Under the pieces are notes generated by a model, which worked only from the letters and a program-made list of their open reading frames with translations, had not been told where the DNA came from and made no database searches. From positions 128,908,601-128,972,225 of the forward strand of contig NC_068984.1 of the NCBI RefSeq assembly GCF_001194135.2: a stretch of 63,625 bases of DNA, read 5' to 3'. The DNA is from Octopus bimaculoides. Its lineage: Eukaryota. Positions within the stretch are counted from its first letter, which is position 1. The number at the start of each line of letters is the position of its first letter. The translations under genes were made by a program, and so were the position numbers. This document shows positions 1 to 63,625 of the stretch, in pieces.

Positions 1-36
1 ATAAATATGTTTGTATGTATGTATGCATATATGTAT

Positions 37-38
<2 letters not shown>

Positions 39-113
<75 letters not shown>
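39..113 (+). repeat. (TAA)n microsatellite preceded by short (TATG)n
   Basis: Direct reading of the tandem repeat. Confidence 0.97.
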
Positions 114-359
114 TCATGGATGGAATTTATATTTTAATGCATCTCTATGTGCATTTCCATAAATCACATTCTCTCACAATCCTAGTCCGTATGCCTGGGA
201 TGATTACAGTACAGTCCGTAATATCCATGGGCATCGGGTGGATTATAGTATATATATATATAATATATATACGTATTTCATCTCTAAAAATGAGGTCAAT
301 TGTCCGAAAAATTATAGTATTAATATATTTGAAGCTTATTTGTCCTTAACTCAAACATT

Positions 360-720
360 TTATCACGAATAAAATTGCTTATATTTTAGTTTACAAACTA
401 AGTCTGACTCTTGGTATTTCAGACGAAAATAACACAGCCGATAAACAAAAGGTGTCGTTATTAATGAGTTAAAGTTAATTAAAAATTGGCGTGTTATATT
501 TGTATAGCTTGAAGACAAATGTTATAATAGATGAGATCTGCATGTTAATTAACTGCACTTGTATTTGCCTATGTTACATAATACAAGTTGAACATCTCTT
601 TAAAATAGATTTCCCGAAAAGGGAATTGTGTATACTGAAGCAATATCAATAAATAATGAACAGTATTAGAATAGACACACTTCTGAATAGAATTTTAATC
701 AGAAAACATTTATTTTATTT
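360..720 (+). pseudogene. Possible highly degraded Penelope-like reverse transcriptase fragment
   Basis: A stop-interrupted frame reads ...LYSLKTNVIIDEIC...KQYQ*IMNS, loosely like the PLE RT motifs SLFTNVPVDE and KQ..G..MGS. Weak, by-eye match only. Confidence 0.25.
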
Positions 721-1434
721 ATTTTATCGTATTGTAATTACTGATTAGTTCAGCTAATTTTGTTGTATCAGTTTTTACTCACATCATCTTGCGATACAGC
801 TGGTAATATCACTGACGATATGTGTAAGTGTATCACAAGATGATTTGCGAATAACACTCAACATTTGCTTAACTGACCACGAATTATAGTAGGGCTTCAA
901 ATCTGAACTAGCAGCTTAACTTCATCTTATTGCAGATTAAAAACTTAAATACGTTGAGTATTGATTGTTTTAAATATTTGCTGTAGATAGATGGTAATTG
1001 ATTCTGCAATAAAATATTAAAAATTGATCGAGGAAATATTGAAATATTCATAGTCTCTCGATTTTTTTTCACGGCAAAAATGTTTTTAAACATATCTTTA
1101 AAAATTTATTTCGAAGTTTTGTAGTATCAAAGTAAAACAATAAAAAATAAACAAAGTAATTTATTACTGAAAGAATTTTTCTGCATTAATCTTCTTACAT
1201 TCTATATCAGTTATTAAAGCTTTGTTAGATAATTCAGTCACACTAACATCTCATAACTGTTTTGGAACAATTTCTTTTTTCTAATCAAAATTAAAAGGTT
1301 TTTACTTACGTGGCAATATCTATAATATTGTGTGCCAAAATCTAGATCAAAATATCACCTTTTTCTATACAAACCAATGTAAATGATGAACCATCAAGTA
1401 CGTTGAGTTAGAGAAGGATTTTATCCAGTGTGTG

Positions 1435-1915
1435 GACTGAACCAATTTGAGTTAACTGTAACAGTGTGAAAATTCAGAAGAATCAATGGAGGCAGTGAGC
1501 CAACAAGAGATCAACCTACGAGAGAGCTGAAATGAGTCAATGAAGGAGTTAGGTTAACGAGGGAGCTGAATCAAGGAGGGATTTGGGCCACCGTGAGAGG
1601 CGAACGAAAGAAGAAACTGATCTAACGAGAGAATTAAATCATCAAAGGAACTGAACCAACGAGGAAAACAAACTATTGAGTTCATCATCAATCTGAATCA
1701 ATAAGGGAGGCGATTCCATGAAAGAGTAGAGATTAGGAGAGAGAAAAATCAATGAGAAGCTGAACAAATTAAGTTTGATCAAGGATTCGGCTGGGCTAAT
1801 GAGTGAAGTGAGTCAATATGGGAGGTGAGATAGTGCAACGAGTCGGCTGAGCAAACTATGAATCGCGAACTGAGCCAACGAAAGAATTGAATTGTAGAGT
1901 GAGTATAGATAACGA
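1435..1915 (+). repeat. Degenerate purine-rich minisatellite, ~18-bp unit (GAACTGAACCAACGAGAG-like)
   Basis: Recurring variants: gagctgaatcaaggaggg, gaactgaaccaacgagga, gaactgagccaacgaaag, aagctgaacaaattaag. Confidence 0.65.
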
Positions 1916-2287
1916 GTTAGTGATCTTCTACTTGGTCTTTCAACCTGCAAGAAATAGGACCGGAAACGCTTTCAAGATAGACAATTCCACATTAAAAGAT
2001 ATTAAATATGGTCACAATGATTGAATAAAGGAAGGGATTGTCACAGCTCTAAATACCATTTTAATGGCTTAGTCTAAGGCGAAAGAGTAACATCTATACC
2101 TTTTCAACGTTCCTGCGACCTGTATGAATGAATGAGAAGGATATAAGTTACTTTTTAGCAAAACACCTGAATGCTTCCAACAGAGTGCATAACACCAAGT
2201 ACTCAATAGCCAGATAGTTCTAAATCTGCTCAACCACAGCTTTCCTAGAAATGAAAAAATACCACCACCACTGTCACAGTTAGCACA

Positions 2288-2359
2288 ACGATGACGACGA
2301 CGACGACGACGACGACCACCACCACCACCACCACCACCACCACCACCACCACCACCACG

Positions 2360-2391
<32 letters not shown>

Positions 2392-2420
2392 CGACGACGA
2401 CGACGAAGATGACGACAACA
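2288..2420 (+). repeat. Compound trinucleotide microsatellite (GAC)n-(CAC)n-(AAC)n-(GAC)n
   Basis: Direct reading. Confidence 0.95.
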
Positions 2421-3114
2421 GCAATTTTTCCGATTGTTTTTGATTAAGGAAAGTAATGGGCTATAGCACCATTCAAACAAATATAACTAGTTGTCTTACA
2501 CCAGTTACCATTATCCACCAGTTTGTAGAATCGCCTGTTAAATTTTACAGAGCAATCTTTTACTAATTACCTCTCACAATTATACGCAAATAACAACAAA
2601 AATTGTTTAATGATAGATTTGAATATAATAGCATGAAATATTACGCATCAAGGATGTAATTATTTGATTATTAATAATGAGGGATTGGTGGAAAATATAA
2701 GGACAGAGGTAAATAGAATTTTGTGGCGGTGGGATAGAGGTTTTCTGATTATGGAAACGTAATAAACAGCGAAAAGACAGAAATCAGGAAGTGAAAGAAA
2801 AGTTCAAGGATAGGAAGATAGATAGATAGATAATAAATAAAAGAGTGAAGAAGTGAGGAAGTGAGAGAGAGACAGAGGGAGAGAGACAGAGAGAGAGACA
2901 GAGAGAGAGAGAGATAGATAGAGAGAGAGAGACAGAGAGAGAGAGAGAGNNNNNNNNNNTATGTATGTATGTATGTATGTATGTATTCACACACGCACAC
3001 ACAACACACTCATAAAGAACTAAATATCGTACAATATAAAATACATCTAAAAAAATAAACTTTAATTTCTGAATGTAATTAACTATTGAAATTCTAATTT
3101 CCGATATCGTAACT

Positions 3115-3142
3115 ACATGATGATGATGATGATGATGATGAC

Positions 3143-3178
<36 letters not shown>

Positions 3179-3260
3179 AATGGTAGTAGTGGTGGTGATG
3201 ATAATGGTGGAGGTAGTGGCGGTGGTGGTAAAGATGGTGATGACGACGATGAAGCTGAGC
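3115..3260 (+). repeat. (GAT)n / (GGT)n microsatellite
   Basis: Direct reading. Confidence 0.93.
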
Positions 3261-3639
3261 TTGATTGATGATAATAATACTGATAATTGATCTGAGAGAG
3301 GTTATAGTAACAGCCAGAAAATACACTCGATATGAACTATTGCAGGTTGTTGGATTTGTTGTTTTATTATTGCTTTTTCTTGTATCTTTTATTTTTGTTT
3401 TTGTTGTTTTTGTAGCTCCAAATCCATCTTGCCGTCCAGTTTTAGAACTATATTCTTGTGTGCTCTTCCTTTATTTATGACGAAACAATACAATTTGAGG
3501 GAGTCTTTTACTGCTACTTCTAACACGTAGAGCTAACACAATTATATTGTAACCTTATTCAGCAATCCCTCCAAACAGCTTTCTTTCATTATATGCAAAA
3601 TCACCGCCTCCCATAAATGAATACATATCGTTTCTAGAA

Positions 3640-3835
3640 TCGTGGAGGGTTTACAAGTGTTTGAGATTAGTGAGCAACTTCTAATTGCGTTCTCTCTATA
3701 CGAATGCGATGCCCAGATGCATCTGTTCAGATCAATGGAGTTAAGTCGAAAGCTTTCAATGAAGCCATTGAAGTTCGGCAGGAGTGCGTATTATCACCTC
3801 CCCTTTTCATAATTTTTATGAACTGGATTGACATG
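3640..3835 (+). pseudogene. RTE-type non-LTR retrotransposon RT fragment
   Basis: Translation CPDASVQINGVKSKAFNEAIEVRQECVLSPPLFIIFMNWID matches the RT motif GVRQGCVLSPLLF. Confidence 0.8.
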
Positions 3836-3957
3836 CATGATTTTATGAACTCCTTCAGCTGTACTAAGTTAACAAAACATTTTCTAAGTGAATAATATAT
3901 GAAATATTTCATTAGTTGTTTGTTGCTGACTCTTAGACGAAAGTAAGCTCTAATCAA

Positions 3958-4130
3958 GCAGATTTATAGTCAATGACGTCCTAACCATGACTATCCCTCA
4001 CGGAAGACACAGTATATCCAAGACTACATTATCCAATATGTCCTTCCATTTTTTAAGACAGAAAGGAATTATATAAGAGAGATTTGACTGGTGCTTCTAG
4101 CAGAGCAAGTGCCCGCATTGAGATTCCCGC
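3958..4130 (+). repeat. Unclassified old interspersed repeat (family D); other copies ~1935-2075(-), 26625-26680(+), 34030-34205(-), 59505-59670(-)
   Basis: Shared core like GAGGGAGATTTGGYTGCTATTTCTAGCAGG, with GACTACATTATCCAAT in the 3958 and 34030 copies. Confidence 0.6.
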
Positions 4131-5547
4131 GTTAGCTTACCTAATCTTCCATAAAGGTAACAGGTTCACACCAACACAGACTTTCATAGGCAAAACAGCA
4201 AGGAATCGAGGATGAAGCGAACCATTTTAGGACCAAGATGTGAATTGCAAGCACAGAAAAAAAAAACCCACTGGAAGCATAATTATATCCAGAAAACTAA
4301 TGAGTCTTTAATTTTACAAATTTATAAATAAGCACGCAATCACTGTAAGCTGTATTAACTAAACTATTTTATGTCTTAATTAACGAGACTCTTATAGCGA
4401 AATACTGAAGACCCCCACAAAGTATAATGTTTAATATTTAATGAAACTTCTTACGTTCATCGTATCTTAATGAGAAAGCTAGTTCTGCTTTGTTTAGCAA
4501 ACTTTAAGCAAGTTGGACCGGATTGATGATGCAGTAATTTTATACTGGTTTGCAATATCATTATCCGCAAGTCAAACACGCAACAATATCTGGCATAAAT
4601 GTAACCTTGACAAGCGATAAAAACAGCGATGTAATTTTAATGCGCCATTCCTGAAAAGTAGAATCTTATTCAATATCTTCATAGGATATATAAATTCCAA
4701 AAATAGATAAACTATATTTGGACATCAAAATGTTATTCATTTGTAAATGAATTAACTCGAAACGCAAGGAATCAGAACAGGCATTGTAACAAAAGAAGTT
4801 TCGTATATTCGTAGTTTAAGTTCATAATTTTGTAAATATCGAAACGTGTTAGGCAATTGATCCATACGACTGAAATATTCTGTAGTATTTTCTCTCATTG
4901 ATTTTAGTTTCTGTTATTTTAGTATTGGAAAATTAACTGTGCAGTAGTATTTTTTTTTTTTTAGTTGAGTTACGAACAATTGCATCATTGATTCAAATCT
5001 GATATTAATAAGATTAGAGGTAACAGCTTCACTCGGCTCTCGCACTTGGAAATTCAAGTCATTTATGGATCTACTGATATCGGCCAAAAATACTAAATTG
5101 CATAATCATTCTGCTGTTCTACGTCGTTTTTACATCCATGTGAAACTGGAAGGCGATGATAAACAAAAAAGAACGTATCTAGCACCCTTACATACAAAAA
5201 GTAAAGAACAACAAAAAAAGAAAGAAAAGAAAATGGGAAGACAAATGTGAAATGTTTTTATGGTCGCCATCAATTAGAAGACATTATATATGATTTCTAA
5301 CTCCTTGAGAATGAGTTTTACCTTCAACCTTAGTAACCTTTTGAGAACTAATTCCAAACTGTGGTCTCTCTCTGGTCGGTGGCTTTTGCATTGAAATAAA
5401 TAAGGCCATAAAGTGTATTTGAGTGTCTCAACAAAGTGATTAAAGGTGGTTTTATATAATCTGTTCGTTGTGGAATAAAGCTGAAAGGATGTGGATCACT
5501 GGTAGCCGACTGAATCTTTGTTTACTAACATTGTTCACCTTATACTG

Positions 5548-5860
5548 AGCAGGCATGGCTACGCAACCACGTGGTCTCGAGTTGAGTCCCATGTAGTGGA
5601 GTGAATTCACTAGATGGAAACTGTGTGGAAACCATCATATGTATGTGTATGTGCGCTCACGTGCACCCCCCCCCCCCACGCTTGACATCTGGTGCCTCCC
5701 ACTACTTGATAACCGGTGCTGGTTTGTTTACGTCTCCTTAACTTAGTGGTTCGGCAAAAACACTAATAGATTAAATAGACTATTGAAAGTATTAAACCCT
5801 TCAGAGCAATGCCTCCAGTAGGACCGCTGACCTTTGACTGAAACAAATAAAACATACAAG
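5548..5860 (+). mobile_element. tRNA-derived CORE-type SINE (family B), internally deleted
   Basis: Head gcaggcatggct..., GT-rich middle, and tail ...taacttagtggttcggcaaaa...gactgaaacaa, homologous to 14135-14565. Confidence 0.75.
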
Positions 5861-6084
5861 ATAAAAATATGTGACGTCTTATATATTTCTAAATCTAGTT
5901 GAGATAACGGAGAACTCTATCGATTCTTTGCAACAATTCTCCACAACTGACAACGATCTTTTTATTAATTGATTTAATATGTTATCTACACCTATCCTTT
6001 CATTTCGCCTGAATGCCAAACCATTTGCTTTCTTATTTCCATTAATATCTAGATGGTCTGGTATCCAAATCATTCTTACTTCTT

Positions 6085-6290
6085 ATATTTTCGTTTTCCT
6101 GTTTCAGTCGTTGGACAACGGTCATGCTTGGACACCGCCTTGAAAGATTTAGTCGACCAAATCGACCTCAGTAAATAGTTTTGTTTTGAGTCTGGTACAC
6201 TTAATTACCAGCCTTTTTTGTCAAAACGCTAAGCTACGGGGAAGTAGACAAAGCAAACACTGGCTTTCAGGTGGTAGTGGGCATAAAGAC
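6085..6290 (-). mobile_element. Family B SINE 3' part
   Basis: gtttcagtcgttggac...ccgccttgaa...gctaagctacggggaagtagac matches the family B tail. Confidence 0.7.
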
Positions 6291-6330
6291 ACACGTGTAC
6301 ATACATATATACATGCATACATGCATGCAT

Positions 6331-6405
<75 letters not shown>

Positions 6406-6546
6406 GGAGGAAATTTTGACTGGCGACTGTTGGTGCTGCCATCTGCGATTGTTTTCGGAGTAAGATGGAGAGAAAGAGAATTTGCTAAGAAATAGAAGGC
6501 TGGGAGAATTTTCCGTCAGGGGGAGAGAATCACTCAGGGCTTTTTC

Positions 6547-6583
<37 letters not shown>

Positions 6584-6687
6584 GCGAAGTCATTTTCTTA
6601 TGGTTGAGAGAATATATGAAATAATATTTCCATAAATGCATCCTTTACCCATTTTGGGTGTCCTAGTAGCTATATATATATATATAC

Positions 6688-6815
6688 ACACGCCGGGCTA
6701 CTTTCGATTTCTGTCTACCAGAAGACCTTGCTCGACCAAAGACTATAGTAGAAAGTGCCACCCAGTGGGACTGTACCCATAACCACATAGATGGGAAACA
6801 AGCTTCTTAATCACA
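6688..6815 (-). mobile_element. Family B SINE 5' part
   Basis: ctgtctacca...gactatagtagaa...gtgccacccagtgggactg...aagcttctt matches the family B head. Confidence 0.7.
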
Positions 6816-6985
6816 TAAAATGAGTTTCCCATTTTAAATTTGATTGTAACTAAATAACGAGAATTTTAAATACTGTTTGTGGCGTTAATTCATTAGATAC
6901 TCGTATACCTCTTCGCATTAATAACTGATAAGCTCTCGCCTTCGAAAGTGAATTAGGCGTGTTAACCATAAGGGGAATACTTGTA

Positions 6986-7620
6986 AGATCTATAAAGTAT
7001 TTCACTTTGTCTTTCATTTCATAGAAGCACTTGAGCCTGCGCCCTTTGCTTAACCAGGGAATCTTAGAATGGTTCAACAAATCACCACATTCGACTTCAA
7101 GGAATTTCGATATTTCTTGGTATTCTCTGTTGTTCAATAACTTATTTATGTAGCTAATACAATTTATCATCTTTTCCATCACCTTATTTAAGTACATAAA
7201 CGTTGGTGATGAATATTAAGGTATTAAGGCATTTATTTAAACATCCGAGTGAAATCAGAATTCTATGGCAGACACTATTAAAATCATGTTGACTGTTGTT
7301 CAATTTTTTCTTGGTTAAAGTAACAACTGTTTTTTGAGATCTTAACATAGATGGCGCTCAGTTCGTAACTACGCCTCTCAGATTTTCGCAGACTAAATTT
7401 GTTTATTCAACCTCATAAAACAGATCTTCACTAGGTTTGTCCCATGTATCTGTTTGAAAGAAATATTTTTCCTATCGTAAAGTTTGCCTTTATCCCACGT
7501 ACAAATATATCGCTTTTACAATATATGCAGTCTTGTCTGCAGCTATCGAATAACGCACAAATGTCAGTGATGCTTCTTTCAAAGATACCGTTGGAGACCG
7601 TTAAATATATCTTTTATGCA
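6986..7620 (-). pseudogene. hAT (Charlie/SPIN, GTF2IRD2-like) transposase fossil
   Basis: Frame-shifted translation gives YSIAADKTAY (cf. FSLALDESTD), GVVTN*APSM (cf. TDGAPSM) and GDLLNHSKIPWLSKGRRLKCFYEM (cf. DLLYHTEVRWLSRG). Confidence 0.8.
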
Positions 7621-8232
7621 GTGATAAAATGCCCTCCACGATAAACTAATATTGATTTCTTACATTTTTCAATATATTGATTTCTAACATGTGATAAACT
7701 AATATTCTCGAACAGACTTACTTTTATACGGTTAAAATTCATTCCACTGTAACAATACATACTTCAGAAAATTCACATTCTATACATTGTTTAATTTTCC
7801 TTGTAATTAGCTTTATCACTGCGTAACTTGACTGTATTATCGAAATATTTTAACTGAGTAGGCATGTCTGTGAGGTTAAAATGTTCTCTTTGAAACCACG
7901 GTGTTTCGCATTCAATTCTATTGCGAGGATCCTTAGGTAAGTACTTTCTACTATAGATCCAAATCTACAAATGGACTAATGGAGTTTCCACACAGCTTCC
8001 GTTTATCATTTTCGATCAAGTCATTAATTGGCTTCGAGTTATAGTAAAAAGCTGTTAATCAATAAGGCGCGTAATGATTCCGAACACGAAACCAAGTGGC
8101 TGCAAATGGAACTTTTTAACTTGCGCGGTCATGTCTGCGCTTGTGAAAGTATTTCGATAGTGCAATTAACTTATGCGGTCTTGAAAGTAATTGCGCAGAT
8201 AAGAAAACTGCTTGTGTGTGTATGTGTATATG

Positions 8233-8288
<56 letters not shown>

Positions 8289-8755
8289 CACAGAGACTTC
8301 CACGCAGTTTCCGTCCACCAGTTTTGCGCTGTGTGTATATGTATTTGTGTGTGTTTGTATGTGAGTAGCCTTTGTGTTTGTTCGTCCTCTCACTGACTGA
8401 TAACCGGTGTTGGTTTATATACGTTCCACTGCTAAAAATTAAGTACTTTGATCGGTTACTTCTACCTTGAAAATAGACTGTTTACCCAAAGAATCTTTCG
8501 AAAATGTAAACTAAGTATAAGCTTAACGCCTCGTTAGTTTGCCGCATTCCTCGTTCTTGGTGAAAAAGTGGTGTTCAAAACTGTGCTTTTTTATAAACTA
8601 TAGAATCGATTCCTTCCATGCATATTTTCCATTTACTTCTGTGAAAAAAAATATCAATCGTAGGCAAGATTTTTTTTTCTTTTCTAAGTACTAGCCATTG
8701 CAGAAGTTATTTTAATGTACTTCAGATTATTAATGTAGTATATTTAAGACACACG

Positions 8756-9308
8756 NNNNNNNNNNNNNNNNNNNNNNNNNNNNNNNNNNNNNNNNNNNNN
8801 NNNNNNNNNNNNNNNNNNNNNNNNNNNNNNNNNNNNNNNNNNNNNNNNNNNNNNNNNNNNNNNNNNNNNNNNNNNNNNNNNNNNNNNNNNNNNNNNNNNN
8901 NNNNNNNNNNNNNNNNNNNNNNNNNNNNNNNNNNNNNNNNNNNNNNNNNNNNNNNNNNNNNNNNNNNNNNNNNNNNNNNNNNNNNNNNNNNNNNNNNNNN
9001 NNNNNNNNNNNNNNNNNNNNNNNNNNNNNNNNNNNNNNNNNNNNNNNNNNNNNNNNNNNNNNNNNNNNNNNNNNNNNNNNNNNNNNNNNNNNNNNNNNNN
9101 NNNNNNNNNNNNNNNNNNNNNNNNNNNNNNNNNNNNNNNNNNNNNNNNNNNNNNNNNNNNNNNNNNNNNNNNNNNNNNNNNNNNNNNNNNNNNNNNNNNN
9201 NNNNNNNNNNNNNNNNNNNNNNNNNNNNNNNNNNNNNNNNNNNNNNNNNNNNNNNNNNNNNNNNNNNNNNNNNNNNNNNNNNNNNNNNNNNNNNNNNNNN
9301 NNNNNNNN
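8756..9308. other. Assembly gap; others at 2950-2959, 13771-14122, 15448-15890, 20124-20209, 25257-25580, 31096-31710, 38198-38840, 43176-43258, 61727-61736
   Basis: Runs of N, mostly flanked by (TA)n or (CA)n. Confidence 0.99.
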
Positions 9309-9611
9309 ATATATAGTAAAAAGAACTGTAAATGCTGCCTAACATTCAAAATTAATGCACTTTATTTGTAATGATATAACCGACAAGCTAGAATGAAAAA
9401 TACCAACTTAAATTCACTCACTCTGTTAACCCTCATCTCCAATGACGATACATCATAAGAGAGAATAAATGAGTGCAAGTCGTGTTTTATTTATTAAATT
9501 TATTTATTAGAGCGGGGTGAACAAATGTTAAATCTATGACTATTACGTCATTAATTCATATGCATTGCAACTCAAGTATTTCAGATAATATAAAACTCCT
9601 TATATGCATAT

Positions 9612-9650
<39 letters not shown>

Positions 9651-9677
9651 TCTATTTATTTTTGCTTCATGGCGCCA

Positions 9678-9862
9678 TCGTATTTGATTTTATATAAAAC
9701 GCACTTTTTCTCAAAACAATGTCGCAAAAAAATCACTGCGGGTCTTATATGTGAACTAGAGCCTCCATTACATGCACTAAAAATTTTTGTTTCGTGAATA
9801 TACGCTGCTGAAATTGGGATGCGTTTAATATGCCCATGCGTCTTTTATGCTATCAAATACGG
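9678..9862. mobile_element. pogo/Tigger-like MITE
   Basis: Imperfect TIRs (t)cgtatttgattttatataaaacgcac and atgcgtcttttatgctatcaaatacgg, with TA on the right flank. Confidence 0.65.
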
Positions 9863-9904
9863 TAAATCACTGCTTTAATCATTCTTTCTACTATAGATAT
9901 AAAG

Positions 9905-10150
9905 CATGAAATAACGTAGTAGTCCATAAAAATAGGACAAATGCTGCTGTTGATTAGCTCCGAGAAGCGATCGCCTCTAGCTAGCTATATGACGCACAAA
10001 TCTGCGTCTATAACACCTTCGAACAGGGGAGGTCATCAACTTCCCCTTGCTGGCTTGGCATCCACAGACCGGTTTTGGGGTATTTGCCCCTTATCAATGT
10101 AGAGCAGCCGAGTCCAGCAGGCGTCACTGTTAACTGTCTGTTCGAAGGTT
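9905..10150 (-). mobile_element. Structured Penelope pLTR-like or retrozyme-like element carrying a hammerhead
   Basis: GC-rich island with several hairpins, a 12-bp inverted repeat (10015-10026 / 10138-10149) and an HHR motif. Confidence 0.6.
10062..10102 (-). ncRNA. Type I minimal hammerhead ribozyme, variant (U3-A8, G12A)
   Basis: CUACA-UUGAUAA-GGGG CAAAUA CCCC-AAAA-CCGGUC-UGUGG: 5-bp helix I, 4-bp GC stem II, palindromic ACCGGU stem III, GUC cleavage triplet. Confidence 0.75.
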
Positions 10151-10243
10151 TTATTTATATATATTTAGTGAAACACATTCACTGATTTTCAAAAAATAGA
10201 AATATAATTTCTAAATATCTCTTATACACACACACATATATAT

Positions 10244-10279
<36 letters not shown>

Positions 10280-11670
10280 GATAAAAAACAACAGATGGGT
10301 TGTGGTTCACTCACTACAGCTGTTTCAGAGAAGATTTTTTTTACAGATGAATAAAATTATTACATCATGCGGAAAAAAAAAAAGAAAACCCGCTTTCCTC
10401 TGGTGAATACTTGTACGAATTAAACACTGCAAAATATCTCTGACCGAATTTCGTCGGTGAGTCATGAAATGGCACTTATTGTGAATTTAAGATGTTTTGA
10501 AATATTTAATTCGTACATGCCTGGTGTAATTAAAAAAAAAAACTACTCTGAAACAGCTGTAGTGAGTGAACCACTGTCCATCTGCTGTCATTTTTTTTTT
10601 ATCATTAACCTGACTCGGAACCTGGAAATAGCGTGTATCTGGAGTCTATTGAGTGCCGTACAACTGATGCAGTGTTTGTACCCATGTGCAGCTTTGAGAC
10701 TCGTGGTATATTCAGTCAGCCACGTATATACGGGACTCATCGTAAACCAGTCACATCTGGTTGTTTTCGATACGTTTGCAGTAACGTTGTGTTTTTCTTT
10801 CTATTTCTTTCTGCTTTCTTCTATACGAACGTCTCATGTTCAAACGTCATATGATTGAACGCTTCTGACAAACGATCTTGTTCTCAACTTTCAAAATGAT
10901 GAAATAAATGTTTCGGCCATGAAATCCTAGGTAATTGTACTTCACAAGACTTGCGGCTTTCATTATTGTATGTATGTATGTATGTATGTATGTATGTATG
11001 TATGTATGTATGTATGACTGTCGGTGTGTGTTTTTTTAAATTTCTCTGTCTGAAAAATGTCGAATGGGAAATTCCTTACACATCTATCTAACTTTGTAAT
11101 TTCTATTAGAAAATGATACACATGTAGCGAAAATATAACTCACAAAATTTCTAGTTTCCTGTTACATATTCATATATATATATATATATATATGATAAAT
11201 GTGTGTTCATATAAATATAATTTTATGTATGTATATACAGAAACATAGATAATTACTGAGGAGCGTTGGCAGATATAAGATTGGCAACTATTTAATTTAA
11301 CACCTACTGATATAGGTGAGGTATTTATATATCATTTATATACACACGATTACGCACCGAGATCAAGCAAGTGATTTACAGAACACGACCGTTTATTCTA
11401 ATGTATGTACTTTGATTTATTTTCCAAGTGTCATCCAGGTGAAGCTATTTTTGATAGAATTGCTCTGAAATTTGATTTTTGAGCCCTTTGCTCTTTACCG
11501 TTATAACAGAAAATCAACAAAATATTCATTCACATCACTACAATAAATATATCTTTTGTGTGTACGCGTTTTTGTATGTATGTGTTTGTGTATGCATGCA
11601 TGCATGTATGTATGTATGTATGTATGCATGTATGTATGTATGTATGTATGTATGTATGTATGTATGTATG

Positions 11671-11869
11671 TCATAACTCAGTTTTCAAGATTTCTTGCCA
11701 ATAGAAAAAGAGCCGGTTTCTAACCTAGATCCAAGGATCCTGCATTGGAATTTCAGCAACATCAACACGGTGTTTTTATATGTATGTATGTATTATGTAT
11801 GTAGGTATGTATGTATGTATTATGTGTGTATGTGTGCGTGCTTGCATGCGTGCATTCGTGTGTGTGTCT

Positions 11870-11950
<81 letters not shown>

Positions 11951-12320
11951 CATTCTTGCGCACATGTATGCGCACACTTGGGTGGAAGCATGGATGTCAT
12001 TATATATGTGAACCTTATAACACGCAAAACTTGTGAGTTTTATATATTTTGATAGTGTCTGTAATCGCTTGTAGCTTTAATCTCTTGATTAGGTGTGATC
12101 GGGTTTTGTGAACTTCAGTGTCTGGTTGTACAAGATGCTCGTTCAGGAACTTCTTTACAGAAATATCTACGGAAGAGTCGCACCCAATGTACACTGGCCG
12201 ACTGTTTCATCTGCAAATCAGGTATGTGTTAGCAAACTTACATTTTCTACCCGACTGAGAGCGCTAAAACCAATGATTCATACATTAGAGGTACGATGCA
12301 ACACATCTGAATAAGGGAAT
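11671..12320 (-). mobile_element. R4/Dong-clade (RLE) non-LTR retrotransposon 3' fragment with 3' UTR
   Basis: Degraded C-terminus RPVYIGCD...LIKRLKLQAITDTIKIYKTHKFCVL*. The 3' UTR (TCTAGGTTAGAAACC...TTGGCAAGAAATCTTGAAA) is homologous to 17615-17670 and ends in (CATA)n. Confidence 0.7.
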
Positions 12321-12624
12321 ACCTATTCGCTTCATATGTTAAAAACCCTCCATTTAAGCAAGGGCAGGTCGTACATTTACTATGAGAGCCGTCGGCGAAA
12401 GTTTGCGAACTTGCTGACCAAATAACACAAATCAGGCATCAATACCCGGTAAGGAATTAACCAAGTCTATTGGATAATCTATAACCCCTATATCAACCCA
12501 CATGCAAAGCAAAATTTAATCCCCGTTTACCCTTCATACAAAAATAACTTTTATCGTATCTACTGGTAACAGATTTCTCGCCAAAAGAATTCTGAGATAT
12601 ACTCTGGGCAACACAATATAAACT

Positions 12625-12705
12625 ACAACTTTTATTAAATCATAGACCACGACTTTTATTAAATCATAGACCACGACTTTTATTAAATCATAGACAACGA
12701 CTCTT
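12625..12705 (+). repeat. 24-bp tandem repeat x3 (acgacttttattaaatcatagacc)
   Basis: Direct reading. Confidence 0.92.
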
Positions 12706-12899
12706 ATAGACTTGAAATTGTACTTTTATAGAAATTCAATTTCTTTTCTCAAGCCGCATTACCTAGGTATTTTCTGTCACCGTTTTTCTTCATTTATTTC
12801 AAACATTCCATACAAACAACGTATATATTACGTTCTATATATTTTATATTATAGATTTCATATCTTCATCTTTTATCTTTTACTAGTTTCAGAACGAGA

Positions 12900-13315
12900 A
12901 CTGTGGCTTTGCTGAGGCTGTTGCCTTTGTTACACTTTCACTCCTTGACACTCCCTCTGATATGTGGAATTTTGTGAAAGAGGGAGTTTGTTGCCCCCAT
13001 CTGAGTTTCCTGCTGCAAGCTAGGTTCATCCGGAATTCTTGACGGGAGAAAATCCAGTTTTGTTTTCAAGACACCGGCATCCACCCCATGTAGGTCTCTC
13101 AGGTCTTTTTTGAGAGGAGTTTGAAGATCTGTGAGTTTTTGAAACCCAAGCTGCTGCATTATCTGGCCTTGTATCCTGATGGAGATGTTGGGATCATTGG
13201 TACTATGCAATGGTGCCCCGTTCTGCTGTTTGTGTCCACTCCAGAGTCCGGTCCAACCAGCAATATATTGTAAACAAGATCTGTCTGGGGTTAAACAAGT
13301 AGTAACATGGAACAG
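12900..13315 (-). mobile_element. CR1-group LINE 3' fragment
   Basis: Translation ...SRTGHHCIVPMIP...SSLGFK...KDLRDLHGVDAGVLKTKLDFLPSRIPDEP is typical of the C-terminus of CR1/Crack-like ORF2. Confidence 0.75.
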
Positions 13316-13343
13316 CTATTTTGATGTGGCGATTGACTTTACT

Positions 13344-13386
<43 letters not shown>

Positions 13387-13392
<6 letters not shown>

Positions 13393-13654
13393 GTAACAAG
13401 GATATCCAGAGGTAATGCAGTACGATCGTTTCATGCAACTCCATTTAAGTGAACAATGTAATCATTACATCAATTTAAAATGCAAAGCAACCCTCAACTG
13501 CACAAAGACATAGAATTTAATTAAATTCTATGTCTTTGTGCAGCTGAGGATTGCTCTGAATTTTAAATTGATGTAATGATTACATTGTTCAATTAAATGG
13601 AGTTGCATGAAACGATCGTACTGCATTACCTCTGGATATCCTTGTTGCTTATTT
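13387..13654. repeat. 268-bp near-perfect palindrome with no loop
   Basis: 134-bp arms with about 6 mismatches, centred on AATTTAA|TTAAATT at 13520/13521. Confidence 0.95.
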
Positions 13655-13739
13655 TGATTTTAATCAGCTTACTTTGGAATTGTATGGATAATACCGTACT
13701 AAATTCTGGTACCTCAACTTAAGTACCATATTCAACTGA

Positions 13740-13770
<31 letters not shown>

Positions 13771-14134
13771 NNNNNNNNNNNNNNNNNNNNNNNNNNNNNN
13801 NNNNNNNNNNNNNNNNNNNNNNNNNNNNNNNNNNNNNNNNNNNNNNNNNNNNNNNNNNNNNNNNNNNNNNNNNNNNNNNNNNNNNNNNNNNNNNNNNNNN
13901 NNNNNNNNNNNNNNNNNNNNNNNNNNNNNNNNNNNNNNNNNNNNNNNNNNNNNNNNNNNNNNNNNNNNNNNNNNNNNNNNNNNNNNNNNNNNNNNNNNNN
14001 NNNNNNNNNNNNNNNNNNNNNNNNNNNNNNNNNNNNNNNNNNNNNNNNNNNNNNNNNNNNNNNNNNNNNNNNNNNNNNNNNNNNNNNNNNNNNNNNNNNN
14101 NNNNNNNNNNNNNNNNNNNNNNNTATATATATAT

Positions 14135-14565
14135 GTCTTTATTCTTTTATCCGTTTCAGTCATTCGACTGCGGTCATATTGGGGCGCCGCCTTGAAGAAC
14201 TTGTGTATGTGTGTGTATCTATATATTTATACATATGCGTATATATTCTGGTACATATTCTATCAGTCACCTTCTGTTGAACCGCTAGATAACGGGGACG
14301 TAAACAAACAAACACCGGTTGACAAACGGTGGTGGGAGACAAACACAGCCACAGACACAAGCACACACACACACACACACACTCACACATATACGACGGG
14401 TTTCTTTCACTTTTCGTCTATCGAATCCACTCACACGGCTTTTTATATTAGAAAACACTTGCACAAGATGCCACGCAGTGGGACTGAACTCGGAACCATG
14501 TGTTTCGGAAGCAAGCTTCTTACTACACAGCCAAGCCAGCGCCTATTTATACATATCACTAACAA
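14135..14565 (-). mobile_element. Family B CORE-type tRNA SINE, near full length
   Basis: Minus strand reads ggcgctggcttggctgtgtagtaagaagcttgcttcc...gttccgagttcagtcccactgcgtggcatcttgtgcaagtgtttt... through the tail. Confidence 0.85.
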
Positions 14566-14899
14566 GGCATTGGTTGGCTTCAGACTACAGTATAGAGAGC
14601 ACTTGGCCAAGGTACCGCACAGGCCTACATAACACGAAACCACAAAGCTATGCAGAGGCATAAATATCGACATAACATTTGAATTATTATTGAAGTGTTT
14701 GAATTATCTGAAGATTCACTGAAAATTCTTCGAATGAAGGGAGATTAGCATCGTTATCTGATGAGCCAACGAGACGGCAACATTGACAGCTGTTGCGGAA
14801 TCCATGTTTAATCTACAAGTTGTTACAAGATCCCACATATTCTGTTCTGAATTCACTGCTGTTTGAACAATTTATCTCACACAGACAAAACACAAACGT

Positions 14900-14942
14900 A
14901 CAGACACACACACACAGACACCGACACACACACACGGACACA

Positions 14943-15032
<90 letters not shown>

Positions 15033-15047
15033 CACACACACACACAG
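14900..15047 (+). repeat. (CA)n microsatellite
   Basis: Direct reading. Confidence 0.97.
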
Positions 15048-15890
15048 ATATGCACGTACGCATATACATATGTTGTAGATATATACACCACATATATGTG
15101 CACACATATATGTGTGTATCTATATATTTATAGATGTGCGTATATGAATATGTGAATATTTAACTAAATGGCGTACAGGTGACTCGCTATTCATCTCATT
15201 TCTTGGTTCGTATTGTATTTTATAAGGTCGAATGGCGATGGATTCGTGGAGAAGTGTGCAGCTGACATGAGTCAGTCATATCCGTGCACATGCATGGATA
15301 AAATTAAATCAGTATAACCAGGCTTAATATGAGACGAAGATGAGCCATTCTTCATGTATGTACATATATGTGTGTGTGTAGACACACACACGCATACATA
15401 CACACATATATGTGTGTATATATATATGTATGTATATATATATGTATNNNNNNNNNNNNNNNNNNNNNNNNNNNNNNNNNNNNNNNNNNNNNNNNNNNNN
15501 NNNNNNNNNNNNNNNNNNNNNNNNNNNNNNNNNNNNNNNNNNNNNNNNNNNNNNNNNNNNNNNNNNNNNNNNNNNNNNNNNNNNNNNNNNNNNNNNNNNN
15601 NNNNNNNNNNNNNNNNNNNNNNNNNNNNNNNNNNNNNNNNNNNNNNNNNNNNNNNNNNNNNNNNNNNNNNNNNNNNNNNNNNNNNNNNNNNNNNNNNNNN
15701 NNNNNNNNNNNNNNNNNNNNNNNNNNNNNNNNNNNNNNNNNNNNNNNNNNNNNNNNNNNNNNNNNNNNNNNNNNNNNNNNNNNNNNNNNNNNNNNNNNNN
15801 NNNNNNNNNNNNNNNNNNNNNNNNNNNNNNNNNNNNNNNNNNNNNNNNNNNNNNNNNNNNNNNNNNNNNNNNNNNNNNNNNNNNNNNNNN

Positions 15891-15929
<39 letters not shown>

Positions 15930-16022
15930 GTACATATGCTTACATACATATATACATACATACACATACACATATTTACATATGCAACTGTACATATGTT
16001 TGTATGCACGCACATACACACG

Positions 16023-16058
<36 letters not shown>

Positions 16059-16173
16059 CATGTACGTATGCATACATACATATAGACATATGTATGTATA
16101 TATGCATACATACATACATACATACGTTCATACATACATACATGTATACGCACCCACACACACGTGTTTATGT

Positions 16174-16239
<66 letters not shown>

Positions 16240-16513
16240 AAGAGAGTGTGTATGTGTATATATATGTGTGTGTGCGCGTGCTCGCGCGAGTGCATAAGTG
16301 TGTGTGAGAGAGTGTGCATGTAGTCTATTTTGTACTACAAAAACGTAAACTTGGTCATTGAACCTTGTGATTCAATAGCGTTAGAATCCATATTTAATTC
16401 ATTTGCAATATAAACAGGAGTACGTCATTACGAAATCCTGTTTACCTTACATATTAAGAAACGCAGATATGCAGATACGTATAATTGCGTGTGTATATGT
16501 GTGTGTGATATAT

Positions 16514-16558
<45 letters not shown>

Positions 16559-16984
16559 CCGAGAGAGAAAAAGAGAGTAACAGAAGCCGAGTCGCTTAAT
16601 AGTAAGTCGCTTAATAGTTAAGTCGCTTAATCGATCTTGCAACCATATGGTTGCAGGATCGATTTTTAGACCAAATGTATTGTCTCCTTGCGCAAAACAC
16701 TATTTTACGCCGTTCTAGTCTATTCGGCTGAAAATGAATACAGCCGAAACTGTTGAAGCCCTCTCTACTCCCACTTACTACATCTTGCTTGTTCTACTGG
16801 GCTAAAGATACGAAGGCCGAGAGAGGACGCTCAACTTGCCTCTCAACTACATGGGCCGCTCAACTACTGTTAGCGTAAACTTGATGCATACTCAGTTGTG
16901 AGTAATGGCTATGCATAGATTTGTAGCTACATACATACATACATACATACATACATACATACATACATACATACATACATACAT

Positions 16985-17693
16985 CCGTCGAAAGGATAAA
17001 TCCGAAGTTGAAGAAATAAGAACCCACAGTATGGTGGAAACCATAGCCACTCATAATAAAGAGGAGTAGTGGTGGAATGTTGCAGTGAAAAGCTCAATGA
17101 AATGTAAGCACAACAATCCTGATATAATGATTTGGGATAGAGAAGAGACAGTGTGTACAGTTGTGGAAATTAGCTGCCCAGCGGATGTTAACATAAAGTT
17201 GAAGATCAGTGAAAAGGAGAACACCTATGTGGAACTATTGAGAAATCTGCAGTTACTCTATCCAGATTACAAGTTCAGGCTTATACCTGTAATTATTGGG
17301 GCCTTGGGATATGTAACACACTGCCTAAATACCAATCTTGAGGAATTAGGTTTCTCAAAACCAGAAAGGAGAAAGGTAACTCGAAGACTACAGATCCAAT
17401 CCATTACTGAAACTGTAAAAATCTGTAAAACTTTCCAGAAGTTTATCATTTAAATATATATGAGCATGTCTAGATATGCAACTATATGTATGAGAAGACA
17501 TACATATAATAAAATATACAAATCTGCACGTATGCAAGCATGCATACATACATACATACATACATACATACATACAAAAATAGCCTGTAGTTGCTGTTGA
17601 AACTTCAATGAACCTTGAATCTAGGTTAGAAACCAGCTTTGTCTCTTTTGGCGAGAAATCTTGAAATAGAACTGAATAGTGGCATAAATACAT
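16985..17693 (+). mobile_element. R4/Dong-clade retrotransposon, 5'-truncated, RLE domain plus 3' UTR
   Basis: E*WWNVAVKSSMKCKHNNPDIMIWDREETVCTVVEISCP...PVIIGALG...LQIQSITETVKICKTF is a PD-(D/E)xK RLE domain. Flanked by (CATA)n upstream and CATAAATACAT downstream. Confidence 0.88.
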
Positions 17694-18428
17694 CAAAAAG
17701 TGTAGTTGCTTTGTTAGCGAACGGCGTGACCTCTTTCAAGAAAAACGTAAATAAAACGCAAAGAAGAGTCATGCATGCATATGCGTATGTATAATAAGTG
17801 TATATCTTTATACACACACACCACTCATATACACACACATACACACGCACACACAATCATGTGCGCATATTTTCGATGAGTCTCCTCATGGTTTCCACAA
17901 GGAATCAATCAACTTGTTCGCTGTTTACTGAACCTCAAATTCTAAGAATTCAGTGGAAAGGAACTTGATCAAATGATGATGTATTGTTCGTGGTGAATAT
18001 TCATGAAATTTAATAAAGGTTCATTGATTATTTAAAGAAAAAGGGCGCAAGTATATTTTCTTTTAGTGGGGTGCTGTATGCGAATTTGCACTGCCCATTA
18101 ATGTTTACAGGCTTCTCTGACTGGTGTATAGAAGTGGGAAAGTTATCTTCAGATTAAATATCTGGTCAATTGCTTCCAATAGAGTGGATCCGCAGCCATC
18201 AAAGGGCCAGGTGTCGGTACTTAACCGAACGAGAAATTAAGTAATAAATCGTTATATGCACGGTGGACAGCGAGAATCAAAATCATAATTTGCATATTTA
18301 TTCTTAATATATTCCAGCAGATTCGAACATGAATATGCTAATCGCTGTCGAATTTCGTCTTAGAAGAACAACTTCTCCTTGGAGACGAACGTGTGTTCTT
18401 AGCACACTCCATTCATGAGCGTAAAGGT

Positions 18429-18481
18429 TCTCTGGAACACCTGGCGTTTCGACATCACTTCGTCTCTTCAGCCATCTGAGA
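18429..18481 (-). ncRNA. Type I hammerhead ribozyme with intact catalytic core
   Basis: UCUC-AGA-UGG CUGAAGA GACG AAGUGA UGUC GAAA CGC CAG GUGU U CCA-GAGA. All core nucleotides are present, with stems II and III of 4 bp each and helix I of 3+4 bp with a bulge. Confidence 0.65.
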
Positions 18482-18837
18482 TAATGGCTGCTAATCAAAC
18501 AAAGACAAATATCCCATAATACCTGCTGTGTCAGCAATGGAAGATTATGTAGCAATTCGAAACGTCCTACCTAATGTTCTTTTCTTTATATTCAATGTGT
18601 TAGTACTGACATACAATGACATATTAACGATTCCATAATGATAACAGGAGAACAGTAGACAGAATTATGGGGCTGCAACAAACAACAGCAACAGCAGTGG
18701 TAAGGGCAGTTGCAAGAATATTGTCGCAGAAGAGAAATGCCAGGTTAAACAAAATGTCAGTCCTCTAATAATTTCACTGTCAGGCAAATGTCGTGTACAA
18801 ACTATAAAAAAGAAATGCAAAATACAAAACCCTCCAT

Positions 18838-18877
<40 letters not shown>

Positions 18878-18878
18878 A

Positions 18879-18917
<39 letters not shown>

Positions 18918-18962
18918 ACTACTACAACCACTAATACTACCACTACCTCCACCACCACTACA
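18838..18962 (+). repeat. Compound (CTA)n-(CTG)n-(CTA/CCA)n microsatellite
   Basis: Direct reading. Confidence 0.93.
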
Positions 18963-20087
18963 ACTCTCTTGGTCGCCAGTAAAAAAATAACCGATTCTAT
19001 TTTTAATGGGAAGATTCTAGTCTCGAATTTCTACAGAACATCGTAAGCACGGATTTGTGTGTACGTGCAAGTATATACTTTCATATAGTAATTACATATA
19101 TTTGTTTAGGAATGCGACGACAAAGTCTGTGTTAATGTTATAACAGCTGGTATTACTGTGTCAGGGATGAGAGTGGTGGTGTTAGTGGTGGAGAAGAAGG
19201 AGATGATGATCTTCAATATTTTATCTGTCTTGCTGTTCGCCTCAAACATAAAAACGGTATTTATCTCTATCGGAGGGAACATTAAAGTTTTTAAAATCAT
19301 TTCTCCACAGGTCACTGCTGCTATTTGGACTGACTTGGTCTGTCTGAATCATTTGTTCATTATATTCAATGTTTCGTTTGTGATAAACGACATTCACAGA
19401 CGTATACTAAAGTCCAAAGATCTTTGTCTCAAGCTGCTGTATATTTATTGCAAGAAGCATCGAGAAGTTATATATTAAAGATGAGAATAGGAAAAAGAAC
19501 TCGAAACACACACACATACGCATGCGCGCGCAAACTTATACATACGTATGCATACACACAAGCATATACATACGTACACACGCCACACACACACACACAT
19601 ATATATACACACACACGAACACACGCATACATACATGTGTGTGTGTTTGTCCTTGAAAATACACAAGATTTAAATTCGAATTTCTAATACCATCATGCCC
19701 CTGAAAATACAATGGCCGGACAAGCTTTTATAGTGCGGCATGTATTTCGAAGCAATCGTTCAGACTCCAAATATTTTGCGTCTACTTTATTGCTTCGAAA
19801 AACACGGACGTTATACAAGCTTCTCCGACTAATGTATTATGAGAGGCATGAAACGAATAGCGGCTCGTAATTAAGTTCTTTATGTATCAAATGACATTTT
19901 TTTTGTTGATCCCGCCAATATCGGAACATAAGGAAACAGTATACAGACATGCACGCGCTCGCACACACACACATATAGGTTTATCAAAGAATTGGCTTTT
20001 AAAGATGTGCTTACTAAAATAGATCTATTTTCTAATGAAAGAGAGGTTCAGCCCCACCCCACATACATACATACATACATACATACA

Positions 20088-20123
<36 letters not shown>

Positions 20124-20304
20124 NNNNNNNNNNNNNNNNNNNNNNNNNNNNNNNNNNNNNNNNNNNNNNNNNNNNNNNNNNNNNNNNNNNNNNNNNNNNN
20201 NNNNNNNNNTATATATACACACATACATACATACATACATACACATGTAAACATGTGCGAATTCAGCATATGGTGAAGGTTTATAATTCTATTTACAATA
20301 TATC

Positions 20305-20335
<31 letters not shown>

Positions 20336-20388
20336 TGTATTTATGTATGCATCCATCTATCTCCCTCTTTCTCTCTATCTCTCTCTCC

Positions 20389-20420
<32 letters not shown>

Positions 20421-20629
20421 ACACATACTCACACATGCAAACACACACGCATGGAACATGCCAACATCAAACTATAAACTTGAGATATAAGTAGATACAA
20501 TGTACAACATTGTAATATATAGACTTGTCATCTTTGCTTCAGATGAGATGGGTTACTGTTTATATGATTACGACGTTGTAGACTGTTAGCCTCATTCTGA
20601 CAGATGAATCATATTTGAATATTTTCGGC

Positions 20630-20870
20630 CTCATAGTTGTGGTGCTGCCCTATCGATCGCAAGATCGTGGTTTCCGTTCTGGGCCCGGGCGGTGCGTTGT
20701 ATCTTTTAACAAAATATTTCAGTTCATGCCGCATTAGACCACTCAGCTACAAATGATGAACCCTGCAACGGACTAGCGTTCCGTTCGGAAGGAATACTGC
20801 AATCTTGGTCAGTTATACGTCATGAAAACCGAGTAACCGGCCCTTTGAGTTCTACAAATTGAGGCAGTAA
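20630..20870 (+). mobile_element. Old tRNA-derived SINE with V-domain-like core
   Basis: tRNA-like head, then aaccctgcaacggactagcgttccgttcggaagg...tcatgaaaaccgagtaaccggccct, resembling the V-SINE central domain. Confidence 0.55.
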
Positions 20871-21345
20871 TGGCAAGAGGACTTATTTTACTTTTAGATA
20901 TACCTCCATTGAATGATATTTTCCATAACTGAGAGGAAATCCTGGTGAAAACACAGAAAGATCAATAAAAGAAGTCAATGTAAAAAATACATTTAAATAA
21001 TTTAACAATGTGACATTAAGTATGAATGCATCAGTAAGGAAATGAATTAATTCGGTACAATTAGTTTGGAAATAAAGGCTTGTAGTTAGAATAAAACTGA
21101 ACTAGTGTTAGATACATATGTATAAGACACATAATGACGATTGGAAATTAAAAGGATCGGAATTTGGTGTCCATGTAAGTCTGTTAAAGTTTCTGAAGAT
21201 AGGTTTAAGTCTGAAGCGTAACAAGTGTATTAAATTTTAAATTGGAAGAGTCTTGATTTCAGATTACGTGAGAGTTTAAGTAAGTTATAATTTTACCACT
21301 GATATAATTTTTGTGAGCTGTGAAGACAGAAAATATTCATCGCAT

Positions 21346-21729
21346 TGTTGTTGGCACTCCGTCGCTTACGACGTCGAGGGTTCCAGTTGATCCGATCAAC
21401 AGAACAGCCTGCTCGTGAAATTAACGTGCAAGTGGCTGAGCACTCCACAGACACGTGTACCCTTAACGTAGTTCTCGGGGATATTCAGTGTGAGACAGTG
21501 TGACAAGGCTGACTCTTTGAATTACAGGCACAACAGAAACAGGAAGTAAGAGTGAGAGAAATTTGTGGTGAAAGAATACAGCAGGGTTCGCCACCATTCC
21601 CTACCGGAGCCTCGTGGAGCTTTAGGTGTTTTCGCTCAATAAACACTCACAACGCCCGGTATGGGAATCGAAACCGCGATCCTATGACCGCGAGTCCGCT
21701 GCCATAACCACTGGGCCATTGCGCCTCCA
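21346..21729 (-). mobile_element. tRNA-derived SINE family C, full length
   Basis: Head tggaggcgcaatggcccagtgg with A/B boxes, (CAA)n tail, and TSD ttcatcgcat at 21336-21345 / 21732-21741. Confidence 0.92.
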
Positions 21730-22317
21730 TGTTCATCGCATAAGCGGTGACAAAATAGGGACCATGACACATCTGTCCAAAACCTATTTCCTATCCGCTT
21801 CATGGAACTCGTTCCTGATTCGCTAACACAAGAAATCTTTACCGTAAGTTTTTTTTTTAATAACTAGAAAAATACATAAAATAAGACATAAACCTTTATT
21901 TAAATTCTGGACCCTAAAGTTTCGTCATTTTTTTATACCAGCTTCTAAAACATTGATCTGTTAAAAGAGTGTAAGTTCTGGATAGATCAGATAGACTATA
22001 AGTAATATGTGCAAGCTGAACTCGTGAATCAGTGCGGAATGTCTTTTGGAATAAGTGTAACTTACAAGCCGACGAATGAAGTTTTCTACTGTCACTCGAC
22101 TTGTGAGAAATTACTGCTAACTCTCCCTCAAATCAGACTTTACTGTCTTAAAAGCAAACACTCATTCGACAACGTGGCCTTAGATATACAAAAGCACGTG
22201 TTTGAGATGACTAGAACGGCTTTGATGCAGGTTCAAACAACAAATAAACAATAAATAATCAAAAGCCCACATCATTAAAATCCTTTCAAAAGTCTTAATA
22301 TTCCTATACTCTAAGAT

Positions 22318-22670
22318 GGTGAGCTGGCAGAAGCGTTAGCACGCCGGGCGAAATGCATAGCAGTATTTTATCTGTCTTTACGTTCTGAGTTCAAATTCCG
22401 CCGAGGTCGACTTTGCCTTTCACTCTTTTGAGGTCGATAAATCAAGTACCAGTTGCGTACTGCGATCGATCTAATCGACTAGCCCCTAGGCCTTGTGCCT
22501 AGAGTAGAAAAAAGAGCTGGCAGAATCGTTAGCACCCAGAGCAAAATTTCGTCCGTCTTCATGTTTTGAGTTGAAATTCCACCGAGATCAACTTTGCCTT
22601 TTATTCTTTCGAGATCGATAAAACAAGTACCTTTGGAGCACTTGGGTTGCTGGTCTTGTGCCAAAATTTG
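22318..22670 (+). mobile_element. Two adjacent family A (Meta-domain-like) tRNA SINEs
   Basis: Heads gagctggcagaa(g/t)cgttagcac; core gactttgcctttca...gataaa..aagtacc. Confidence 0.85.
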
Positions 22671-23142
22671 GATCCAATATTCACACACTCCTGTGAATTT
22701 TAGTTCTGATATTCATGTAAGTAATATTTCCATGCTGCAATGATATAAGTTTAAATGCAGACAGAATAAAATGCAATTATTTTCACCAGCACTGATAAGA
22801 TCAGTACCAGTAAAACAATGGAATTCCTTTTATTAACAATAGAGCTATCACTAAATCAGTTCTGTACCTGAGCAGAGGAAACTTAGTTGACAATTCAGGA
22901 AGATATATTTCAAAATGTTCACCACATCTTCGTTCGTACTATATTAGAATTCACTTACATCAGATACGCAGAAGTAATGAATAAGATTAATGGAATTGAT
23001 GAGAAATTTGAAATATGAACGGAAATGTATTGTTGAAATACAAAAGTAATAATGAAATAATAAGTTAGTGAGAACATAATATAAGGCACACTGGAACGCT
23101 AACTAGAAATAAAGTTTAGGGAAATAGCGAAAAAAGACAAGA

Positions 23143-23148
23143 TAGATT

Positions 23149-23215
<67 letters not shown>
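23143..23215 (+). repeat. (GATA)n microsatellite
   Basis: Direct reading. Confidence 0.96.
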
Positions 23216-24611
23216 TGGTAAGTAGGTAGGTAGGTAGGGAGGGAGGGAGGGAGATAGATAGATAGGAAGACAAACAGGCAGAGAGATACATTGGAGTATT
23301 TAATTATTCAATGAAGTGCAGCATTAAATAAAAAAAAGAAACTAGATAGAAATGCATTGCAGAAAGTAAAAACACAGGTAAATACAAAAGATAACTCCGT
23401 TCGTACTATACTATTCCTCGATGAAGAATAGATTCCACCGTATTGACAATATAAGTGATAACAGATTCACTAAGTCAATGTACAATGTTGTATATTTATT
23501 AAAGCATAAAATAGAATTGATCAGGAAGTAAGTAATTAAGAAGTATCATCTATATGAAAAACGATATTTAAGCTCAAGCTAAGAGACTGTGCTTCCCTTG
23601 GTCAGAGTAAGACAGAAATATCTTCAAATTTGTCTTCTGTATTTGCCGAATAATATTGATTTTAATAATAGTCTTTTATTAATATTATTTTTTCTCGGCA
23701 TATATCTATTTCTATTTTGGCATTTTTATGTTGAATGCATTCTTTAACACAAACGCTTTCACACAAATGATGTCCCTGAATTAATAAGGAGATCCTTGAT
23801 GCACAGTCACTATGAAAACACAATAGTGGAAGGAGACGTGAATGTAACAATTCAGTTGCTGACAGCAAGTTATGAAGAAATGTTATATCTGGTTGGAAAA
23901 GTAGGGGAAAGATGCAATAGTAGATTGGCTGCTTCCTAACGTTCAATGTAAATTGTGGAAGCAACTAGAAAAATCTTGAAAAGTGAGATCTTTAATGCAC
24001 TGGTTATAAAATGTTAAGAATGTGATCATGTATCACCTGATGTGTTAAACAAGGGAGTTAAAGAGGAGTCACTTCTCGTATTTCATTCAAAATTATCCAC
24101 ACACTTATGTACAATAAAATCAGTTGTTGGTATTTTAAAATGTCATTATTTCAAAACTAACCAAATTTAGGTGATAATTTGAGAATACATTTACACTTTA
24201 GATATTTTTCAAGTTGATTATGAGTCGCTAGAAGGAAAGAAAAGGTATTTGATAAATTTGATAATACCATGCACATTTAACATACACTGACATGTAGTAT
24301 CAGTTTATATTAAAATATCCCCAGTGTTCACTATTCATAAAGTGTCACAATAAAACAGACGCAATATTGGTAATATAGTATATCTACTATGGGCTTTATT
24401 GAGATACATTAAAGGTAAGAGATTACCATCTGTACTTTAAAGACTACTTTATGAGCTTTTATTAATTCCACACCGTTTACATTGATCTTATAATTTTTGT
24501 GAAATTATAATTGATAGACATACCCGGAACCATGTGGTTGGTAAGTAAGCGTTCTTACAACACAGCCACTCCTGCGCCAATATATATATACATACATATA
24601 TATATATATAT

Positions 24612-24965
24612 ATAAGGAATATGAGGGGTTTAGTTGACTGATGATCTAAACCAATAGGTACGCTACATAAGTGCTATAATTGGTCATCCGTTAGGTTCCA
24701 AGCTCACAGCTGAGGGTAGAGCTAGGGATCCGTAGTAGGCTTCCGAGTCAGCAGGTATATATTAAAGGAAAATGGACATCAAAACAAAGCAGGACGAGTA
24801 TCTCAGGTCATTTAGATTATTCAATTAGAGTAAGGTGAATAAAAAAATGGAAAAGTAGAAGTAATGAATATCTTACATCTGTTTCTGTATTCCGTCATCA
24901 GAATCAAGGGGTGTATGTAGGAAAGTTCCAGACGGAGAATTCACAACGTATAAGAGAATAAAGCA
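24612..24965 (-). mobile_element. Penelope pLTR-like element with degenerate hammerhead, abutting (TA)n
   Basis: Contains CUGAUGA-C-GGAAUACA-GAAA-CAGAUGUA on the minus strand and lies between (TA)n and (CATA)n. Confidence 0.5.
24870..24905 (-). ncRNA. Degenerate minimal hammerhead ribozyme
   Basis: Core CUGAUGA (24901-24895) and GAAA (24885-24882) are intact and stem III is ACA-GA-UGU. Stem II has a G10.1-A11.1 mismatch and helix I is weak. Confidence 0.45.
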
Positions 24966-24992
24966 GTACATACATACATACATACATACATG

Positions 24993-25024
<32 letters not shown>

Positions 25025-25035
25025 CATACATACAT

Positions 25036-25240
25036 GTGACCACGTGTGCATCGTTGGCGATTTTCTTTATCTGTCTTCCCTTATTTGGACTTTTCCTATA
25101 TTTCTGACGAAGAGCTCCGCTCGAAACGTTAAATCCTCTTTCTTTTCTTTCCTTTCCTGAGCGACCAATAACACTACTTATTCCACGCCCTCGCGTTGTT
25201 GTTTTTTCGTGTTTTTCTTGCTTGTTTATGTCTGAATCGA
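25036..25240 (+). mobile_element. Penelope pLTR-like solo element with hammerhead
   Basis: Pyrimidine-rich ~200-bp unit between (CATA)n and (TA)n carrying a minimal HHR. Confidence 0.65.
25100..25134 (+). ncRNA. Minimal type I hammerhead ribozyme, intact core (dimer type)
   Basis: AUUU-CUGACGA-A-GAGC UCC GCUC-GAAA-CGUU-AAAU: 4-bp helix I, 4-bp stem II, palindromic ACGU stem III. Confidence 0.8.
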
Positions 25241-25644
25241 CTATATATATATATATNNNNNNNNNNNNNNNNNNNNNNNNNNNNNNNNNNNNNNNNNNNN
25301 NNNNNNNNNNNNNNNNNNNNNNNNNNNNNNNNNNNNNNNNNNNNNNNNNNNNNNNNNNNNNNNNNNNNNNNNNNNNNNNNNNNNNNNNNNNNNNNNNNNN
25401 NNNNNNNNNNNNNNNNNNNNNNNNNNNNNNNNNNNNNNNNNNNNNNNNNNNNNNNNNNNNNNNNNNNNNNNNNNNNNNNNNNNNNNNNNNNNNNNNNNNN
25501 NNNNNNNNNNNNNNNNNNNNNNNNNNNNNNNNNNNNNNNNNNNNNNNNNNNNNNNNNNNNNNNNNNNNNNNNNNNNNNNNTATATATATATATATATATA
25601 TATATTTATACATACATGCATGCATACATGCATACATACATACA

Positions 25645-25790
25645 TACGAGCTTCTTTCAGTTTCCGTCTACGAAATCCACTCACAAGGCTCGCTCGATCC
25701 GTGGCTATACCAGAAGACATTTTCCGAAGGTACCATGCTGTAGGACTGAACCTGGAACCATGTGGCTTGGAAGCACTATGTGCATTATGC
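25645..25790 (-). mobile_element. Family B SINE 5' part
   Basis: cttctttcagtttccgtctacgaaatccactcacaaggc...ggactgaacctggaaccatgtgg matches the family B head. Confidence 0.75.
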
Positions 25791-28483
25791 CACTATAACC
25801 TTGTGGTAAAGTTTGAAACGTTCTAAAATAAATCCATTGATGTTGCTCGCGCATGTCTCCAACTGCGATCACTAACACGAACTGAGGTAAATCTAAAGAT
25901 TTTTATCCACTGCTGCTCAATCCATGAGAACAAAAATATGCTAGAACCAATCTGTAGGCGTTTCTCCAGCATGGACTTGATCTGAAAGCAAAAATAAACT
26001 GAAGACGTATAGAACGAAAGCATCAGTGCTATTGCTTGCATTAACTTGGCATCATATTTAGAACGTATTTAAAAGACTCATCAATCACAGCAGATGTTTC
26101 TTTATAAACTTAAAAGACAATATGATTTCGTAATAGCAGATATAACAAAGAAGCCATTCAATTCATTCACTAAGAAAACTTCTTCCGCCATTCAACTATA
26201 GTCTCTTCTCTTATGAGGTGGATCTTTGTCACAGTGGCTCATCAATTATGTTAGATGTCTTTAAAAACAGTCAATTATTTTCTAATAATAAACATGAAAT
26301 ACAGTAGATTCAATTTGTTCAGTAACAAAATTTCTCGTAGTAAAGATGAATTTTTCTTTTTACTCTAGACATATTCCCATACTTCAAGCTGCAACACAAA
26401 AAGATGGTAATCTCAGGTACTTGGTATTTTATCAGCTTATCTGTATCCATTTTTAAACAAGTTGGTTGCAATTTCAATGACTTTGATCAGTGTTGCTTCA
26501 CAAAATGATGAATAAAATATTTCTTTGGTTGATTACTATTTTAATCTGTCGTATTTTTGTTGTAGTTGTTATTTTTTTTTTCAGACAGTGAACATATTAC
26601 TAAATGCGTCATTTCTTTTGTAAGACTGTGTAGTGCAATTTGAGGGAGATTTAGTTGCTTTTCCTAGCAGGTCAAGCTAATAACCTGACATTTTTAATAT
26701 TATTCAGATAACAAACAATTAACATGAGTGCTTTCAATTGTTATCGTATAGATTCCACTTTAAAATATCACAGTTTTGTGTTATTATAGCGAATTGTTGC
26801 AATTCGAGACACATTTTCTTTTCCACTGATAAAGGCAGATAAATACCCCGTACTCTGAGAGACTTCCCTTCTTATTTAGCGCGATGATTTACTCTTTAGA
26901 TATTCGGTAAGATATGCATAAATATGTAACTGTCAAACACATTAATATCGAATGTGTTAATGTTGAATTTCCTCAAATCTTTATCAGACATGCAGGAGCC
27001 GTAGTAAGCAGCACAACAATGCATAGCAACGCGCAACAAGCAACAAATCGTAGAAACACACTACAAGCGTAATATTCAATTTTTGTTGAGCAAATTATTT
27101 CCTTTTTCTCGTGTGTATAACTAGTAATTTTTTAAATACTAAATATTTTCCCGTCGATATTGACGATTATCTGTGTGGAGGTTAAGTACAAAGATACATC
27201 TCCGTGTGGATGTAAACGCACAACTTATTTTGTTTTGTTCATAAGTTTTGCTCATTATATCAGCAGTTATAAATACAGAAAACTTTTGGAAAACTGTTGA
27301 TAACTGCTGGACTAACACCGTCTGTTTCAGGATAGAAGAAGTGCTTATGTGATCGCTCGTCATATAGAAATAGAAGTTAAATCTTCATTGAATCACATTC
27401 AACTGTCTTACAAAGTAACTGTGGTATAAGAAATGTATACTTTGCCCAAGAAGGACGATTGAAATCTCTTTTGATTCTGGATTATGGTGTTAAACAGCAC
27501 CATTCCTTTATGCTCGTTGATGAAATTATTAGATTACACCAATGCATTTTTCCCCGAAAGGGAAATCATGAACACTAATGTTTAGGAATTAGCTGTGCGT
27601 TGGTAAAATTATTAGATTTCTCAACGGGAAAATATCAGTATTCACAAAATTACTTAGTTATACCAACGAGAAAAAGAAAAGGAGAAATGTAATTTAATCA
27701 TCAAAAGTACAAATGTTAAACACTTGGCATGTTTCGCGTTATTACATCATATTACAACGAGCAGACAGGCAGAATATTCATACTTATAGAATGTCATTGC
27801 TGGGTGATGTACCCATAATTCTTCAGTTCATTGTAGCGGAAGACAAAATGGTTGCCACTGCTTCTGCTATTCGGAAAGAAAACATTTTGTAGCTAGATGA
27901 TTTCCATATATAATACTGTAGCTGTTCAGGGTAAATGGGAAAACTTTCACTTCACTGAAATCAGTTTTGATAGTTGATCATACGAGCACTTAACCAAGAA
28001 TTTCCTAATAGAAAGAGCAGCATTCGAAAAACGCTTATTTACTACTTGCTAAATAATGGCTTCTTTCTATGGTAGTATTCACAGGAATAGGGGTAGCACT
28101 AATATAAACAGACAAGGAATAAAAATCAAAGCATAGACGAACGTAAAATAAACATTTCTTTTTTTAGGGACGATAAATAAGAGAAAAAGGACATCACCCA
28201 ACTTACAGAAAATATAGATATGATTATAGAAGTGGTTGCAGTGTCTTTTTTTTTTTTTTTGTGAAATAGTTTCATAGAAAATGAATCACAATTTATAACA
28301 CGGAAGTCGATAAGAAAACAGGTATTTCATAACAGAATTCTGACATTACGGCAAAACCTTCATGAATCCAATCTTTATGTGAGCATAAACGTTTCATATA
28401 AAGAAAAAAATTGCTCACTGAAGCTAATAAAGAGAAGATATATTATTACTGTCATCATCATCGATGGCGCCAACATCAACATT

Positions 28484-28509
<26 letters not shown>

Positions 28510-28515
<6 letters not shown>

Positions 28516-29055
28516 TGAGTGAGAGAGCAACGCTTGTCATCAAAGTAATACTGGGGTAAAATATACGAAGCCCAATATAACCATCATCACTACTCGTCTG
28601 ATAAGGGTACACCAGGCACATGCATCACAGCCATATGTAGTACTAAGTGGATATATCACCATAAACAGCGCATGACCTTGCAGGTGGAACCGAGTTAGAA
28701 TTTTCTTCAGGTCGAGTAGCCTATCTTACTCAAAAAGTCACTGGATAAGGTTTGTTTCAGAATGTTGAATGAAACATCCATGCTTCCAGAAGTGAATTAT
28801 TCAAATCCCAAAGAATTTCTCTTAACACATGGTTATGATGCTCCCCCACTACTTCTGCTCATGATCAGAGATGCACATATCGTCAGCCACCAAGGGACAT
28901 GCTCAACAGGTTAAGGTCAAACAACTGACAAGCAATTCTGTGGTACTGAGCAGAATATTTGCTGCAGCCCATCTATTATACCATGATAAAACAATGTACA
29001 TGATAACACTCCCAATCAGTTAAGATCAGAAGCCATGAAAACCAATGCCTGCATT
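28510..29055 (-). mobile_element. Non-coding element between (TAA)n and (TGA)n, probable Dong-related 3' UTR or non-autonomous derivative
   Basis: Minus strand ends ...ctctctcactcaatgatgatg. The same terminus (tcactcaataataat) occurs at 49363-49392 beside the Dong ORF fragment. Confidence 0.5.
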
Positions 29056-29083
29056 ATTATTATTGTTGTTGTTGTTGTTATTA

Positions 29084-29142
<59 letters not shown>

Positions 29143-29155
29143 ATTATTATCATTA

Positions 29156-29355
29156 GGCGAGCTGGCAGAATAGTTAGCACGTCGAGCAAAATGCTTCGCG
29201 TCTTTACGTTCTGAGTTCAAATTTCACCGGGACTCACTTTGCCTTTCATCATTTCGGAGGCGATAAAATAAGTACCAGCTGAGTACTTGGGGTTTATGCA
29301 TTCGACTTAATCCCGCCTCCAAAATTCAGGTCTTGTGCCTATTGCAGAAAGGTTT
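29156..29355 (+). mobile_element. Family A SINE (short-tail type)
   Basis: ggcgagctggcagaatag...aagtaccag...caggtcttgtgcct. Confidence 0.85.
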
Positions 29356-29929
29356 ATTATTTTTATGTTTTTTTTTTCTTCTTTCTTCAAATTTTCTTCC
29401 ATTTCTCGCCGAGTGTTTTCCGTACACCTAGGGCAGAGACACTCATTGTATGCATTCCCAGTTTACACACACAAATTCACAGGTAAAATATGTATGCAAA
29501 AAAATTAATAATTAAATAAATTCATGAATGGATGTTGTTTTCAGAGCGATAATGCTCTTCTCAGTACGAGTCGTTCCAGTTAACACGATTTTTTGCACTT
29601 CCTGTAGGGATGGTAAGCCTGATATCATTTTCAAATAGGTTTTAGTACCTTTTTTTTATCATTCCTAGAGATCCTACAATCACTGATATGGCAGTCGCCT
29701 TGAGGTGCCACATTTTTTCAGTTTCTATTAGCAAGTCTTTATATTTACTGATCTTGTCAAATTCTTTCGCCGCTATATTATGATCGCAGGGAATACTCAT
29801 GTCAGTTAATAAACACATCTTCTTTGTCTGATCTTTTATAATAATATCCGGTTTATTAGCTGACCCCCACCTCTCAAAATTGCTAACCTTGGGCCTATAT
29901 CAGAAACCATTCTTATAATTGGTTGTAAG

Positions 29930-30355
29930 GCGGCGAGTTAGGGGAATCGTTTGCAAAGAAAACGCTTAGCGGTATTTTGTGTCTCTTTGTTCTAAGTTCA
30001 CATTCAACCGAGGCCGACTTTGTCTTTCATCCTTCGGAGTCGATAAAATAAGTACCAGTTATGTACTGGAGTCGATGTAATCGACTAGCACCATCCACCA
30101 AATTTTCAGGCCTTGCATTTATAGTAGAGAAAAAATTATTATTATTATGATTTGTGATGGTTTAGCACGCCGGGCGAAATGCTTAGCGGTATTTCGCCTG
30201 TCTTTACGTTCTGAGTTCAAATTCGGCCGAGGTCGACTTTGCCTTTCTTCCTTTCGGGGGTCGGTAAATTAAGTACCAGTGAAACACTGGGGTCAATCTA
30301 ATCGACTTATCCCCTCCCACTGAAATTTCAGGATTTGTGCTTCTGGCAGAAAGTA
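29930..30355 (+). mobile_element. Two family A SINEs (29930-30135 and 30163-30355)
   Basis: Conserved core gccgaggtcgactttgccttt...ggggtcggtaaattaagtaccag. Confidence 0.85.
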
Positions 30356-30374
30356 ACGTATTATTATTGATAAT

Positions 30375-30387
30375 TGTTGTTGTTGTT

Positions 30388-30475
<88 letters not shown>

Positions 30476-30540
30476 TAGTAGTAGTAACAGCAGCAGCAGC
30501 AGCAACAGCGGCGGTAGTAGTAGTAGGAGGAGGAGGAGGA
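30375..30540 (+). repeat. Compound (GTT)-(GTA)n-(GCA)n-(GGA) microsatellite
   Basis: Direct reading. Confidence 0.93.
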
Positions 30541-32260
30541 GAAGAATAGTAACAGCAGTAGCGATGTTGGTAATCGAGAAGCTATATATTTCCAGCAGCA
30601 ATATTAATAGAAATTTAAACAAAAAAAACAAACAAAAAAAGGCAACAACAGCTGCAGAGTCAGTACTAATATCACTAATATCGAGAACAGCAATTCTTAA
30701 AGGAATACTTGCAGCCGAAATAGCAATAACAGCAGCAGCAGTTAAGACAAAAGAAACTAAACCAAAACAACACCATCAACATTAAAAAAGTAAGAGTAAC
30801 AAGAACGGTAATAGTATTAGCATCGATAACAATTTAGGTTTAAAAAAAGGAAATAATAAATAAATAGCAGATACAATAGCATGAGTAATATTGGGATCAC
30901 AAATAAGGTCAGTTGTAACAACAGCAACAACATCAACAATATCAACATTCCAAATCTTGTAAGGTATTCTAATTTTCTCACGTAAATTTTAATAAAGTGT
31001 GGCAATATTTGCTATTTTTTTGGCAGATGACCATATTAAAAAAAATTCCACTAATTGGAATAAAACAGCAGAAAAAAAATAATAATCAACGAAGTNNNNN
31101 NNNNNNNNNNNNNNNNNNNNNNNNNNNNNNNNNNNNNNNNNNNNNNNNNNNNNNNNNNNNNNNNNNNNNNNNNNNNNNNNNNNNNNNNNNNNNNNNNNNN
31201 NNNNNNNNNNNNNNNNNNNNNNNNNNNNNNNNNNNNNNNNNNNNNNNNNNNNNNNNNNNNNNNNNNNNNNNNNNNNNNNNNNNNNNNNNNNNNNNNNNNN
31301 NNNNNNNNNNNNNNNNNNNNNNNNNNNNNNNNNNNNNNNNNNNNNNNNNNNNNNNNNNNNNNNNNNNNNNNNNNNNNNNNNNNNNNNNNNNNNNNNNNNN
31401 NNNNNNNNNNNNNNNNNNNNNNNNNNNNNNNNNNNNNNNNNNNNNNNNNNNNNNNNNNNNNNNNNNNNNNNNNNNNNNNNNNNNNNNNNNNNNNNNNNNN
31501 NNNNNNNNNNNNNNNNNNNNNNNNNNNNNNNNNNNNNNNNNNNNNNNNNNNNNNNNNNNNNNNNNNNNNNNNNNNNNNNNNNNNNNNNNNNNNNNNNNNN
31601 NNNNNNNNNNNNNNNNNNNNNNNNNNNNNNNNNNNNNNNNNNNNNNNNNNNNNNNNNNNNNNNNNNNNNNNNNNNNNNNNNNNNNNNNNNNNNNNNNNNN
31701 NNNNNNNNNNNATATATGGCTGGTACAGCACAGAGAAGACATTTCCATACACATCCCTGACCGCTTCTATCTAAAACATCTTTATATATTACTTTTCATT
31801 TATTTGTTTTACATTCGATTTTCGTAATTGGTTTCACTGAAAGATATTCATTTCTTTTTTCTTTTTTGTAAACGCAGCCAACAATAGAATTTTACAATAG
31901 GTAGCAAAAGATAATTCGCACTGTTTAAGGGTAAGCTGTTATGTTGTTTGATAATTTAATATTCCTGACATGATGAGAACTTCTAACGTTTCCAAAATTA
32001 TTTTGGCTAGTTTACAGGTCTCAGCATATTTTTAAAATAAGAAATTGCAATTTTGTTACATAAATATCTGCAATTTTCCAATACAACATTGCCAGTAAAC
32101 CAGAAGTATTTATCGCTGACTGAAGGCTATGCCATAGCATTTGAAGTAAGCATACATTGCATACTTTGAGATGTTTCATAGTACAATGGAATAAAATATT
32201 GGAACCGGTTGAAGGGTAGAACTGCTGGTATGGCTGCAAATAGAGAAGGTAAAGAGAAAA

Positions 32261-32491
32261 GCGGCGAGCTTGGCAGAATCGTTAGCACACCGGGCGAAAT
32301 GCTTAGCGGTATTTCGTCTACCGCTACGTTCTGAGTTCAAATTCCGCCGAGGTCGACTTTGCCTTTCATCCTTTCGGAGTCGATAAATTAAGTACCAGTT
32401 ACGCACTGGGGTCGATGTAATCGACTTAATCCCTTTGTCTGTCCTTGTTTGTCCCCTCTGTGTTTAGCCCCTTGTGGGCAATAAAGAAACA
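32261..32491 (+). mobile_element. Family A SINE, young, long-tail type
   Basis: Full head and core, tail gacttaatccctttgtctgtcc...gtgggcaataaagaaac, and 14-bp TSD agagaaggtaaaga at 32242-32255 / 32492-32505. Confidence 0.92.
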
Positions 32492-32654
32492 AGAGAAGGT
32501 AAAGATCTAGTTAATAGTGTGCCGCAATAACCAACAAGGGAGTTGTTCAGTGGTTCGTGTTTCCTTCCACTCAGAATTGGAAAGCAAGAATGATAAAATA
32601 CAAATTCAGTATCTCATGTAAGTGCATTATCAATAATACTAAAAGTCGATGAAG

Positions 32655-32825
32655 GTGGCGAGTGTGCAAAATAATTGGCACGCCGGACAAAATGCTTAGC
32701 AGTATTTCGACCATCTTTAGGTTCTGAGTTCGAGTTTCGTCGAGGTCGACTTTGCCTTTCATCCTTTCAAAATCGATAAAAGAAGTACCGGTTACGTACT
32801 GGGTCGACGTAATCGATTTGCCCAT
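32655..32825 (+). mobile_element. Family A SINE
   Basis: Head and core homologous to 32261-32491. Confidence 0.8.
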
Positions 32826-32959
32826 TTAACCCACATTACTGGAAGCTTGTGGTTGGGAAGCAAGCTAATTACCACACAGTTACGCCTGCAATGGCAAATG
32901 CAAATAAACCAAAATTTACACAGATATACTTAGTGCTCTCATAGGTAATTTTATCCGTA

Positions 32960-33250
32960 CATCATCCTGCGAAGCCCCTGGACACATCATCAATGATGTT
33001 TCCTGAGGTCATTAGGTGTTTCGGGTCTTTCAATAATGGTCACGCTCACCCAGGCGACGCAGTCAGGATTGATCAAGTCCCAGCTTATGTCCACTTAGTA
33101 CTACAACTGAGAGCATTACTCTTTCCTAGGCTCGCACTTCCTGATTCACAGCCACCTTAAGGCAACCTCTACAACCTCCACAACCAGCCTGATGGCCTTT
33201 TGCCAACTGACCCCTGTGATGTCAGCATGTTGTAAGCTCTATATAGGGAA
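32960..33250 (-). mobile_element. HERO-like RLE retrotransposon 3' end
   Basis: SLYRAYNML.ITGVSWQKAIRLVVEVVEVALRWL*IRK, then 3' UTR ...gaaagacccgaaacacc...catcattgatgatgtgtcc. Confidence 0.65.
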
Positions 33251-34270
33251 TGGACTGCAAACTCACCGCATCCCACTTTGATGACTCAATTCTTGTTTGC
33301 GCCTGCCACCCCATTGTTCTTGTTAGAAAAAAATATTATGCAAATGCTAGCTCGTTTCCCGGACTCGCTATCCAGAGCACCCTTTTGGCAATCAACATAA
33401 ATGATTCGAATAAATCATTAATTTCAAATGTACTTCATTTTCTTCAGTGACAGTCGTGATGTGAAAAATTCAACAATTATCTGACCAATTATGTCTAAGC
33501 TCCAGAGGTGATAATTAAGGTTTTACAGGCTAATAATTTTATCTTTCGTGTTTCCAAATTACGCAAATTTTCAATTAGTTCCAACTCTCATCGTCGCCAG
33601 GCGTCATCTACGTGAATATGAACATTGTTCCTGACTGAATTTGAACATGGAATATTCATGTCTAAGCAAGGAATATTGACATCTTTGTCCAAAACCACTG
33701 GGAAATGGAAAAACTAATAACGGTCGGTGATCGAAATGATTGAAATGTGTAAGTGAAACTACAAAATACAAAATATGAAGTTAATAAGAAGGGAAAAACC
33801 AATCAATGTATCCAACTTCCTGAATTCCGCTATAATTGCTTTGCGCTCTAAAGAAATACTGATTACTTGGCTGAAGTCATGATACTATTGATGTAGCTAT
33901 CATTCAGTAAACATTATGGCGAAAATAGGAAGAATAACTGCGCATATCATATTTTATCTTTATCTAAATGAGAAATTTTAGGATGAAAATTAATTGGATT
34001 AACAGTCGAACAAAACCAAGCCTTTATATGGTTTACTAGAAATAGCAGAAAAAATTCCCCGAGACTGCACCTCGCCATGTTAAAAAGGTACGCATTGGAT
34101 AATGTAGTCCTAGTTATGAAATATCTAAAATAAAGATGAGATGGTCATACCTTGAATTTTTTTGACCATTTATCTGCTCTAGCAGAGCTGGCCACAAGTT
34201 AAACAGCACAAGCATCAACAATAGCATAATTTTATCAATAATATATTAAAGATATATAAAGTTACTTCCA

Positions 34271-34654
34271 TGGAGGCGCAATGGCCCAGTGGTTAGGGCA
34301 GCGGGCTCGCGGTCATAGGACCGCGGTTTCGATTCCCAGATCGGGCGTTGTGAGTGTTTATTGAGCGAAAATACCTAAAGCTCCACGAGGTTCCGGCAGG
34401 GGATGGTCGCGAACCCTGCTGTACTCTGTCACCACAACTTTCTCTCACTCTTACTTCCTGTTTCTGTTGTGCCTGTAATTCAAAGGGTCAGCCTTGTCAC
34501 ACTGTGTCACGCTGAATATCTCTGAGAACTACGTTAAGGGTACACGTGTCTGTGGAGTGCTCAGCCACTTGCACGTTAATTTCACGAGCAGGCTGTTCTG
34601 TTGATCGGATCAACTGGAACCCTCGACGTTGTAAGCGATGGAGTGCCAACAACA
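34271..34654 (+). mobile_element. tRNA-derived SINE family C, full length
   Basis: A box TGGCCCAGTGG, B box GGTTTCGATTCC, tail ...gagtgccaacaacaa, and 12-bp TSD aaagttacttcc at 34258-34269 / 34655-34666. Confidence 0.93.
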
Positions 34655-35343
34655 AAAGTTACTTCCTCTAGATGTATCCGTGCTTGTTTATGTATGTAGT
34701 CAAGTGTAAATTATGGAGTTATATACTGAGGGGAAATGCAAGTAAATCTGCACTAAAATGTTTAACGTTAGTTCAGCAAGTAACTGAACCGTTTTGTTAT
34801 ATAATATGCCATTTATTTAATATTTCTCATCTTGTGAATTGCAGAAACACAGTAAATATTTGACAATCACATAATGTCTGGGTAAGCAAAAGTGGGAGAG
34901 ACAAAAGGGGAAGAGAAAAAGAAGGAAAAGGGATGCAAAAAAGTAAGAGAGGGAGAAAACAAAGGGATAACGCAAAAACAAAAAGGCGGAGAGAAAAAGA
35001 AAGAAATAGAAAAGGAAGAAGGTGAGAGAGGGAGAGAGAGAATGAAAGAGGGAAGAGAGAGAATGAAAGAGGGAAATAAAATAGATAGATAGAAGATATG
35101 ACATCTTTAAACAGCAACTTATGGAAAGTAAACAGGGGGAAAAAAAACCCTATTTATTTTGAAGTATTCTGAAGAGATGTTTATGAATTCAGATTCATAG
35201 TTTTGCTTGCTTCTCTTTTATAATTTACTTCTTTTTAATTAAAAATGTTCTTATTTTCAACAATGTTAGTTTTATAAGATCGCAAAATGTTTTTAATGTT
35301 GGCGTTGAGTGATGGAAATGGTTCGGTATGAGAGAGCGCGAGA

Positions 35344-35462
<119 letters not shown>

Positions 35463-37470
35463 GAGAGGGAAAAAATGAGAGAGTTAAAGAGAGAGTGGGA
35501 GGGATGTAAATTACGAACTGAACGTGAAGTTGTGACAGATTCACAGATTCCACAATCATTATGATATGAAGGTTGTTTCAATTATCTTGCGCTCATCAAT
35601 TTAAGAATATTTATATGTATGAAATACGCTTGATATTTTTTTATATACATTTTGTGTGTGCCTATGTAATAAAAAGCACCAATGCAAGGAAAGAACTTGT
35701 TAAAACAGGTAGCGAAAGTTATTTATATCGACTAATGATTTGTTAACGTGTAGGCTCTTCTGATGATATATGAAAAGTATAAGAAAAATTGTCAATCTGT
35801 GTGTGTGTGTGTGTATGTGTATGAGCGTGTGTGCGCGAGTGTATGTATGTGTGAGTGAGTGCGTGCGTGTATGAGTGTGTGCGCGTATGCATATTAAAAT
35901 GTGACTAAAGATTCGAAGCATAATGAACTTCGGAAAAATCTGTTAACTCTCATTGCTTAATTACCAACAACATCACTCACAATTTTACTATAATGCCTAC
36001 ACAATCTATTCTAATAAACGACCAGTAAGAAAACCATATATAGTGTAGTTGTCACCCGAGTTTTGCCCGTAATTGTAGGAAGTTGAAGTATTATCTTGTC
36101 CTGAAGAGAAGGGTTAAATTTTGGGATGCAGTCGTAGCTATCTTAAAGATGTATTTTGGGGGGAAAAGTGCTCGATGATAGAAAGGCATAATAGTTAGAG
36201 CGATCGTGACAGCTCTAGGTGTGATGATGTTTTCTTATATTTAATTTAAAATGTCTGAATGAATGACCTCCTTTATTATCTTTCGTGTTATAGTTGGAAA
36301 TTAAAACAACAGTGAAATCTCCATTCACACCATACCACTTTAATATAAAACTGAACACATTAACTAATGTAGTCCTATAAATGACTAAAATGTAGAACTA
36401 CGGTTGAATTTGCTTTCAATAACGAGTTCCTCTATGTATGCCAACCTGAATCTAAACAACAGCTATAACAATTACGGTGATAACAACGACAGCAACTGCT
36501 CGATTGTTGAGTATCAAGTAACTATGCCTATGGGTTACACAGTGACGACAGGAAGAGACGTGTCTAAAAGATAACGACTAAACATTATACAAGATGGATA
36601 TATTTAATAATAGTTGTGATGATAAGCAACTTAATAAATACATCATTCATCGGTAGAAGAATAATGTGGCATAATCTAAATTGCTAGATGAGTAGATGAA
36701 GTATTTAAACAGAGATAGTTGCGAAAGAAATGCATAAAACACTCAAAATTATTATTGTTCATTTTTAAAAAAAATTTCCCCATGAATTGTATAAGCATAT
36801 ATAATTCTCTCAGATGATTTCTTTATAAATCAATGATTGTTTCAGAAGCCATGAAAATACTATAAATATTATATACGTATTTAGTAATTCTAAACTGTAC
36901 TTCTAAAAATACAGTAAAAATCTACAGTCTGCTGGTGAGCTCTGATCGGACCAAAACATGCATGCAGTTGTCTCCCGTAGTTACCGAAATGGTTAAAATG
37001 CAATCAATGATTGAACTACTTTTGTTTTTCTCTTCAATATTTAAGTATTTCTATTTGCACTGGTGGAGTTCAATGCGTTAAGTATTTAGATCTAAACTTA
37101 ATCATTGTTATTCTTGTGAATGGCGTCTCAGAATAATTAATCTTAGTGATTTATTTTTTAATACACTATTTATTTCAACATTCTGACTAATTACTATATC
37201 TTGCTGTTTCCACAGAAAATTTAAATCTTTACTTTAAAACGAATTGTCTTCTAACATATTCAATACCAAAATATATCAATTCTAAATCAACAAAGTCCAA
37301 CATCGTAAACTTTAATTTCATCATTTTGATGAACAAAAGGCATTCTTGTCTATTTATCCATCTTTCTATCTATCAACATATCATTCTCTCGCTCTTTCAC
37401 TCGCTCTTTCACTCGCTCTCTCTCTCTCTTTCTCTTTCTCTTTCCCTCTACTTGCCTCTCTCTCTCTCTT

Positions 37471-37530
<60 letters not shown>

Positions 37531-37910
37531 GCTGTGTATATATATGTGAGCGTGTATGTCCGTTTGTGTGCGAATATATATATATGTATATATACATATG
37601 TACACACACACACACAAACACACGCACGCACACATGCACACACATACACACGCAAATACAAATGCGCGCACACACACGTACACACACACATATGTTAAAC
37701 CGCATTAGATTATTTATATATTTATATACATTCAAATTTCTATGCATTTAAATGCTTTCCAAACTAAACATACACTTCAATTCTATGCCTGCGAGGAGAC
37801 TGCAAGATGTTACACTCATACTCACCTCTGAGTACACCGCTTCTTATAAGTTAATTAATTTGAAAACATAATTGCTGTTCCTTTGTTATTAATTAATTAA
37901 TATAGATATA

Positions 37911-38130
37911 CAGGGTGGCCCAAAAGTAGGTTTACAATTATCACGTAGGCACTTTAAATTTCTTTTAAAGCATTTTATTACATCTGAATTTCTATCTTGT
38001 AATCATATTGTTTATTATATAAATTAGCATAGAATAATAATTTCATATTTTTTTATAATCAAGATCTAAACTGTTAATGTATGAATGCGAAAGAGATAGT
38101 TGAATAATTGTAAACTTCTGGGCCACTCTG
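37911..38130. mobile_element. Tc1/mariner-type MITE, 220 bp
   Basis: TIRs cagggtggcccaaaagtaggtttacaattat and ataattgtaaacttctgggccactctg, with TA on both sides. Confidence 0.8.
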
Positions 38131-38867
38131 TACATATAGATTTTGTGTGTATGTATATACATATATACTTGTACACCACACACACACACACACACACNNN
38201 NNNNNNNNNNNNNNNNNNNNNNNNNNNNNNNNNNNNNNNNNNNNNNNNNNNNNNNNNNNNNNNNNNNNNNNNNNNNNNNNNNNNNNNNNNNNNNNNNNNN
38301 NNNNNNNNNNNNNNNNNNNNNNNNNNNNNNNNNNNNNNNNNNNNNNNNNNNNNNNNNNNNNNNNNNNNNNNNNNNNNNNNNNNNNNNNNNNNNNNNNNNN
38401 NNNNNNNNNNNNNNNNNNNNNNNNNNNNNNNNNNNNNNNNNNNNNNNNNNNNNNNNNNNNNNNNNNNNNNNNNNNNNNNNNNNNNNNNNNNNNNNNNNNN
38501 NNNNNNNNNNNNNNNNNNNNNNNNNNNNNNNNNNNNNNNNNNNNNNNNNNNNNNNNNNNNNNNNNNNNNNNNNNNNNNNNNNNNNNNNNNNNNNNNNNNN
38601 NNNNNNNNNNNNNNNNNNNNNNNNNNNNNNNNNNNNNNNNNNNNNNNNNNNNNNNNNNNNNNNNNNNNNNNNNNNNNNNNNNNNNNNNNNNNNNNNNNNN
38701 NNNNNNNNNNNNNNNNNNNNNNNNNNNNNNNNNNNNNNNNNNNNNNNNNNNNNNNNNNNNNNNNNNNNNNNNNNNNNNNNNNNNNNNNNNNNNNNNNNNN
38801 NNNNNNNNNNNNNNNNNNNNNNNNNNNNNNNNNNNNNNNNATATATATATATATATATATATACATA

Positions 38868-39021
38868 TAGGCGTAGGCGTGGCTTGTTCGTAAGAAGCCT
38901 GCTTCACAACCATATGGTCCTGGGTTCAGTCCCATTCCGTGGCACCTAGGGCAAGTGTTTTGGGCTCACTAAATCCTTGTGAGTGGATTTGATAGACGTA
39001 AACTGAAAGAAACCCGTCGTA
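38868..39021 (+). mobile_element. Family B SINE 5' part
   Basis: ggcgtaggcgtggct...gggttcagtccc...ggcacctagggcaagtg (CORE)...aactgaaagaaacccgtcgtat. Confidence 0.82.
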
Positions 39022-39381
39022 TATTCTTCCAGCTGCTTGTTCTGCTGCAATAATGTTACTGGTTTCACAATGGTCCTGGAGGAAGAGGTTTAAACATACT
39101 GTACATATATCTTATACATTAAGTTTTGGGATGCAATCGGCCGGTAGTTTTTGCGATGTGGTGGTTCTGCACTTGGGGGTCAATTTTGTCTCTGCCAGAG
39201 CTAACCAGTGTGGTATGCTACTGTTCCCAATGAAAGCTTGTTGGTACAGATTGATAAGATATGGCCGGTAGAATGTTAACTTCTTGTACCAATATCCAAC
39301 AATCAAGTCTCTTCCAGGTGCTTTTCCATCCTGGAGTTTCTGGATCACAGTTGCAGGTTTCACCGTCAATGTTGTATGCCT
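39022..39381 (-). pseudogene. R4/Dong-clade RT N-terminal fragment
   Basis: KAPGRDLIVGYWYKKL...IPHWLALAETKLTPK, then frame-shifted NLMYKIY and HCETSNIIAAEQAAGR. The 5' junction abuts (CATA)n. Confidence 0.82.
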
Positions 39382-40039
39382 TGTATGTATGTATGTATGT
39401 ATGTATGTATGCATGTTTGTATGATCCCGTTTGTTTTTAATTATTCGATGTTTTCCTATAAGGAAAGAGTTGGTTTTTAGCAAAAGTAGAAAATTCCATC
39501 GTTGGAATGTAGCTAACAAAAACAATGTCATGTTTTGAATTTGAGAAAAGTCTGGCATATTAAAACTAATCTAAGAATAGCAATGGAATATTTACTGATA
39601 GGGTAATTCAGTATTGAGAGAATCGCCGAACTTATATACACGTGCGCGCGCGCACACAGATACACATTCAGATGTTCAATTGTATATATCTTAATAGAGA
39701 AATGATTGCAACCAAGATTCTTTTGGCGAATGATTCGCCAAGAGTAAAGCACGAAGTCATGGCACTCACACATTAACGAAAATGGCAAAGTTGGAGTATA
39801 TACGACCATGAATAATATATCATCACATAGAATCGTAGAAATAATGAGACTAATCCTGGTTTGACTAATATTAATATTTATTGAAATTAAGTCAAATATT
39901 GGAAAAACTTGCGAACTTATTCCGATTCTATAGCCGAAGAAATTCAATGAAATGTTTATATATAGTAAAAGAAATTGTGAGACGAAAGAAGAGGAACAGC
40001 GATAAGGAAAGTGGAAGTGGGAGGTAGAGAGAAAACATT

Positions 40040-40200
40040 TAAACGTGGCTGTATGGTTAAGAAACTTGTTTCCCAACTATGTGGCCTTGGGTTCAGTCCC
40101 ACTGTGCGGAACCTTCGGCAAAATTTTATTACTATAGTCCCGGGCCAACCAAAACCTTGCGAGGGGATTTGGTAGACAGGAACTGAAAGAAGGCCGTAAG
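40040..40200 (+). mobile_element. Family B SINE 5' part
   Basis: cgtggctgtatggttaagaaacttgtttccc...gggttcagtcccactgtgcgg...gatttggtagacaggaactgaaagaag. Confidence 0.8.
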
Positions 40201-40612
40201 TTGAGGATTTAGAAAATCCAGAAAATTTCTGACTATATTCAGAAATACCCTATTTATATTTTCTTTTTAATACACATGTATTATCGCTCTATTCTTTCAT
40301 TTGTTTTAGTTATTGGACTGTGGTTATGCTGGAGCACCGCCTTATAGATTTTGTTGAATAACTCAACCTATTCATTTTTAAGTCTGACACTTATGCTATC
40401 CAACATTTTATTGTGGACAATAGATTCGCAGAATCTTTGGAGTCTCGAACGAACTGCATTGCGTGCTGCGGTCAATTTTACCTTTCATTTTTAAAGAATC
40501 GGTGAAATGACAGACGTCACGTACAGGGGTCGATGTAATCAACTACAATTCCCGACAAATAAACTGCAGGTCTTCTACCTATAGTTGCTTCAAATTTTGG
40601 CACAACGTATTC

Positions 40613-40765
40613 CACCCTAGTCCTCAACTGGAACTTATTTTATCGACCATAAAATGATGAAAGGCAAAGTGAACCTATGCAGAATTTGCACCCAGAACGT
40701 AAAGACAGACGAAATGCCGCTAAGCATTTTTGTCCGGCGTCCTAGCGATACTGCCAGTTTCCTGC
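40613..40765 (-). mobile_element. Family A SINE
   Basis: ttatcgacc...gatgaaaggcaaagt...gaacgtaaagacagacgaaatgccgctaagcatt. Confidence 0.8.
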
Positions 40766-40945
40766 CTCGTGGTCTTCTGCCTATATTAGACACAGTTACC
40801 TTCTAGTAGAACAGTGGATTGTCAAGATCCTTAGGGCGTCGGACAAAAGGCTATTCTGCATTTTACCCGGATCTTTACGTTCTGAGTTCAAATTCAGCAG
40901 AGGTCAACTGTGCTTTTCGTTCTTCTGGGTTCATAAAATAGATTC

Positions 40946-41381
40946 GGATCTTTTTTAAAACGGGGGCCACATTTTTCATTAACGAAACACTTTGAAACTT
41001 GGAACACTGGTAGAATGTGTCATATAAAACATCTTTTTCTCTTAGTCTTCTTTTAAAAAAAAGAAATCCCTAAGTTATTTCATGTTAAAGTTGTCGTATT
41101 TCTGTAATTTCAACCAATCACTGACGTCCATTCAGCCGATATACATTAAGTGCCGACTATATAAACAAACGATTCTGAAACAATTCTATCGGAGATAGGG
41201 TTAGGGTTAGGGTTAGGGTTAGGGTAAAACAGTAAATTTAAAAAGAAAAAAGCAAAACGAAGCTATGAAAATTAAATACGCTTTACACTGCTTAATCAGC
41301 CAAAGTTTGAAAGTCTTTCGGTACCAAAAACACTACGTAAAACATTAATGAAAAATGTGGCCCCCGTTTTAAAAAAGATCC
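40946..41381. mobile_element. 436-bp MITE with 37-bp perfect TIRs and 8-bp TSD (Merlin-like)
   Basis: TIR ggatcttttttaaaacgggggccacatttttcattaa at both ends, TSD atagattc at 40938-40945 / 41382-41389, inserted in a family A SINE. Confidence 0.9.
41196..41225 (+). repeat. Interstitial telomeric-type repeat (TTAGGG)4 plus partial unit
   Basis: tagggttagggttagggttagggttagggt, inside the MITE. Confidence 0.93.
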
Positions 41382-41439
41382 ATAGATTCAAACGGCTGAT
41401 CCCCTTCCACCCAAATCTGAGGCTCAGTACCTAAACTGG

Positions 41440-41660
41440 TTTCAAATTTTGACGCAAGACCAGTACGTTCGTGGGTGGAGCAAGTCTATTACATCGACTC
41501 CAATACTCAACTGGTACTTATTTTATCGACCCCAAAAGGTTTGAAAAGTAAAAAAAAAAAAAAAGAAAAATCGATCTCGGCGAAATTTGAACTTAGAATG
41601 CAAGGAAGGATGAATTGTTGCTGAGGATTTTGCACGGAGTGCTGACGATTCTGTTAGCTT
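41440..41660 (-). mobile_element. Family A SINE, diverged
   Basis: catcgactccaatactcaactggtacttattttatcgacccc...gaaatttgaacttagaa. Confidence 0.7.
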
Positions 41661-41958
41661 GTTTTCTTGCTCTGTGTCTACATTGAAACCAATTACTTTC
41701 TTTCAACCTTACACAGTTCTATTTCAGTATGTTGTACAGTTGTATTTCAACTATTTTTATCTACGCACGATCTGTAAGACTGCAGGGCCTATTATAACAA
41801 TATTGGATACAAGTGGCTGATAAGCAGTGCTGAGTTAATGAACTTGAGAGAAGATATACTACACAATTGATAACAGATAGATAATCAAGTCTTAAACCTT
41901 TGACTGGATTATGATAAATGCAATCACTTGGTACATACGTACTTTTCATTTCTCTTCT

Positions 41959-41998
<40 letters not shown>

Positions 41999-42076
41999 TC
42001 AGTTTGTGTTTGTGCATGCATATGTATATGTGCATGTGTCTGTGTGTGTGTGTGTGTGCACGCGCGCATGTATATA

Positions 42077-43089
42077 CGAGGGGAAGTCAAAAAATTATCC
42101 GTACCTTCGCCATAACATATCTTTATTACTGTCACACTGCCTTCTGCGCATGCGCACTTATAGTTGGTACTATTGTGATCACGTGATCGAAGTTTGATCC
42201 TGATCGGGCCATTTTTCTTTCTGGCTTCACAGTGTAAGCATAAAAGGTCCACTAAGCAATGTGCGCCGAAGAAGAACAAAGAGCAGTGATCCGATTTCTG
42301 TGGTCAGGTGTGCCAGGTGCTAAAATTCATCGGAAGCATTTAGCACATTTGGTTAATGGTTTCAACGGTCTGGGCGGCTGTGGGTGAGCATGCATTGTAA
42401 TGCAACACCAAGATTTTCTTCAATAAGCTTCGGTGTTTGTTGCGAATTGCTGGCTTTATTTGGTTGGCCAGCAAAGCACTATATCTCGTACTGTTGATCG
42501 TACACCCTTTTCCAGGTAATCTTCCAGTATAGCCCATTTGAGTCCTCAAAAAAGCGTTAGCATCACTTTTCCGGCAGAAGACTGAGTCTTGCATTTCTTC
42601 GTCGCTGGCGAGCCAGGATGTTTCCACTCCAGACTCTGTCTTTTGGTTTTTGCCTCATAATAACGGACCCACGTTTCATCTCCTGTGACTACTCTGTTCA
42701 AAAATTCCTCGCCCTCATACTTGTAGCGATCGAGTAAACGTTGGCAAACCTCAAGATATTTGCGGTTGTTCTCTGCAGTAAGCTCTCTTGACACCCATCT
42801 TGCACAGACTTTATGGAAGCCGAGTTCATCGTGGATGATTTTCAGCGCCTAACACCCCTTCAGACTATAGAAATCTAATCACTGCTCTTTGTTCTTCCTT
42901 GGTACACATTGCTAGTGGAGCGGCCATGCTTACACTGTAAAGCCAGAAAGAAAAATAGCGCGACGAAGCCCAAACTTTGATCACGTGACCACAATAAGTA
43001 TCGACTATAAGCATACATGCGCAGAAGGCAGCGTGACAATAATAACGATAAGTTATGGCAAAAGTGCGGATAATTTTTGACTTCTCCCC

Positions 43090-43090
<1 letters not shown>
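42077..43090 (-). mobile_element. Rearranged mariner element bounded by two inverted 5' ends
   Basis: TA|cgagggaagtcaaaaaattatccg on the left and cggataatttttgacttctccccg|TA on the right. Both ends are followed by the same 5' UTR and transposase start. Confidence 0.88.
42336..42927 (-). pseudogene. Mariner (DD34D family) transposase pseudogene
   Basis: MAAPLAMCTKEEQRAVIRFL*...KVCARWVSRELT...VTGDETWVRYYEAKTKRQSLEWKHPGSP...SAGKVMLTLF, with stops, an internal deletion and a truncated C-terminus. Confidence 0.9.
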
Positions 43091-43144
<54 letters not shown>

Positions 43145-43572
43145 TACACACACACATATATATATATATATATATNNNNNNNNNNNNNNNNNNNNNNNNN
43201 NNNNNNNNNNNNNNNNNNNNNNNNNNNNNNNNNNNNNNNNNNNNNNNNNNNNNNNNNNATGTATGTATATGCACATTTATATATATGTATGTATGTATAT
43301 ATACACACTCACACACACATTTATATACACGGATTTCCATCTATCAATCTATCTATTTATATAGTGTGCACTCGTGTATGTATTTTTATGTCTGTCTAAC
43401 CTAACTCTGTGCAACTGCGGTGACTTTGACCTCAAGATTATGTTTCTAATTAGATTAAACTAATAAACAGATAATCGGAATAATACTTTAAGCATAGAAA
43501 CTTTTGCTTCAATGGTTATTTACAGAAAACAGAGATAGAGAACGACGTAGACGAATATACAATGACTACACA

Positions 43573-43605
<33 letters not shown>

Positions 43606-43852
43606 CACAAGACAACAGAACACAACACAAGACACACATACAGATACAGACATACATAAGTTCATATAGAAATATGTATATATTCTTAGATATATGAATT
43701 GTTGCATACATTTTTGTGTACATTTATACATACATTCTTACATAAACGCTTACATACACGCATATATAGATACGTTCCAATATACTTACTTACATATATA
43801 CGTACGTACGTACATACATACATACATACATACATACATACATACATACATA

Positions 43853-44135
43853 GAAACCAACTGCCTATGAAGCTTGATTTAGTGGCCAAGCTATTATGAT
43901 ATTATACAATGCAATCCATAGAAAGGATAGTCCCGAAGATAAAAATACCAGAAGCTGTTGTGATGTGAGGTGGAGATGCATACTTCCTTATAATACGAAA
44001 GAATAATGGTAGAGTGATCTTGCCACAATCTCAATAAAGTTTCGATATAAAAGACCAAACACGATCTTGTACAGAATAATGAAAAATGTGCGCTGTAGTG
44101 GAAATCAGTTATACCCAACAAATGTTAACATAATA
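43853..44135 (+). pseudogene. R4/Dong-clade fragment upstream of and into the RLE domain
   Basis: Frame-shifted DLVAKLL..NAIHRKDSPED...KE*W*SDL...KRPN...CAVVEISY.PTNVNIIG, homologous to 16985-17200. Starts immediately after (CATA)n. Confidence 0.7.
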
Positions 44136-44855
44136 GGCGCTGGCATGGCCTTGTGATTAAGAAGCTAGCTTTGGAACTATGTGGTTTCTGGTTCAATTCA
44201 ATTGCGCGGCCCCTTGGGTAAATGTTTTCTCCTGCTGTAAACCGAGGCCGATAAATGTCTTGTGAGTGAATTTCGTTGATTGAAACGGTGTGAAAGCCCA
44301 TCGTATATCTTGGCACTCCATCGGTTACAACGACGAGGGTTCCAGTTGATCCGATCAACGGAACAGCCTGCTCGTGAAATTAACGTGTAAGTGGATGAGA
44401 ACTCCACAGACATGTGTATCCTTAATGTAGTTCTCGGGGAGATTCAGCGTGACACGGAGTGTGACAAAGCCGGCCCTTTGAAATACAGGTACAACAGAAA
44501 CAGGAAGAAATAGTGAAAGAAAGTTGTGGTGAAAGAATATATCAGGGTTCGCCACCACCCACTGCCGAAGCTTTGTGGAGCTTTAGGTGTTTTCGCTCAA
44601 TGAACACTGACAATGCCTGGTCTGGGAATCGAAACTACGATCCTATGACCGCGAGTCCACTGCCCTAACAACTGGGTCATTGCGCCTCCACTTAATCGTA
44701 TATACCTACATGTGTATGTATTTATGTGCGTGCCTGTGTGTGTATTTATGTGTGTGCATGTGTGTGTGTATGCGCGCGTCTGTGTTTGTATGCGTCTGTG
44801 GCTTCTTGTTTGTGTTTGTCCCGACCCACACCGTTTGACAACCGGAAGTGGTTAA
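44136..44855 (+). mobile_element. Family B SINE interrupted by a family C SINE
   Basis: Head at 44136-44308. The GT-rich middle and tail resume at about 44695. Confidence 0.72.
44310..44690 (-). mobile_element. tRNA-derived SINE family C nested in family B
   Basis: Homologous over its length to 21346-21729. atcgtatat is repeated at both junctions. Confidence 0.88.
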
Positions 44856-45224
44856 ACATATAGAACGTAGGATGCAAATATTTACGATGAAATCTTATCT
44901 TTAAACCTTTCCCAGAATAGAAGGTTTTAATATGGCAGGTGTATTCGATATGGCAGTTGTTTTAACTACGGGTCGGTGAATTGGTAACCTGACTAATAGG
45001 AATATGCTTAGCATACAAAGGGAGAGAAGGGGTGTGAGGGAAATAGAGAGCGAGAAAGAGGGGATTGAATAGCTTGGTTAAAAAATGTAACTAACTCTGG
45101 GTGTGGTTAAAGCAAACAAAAGCCTGGGTAAGATACTTGTCTGTTGTACGAGTCGTTCAGCTGCATGTCAAACGGGTTGTAGTGTAAGTTGTGGAATAAT
45201 GTACCAAAAGAATGTGTTGAAGAG

Positions 45225-45254
45225 AGAGACAGAGACAGAGACAGAGGGACAGGA

Positions 45255-45289
<35 letters not shown>

Positions 45290-45375
45290 GACAGAGACAG
45301 AGACAGAGACAGACAGACAGACAGAGAGAGACAGAGAGAGAGAGAGACAGAGAGAGACAGAGAGAGAGAGAGAGA
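45225..45375 (+). repeat. (GA)n/(GACA)n compound microsatellite
   Basis: Direct reading. Confidence 0.95.
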
Positions 45376-47074
45376 AGGAAAGGAAATTCTTTGACATTTA
45401 ATAGGAACACATTTCGACTTGCTACTTTCGACTAGTTCACGCGTTGAATGGAAGAAATTTTCCAACCGATTTACAGACATGTGAAGAAATGACAAAATAA
45501 ATCAGTAGAATCCGAAGACAAAAATGTTAAGAAACTGTATCAACTAAAATTAGTATGACGAATTTTTTTTATCAAGGGAGCCCGGGCGTTTTAATCAAAG
45601 ATGTTCTTCACAATTAAAAATAAAATGAACAGAATGAAATATTTCAAATATGCCGATATCTTGGATTTAGATGAGGCGACATATTAAATGACGTGTGCAA
45701 ATTATATTGCTCCTTTTATTGGATAGTGGCTAAGAATTACCGCTAGATCCTTCTGTTCTTTCTCCAATAAAGAGCTTTTTAATTAACAGAGATATTTTTG
45801 CATGCACCATTTAGTATATCGCCTTAACTTAATTTTCTAACTGCATGTTATTTACCCACATGAATTATTTCATGTGACTCATTTAATTATTTTTTCTTAA
45901 TTATGCAAATTACTACTAACAAGCATTTTTTGCATGCAATGTTTGCTTCTAAACTGATAAAACAAACCTGAGTTTGACTATGCTAGGATAATGAGGAAGA
46001 TAGGACTGAAACATGTCCGGAGCTCTCCCCTTTCGTATTTGCAAAGATTACCTTTCCTCCCTCGAATGTCAATGAATTTTATAAAAATATTTCTTAATTT
46101 TATAAAATTTTCTCTTCCTTTCTTTGGGAGTCGTTAACCTTTAGGATCTTATTTTTTCTAATCAAACAACGAAGTAAATTTTGAATTGAGTTCTCTTTTT
46201 TGCTTTTTTTTTTGCATGTCATTCTGTTGATCTCTCTTTAAATTATTAGCCTCCATTTTCACACTCTGTAATAGAACTCTTTAGGAGCTACAGTTAGCGA
46301 TTCTATATCGTACCTGGAAATAAATTCCGATTGGGTTCAAAGCCAGGACGTAGAGGGACGTAAATAAATAGTGCCCGTCACCTTAACGGATAAAACACTC
46401 CTTCGATCCCCTTTCAACAGTTATAAAAATAGCTTTATAGCCAAGACAAAAATGGTGGTTAATTTAGTGTAGTCGTAAAGTAAATGACAATAGATGATTT
46501 ACTACAAGACTTTAGCTAACTCACCAAGTACAATTTGCGGCGAAATTTATTTCACTATCATTTTTATAACGTATATAAAAACAATAACAGTAATATGCTT
46601 AGTGGTCTCCGTCTATAAAGTTTGATCGTACATCTTTTGATAAAAGCGAAGCTCACTTTGCAGCCATGTGGTTTCGGGTTCAGCACTTTCTAGCACTTTA
46701 CTAGGTTCGTTTTCATACCACTTATCAGTGTGGTCAAGTCCTAGCTTCCTACATAACTTCCAGACGATTATCCTCTATAGGTTGTCATGTATTTTTTTGT
46801 ATCCCATCTGTGCCCGAGTAGTACATTCACTAACTATATGACACTTTCTTCCATCGATTTACATGACCTACATTGGGAATCTACTTGATTTTTGTCTATC
46901 TTAGTTTTTATCTTGTTAGTTCTCGATGCCTGGTCTTGTGCTGCTACTAATAAACTTCATCTTCAGTTTCAGCTTTCCTTTCTGAAACCACAATTATGTC
47001 TCACTATTACTGTTTTCCGCTACTATCTTTGGAAATTTACCATGCAAAGCATTCTCTTGTCAGTCAGATAATCG

Positions 47075-48125
47075 GGCAGAGGTGGCGAAAGCCTACATCG
47101 CCTCCGTTATCATTTATCCCAGTTATTGCTTGATCAAGTTGGAACGTCTCTTGTTCATGTTCTTGTGGAAGGGGTGCATTCCAATGGCCAGGCGGTCAAT
47201 CTACAGTCAGCTCCCTCTGAGTGGCAGCTTAGGCAGGGAGACTCTGAGCGTTGACGAAGATGAACCGACTAGTCTGTTCCGGAGAACTTTTCAGTCGGGG
47301 ACTATTATGGATAATTTCCAGACGCATTTGGCTTGGCAGTGCTACTGAGGGGCGCTACCGGTTTGAGATAATCTCTACAGGGACTGATGTGCTGTCAGAC
47401 GGGCTTGTCAGAGGTGCGCACAGAGCGAAGAAACCGTTCTCCATGAATTCGTTCAGCATCCGGTAATTGCTGACTTGTGGAGTTATATCGAACAGCTTCT
47501 GTCGCGTATGCGACGGATTTGTTTGTCGTCTCGTCTGAGTTTAATCGGGTAGGTAAGACAGTTTCCTGTTACCTGGTTGTTGTGGCGAAAGAGGTTGTCT
47601 GGTGGACGAAGCTGAAAAGAACGAGAACATGGACATTCCTCTTTGGTAAAGCCCTCATCGACTTTTTCAAGTTTCACTTGAAATGGAAAGTGAAGGTGGA
47701 GAGGGAGGTGATATCCTTGAGTGAATTCAGGAAAAAGGGGGTGAAAGTTGAGAAAATGGCATGAGTGGATGGCACCTTTCTCAGTGTAGACTTGTGAGTC
47801 GGGTAAAGGAGGTGGAAAAGGTATTTGTCCGTGATATTCAGGGTGATCTTGGATGGTGGGATTCCTCGATCATCCCTAGTGGTCTTCCTGTATCAGGAGG
47901 CACCCATTATCACAATTATCTTTTTTCCATATTGTTGTATACTATGTATTCTTCACTTCTTTTAATGTGTACTGTGTATACTACTTTTTTATATCATTCC
48001 ATTCTATGTAAACCTCACCCTTTAAGTCTGTCTTTGTATTGTTCACTTTCATCATTCGCCCTGGTGGCAAATAAAAGAAGCCATTATTCTTCTTCTTCTT
48101 ATTATTATTATTATTATTATTATAA
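47075..48125 (+). mobile_element. L1/Tx1-like LINE 3' fragment with 3' UTR and simple-repeat tail
   Basis: LIKLERLLFMFLWKG..PMARRSIYSQLPLSGSLG...FFKFHLKWKVKVEREVIS..F*, then UTR, AATAAA and a (TTC)(TTA)n tail. Confidence 0.72.
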
Positions 48126-48529
48126 TTATCCATTTATTTAAGCCTTTTTTCTTTACTTATTCCATATATAACAATATTGGTTACAACACACTTCCAGATC
48201 AATATTCTTGCCAAACAAATTCAAAATCGAGCGTAAGAGCGATATTGATTTGCTAAATAAATTTTAAGAATCAGTAAAGTGTACCACAACTACGCTTTGT
48301 ATTTACTCAAAACCTTTTTGGTATTACGTTCCTAAGTCGTCTTATTACCTTACAGAAGGCAATAAGACAATAAAACAGAAAATAACGAACAAGCCAAAAA
48401 TAACGAACAGAGATGACAGGAAAGTTTCTAGCTATTGTTAAATGAAAAGAAAGCGTACACTTGGCAACGAACTCTATTCTTTAATCTATAATCGTTCATC
48501 AACTATACCTCCTTCCTCCATTTCTTCCT

Positions 48530-48702
48530 TCATTTCTTCTTCTTCTTCTTCTTCTTCTTCTTCTTCTTCTTCTTCTTCTTCTTCTTCTTCTTCTCCTCCT
48601 CCTCCTCCTCCTCCTCCTCCTTCTTCTTCTTCTTCTTCTTCTTCTTCTTCTTCTTCTTCTTCTTCTTCTTCTTCTTCTCCTTCTTCTTCTTCTTCTTCTT
48701 CT
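48530..48702 (+). repeat. (TTC)n-(TCC)n-(TTC)n microsatellite
   Basis: Direct reading. Confidence 0.96.
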
Positions 48703-49257
48703 ACATTGTCGTGGCGTCTCTTATATTCCTTCTGGCCTAGTGGCGTACATTGGCTGGTAATATGCCATACAGTTTCACCGTTATGTCCACATATTCTGAA
48801 CTTATCACTTTCTGCTGTGTTGTCTATTCTGTATTTTATGTAGTTTGTTCTTAGTTCTTGCTCTTGAGCAGTACAGATTAGAGCCTCCGTTTCCGGTTTT
48901 AAATCACTTTTAGTCATCCACAGCCATGTTTTTTCTCTGTCTGTCTTATTTTCAACATCCCTATGAAATTGACCATGCATTCTTTTCTTTGCCCACCTAT
49001 TTTCAGTTTCATTCGTTGTCAATTTCTTGTATAGTGCTTTATCTTTGCAATCTTTCATCCTACACAAGCCTGACCTTCCTACTTCTAATAATAGCAGTTC
49101 TGTGGCATTTTTAACTTCTGCTCTAAGGCTGTGTTCGCATCCAATAAGTCCTATTCTCCCTCTTTTTCTTGGTACATACAGTCTGTCTGTGTCACTTTTT
49201 GGGTGGAGTGACCTATATCTAGCTAACAAATTCCTTGTCTTTCTGTCTAAGCTGTTT

Positions 49258-49260
<3 letters not shown>
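48703..49260 (-). pseudogene. Dong/R4 retrotransposon ORF fragment (post-RT region to zinc knuckle)
   Basis: LDRKTRNLL...LHPKSDTDRLYVPRKRGRIGL...MHGQF...LKPETEALICTAQEQELRT...FRICGHNGETVWHITSQC...YKRRHDNV. The 5' junction lies in (TAA)n. Confidence 0.9.
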
Positions 49261-49334
<74 letters not shown>

Positions 49335-49363
49335 CATTATTATTATTATTATTATTATTATTG
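49260..49363 (+). repeat. (ATT)n microsatellite
   Basis: Direct reading. Confidence 0.97.
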
Positions 49364-49680
49364 AGTGATACAGCAGTGTATGCCTCCTATTAGTACTAGT
49401 ATTATTTTAATTATTTTACAGAAAAATGTGGAAAATGAAATATCTAATTAGAATTTTAAACCGAAGGGCGTCTGAAATGTCAATCGTAAAGATTTCAAAA
49501 CGTGAAATTTCTTTTGAATTATTAAAAATTGCCAGGAACAAAGGATCTCATATTTTAGATATGATAAAGAGCAAATAATTAATGTTGCTTTTTCCGGGTT
49601 ATAATTGATATTTGGAGAAAACATTTCTTAGGTTTCACTTGGAATTAATGATGATGACGATGATGATGATGATGATGATT

Positions 49681-49731
49681 ACAAATAAGACTACTGAATA
49701 CAAATAAGACTACTGAATACAAATAAGACTA

Positions 49732-49737
<6 letters not shown>
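49681..49737 (+). repeat. 19-bp tandem repeat x3 (acaaataagactactgaat) between (GAT)n and (TAA)n
   Basis: Direct reading. Confidence 0.92.
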
Positions 49738-49809
<72 letters not shown>

Positions 49810-50298
49810 AATAATGATATTCAGCCCACACAATTGACATTAAAAATCTTAAATTGGTTTCCGAATTATAATTGCACCTTAAGACGTAATCTTTCACAGC
49901 CAGGTTGGTTTCGCTCATCTGCTGGTAAATTCCTTCCCGAGCCACGTGAAAAAATCTGTGGTCTGTTTTAAAATGCCAACATACACACTGATATTTAAAG
50001 TGACTTTGAATAGTATAAAGAGCGTAAAAGCTTAGATAACCTACACAAGATATATAGCCGTCTACATTGACCTTTTGACATAGATTGGTGCTTTCATAGC
50101 TTTATATTGGAGGAATTTCAAAGAGATAACGCTAGAGATAAATAAGGGCGTGAAGATGTGGCTAATGTTAGACCCGCAGAAATGTAATAATGGTTGGATA
50201 GAAAAATATTCTATCTGTAAAACATTGCAATTTCATTTGAACGACCATTTTTTTAATTCGTGCACAAAATGATGGAAAGGGAGGAACTGAATAACTAT

Positions 50299-50628
50299 TG
50301 TTGTTGGCACTCCGTGAAATTAACGTGCAAGTGGCTGAGCACTCCACAGACACGTGTACCCTTAACGAAGTTCTCGGGGATATTCAGCGTGACACAGTGT
50401 GACAAGGCTGACCCTTTGAATTACAGGCACAACAGAAACAGGAAGTAAGAGTGAGAGAAAGTTGTCGTGAAAGAGTACAGCAGGGTTCGCCACCATCCCC
50501 TGCCGGAGCCTCGTGGAGCTTTAGGTGTTTTTGCTCAATAAACACTCACAACGCCCGGTCTGGGAATCGAAACCGCAATCCTACGACCGCGAGTCCGCTG
50601 CCCTAACCACTGGGCCATTGCGCCTCCA
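50299..50628 (-). mobile_element. tRNA-derived SINE family C with a ~55-bp deletion near the 3' end
   Basis: TSD gaataactat at 50289-50298 / 50631-50640. The deletion joins ctccgt to gaaattaacg at a cgt microhomology. Confidence 0.9.
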
Positions 50629-53600
50629 CAGAATAACTATAACAACAACTATAAAAAATGAAATTATCATCGTGTAGCGTCCTTTTCCTGTATTTTTTCT
50701 TCTTATGAGAATGACATCTACTACCCCGGACTTACTTCTTACTCGTCATTCTTGAACTCCCTTCGTGCTTGTCTTATGAAATAAGGCAGAAACCAAACAT
50801 TCATTCTTTTAAATAATGTACAACTGACGAACCCCCCACTAAGTAACAGATCCTACCCACTTCAAGCAAATTCTTTAAGTTCCATATATATCCCAGCCAG
50901 AAAACCTGTCTTCAACTTTTTCAATCCGGAAGCGTCCTTTTTATTTCTGAGCAAGACTTGTACACTAAATATAATAGTAGACTGAGTCATAAAGCATAGT
51001 TTTCGTTATTTTTCCACGTCCGTGTGGAATGCATGTAATGTTGAAGTAAGTTAATATTTGAAATATCAATAATGACAGCCTAAACTGTGATATTTTGCTT
51101 AATGATCAATGAAGGAATAATGAAGTGGATTCAGTAATGAAGTACTATAATTCATGATTGATATAGCCCTTTTTACTAACTTCAGTCAGTAATTTGATCT
51201 ATTAATTGAGCTGTGGTATTAAACAATAAAGAAAGCATTAGATTAGACAACATATTCCATCTCGGTAATTTTCCCAGAGATCTGTAATCAAAGTTTTGGT
51301 ATGCAAACACCTTGGTTTATAACAGCTTCTTGTGACAGATAGATTACACTACATTCTTTTGAAAATTATAAGGCCTGCTGATTCCCTATTTTTTGTCCAC
51401 AAAAATATTATACAGAAAGAAGAGACGTTTACACTACCAGTCTAATACATACTATTAGTTTAAAATCTATAGATATATTTATAATACAGTATAGCATTGA
51501 AACAAAACATTGTTAATGTACCAGTAAATTTATTATTCGAACTGCCAAGAATGTTTTATGCATGCAAATCACAACAACCGGTTTACGTTAACCCTTAGTA
51601 ATGGCGAGTTTATAAGCAGTGTCTCTGTGGGTCACTGTGGGTAATTAAAAGAGAGTATTCTGTCACTAAGTAGACTGAAACTGCTCCGGATAACTCCTTT
51701 ACTTTCTACAAATATATCGAAAATATTGTATTTTCAACAGGCGCTTATAAGTTACGTATATCTATCTATACATACAGTGTTATCTAATATCTATAGTTAT
51801 TCTGTTGTACACTATATCCATGATTTACGAATGTTTTCCTTTAGGTGTACCATATTAGACTATTTATTGCTTAACTAATGGAGAGGCCTCTGTTGTTTAA
51901 AATACATTTGTGTATTCAATTTAATATTTTTGTTCAATTGTAGTACTTTCTTTTAAGTTTATTACTCAAGAAAAAAACAACACATTTCCAAATGTAAAAA
52001 TGGTTTTATTCGCTTTTTTTCTCTGTCTGCTTTGGTTTAAAACTCACACTGATCAAAGTCTGACTTTATTCAAGCAGAAATCCTATGAGATTTTGTGGAC
52101 AGTAGCCGACAGAACAATTTCAAATAGACATCAGCAGTCATAGAATCAACGATTTCCATCTGTGAGGTCTGTCCGTATTCAGCAGTCACTATCTTCAATG
52201 ATACAAATTAAGAATACATACTAATAGAGAATGCTTATTTTATCTTTTTTTATTTTTATAAACTTGCATTGATACAGAGTCGGCTATTTAAATAATATTT
52301 ATATTTTTATATGCACTCAGAATAATTTTCTCGGTAAGATTGGAAATAATATTATAACCAAGATTGTATCCTGTACATTGTCTTATAGTGTTCATTGAAC
52401 AAGGAACTCTACCAATTCAAAATAAATAATTGCCTGACTCAGAGAAATGTTTCGATATTTCATTATTTACTTTTTTTACATGTATATGAATTGACGCTTG
52501 TTTTCGCTGGCAGCGAAGGAGAGATGTTTGATAAAAGAAAGTATGCTAAGTGGTTTGTGGTTTGTATTAAATGTAAAACAAAACAAAACAAAAAAACTTA
52601 TCGAAAAGAAAATAATTTAAGAGCCTGAAGACGTCTATTCACAGTAACGAAGAATATGGAGGAGAATTGAATTTTTCCTGATATTTGTATAAGAAGCTTG
52701 GGATTGGACGAAATGTATGTGATAGAAAAGAGAAAGATTATGGAAATTTTATGCAGTATAGTGAATAAAAATATGGACAAGGCCGTCTAGAAGAAAAGTA
52801 TCATTCACTTTACATATTTACACTTTCGAAATACGAACAATTGTCTCTTTTATCATCTCCCCGTCTTCTATTTGAGTTCTACAAATATATCTTCTCTGAA
52901 CTTTACAACATATATAGTGAACATCGGAATTCAACCGAAAACCTCGTCCCTCTTCGACACTTAACCCAAGACACTGTACTACGAACGTTTGATAAATTCT
53001 TCTCTTCTATGAATTATATCCGGGCGAAACTTCCATTCTACGTGTTTTCTGAGTTCCCAGTTTGAATAAATCTACTTTAATCATTTTTATCTTCGGTGAA
53101 CCTAACACATCCTTATGAATTCTGTTTAGGCTCTGCAAGGATAATAGAAAAAGTTGCACATTTTTAACAATGACTGAAATTTCGCTACTCTGTTAACCAG
53201 TTAGCAATCTCACACGAGCTGACAGCACAGAAAACCAATCTCTATATCAAGATCAAATAGAGAAAACTAATGATATTTACTGATCTAGTGCACCATTGGA
53301 AGGACAACATATACACAAAGCAGTTTGAACTATTCTGTCTGAGATTCGAGACTTATGCAAACACTCATCAGTATCAAATGACAGAAATCAGTGATGAAAC
53401 AAAATGATTTGATTAATGATGGCATGGTTAGTATCGCAATCATATTTCTGAAGGTTCGGTTTTGTTGTTCGATAGATCCCATTATGGTGGATAACCCTTT
53501 CGGATCAAGTAGCTTATTTCTGATGTATTTATTCATAACTTCTTTGAGAATCAAAGTTAAATATTACATTCAATACAGAGTATAGACATAGCTGCGCATA

Positions 53601-54892
53601 GTGGCGAATACCAGCGGTGTCAATCAGATTCTGTAGTAAGAAGCGAAAGAGGGAACAGAAAGTATAGACCATGCACATAAACTGAGTTTCTAAAATGTTG
53701 CATTCATACAGGAGTCAAAAATTCATAGTACCGGCATAATGCCTCTCGCAAGGTTTAATTGCAAAACATAATTATTATAGTAAAATTCGAAATCCAAACC
53801 GAAGATAATTATTACGGTGTAATTCAAAATCAGAACACATAAAACGAAGCTAAATATTTGAAGGTATTTAATGAAATGCAAGTCACTTTCTCTCAGCTCC
53901 CCTTCCTCAAGAATGGGCACAAATGCACATCATCGACCTTGGTGGCTAATTTACTGCGTTTCTTTAAGTATTTTCTTTTTAATTTTAGTAATGCAAATGA
54001 CCAATCCTTATATAGGAAATTGATTATATAATTAAGGTTATGTGTAACTTTGAGAGGATCAATATATGGCAATTTTTACTGATTACAAACGACGTATAGA
54101 AGAGTGAAAGGGAATGAATGATGGCTTTGGTTTAAAGTAACTGACCCTCTAAAATATTTTAATATCAATAAAGGTTATTTATAGGAGATGAATACGAAGA
54201 AATGCAATGACGTGTGGATCGCACGAAGGAATCAGCTTCAAAAGGACGAGAGTGTTACAAAGGCATAAGGAATTATTATGCTACAAAGGCATAAAACTGC
54301 CAACAATATAAAGGCTAATTCGAAGATATAGAATGGATTTAAATGGATGAATTACTCTAAATGCCATTTTCCAATCACAATATCAGAACTTTCATTGTAT
54401 ACTTTATTACAGTGATCAATATGGTGCTTTGTTGCAATTTTTTTCATGTATCAGACAAGTTTTAATCATTTCAGTTTCATTAGTTCACCAATTCTTTTTT
54501 CTCTTTTTTACTTTTTGATATTCTGGAATTGAAATAAAGATAGTAATTTAATAGAAGTAGTCACTTTTTAAGGGATCTTATTTTTATTCTATGCTGACAT
54601 GTTATGAAATACTGTCACTTTCTTTTATAATATACATAAGTCCTGAGTTAAGAAAAGCCATATAACACTAAAAAAACGTTTTGTTCCCTTCCATGTTATT
54701 TTCCTTTAAATTTCATTCAATATATTACATATTTATTTCTCACAACACACTAGAATGGCCTACCGATAATAACACTTGTTTTTCGAACTCTTGGATTATT
54801 TTCGTTTATATTTAATAAGGGGAATCTTTTCCGAAATATGATAGAAACAATATATGTAAGGGAATGCAATATCTTGCATTTGATTTGATTTA

Positions 54893-55293
54893 TTCTTTTA
54901 TACTCTAGGCACAAGGCCTGAAATTTTTGGGGAGTGGGGAGCCAGTCGATTAGATCGACCCCATTACGCAACTGGTACTTAATTTATCGACCCCGAAAGG
55001 ATGAAAGGCAAAGTCGACCTCGGCAGAATTTGAACTCAGAACTAAAGACAGACGAAATACCTATTTCTTTATTGCCCACAAGGGATTAAACATAGAGGGG
55101 ACAAATAAGGACAGACAAAGGGATTAAGTCGATTACATCGACCCCAGTGCGTAACTGGTACTTAATTTATCGACCCCCGAAAGGATGAAAGGCAAAGTCG
55201 ACCTCGGCGGAATTTGAACTCAGAACGTAAAGACAGACGAAATACCGCTAAGCATTTCGCCCGGCGCGCTAACGTTTCTGCCAGCTCGCCGCC
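54893..55293 (-). mobile_element. Head-to-tail family A SINE dimer (full long-tail copy fused to a headless short-tail copy)
   Basis: Junction ...gacagacgaaatacc|tatttctttattgcccacaaggg at about 55041. Confidence 0.85.
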
Positions 55294-55960
55294 TTCAATT
55301 TGATTATATCTACTGATATCGCCTTACCTATTTTCTGAAATTTCTCACCTATATTGTTCAAAGATTTAAAAACAGCACTTATATCATTTACTCGGTACAG
55401 CTCAAGCAAATTACAATACTATTTTATATTTATTTCCTGTCCTACATTCGTTTGAAATACGGTCAAACACCTCGTACTTTCATCACTTTTAACTGAATTA
55501 TTTTTCGCGCTGTCATTTTTCTTTGTTCAGTCATCATGGTATACATCCATAGCTCCCTGCCTCTTTCATTATCAGCGAGCCATCTTATATTGTATCAGCT
55601 CTCTTTTCCTGTTCACATTACTTTTATCGGTTTATCAAACAGTGTTTCAGTATTCATTTATTGACGTCTATGAATTATATAGCTATTGATGTGCAAATAC
55701 ATCTTATTTGTACTGATATGAGAGAATTGATACAAAGCATTAATTATTTATACCTGTTAATTAGGATTTCAAATGTCGATAAGTAGCCGAATCTATGATA
55801 TTCCAAACGATTCGTGTTCAAGAAGTATTAGTTCCTCAATTAGTAACTGTTAAATAAATCATAATCTATCAGTCTAAGATTACATAAAAAATATTAATTA
55901 CAGTAAAGACACTAATAAGCATTTAGCTAATAACTAAAATAACGAAATGTTGATGTCGAT

Positions 55961-56306
55961 CAGGGGTTCTCAACCATATTTTACCAATGGACCCCTTTGA
56001 TTACAACATTATTCTGGCGGACCCTTATAGACATTCGATGTTTAAAACCTAGTTTTATAGAAACTTTCAAAATCCTTATTTTGTTTTTAACGCATTAACT
56101 TGTATAGTTTGAACTATGTAAAACGTTAGAGAAAGAAATCTAGCTCTTTCTTACATTACATAACAATATATACATATAAAGCAAAATGTTTACAGGAGCC
56201 CTTAAAACAATATTGTGAATCCCGAATTTACTCTTCTATTGTGTGGACCCCCGAAAATCTTACATAGACCTTCGGGGGCCATATGAACCCCGGTTGAGTA
56301 CCACTG
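55961..56306. mobile_element. hAT-type MITE, 346 bp
   Basis: TIRs caggggttctcaacc and ggttgagtaccactg; 8-bp TSD atgtcgat / atgtagat. Confidence 0.88.
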
Positions 56307-57087
56307 ATGTAGATGAAGCTGTATCTTTTTCATACGGTGTGTATTTTTATAATTGAAACATAGCGCATTGTTTGGAGGGATTAAGCATTAAACTTTGGTT
56401 TGGAAATAGTGCTAACATGAAAGTATATTTTAAAACCGATATTGGAAAATAAGACTATGTAAACTTGCACTTACAAACAATGGAGATGCGCCTGGCAGAA
56501 TAAATTATGTACAGATAACTAGATGAATACATCAATAGGTTTTATAGCCGTAGATACATACATACATACATATAGAAAATGTGTTTGTGTATGTGTGTGT
56601 GCTACAAATTGGTGCAAACAGATGGAGCAGGAAACAAATAAATAGATAAACAGAACGATAGTGAAAGAACATGCCAGGAATGAAATTTAATGGCCACAAG
56701 CTGTTATTTCCATATGGAATATTCTCACAGCGTAAATGTTGAAGAGGTGGTAAGCTGCGAGGTAACAAAAGAAAGAATACAATGGAGTTTGTGCTGCTGA
56801 TATGGAGGAAAGATACTACTTCTAAAAAGTGATCTGTTAGATTTACATTATATACTTCATAATAATTTGAATTCAAGTCACAAGTGCATTGTGATTATTA
56901 ACCATACATGACCTGCTTTAAGTACTGCAACCTACACGTTAATTTGATCGGAGAAATAAGTTGTTTACAGCAGCAGTTCTTCGTTTTTATTGTATATGTA
57001 TATAATAAAAAAGAACTACTGTATGAGATGTTGAATGATCTAGGCCGATCTGACATCGAGATAAAAATGTTTTGTGTCTTGAAATAA

Positions 57088-57196
57088 TGTAAACAGGAAC
57101 TGACGTCAGTTGAATAGAAATGAGAAATTACTTCGAAAGTTCAATTCTACGAAATAGAAATAAAAGAGGGTAACCGTACTGTGGGATAAAGTAAGT
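57088..57196 (+). promoter_or_regulatory. Possible promoter and first exon: forkhead site, full CRE overlapping a TCAGTT initiator, GTAAGT donor
   Basis: TGTAAACA at 57088-57095, TGACGTCA at 57101-57108 within a 14-bp palindrome, GTAAGT at 57191. Motif coincidence only. Confidence 0.22.
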
Positions 57197-57373
57197 GTAT
57201 GTGTGTATGTGTGATGGTGTAGGGGTTACAATTGAAAGTGAAAAAGAAATGTTGTGAAGAAAACAACGAAATAACATATGCATTTATGTTTTCTAAAAGA
57301 GTCTATCTTTCTTGATAGAGAGAGAACGTATGTTCTTATTATTGAAATTGAATGTTATCCATATGCAATTATG

Positions 57374-57417
<44 letters not shown>

Positions 57418-57821
57418 ACAGCACAAACATAGACTCACGTTTGTAATGCTACATGAAGAACACCATCTCTGTGTCTACATTTCTGAATATCTTCAGAATG
57501 TTTCAAAAGTGAAAGAGGTTACTTCCCTGATAAACTCACCTCTGAAATATCTAATGTGAGGGATCAAAATGTAGAGGGTTAAATCTCAGTTACGTCTCAC
57601 AAATAACGTATACTGACATTATCTCTAACGTATCTCAAGCAAAAGGGCACGATATGAAAGGTTACTTCCTCATTAATCTCAACTCAAAACAATCTGAAGT
57701 GAAGGTAATGATCAGATGGAATGCCTCCTTGTTCCCTTAAATCCAAAATACCGAAAGTAACAGGCGCTATTTATAGATTGTTTCCTTATCAAATTCGCGT
57801 TTGATATATTTAAAGTATAAA

Positions 57822-58033
57822 GACGGCGAGCTGGCAGAAACGTTAGCACGCCGGGCGAAATGCTTAGCCGTATTTCGTCTGCCGTTACGTTCTGAGTTCA
57901 TATTCCGCCGAGGTCGACTTTGCCTTTCATCCTTTCGGGGTCGATAAATTAAGTACCAGTTACATACTGGGATCGATCTAATCGACTGGACCCTCCCCAA
58001 AAATTTCGGGCCTCATACCTAGAGTAGAAAAGA
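57822..58033 (+). mobile_element. Family A SINE, short-tail type, young
   Basis: 18-bp TSD atatatttaaagtataaa at 57804-57821 / 58034-58051. Confidence 0.92.
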
Positions 58034-58059
58034 ATATATTTAAAGTATAAATGGTATTA

Positions 58060-58230
58060 AGGTGGCATTCTGGCAGAATCGTTAGTACGCCGGACAAAAT
58101 GCTTAGCGGTATTTTGTCCGTCTTTACGTTCTGGGTTCAAATTCCGTCGATGTCTACTTTGCTTTTCATCCTTTCGGGATCGATAAAATAAGTACCAGTT
58201 GAGCATTGAGATCGGTGTAATCGACATACT
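58060..58230 (+). mobile_element. Family A SINE
   Basis: Head and core homologous to 57822-58033. Confidence 0.82.
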
Positions 58231-59324
58231 CCCTTTTTGAAATCAATATATTTAAAATGAAAGGTACAATAGGGGTGGTAGTATTTTCCTGTTGACCCTC
58301 TCTTTAACATATTGAGGGCACTTCATGAAGAGCTTCTTAACTGTTCATCCATCCGGGTAATAACATATCTAAACTAGAGTACGATTTTTAAATCTACTTC
58401 CATGGCACCTTAGATGTAGGGGTGGATTTCATTTCAAACATATATAAATTGAAAGATATATTCCGGATAGGTACTTCTCTGTTTATCTTAGCTTTGATAT
58501 TTCCAAAATGAAAGGGCATTATTGCTGAGGCTACATCTCTTTAACCTCAGATCTAACAAATTTAAAGTAAACGGTACATTCTGGAAGGTTACGTTTCTTT
58601 GGACTTCTGCTCTAACTTTATTAAAATAAAGGCTAAAATTTGTAGGATTATATTTATGCTGCATTGATATCATACCTAATTCGAAGGTGCAAATTGTTTA
58701 GTTACTTTTTTTCTAATCTAAACTTATCTAAACAGAAGGACACAAACAATTTAGTCAAATACTTTTCTACAGACTTCAGTTTAAATATGTCTAAGATAAA
58801 TGGCACAATGTGGAAGGCTACATTAATGCTAACCTTTATTATAATGTATCTGTAGCGAATGGTCAATCTGAAGAGTTATTTCTATATTAAAATCAGCTGT
58901 GATAAAGGCAAAATAATGGACCAACATGTTTCGTTATTTCTCTGTGGATATAATCTCTGAGACATCTGGAGTAAAGGATCACAGTACGAAAAATGTCTTC
59001 CCGTTAAACTTGGAATCTGGACTGGTTACTTTTCTGCTGATGTCTAAGTTATCAAACGTGATAAACACAAATTGGTGGGTTACTTTTTCTACTGGTCTCA
59101 TCTCTTGCAGCATATAGATTGTTACTTCTTTGTTGAGCTCAGCTATGTTTTATCTGAAATGAAGGCACACTTAGAAAGGTAAATATCAACATTCAAGAAA
59201 CAGCCAGAAAGATGGCCAAAGGGCATCGAACAAAATGGAAAATATGTAATTGATTCAAGTTCTTCTTTGAATGAAAACAAAATGACTTTTATTTTACACT
59301 TAAAAACCGAAACTACTTCCTTGT

Positions 59325-59465
59325 CAACCCAATATTTATTTTATCGATTCCAAAAGAAGAAATGGTAAAGCTGACTTCGGCAGAATTTGAACTCAGAACG
59401 TAAAGACGGACGAAATACCGTTAAACGTTTTGACCGGTGTGATAATGATTCTGTAAGATAGCTGC
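59325..59465 (-). mobile_element. Family A SINE, partial
   Basis: ggcagaatttgaactcagaacgtaaagacggacgaaataccg. Confidence 0.75.
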
Positions 59466-60959
59466 CTAATCAGAAAGAAATATTATCAGCAAATAGAGTA
59501 AATTTGAAACTCAACCTGCTAGAAATAACAACCAAATCTCCCTTGAATCACATACTGCTCGCTCTCCTTGAAAAGTAAAGGGCATTGGCTAATTAATCCT
59601 AATACAGTTAAAACGAGAAGATGATTGCAACTGGACTATCTTTAATTAAAGGTCTGGAGTTAAAGAAAAAAAACCCAGCAAATAATGGCTTCAAAATGTC
59701 TTTTACATTAATTCCACATCCTGTGATCTGTTATATCCTATAAGATCCCACATTCTGTATTATATTCAGATCAAAATATTCACTTGTTGGTTAACTGCCA
59801 CCGTTCTGTCAACATGTCACACTACTATGAAATGTCTATATACACTATACCTTATTGGTTTATTTTTTTCCATTCTATAGATCAAAAAATATTTACCGTT
59901 AAATTTGTTTGGACACTTCTAGCTCCATCATTTCCGAGGGTATTGGAACATCTATTATTGAGATTACAAGCGAAATTCACTTGTAAAATTGTTCATTACA
60001 GAGATGAATGTAGCTATAGTATGATAAAAGGAAAGTGCTTTCACAATGGGTCTTCTTTTGACCAATAACAAGCTAATCTTTGTAAATAAGTGAAAAGCCC
60101 ATTGAACCGAAATTTCAATTGGTGAAGCTTAAAAGTAACTCAATATTTACTAACGGTTATATCAATGGAATAGCGTTTAAGATCATCAGCAATTTCTACT
60201 GTAATTATGTTGACTGCAATTTTGATCCTTAGCTTATCCAATTCCTAAGTGGTCTGGATTATTTTGTTTCTTTTTCATTTCCTCTGCTACCAGGGAAATA
60301 CTATCATGATTTACTACTCGACGCAATCAATACGTAACATCATCAAAGAAATTAAAATCACTCTGTCATGATCTGCTAATAGGAACAGACAATACTTATC
60401 ATCATCATAGGAACTCTAAACGTTGCTGTCATGGTGTATAACCCGCTGCATTTCTCATGGAGGGAGTATACATACCGAATAATTCTTCTTGCAGTTTCAT
60501 ACAAATTACCTCACGAAAAGAGCTGTATTATTGTTCTGCTGTGAGTTGACATCTTCTCCAGCGTATTACGAAGCTTATATATACTTGTTTCTCGAGTGAA
60601 TTAGAAATTTCTATTTGTTGCCATACTTTATTGCACCTAGGAATTATGCTATTTTACTCTTTTACCTGCGAGATGTTGCTATGCTAGGTCTCTGCCATTG
60701 TGCACACATAATTGATATATTTTTGTAGAATCAAGATAATATATTAGTTCCTCTATTGGCATTTCATTCGAGCCGAGATAAATTACATAACCATATAATA
60801 TATCATCATTTGTTTTCATTTATACAACACGCTTATAACATCGTTCCCGATCCATTTTATCTTTCTCTATCTTGTATCTTCCCCTTTCCATTTCAATCTC
60901 GCTATTTTCACAATTATTTTCTTCAACTCCCACGTGACATTTTCATTCATCGCTTTTCT

Positions 60960-60987
60960 TCTCCCCCCCTCTCTCTCTCTCTCTCTT

Positions 60988-61080
<93 letters not shown>
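60960..61080 (+). repeat. (CT)n microsatellite
   Basis: Direct reading. Confidence 0.97.
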
Positions 61081-61206
61081 TACACATATTCAATGTATCT
61101 ATTTCATTTTATCTTCAATCCTGTAGAGAACTCTTTTACATTTCTCATACTTTCTTCATTTCTTAACCATCACTTCTGTTAAGTTAATATTTCCAGTATT
61201 TTTGCG

Positions 61207-61656
61207 ATCTCTGTGGGTGAAGAGGAGATAACCATTTTGTTAGGGGGCGCTGTGAACTACGTCAATGTATTTACACCTATTTGCTTACACCGGGAAATGT
61301 ATCCGTGACAAAACACAGTAAATGGCTTTCTTACGCCTCAACCACTAACGAGTTTGCATTTATACACATCACTACTTGACGCTGTCACTCAGTATCTTAA
61401 TTACGACCAGCCGCTGAATAGTGCAACCAGTCACTGAAAGATGAAGGGAATATCATAAGAGGGACTTGTCTCTCGTGTCAGTTCGCAGCTTCTGCCTTTC
61501 AGGTCTCTGTTACTGAAGAGGAGATAACTACTCCGCAATGCACGCATCCAACAGTCTGGTTAGGGAGCGCTGTGAGTTCACTCGTCGTATTTAAACTTAT
61601 TTATCTACAACGAGATATTTTCTCTATGATAAAATACAGAGAATGGCTTTATTACG
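61207..61656 (+). mobile_element. Retrozyme-like tandem repeat, ~320-nt unit x ~1.5, with a hammerhead at each unit start
   Basis: 61241-61335 aligns with 61561-61656 at roughly 70-75% with a single indel. tgaagaggagataac occurs at 61218 and 61514. Confidence 0.72.
61507..61554 (+). ncRNA. Type I hammerhead ribozyme, near-intact (A13C; 1.1-2.1 mismatch)
   Basis: CUGUU-A-CUGAAGA-GGAG AUAACUA CUCC-GCAA-UGC AC GCAU-C-C-AACAG. Confidence 0.75.
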
Positions 61657-61682
61657 GTTTGGAAAATTCACACACACACACG

Positions 61683-61726
<44 letters not shown>

Positions 61727-61736
61727 NNNNNNNNNN

Positions 61737-61776
<40 letters not shown>

Positions 61777-63021
61777 TATGTGGAGAATTTTAACTGGGGA
61801 AAACTGTCACCTACAGTTGCTTCCGGAGTAAAGGTGGGAGAGAGTTTACTGAGAGATAAAAGAGAAGGTAAATATGAATATATATGTAAATTTGAATGTG
61901 TGTGCATACACACACTCACACACACAAGAATGTATACATGAATATGTGTGTGTGCGTATGTGTGTGTTCTTTCCTATCGATCATTCATTTATTCATTCCC
62001 TGTTAATTGTCATTGCGTCTCCTTGACTTTTCTATTTATACTCGTTTACTCTAGTTAGATTTCCTTAAAAGGAAGCAGTTCTTACCTATAGACAACATTT
62101 CTGCATTGATACATAGCCAGGTGATATTTCTGCAAGATATTTTGCAGCTTCGGTCTGCTTTATGTTTAAGTTAATATTTAAAGAAATTGTTACTTAACGA
62201 GTGTTTTATTACTTATCTTAATTCTCCTTACAAATTACATATTTTCGCTTTCATTTTCCGTCCTCTAACTTCTTTTACGTGACTGAATCTATAAAGCCTA
62301 TACAACATAATGGCAAAATATATCCTTTAAGACTAATCTCCTTTTGTACTTTCAGCGCTATTCAGTTCAATAGAACAGTATCTCAATAGTTAATAGTTTG
62401 ACAACACACATACAAAAAAGAAAGTCCTTAACCTAGATTCTATGAGAAGGAAAAAAAGCGATAACAATTAGAACACAGCAACAAATATTGTCATGAATAA
62501 AAAGCCATGAAATCGAAATCAATAGCAAAAGTTTCATCAAAGGAAATGCATTGTACACCAGAAGAGACGCAGTCGAATTTTCTCTATAGCTGGATTTTAA
62601 ATTCTAATCAGATTAAGAATCATTGATTTTGGTTAACAGGTACACTATTCTCTTGAAAACGGAGTTTGTCTAACATTTGATTTAATCAATCCCAGTATTT
62701 CAACAATCCTAGAGGACTGAGAGACTGTATTAAACATCGGGACGAGTTTAACTTGAAAGCATCTCATATGGCAGTTGCCTAAAATTTAGTTCTTTGTGCA
62801 CGACGCCATTTGTGCTGTATGGAAGAATATCTAGTAATATGGTGACGTACATGCTTTTCCCAAGAGCTTTAACGATGATATGAAGTGAAATGAATTGCTT
62901 TCAAACGGGATTCAAATATAGATTGTGGCATCAGCTCCTTAAAAACTCATATTTCGCTCTATAATTATGGTCAACCTTGAAGATTAATACGAAAGCAAAA
63001 CTAATAATCCTTTCTCTTAAA

Positions 63022-63222
63022 GGTACAAACCTTGAAATTTTGGTGGAGGGGACTAGTCGACTACATCGACCCCAATGTTTCACTGGTATTTAATTCATCG
63101 ACCCCGAAAGGATGAACGGCAAAGTCGACCTCGGCGGAATTTGAACTCAGAACGTATGGATGGACGAAATGCCGCTAAGTATTTTACCCGGCGTGCTAAC
63201 GATTGTGCCAGCTCGAAGTCTT
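63022..63222 (-). mobile_element. Family A SINE, short-tail type
   Basis: ggactagtcgactacatcgacccc...catcgaccccgaaaggatgaacggcaaagtcgacctcggcgg...ccagctcg. Confidence 0.88.
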
Positions 63223-63559
63223 AAAGCAAAACTAATAATGCAAACATTTTTAGACGTTTTAACACATTAAAATCGTTTATAATTTCATTTATAATTTCAG
63301 AGTAGTGAAGATAACTAAGCTGTTAAAAGTCTTGTTTTATTGTGATTTGTTTGCACTAATATCATATTAGAACTGTATTAAAATGTTGTACATATCAACT
63401 GGCTATGTTGAGAAAATATATTCTTTAATACAGCTTTTTTTCGTACGAATGACGTTGACGGGGTCAGTATTTCAAAAATTACTGAAATTTTGGTAGTAAT
63501 TTCTAAGACATTTGAAGAAACTACTTTGTCAATTTCGACCATAGAAATATACCTACGCA

Positions 63560-63567
63560 CGCACGCA

Positions 63568-63625
<58 letters not shown>
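63560..63625 (+). repeat. (CA)n microsatellite running off the window end
   Basis: Direct reading. Confidence 0.97.

What the first reader, a model, noticed from the sequence alone, without database searches (positions are those of the whole stretch)
61207..61656. Retrozyme-like tandem array: ~320-nt unit with a hammerhead at each unit boundary
Seen: a type I HHR at 61507-61554 has CUGAAGA, stem II GGAG/CUCC, stem III AUGC-AC-GCAU, an AUC site and helix I CUGUU/AACAG, with only A13C and one junction mismatch. One unit upstream, its 5' half recurs (ctctgt...tgaagaggagataac, 61209-61232) with the 3' half deleted. The following ~95 nt align between copies (61241-61335 vs 61561-61656). No ORF is present. 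Established: non-LTR retrozymes are ORF-less tandem repeats of roughly 170-400 nt, each with a type I HHR, which self-process to monomers and circular RNAs. They are known from some metazoans, including bivalves. Inference: this is an aged copy of a cephalopod retrozyme or Penelope-mobilised family. The UG/CA pairs in stem III look like compensated CpG decay of CG/CG.
Basis: partly seen in the sequence, partly recalled or inferred. Interest (0 to 1): 0.85.

Follow-up and report, generated by a model that had tools for sequence, protein, structure and literature searches.

The report
Decayed hammerhead-ribozyme repeat in octopus DNA
This is a worn-out, roughly one-and-a-half-unit copy of a small non-coding mobile repeat that once carried a self-cutting hammerhead RNA; it belongs to a known kind of element, apparently not yet described in octopuses, and this copy is almost certainly dead.

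Summary
A type I hammerhead-like motif lies at 61500-61558 (+), with all three helices and one core change (A13C). It is the only such match in the window. Null models expect 0.003-0.007 matches per window.

One period upstream (61204-61239) its 5' part recurs and then breaks off at a 24-nt deletion. About 130 nt align between the two copies at 79% identity.

It is not an array. There are only about 1.45 units of about 320 nt, lying between microsatellites.

New evidence comes from an exhaustive translated search. It found a second, non-orthologous locus (Logan contig L006) that is 68% identical over 323 nt (E 5e-43). That locus also holds more than one unit. It has no ORF, and it carries the canonical GAAA where the window copy has GCAA.

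No RT or GIY-YIG domain lies within 11 kb upstream or 2 kb downstream. The host is an octopus, and octopus genomes carry Penelope-like elements.

Best reading: a dead copy of a non-LTR retrozyme-like, Penelope-derived family (confidence about 0.7).

Not shown: cleavage, RNA circles, long arrays or helix covariation. Rfam models do not see the motif.

The result is ordinary: a new member of a known kind.

The parts
61204..61239 (+). Copy A hammerhead remnant. It reads GCGA-UCU-CUGUG-G-GUGAAGA-GGAG-AUAACCA-UUUU-G12. C3 is mutated to G, and stem II 3' is CUCC>UUUU. A 24-nt deletion starts after 61239 and removes positions 13-17, helix III and the helix I 3' strand.
   Evidence: Sequence; direct repeat D5; BLAST 88% over 25 nt; three-way alignment A1.
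61240..61499 (+). Body of unit A. It is non-coding, and the whole array is 42% G+C. 61240-61335 pairs with 61559-61656. 61348-61499 pairs only with L006 515-664.
61500..61558 (+). Copy B type I hammerhead-like motif.
- Helix I: CAGG/UCUG, a UCU bulge, and CUGUU/AACAG.
- Core: CUGAAGA at 61513-61519.
- Helix II: GGAG/CUCC with loop AUAACUA.
- G12 at 61535, C13 at 61536 (canonical base is A), A14 at 61537.
- Helix III: 61538-61547.
- Predicted cleavage after C17, at 61548.
61559..61667 (+). Partial body of unit B. Homology to unit A and to L006 stops at the (CA)n microsatellite.
60969..61080 (.). (CT)56 microsatellite, 120 nt upstream of the array. This is context, not part of the element.
61669..61773 (.). 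(CA)29, a 10-N scaffold gap (61727-61736) and (TA)18, directly after the array. They are either the insertion target or a later overwrite of the unit's 3' part. The gap means the true downstream sequence is unknown.

Best explanation
This is a dead, more-than-unit-length genomic copy of a small non-coding retroelement of about 320-345 nt per unit. The element carries one type I hammerhead ribozyme per unit. It is a non-LTR retrozyme-like, Penelope-derived or Penelope-mobilised family in an octopus genome.

Inferred life cycle of the ancestral element, taken from the published model for such elements and not shown here:
- A multimeric transcript cuts itself after C17 of each hammerhead. With a 4-bp helix III and a 2-nt loop, two hammerheads probably pair as a dimer to do this.
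- The monomers of about 330 nt are circularised by a host RNA ligase.
- A Penelope-like RT/endonuclease copies the circle or multimer into a cDNA longer than one unit and inserts it.

After insertion, this copy decayed. The decay includes A13C and a junction mismatch in hammerhead B, a 24-nt deletion plus C3G in hammerhead A, 21% divergence between the units, and a 3' end lost in a (CA)n/(TA)n microsatellite.

Shown here: the motif, the repeat, a second locus, the absence of an ORF, and the octopus host. Inferred: transcription, cleavage, circularisation, and the identity of the mobilising enzyme.
For: 1. The hammerhead-like motif is complete and is the only match in 63 kb on both strands. It remains the only match when two core mismatches and a helix I mismatch are allowed. 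Expected matches per window are 0.003-0.007.
2. The MFE fold gives helices I and II.
3. The motif sits in a direct repeat with a 296-321 nt period.
4. A second locus, L006, shares the unit: 323 columns, 68%, E 5e-43. Its flanks are unrelated, so the family is dispersed.
5. L006 also holds more than one unit: 486-535 matches 831-880 at 78%, period 345. Its array starts at a different point of the unit.
6. At the homologous hammerhead positions, L006 has CUGAAGA...GAAA, a perfect core. Of 13 core positions, 12 are identical between the loci, against a 68% background.
7. The defects of the three copies fall at different places. An intact ancestor is therefore the simplest reading.
8. The longest ORFs are 38 aa and 30 aa. 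G+C is 42% and 39%. No Pfam domain is found in ORFs of 45 aa or more across 50000-63625.
9. The host is an octopus. Octopus genomes carry Penelope-like elements, with an expansion at JC about 0.2 (PMC13282606, PMC8967140). Canonical Penelope-like elements all carry hammerheads (PMC4209133, PMC8557442).
10. The architecture matches the published canonical metazoan type I description: helix I of about 6 bp, helix II of 4 bp, a short helix III and a small loop (PMC4209133).
11. A second, perfect-core hammerhead-like motif at 18429-18481 (-) suggests that such motifs occur in this genome.
Against: - No Rfam hammerhead covariance model matches, even at E<=10 on 81 nt. The same models also miss the perfect-core motif at 18429-18481, so this negative is weak.
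- No compensatory base-pair changes were seen among the three copies.
- In L006, stem II is broken (AGAA/CACC) and helix I is weakened.
- The 61-nt motif and the 316-nt monomer fold no better than shuffles, with z +1.25 and +0.9. Published retrozyme circles are described as highly self-paired.
- Only two loci are known, and neither has two intact units.
- No target-site duplication was established.
- Adjacency to microsatellites is weak evidence, because the window has about 70 microsatellite arrays.
Confidence: 0.7

Rival explanations
1. This is a truncated piece of an autonomous Penelope-like element, not an independent non-autonomous retrozyme. On this reading it is a pseudo-LTR in partial tandem whose RT/GIY-YIG body was lost or never copied.
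For: - Hammerheads of Penelope-like elements lie in their pseudo-LTRs, and most genomic copies are solitary, truncated remnants (PMC4209133).
- Partial tandems are typical of these elements (PMC8557442).
- Retrozymes are reported to be sister to pseudo-LTRs (bioRxiv 10.64898/2026.07.22.740005), so the two readings shade into each other.
- The two arrays end within about 45 nt of the same unit coordinate and differ in 5' extent. That would fit target-primed reverse transcription from a fixed 3' end.
Against: - The hammerhead spacing is about 300-320 nt, not the roughly 3 kb of a full element.
- No RT or GIY-YIG domain is found in 13.6 kb around the site or in selected ORFs elsewhere in the window.
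- L006 has none in 1.4 kb.
- Two coinciding 3' ends are expected by chance about one time in four.
Confidence: 0.15
2. The hammerhead resemblance is a coincidence inside an ordinary unclassified dispersed repeat that tends to duplicate locally. On this reading no ribozyme ever existed.
For: - No Rfam match was found.
- No covariation was found.
- There is no thermodynamic signal.
- No copy has both an intact core and intact helices.
- The descriptor was written after seeing the hit.
- At about 0.005 per 63 kb, a genome of roughly 2.8 Gb would hold a few hundred chance matches.
- Local head-to-tail pairs of other repeats are common in this window.
Against: - Chance expectation is 0.003-0.007 per window.
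- The independent copy L006 has a perfect core at the homologous positions. Its one difference from the window copy falls on the canonical base.
- The helix I extension with a 3-nt bulge was not part of the descriptor, yet it is present.
- A second hammerhead-like motif of the same architecture lies in the same window.
Confidence: 0.13
3. This is a simple local tandem duplication of unique, non-mobile DNA.
For: Only about 1.45 units are present, and there is no other copy in the 63-kb window.
Against: The unit occurs at a second locus with unrelated flanks, and it is again longer than one unit there.
Confidence: 0.02

Closest known systems
Metazoan non-LTR retrozymes (Cervera & de la Pena 2020, PMC7229834; for example in Acropora, Mytilus, axolotl)
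   Same: - Non-coding head-to-tail repeats with a unit in the published range of about 170-400 nt.
- One type I hammerhead per unit.
- Low G+C (39-42%).
- Dispersed copies that are longer than one unit.
- The host phylum (Mollusca) already has a described example, in a mussel.
   Different: - Only 1.45 and about 1.2-1.25 units per locus were seen, not long multimers.
- Every copy is mutated.
- No evidence exists for RNA circles or cleavage.
- The monomer is not predicted to be highly self-paired.
- No paper in the searched library reports such elements in cephalopods.
Pseudo-LTR hammerheads of Penelope-like elements (Cervera & de la Pena 2014, PMC4209133; Craig et al. 2021, PMC8557442)
   Same: - A type I hammerhead in a direct repeat of a retroelement.
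- Partial-tandem insertions.
- Many decayed solitary copies.
- Octopus genomes carry Penelope elements (PMC8967140, PMC13282606).
   Different: - No RT/GIY-YIG ORF lies between or beside the repeats.
- The spacing is about 320 nt instead of about 3 kb.
- This motif has a real helix III (3-4 bp) and a 4-bp helix II. The 'minimal' Penelope variants have no helix III and a 7-8 bp helix II.
Classical type I hammerheads of satellite-like repeats (Schistosoma Sm-alpha, newt satellite 2; Rfam RF00163)
   Same: - Overall architecture.
- From my own knowledge of the Schistosoma ribozyme: a proximal helix I, a 3-nt bulge on the 5' strand and a distal helix I, a 4-bp helix II with an A-rich loop of 6-7 nt, and a short helix III suited to dimer action.
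   Different: There is no sequence-level or covariance-model match. The core carries A13C.

Membership tests
Hammerhead ribozyme, type I | Conserved core C3 U4 G5 A6 N7 G8 A9 ... G12 A13 A14, with an A15.1-U16.1 pair and H17 | tested here: inconclusive
   Window copy B has every core position except A13, which is C. Copy A has G at C3 and lacks positions 13-17. The homologous L006 copy has a perfect core. No single copy is fully canonical. An intact ancestral core is inferred, not observed.
Hammerhead ribozyme, type I | Three helices around the core, with helix I open and helices II and III closed by loops | tested here: met
   Copy B has helix I of 5 bp plus 4 bp across a bulge, helix II of 4 bp, and helix III of 3 bp with a tetraloop (or 4 bp with a 2-nt loop acting as a dimer). 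The helices are partly lost in L006. No covariation was seen.
Hammerhead ribozyme, type I | Match to curated covariance models (Rfam RF00163 and related models) | tested here: not met
   There is no match at the gathering score or at E<=10. The models also miss the perfect-core motif at 18429-18481, so sensitivity for this variant is doubtful.
Hammerhead ribozyme, type I | Self-cleavage activity | not testable with these tools
   This needs in vitro transcription. Established mutagenesis of the core suggests that A13C would severely impair this copy.
Non-LTR retrozyme | Head-to-tail repeats of about 170-400 nt, from dimers to multimers | tested here: met
   The period is 296-321 nt in the window (1.45 units) and 345 nt in L006 (about 1.2 units). 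These are at the minimal, sub-dimer end of the range.
Non-LTR retrozyme | A type I hammerhead in each unit | tested here: met
   There is one per unit position in A (remnant), B and L006. All are mutated.
Non-LTR retrozyme | No protein-coding capacity, no LTR/PBS/PPT, low G+C | tested here: met
   The longest ATG ORFs are 38 aa and 30 aa, and G+C is 42% and 39%. No Pfam hit was found. PBS and PPT were not specifically searched.
Non-LTR retrozyme | A dispersed multicopy family | tested here: inconclusive
   Two loci with unrelated flanks are known. Copy number is unknown because no octopus genome could be searched at the DNA level.
Non-LTR retrozyme | Expressed as monomer-length linear and circular RNA | not testable with these tools
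   No RNA data are available.
Non-LTR retrozyme | Monomer RNA predicted to be stable and highly self-paired | tested here: not met
   For the 316-nt monomer, MFE is -69.9 kcal/mol against a shuffle mean of -74.7, z +0.88. Decay of this copy could explain the result.
Penelope-like element (autonomous) | An RT plus GIY-YIG endonuclease ORF between pseudo-LTRs | tested here: not met
   No Pfam domain is found in ORFs of 45 aa or more across 50000-63625. Ten selected ORFs elsewhere gave none apart from a weak mariner transposase hit. Heavily degraded ORFs would be missed.

The most novel reading that the evidence does not exclude
Octopus genomes harbour a still-active family of non-LTR retrozymes. 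The family would produce abundant circular RNAs of about 330 nt through hammerhead self-cleavage. This locus and L006 would be dead copies of it. That would extend ribozyme-made circular RNAs to cephalopods, a lineage already noted for unusual RNA biology.
Probability: 0.2. Interest if true: 0.5.

Novelty: new member of a known kind. Interest (0 to 1): 0.33.

Why it matters
If confirmed genome-wide, this would add cephalopods to the animals known to carry hammerhead-bearing small retroelements. It would also give a family sequence with which to look for ribozyme-derived circular RNAs in octopus tissues.

This particular locus is a mutated relic with no sign of present function. Its value is as a pointer to the family, not as a functional element.

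A practical lesson also follows. Rfam's hammerhead models missed both this motif and a perfect-core motif in the same window. Descriptor searches are therefore still needed for these variants.

Tried and rejected
- **Rfam.** I scanned the whole window at the gathering score, then 1.1 kb and 81 nt at E<=10. No hammerhead hit appeared; only microsatellite-driven miRNA noise did.
- **Third unit.** I looked for a third unit copy or a target-site duplication. A 13-nt match (61180 and 62168) and a GCAGCTTC match at 62141 looked promising. Alignment scores equal those of shuffles, and the 12-mer also occurs at 51048. Rejected.
- **Upstream flank.** 61081-61200 against the unit's 3' part, and against L006, gave no similarity.
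- **Word-indexed protein search.** A search with the unit's open frame found nothing. The database holds almost no ORF calls from octopus non-coding DNA, since only 2 hits came back for the abundant SINE-like repeat.
- **DNA pattern scans.** Scans of metagenome and viral collections gave nothing, or three chance hits in bacterial-type contigs (55% G+C in the one contig read, L002).
- **P0062/L007.** This is an unrelated 53-nt minisatellite that matched through a repeated short peptide. Discarded.
- **Exact look-ups.** Look-ups of window ORFs, meant to recover the same genome from other assemblies, were not on record. P0061 was not retrievable.
- **Profile search.** An nhmmer search with a profile built from four unit segments of the two loci (W_A, W_B, L6_a, L6_b) found no more copies in the window or the other loci.
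- **Run accession.** A literature search for the accession of L006 gave no result. The species of L006 is unknown beyond its sharing the octopus SINE-like repeat.
- **Monomer fold.** The fold on either strand is not better than shuffles.

Full report
**1. What is in the sequence**

The window is AT-rich draft eukaryotic DNA (36% G+C, many N gaps). It holds about 70 microsatellite arrays in 63 kb.

- In hammerhead numbering the core is complete except that position 13 is C instead of A.
- The 2.1/1.1 junction is an A.C mismatch.
- The cleavage triplet is AUC.
- Helices II and III are closed by loops and helix I is open, which makes it type I.
- Helix III can be drawn as 3 bp plus a CACG tetraloop. 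It can also be drawn as 4 bp plus a 2-nt loop. That second form cannot close in a monomer but can pair between two ribozymes.

The MFE fold of 61500-61560 gives both parts of helix I and helix II.

**2. Is it more than chance?**

- at most one core mismatch;
- helix I of at least 5 bp, with zero or one unpaired junction base;
- helix II of at least 4 bp;
- helix III of at least 3 bp, closed by A-U;
- position 17 not G.

The descriptor finds this site and nothing else on either strand. It stays the only hit when two core mismatches and one helix I mismatch are allowed.

Expected matches per window:

| Null model | Expected matches |
|---|---|
| 150 dinucleotide shuffles | 0.007 |
| 300 order-3 Markov sequences | 0.003 |
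| 300 order-5 Markov sequences | 0.007 |

The descriptor was written after seeing the hit. A genome of roughly 2.8 Gb would still hold a few hundred chance matches at this rate. The motif alone is therefore suggestive, not proof.

Against it, no Rfam hammerhead model matches. This holds at the gathering score and at E<=10 on 1.1 kb or 81 nt. The motif also folds no better than shuffles (z +1.25).

**3. The repeat**
- 61208-61232 matches 61504-61528 at 88%.
- 61239-61335 matches 61559-61656 at 73.5% over 102 columns, E 2e-9.
- In a global alignment, 131 ungapped columns are 79% identical, giving a JC distance of 0.24.

It has the helix I 5' strand, GUGAAGA (C3 changed to G), GGAG, loop AUAACCA, UUUU (the stem II 3' strand after three C>U changes, still pairing as G.U) and G12 at 61239. 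A 24-nt deletion then removes positions 13-17, helix III and the helix I 3' strand.

The hammerhead 5' half is no better conserved than the unit body: 0.81 against 0.82 and 0.76.

There is no third copy. The sequences upstream (61081-61200) and downstream (61774-62200) align to the unit no better than shuffles. Neither BLAST nor a profile search finds another copy in the window. The locus therefore holds about 1.45 units, not an array.

The array's flanks are these:
- (CT)56 lies 120 nt upstream.
- (CA)29, a 10-N scaffold gap (61727-61736) and (TA)18 lie directly downstream.

Because of the gap, the true continuation is unknown.

**4. Surroundings**
- No ORF above 38 aa lies in the array.
- Stop-to-stop ORFs of 45 aa or more across 50000-63625 have no Pfam hit at E<=0.1.
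- Ten protein-like ORFs elsewhere in the window gave only a weak mariner transposase hit.

No recognisable RT or GIY-YIG endonuclease is therefore nearby. Badly degraded ORFs would escape this test.

**5. Host**

The window is full of a SINE-like repeat of 170-190 nt. Its translation hits a RefSeq model named 'uncharacterized protein LOC128248735 [Octopus bimaculoides]'.

The literature supplies the background:
- Octopus genomes carry Penelope-like elements. Penelope-like elements and LINEs expanded at JC about 0.2, roughly 56 My ago (PMC13282606). Penelope is also part of the old shared coleoid repeat set (PMC8967140).
- All canonical Penelope-like elements carry hammerheads in their pseudo-LTRs (PMC4209133, PMC8557442).
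- Non-LTR retrozymes are non-coding tandem repeats with type I hammerheads and are expressed as RNAs of about 170-400 nt (PMC7229834).
- A 2026 preprint argues that retrozymes derive from Penelope pseudo-LTRs (10.64898/2026.07.22.740005).
- No paper in the searched library reports hammerheads or retrozymes in cephalopods.

**6. A second locus**

DNA-level searching of octopus genomes was not possible. The word-indexed protein search with the unit's open frame found nothing.

The exhaustive HMMER search of the same 83-residue translation returned P0063, with E 2.7e-4 and 52% identity over 58 residues. P0063 is a spurious ORF call on a 1376-bp Logan contig, L006. At the DNA level:
- L006 515-835 aligns with window 61348-61667 at 68.4% over 323 columns, E 5e-43.
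- L006 725-824 also aligns with copy A.
- L006 ends in the same SINE-like family as the window.
- Its flanks are unrelated to the window's flanks, so it is a different insertion.
- L006 also holds more than one unit. 486-535 matches 831-880 at 78%, period 345. The array runs from about 450 to 880, or about 1.2 units. It begins at a different point of the unit than the window array.
- The longest ORF inside it is 30 aa, and G+C is 39%.

The other hit, P0062, is an unrelated 53-nt minisatellite.

**7. The hammerhead in the second locus**

The alignment across the hammerhead is ungapped. L006 665-723 reads CUGAAGA ... GAAA, a perfect core. It has A at position 13, exactly where the window copy has C.

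Of the 13 core positions, 12 are identical between the two loci, against 68% identity across the motif as a whole. I calculate that this would happen by chance about 5% of the time. The single difference falls on the canonical base.

L006 has lost stem II (AGAA/CACC) and part of helix I. Two of its three changed proximal helix I pairs still pair (C-G to U.G, and U-A to U.G).

The formal pair count on the three sequences gives 78% of cells paired in register, against 28-47% when the partners are slid. That comparison is biased, because the structure was read from one of the sequences. No compensatory double changes were seen.

In summary:
- Copy B has the helices but a core mutation.
- L006 has the core but broken helices.
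- Copy A has a deletion.

Independent decay of an intact ancestral hammerhead is the simplest account, but the intact ancestor is inferred.

**8.

The CpG-decay reading of stem III is not supported. The proposed ancestor (ACGC-AC-GCGU) needs C at the second stem III position and G at the ninth.
- L006 has A at both positions, and it shares A with the window copy at the ninth.
- CpG is barely depleted here, with o/e 0.81 in the window and 0.92 in the unit.
- Only one CpG-to-TpA difference separates copies A and B.

The 316-nt monomer is not unusually structured on either strand, with z +0.88 and -0.35. Published retrozyme circles are described as highly self-paired (PMC7761336).

The microsatellite flanks fit the reported microsatellite bias of some Penelope-like clades (PMC8557442). 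With one array per 900 bp in this window, the adjacency carries little weight.

**9. A calibration found in passing**

A second complete type I motif with a perfect core lies at 18429-18481 on the minus strand. It reads UCUC-AGA-UGG / CUGAAGA / GACG-AAGUGA-UGUC / GAA / ACGC-CAG-GUGU / U / CCA-GAGA.
- A perfect-core descriptor expects at most 0.001 such matches per window.
- It is solitary, with no local repeat.
- Its MFE fold prefers a competing hairpin.
- Rfam also misses it at E<=10. This shows that the Rfam negative for the main motif is weak evidence.
- Its architecture is the same as that of the main motif: CUGAAGAG, a 4-bp helix II, a 6-7 nt loop 2, a 4-bp helix III, and a 3-nt 5' bulge in helix I. 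This raises the prior that real hammerheads exist in this genome.

**10. Verdict**

The locus is best read as a dead, more-than-unit copy of a small, non-coding, hammerhead-bearing retroelement family of an octopus. The family is retrozyme-like and probably derived from or mobilised by Penelope-like elements (confidence about 0.7).

On the divergences (my inference):
- The JC distance of 0.24 between units means about 0.12 per unit lineage. On the published octopus TE scale of about 0.0036 per My, that suggests an insertion a few tens of millions of years old, if the units were identical at insertion.
- The intra-locus divergence in L006 is similar (78% identity).
- Inter-locus divergence is larger (68% identity).

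Rivals:
- A truncated Penelope pseudo-LTR (0.15), which shades into the main reading.
- A chance motif in an ordinary repeat (0.13).
- A simple local duplication (0.02), contradicted by L006.

Membership in the retrozyme family is met on anatomy: unit size, one hammerhead per unit, no ORF, low G+C, more than one locus. It is untested on the features that matter most, namely self-cleavage and monomer-length circular RNA. It is not met on predicted RNA compactness.

The element is a new member of a known kind and of modest interest. Its value is as a lead for a genome-wide and RNA-level search in cephalopods.

Noticed in passing
window 18429-18481, minus strand: A second, solitary type I hammerhead-like motif with a perfect core (CUGAAGA ... 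GAA-A ... U-U) and all three helices. It has the same architecture as the main motif. Chance expectation is at most 0.001 per window. It is not detected by Rfam, its MFE fold prefers a competing hairpin, and no repeat surrounds it.
   Followed up: partly
window 22321-22631, 29960-30368, 32263-32819, 54888-55310, 57804-58225, 63034-63222 and others: A SINE-like repeat of 170-190 nt in at least 15 copies at 70-94% identity. It often occurs as head-to-tail pairs about 180-230 nt apart. Its translation matches an O. bimaculoides RefSeq 'uncharacterized protein' (LOC128248735), so that gene model probably contains repeat-derived sequence.
   Followed up: partly
window 21345-21742, 34269-34655 (-), 44310-44702, 50313-50641: A second dispersed repeat of about 390 nt in four copies at 87-95% identity. 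It is unclassified.
   Followed up: no
window 41196-41225: Five tandem copies of TAGGGT, i.e. (TTAGGG)5, an interstitial telomere-type repeat.
   Followed up: no
window 42068-43099: A mariner-type transposase remnant (42343-42848, minus strand; weak Pfam Transposase_1 hit). It lies between 268-nt inverted repeats (42068-42331 and 42834-43099, 81% identity).
   Followed up: partly
window 13387-13654: A 268-nt near-perfect palindrome (95.5% self-complementary) about 100 nt before an N gap. It may be an assembly artefact or a foldback element.
   Followed up: no
window 48489-49406 (-), 17070-17450 (+), 29645-29899 (-): C-terminal fragments of LINE-type reverse transcriptase ORFs. Relatives carry Pfam zf-RVT, and the best hits are on long ENA contigs and in the octocoral Paramuricea clavata. 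None looks like a Penelope element.
   Followed up: partly
L006 1301-1376: The Logan contig that carries the second copy of the unit ends in the same SINE-like family as the window (about 80% identity). This ties the contig to an octopus-type genome. The species of run SRR11869391 could not be established.
   Followed up: partly
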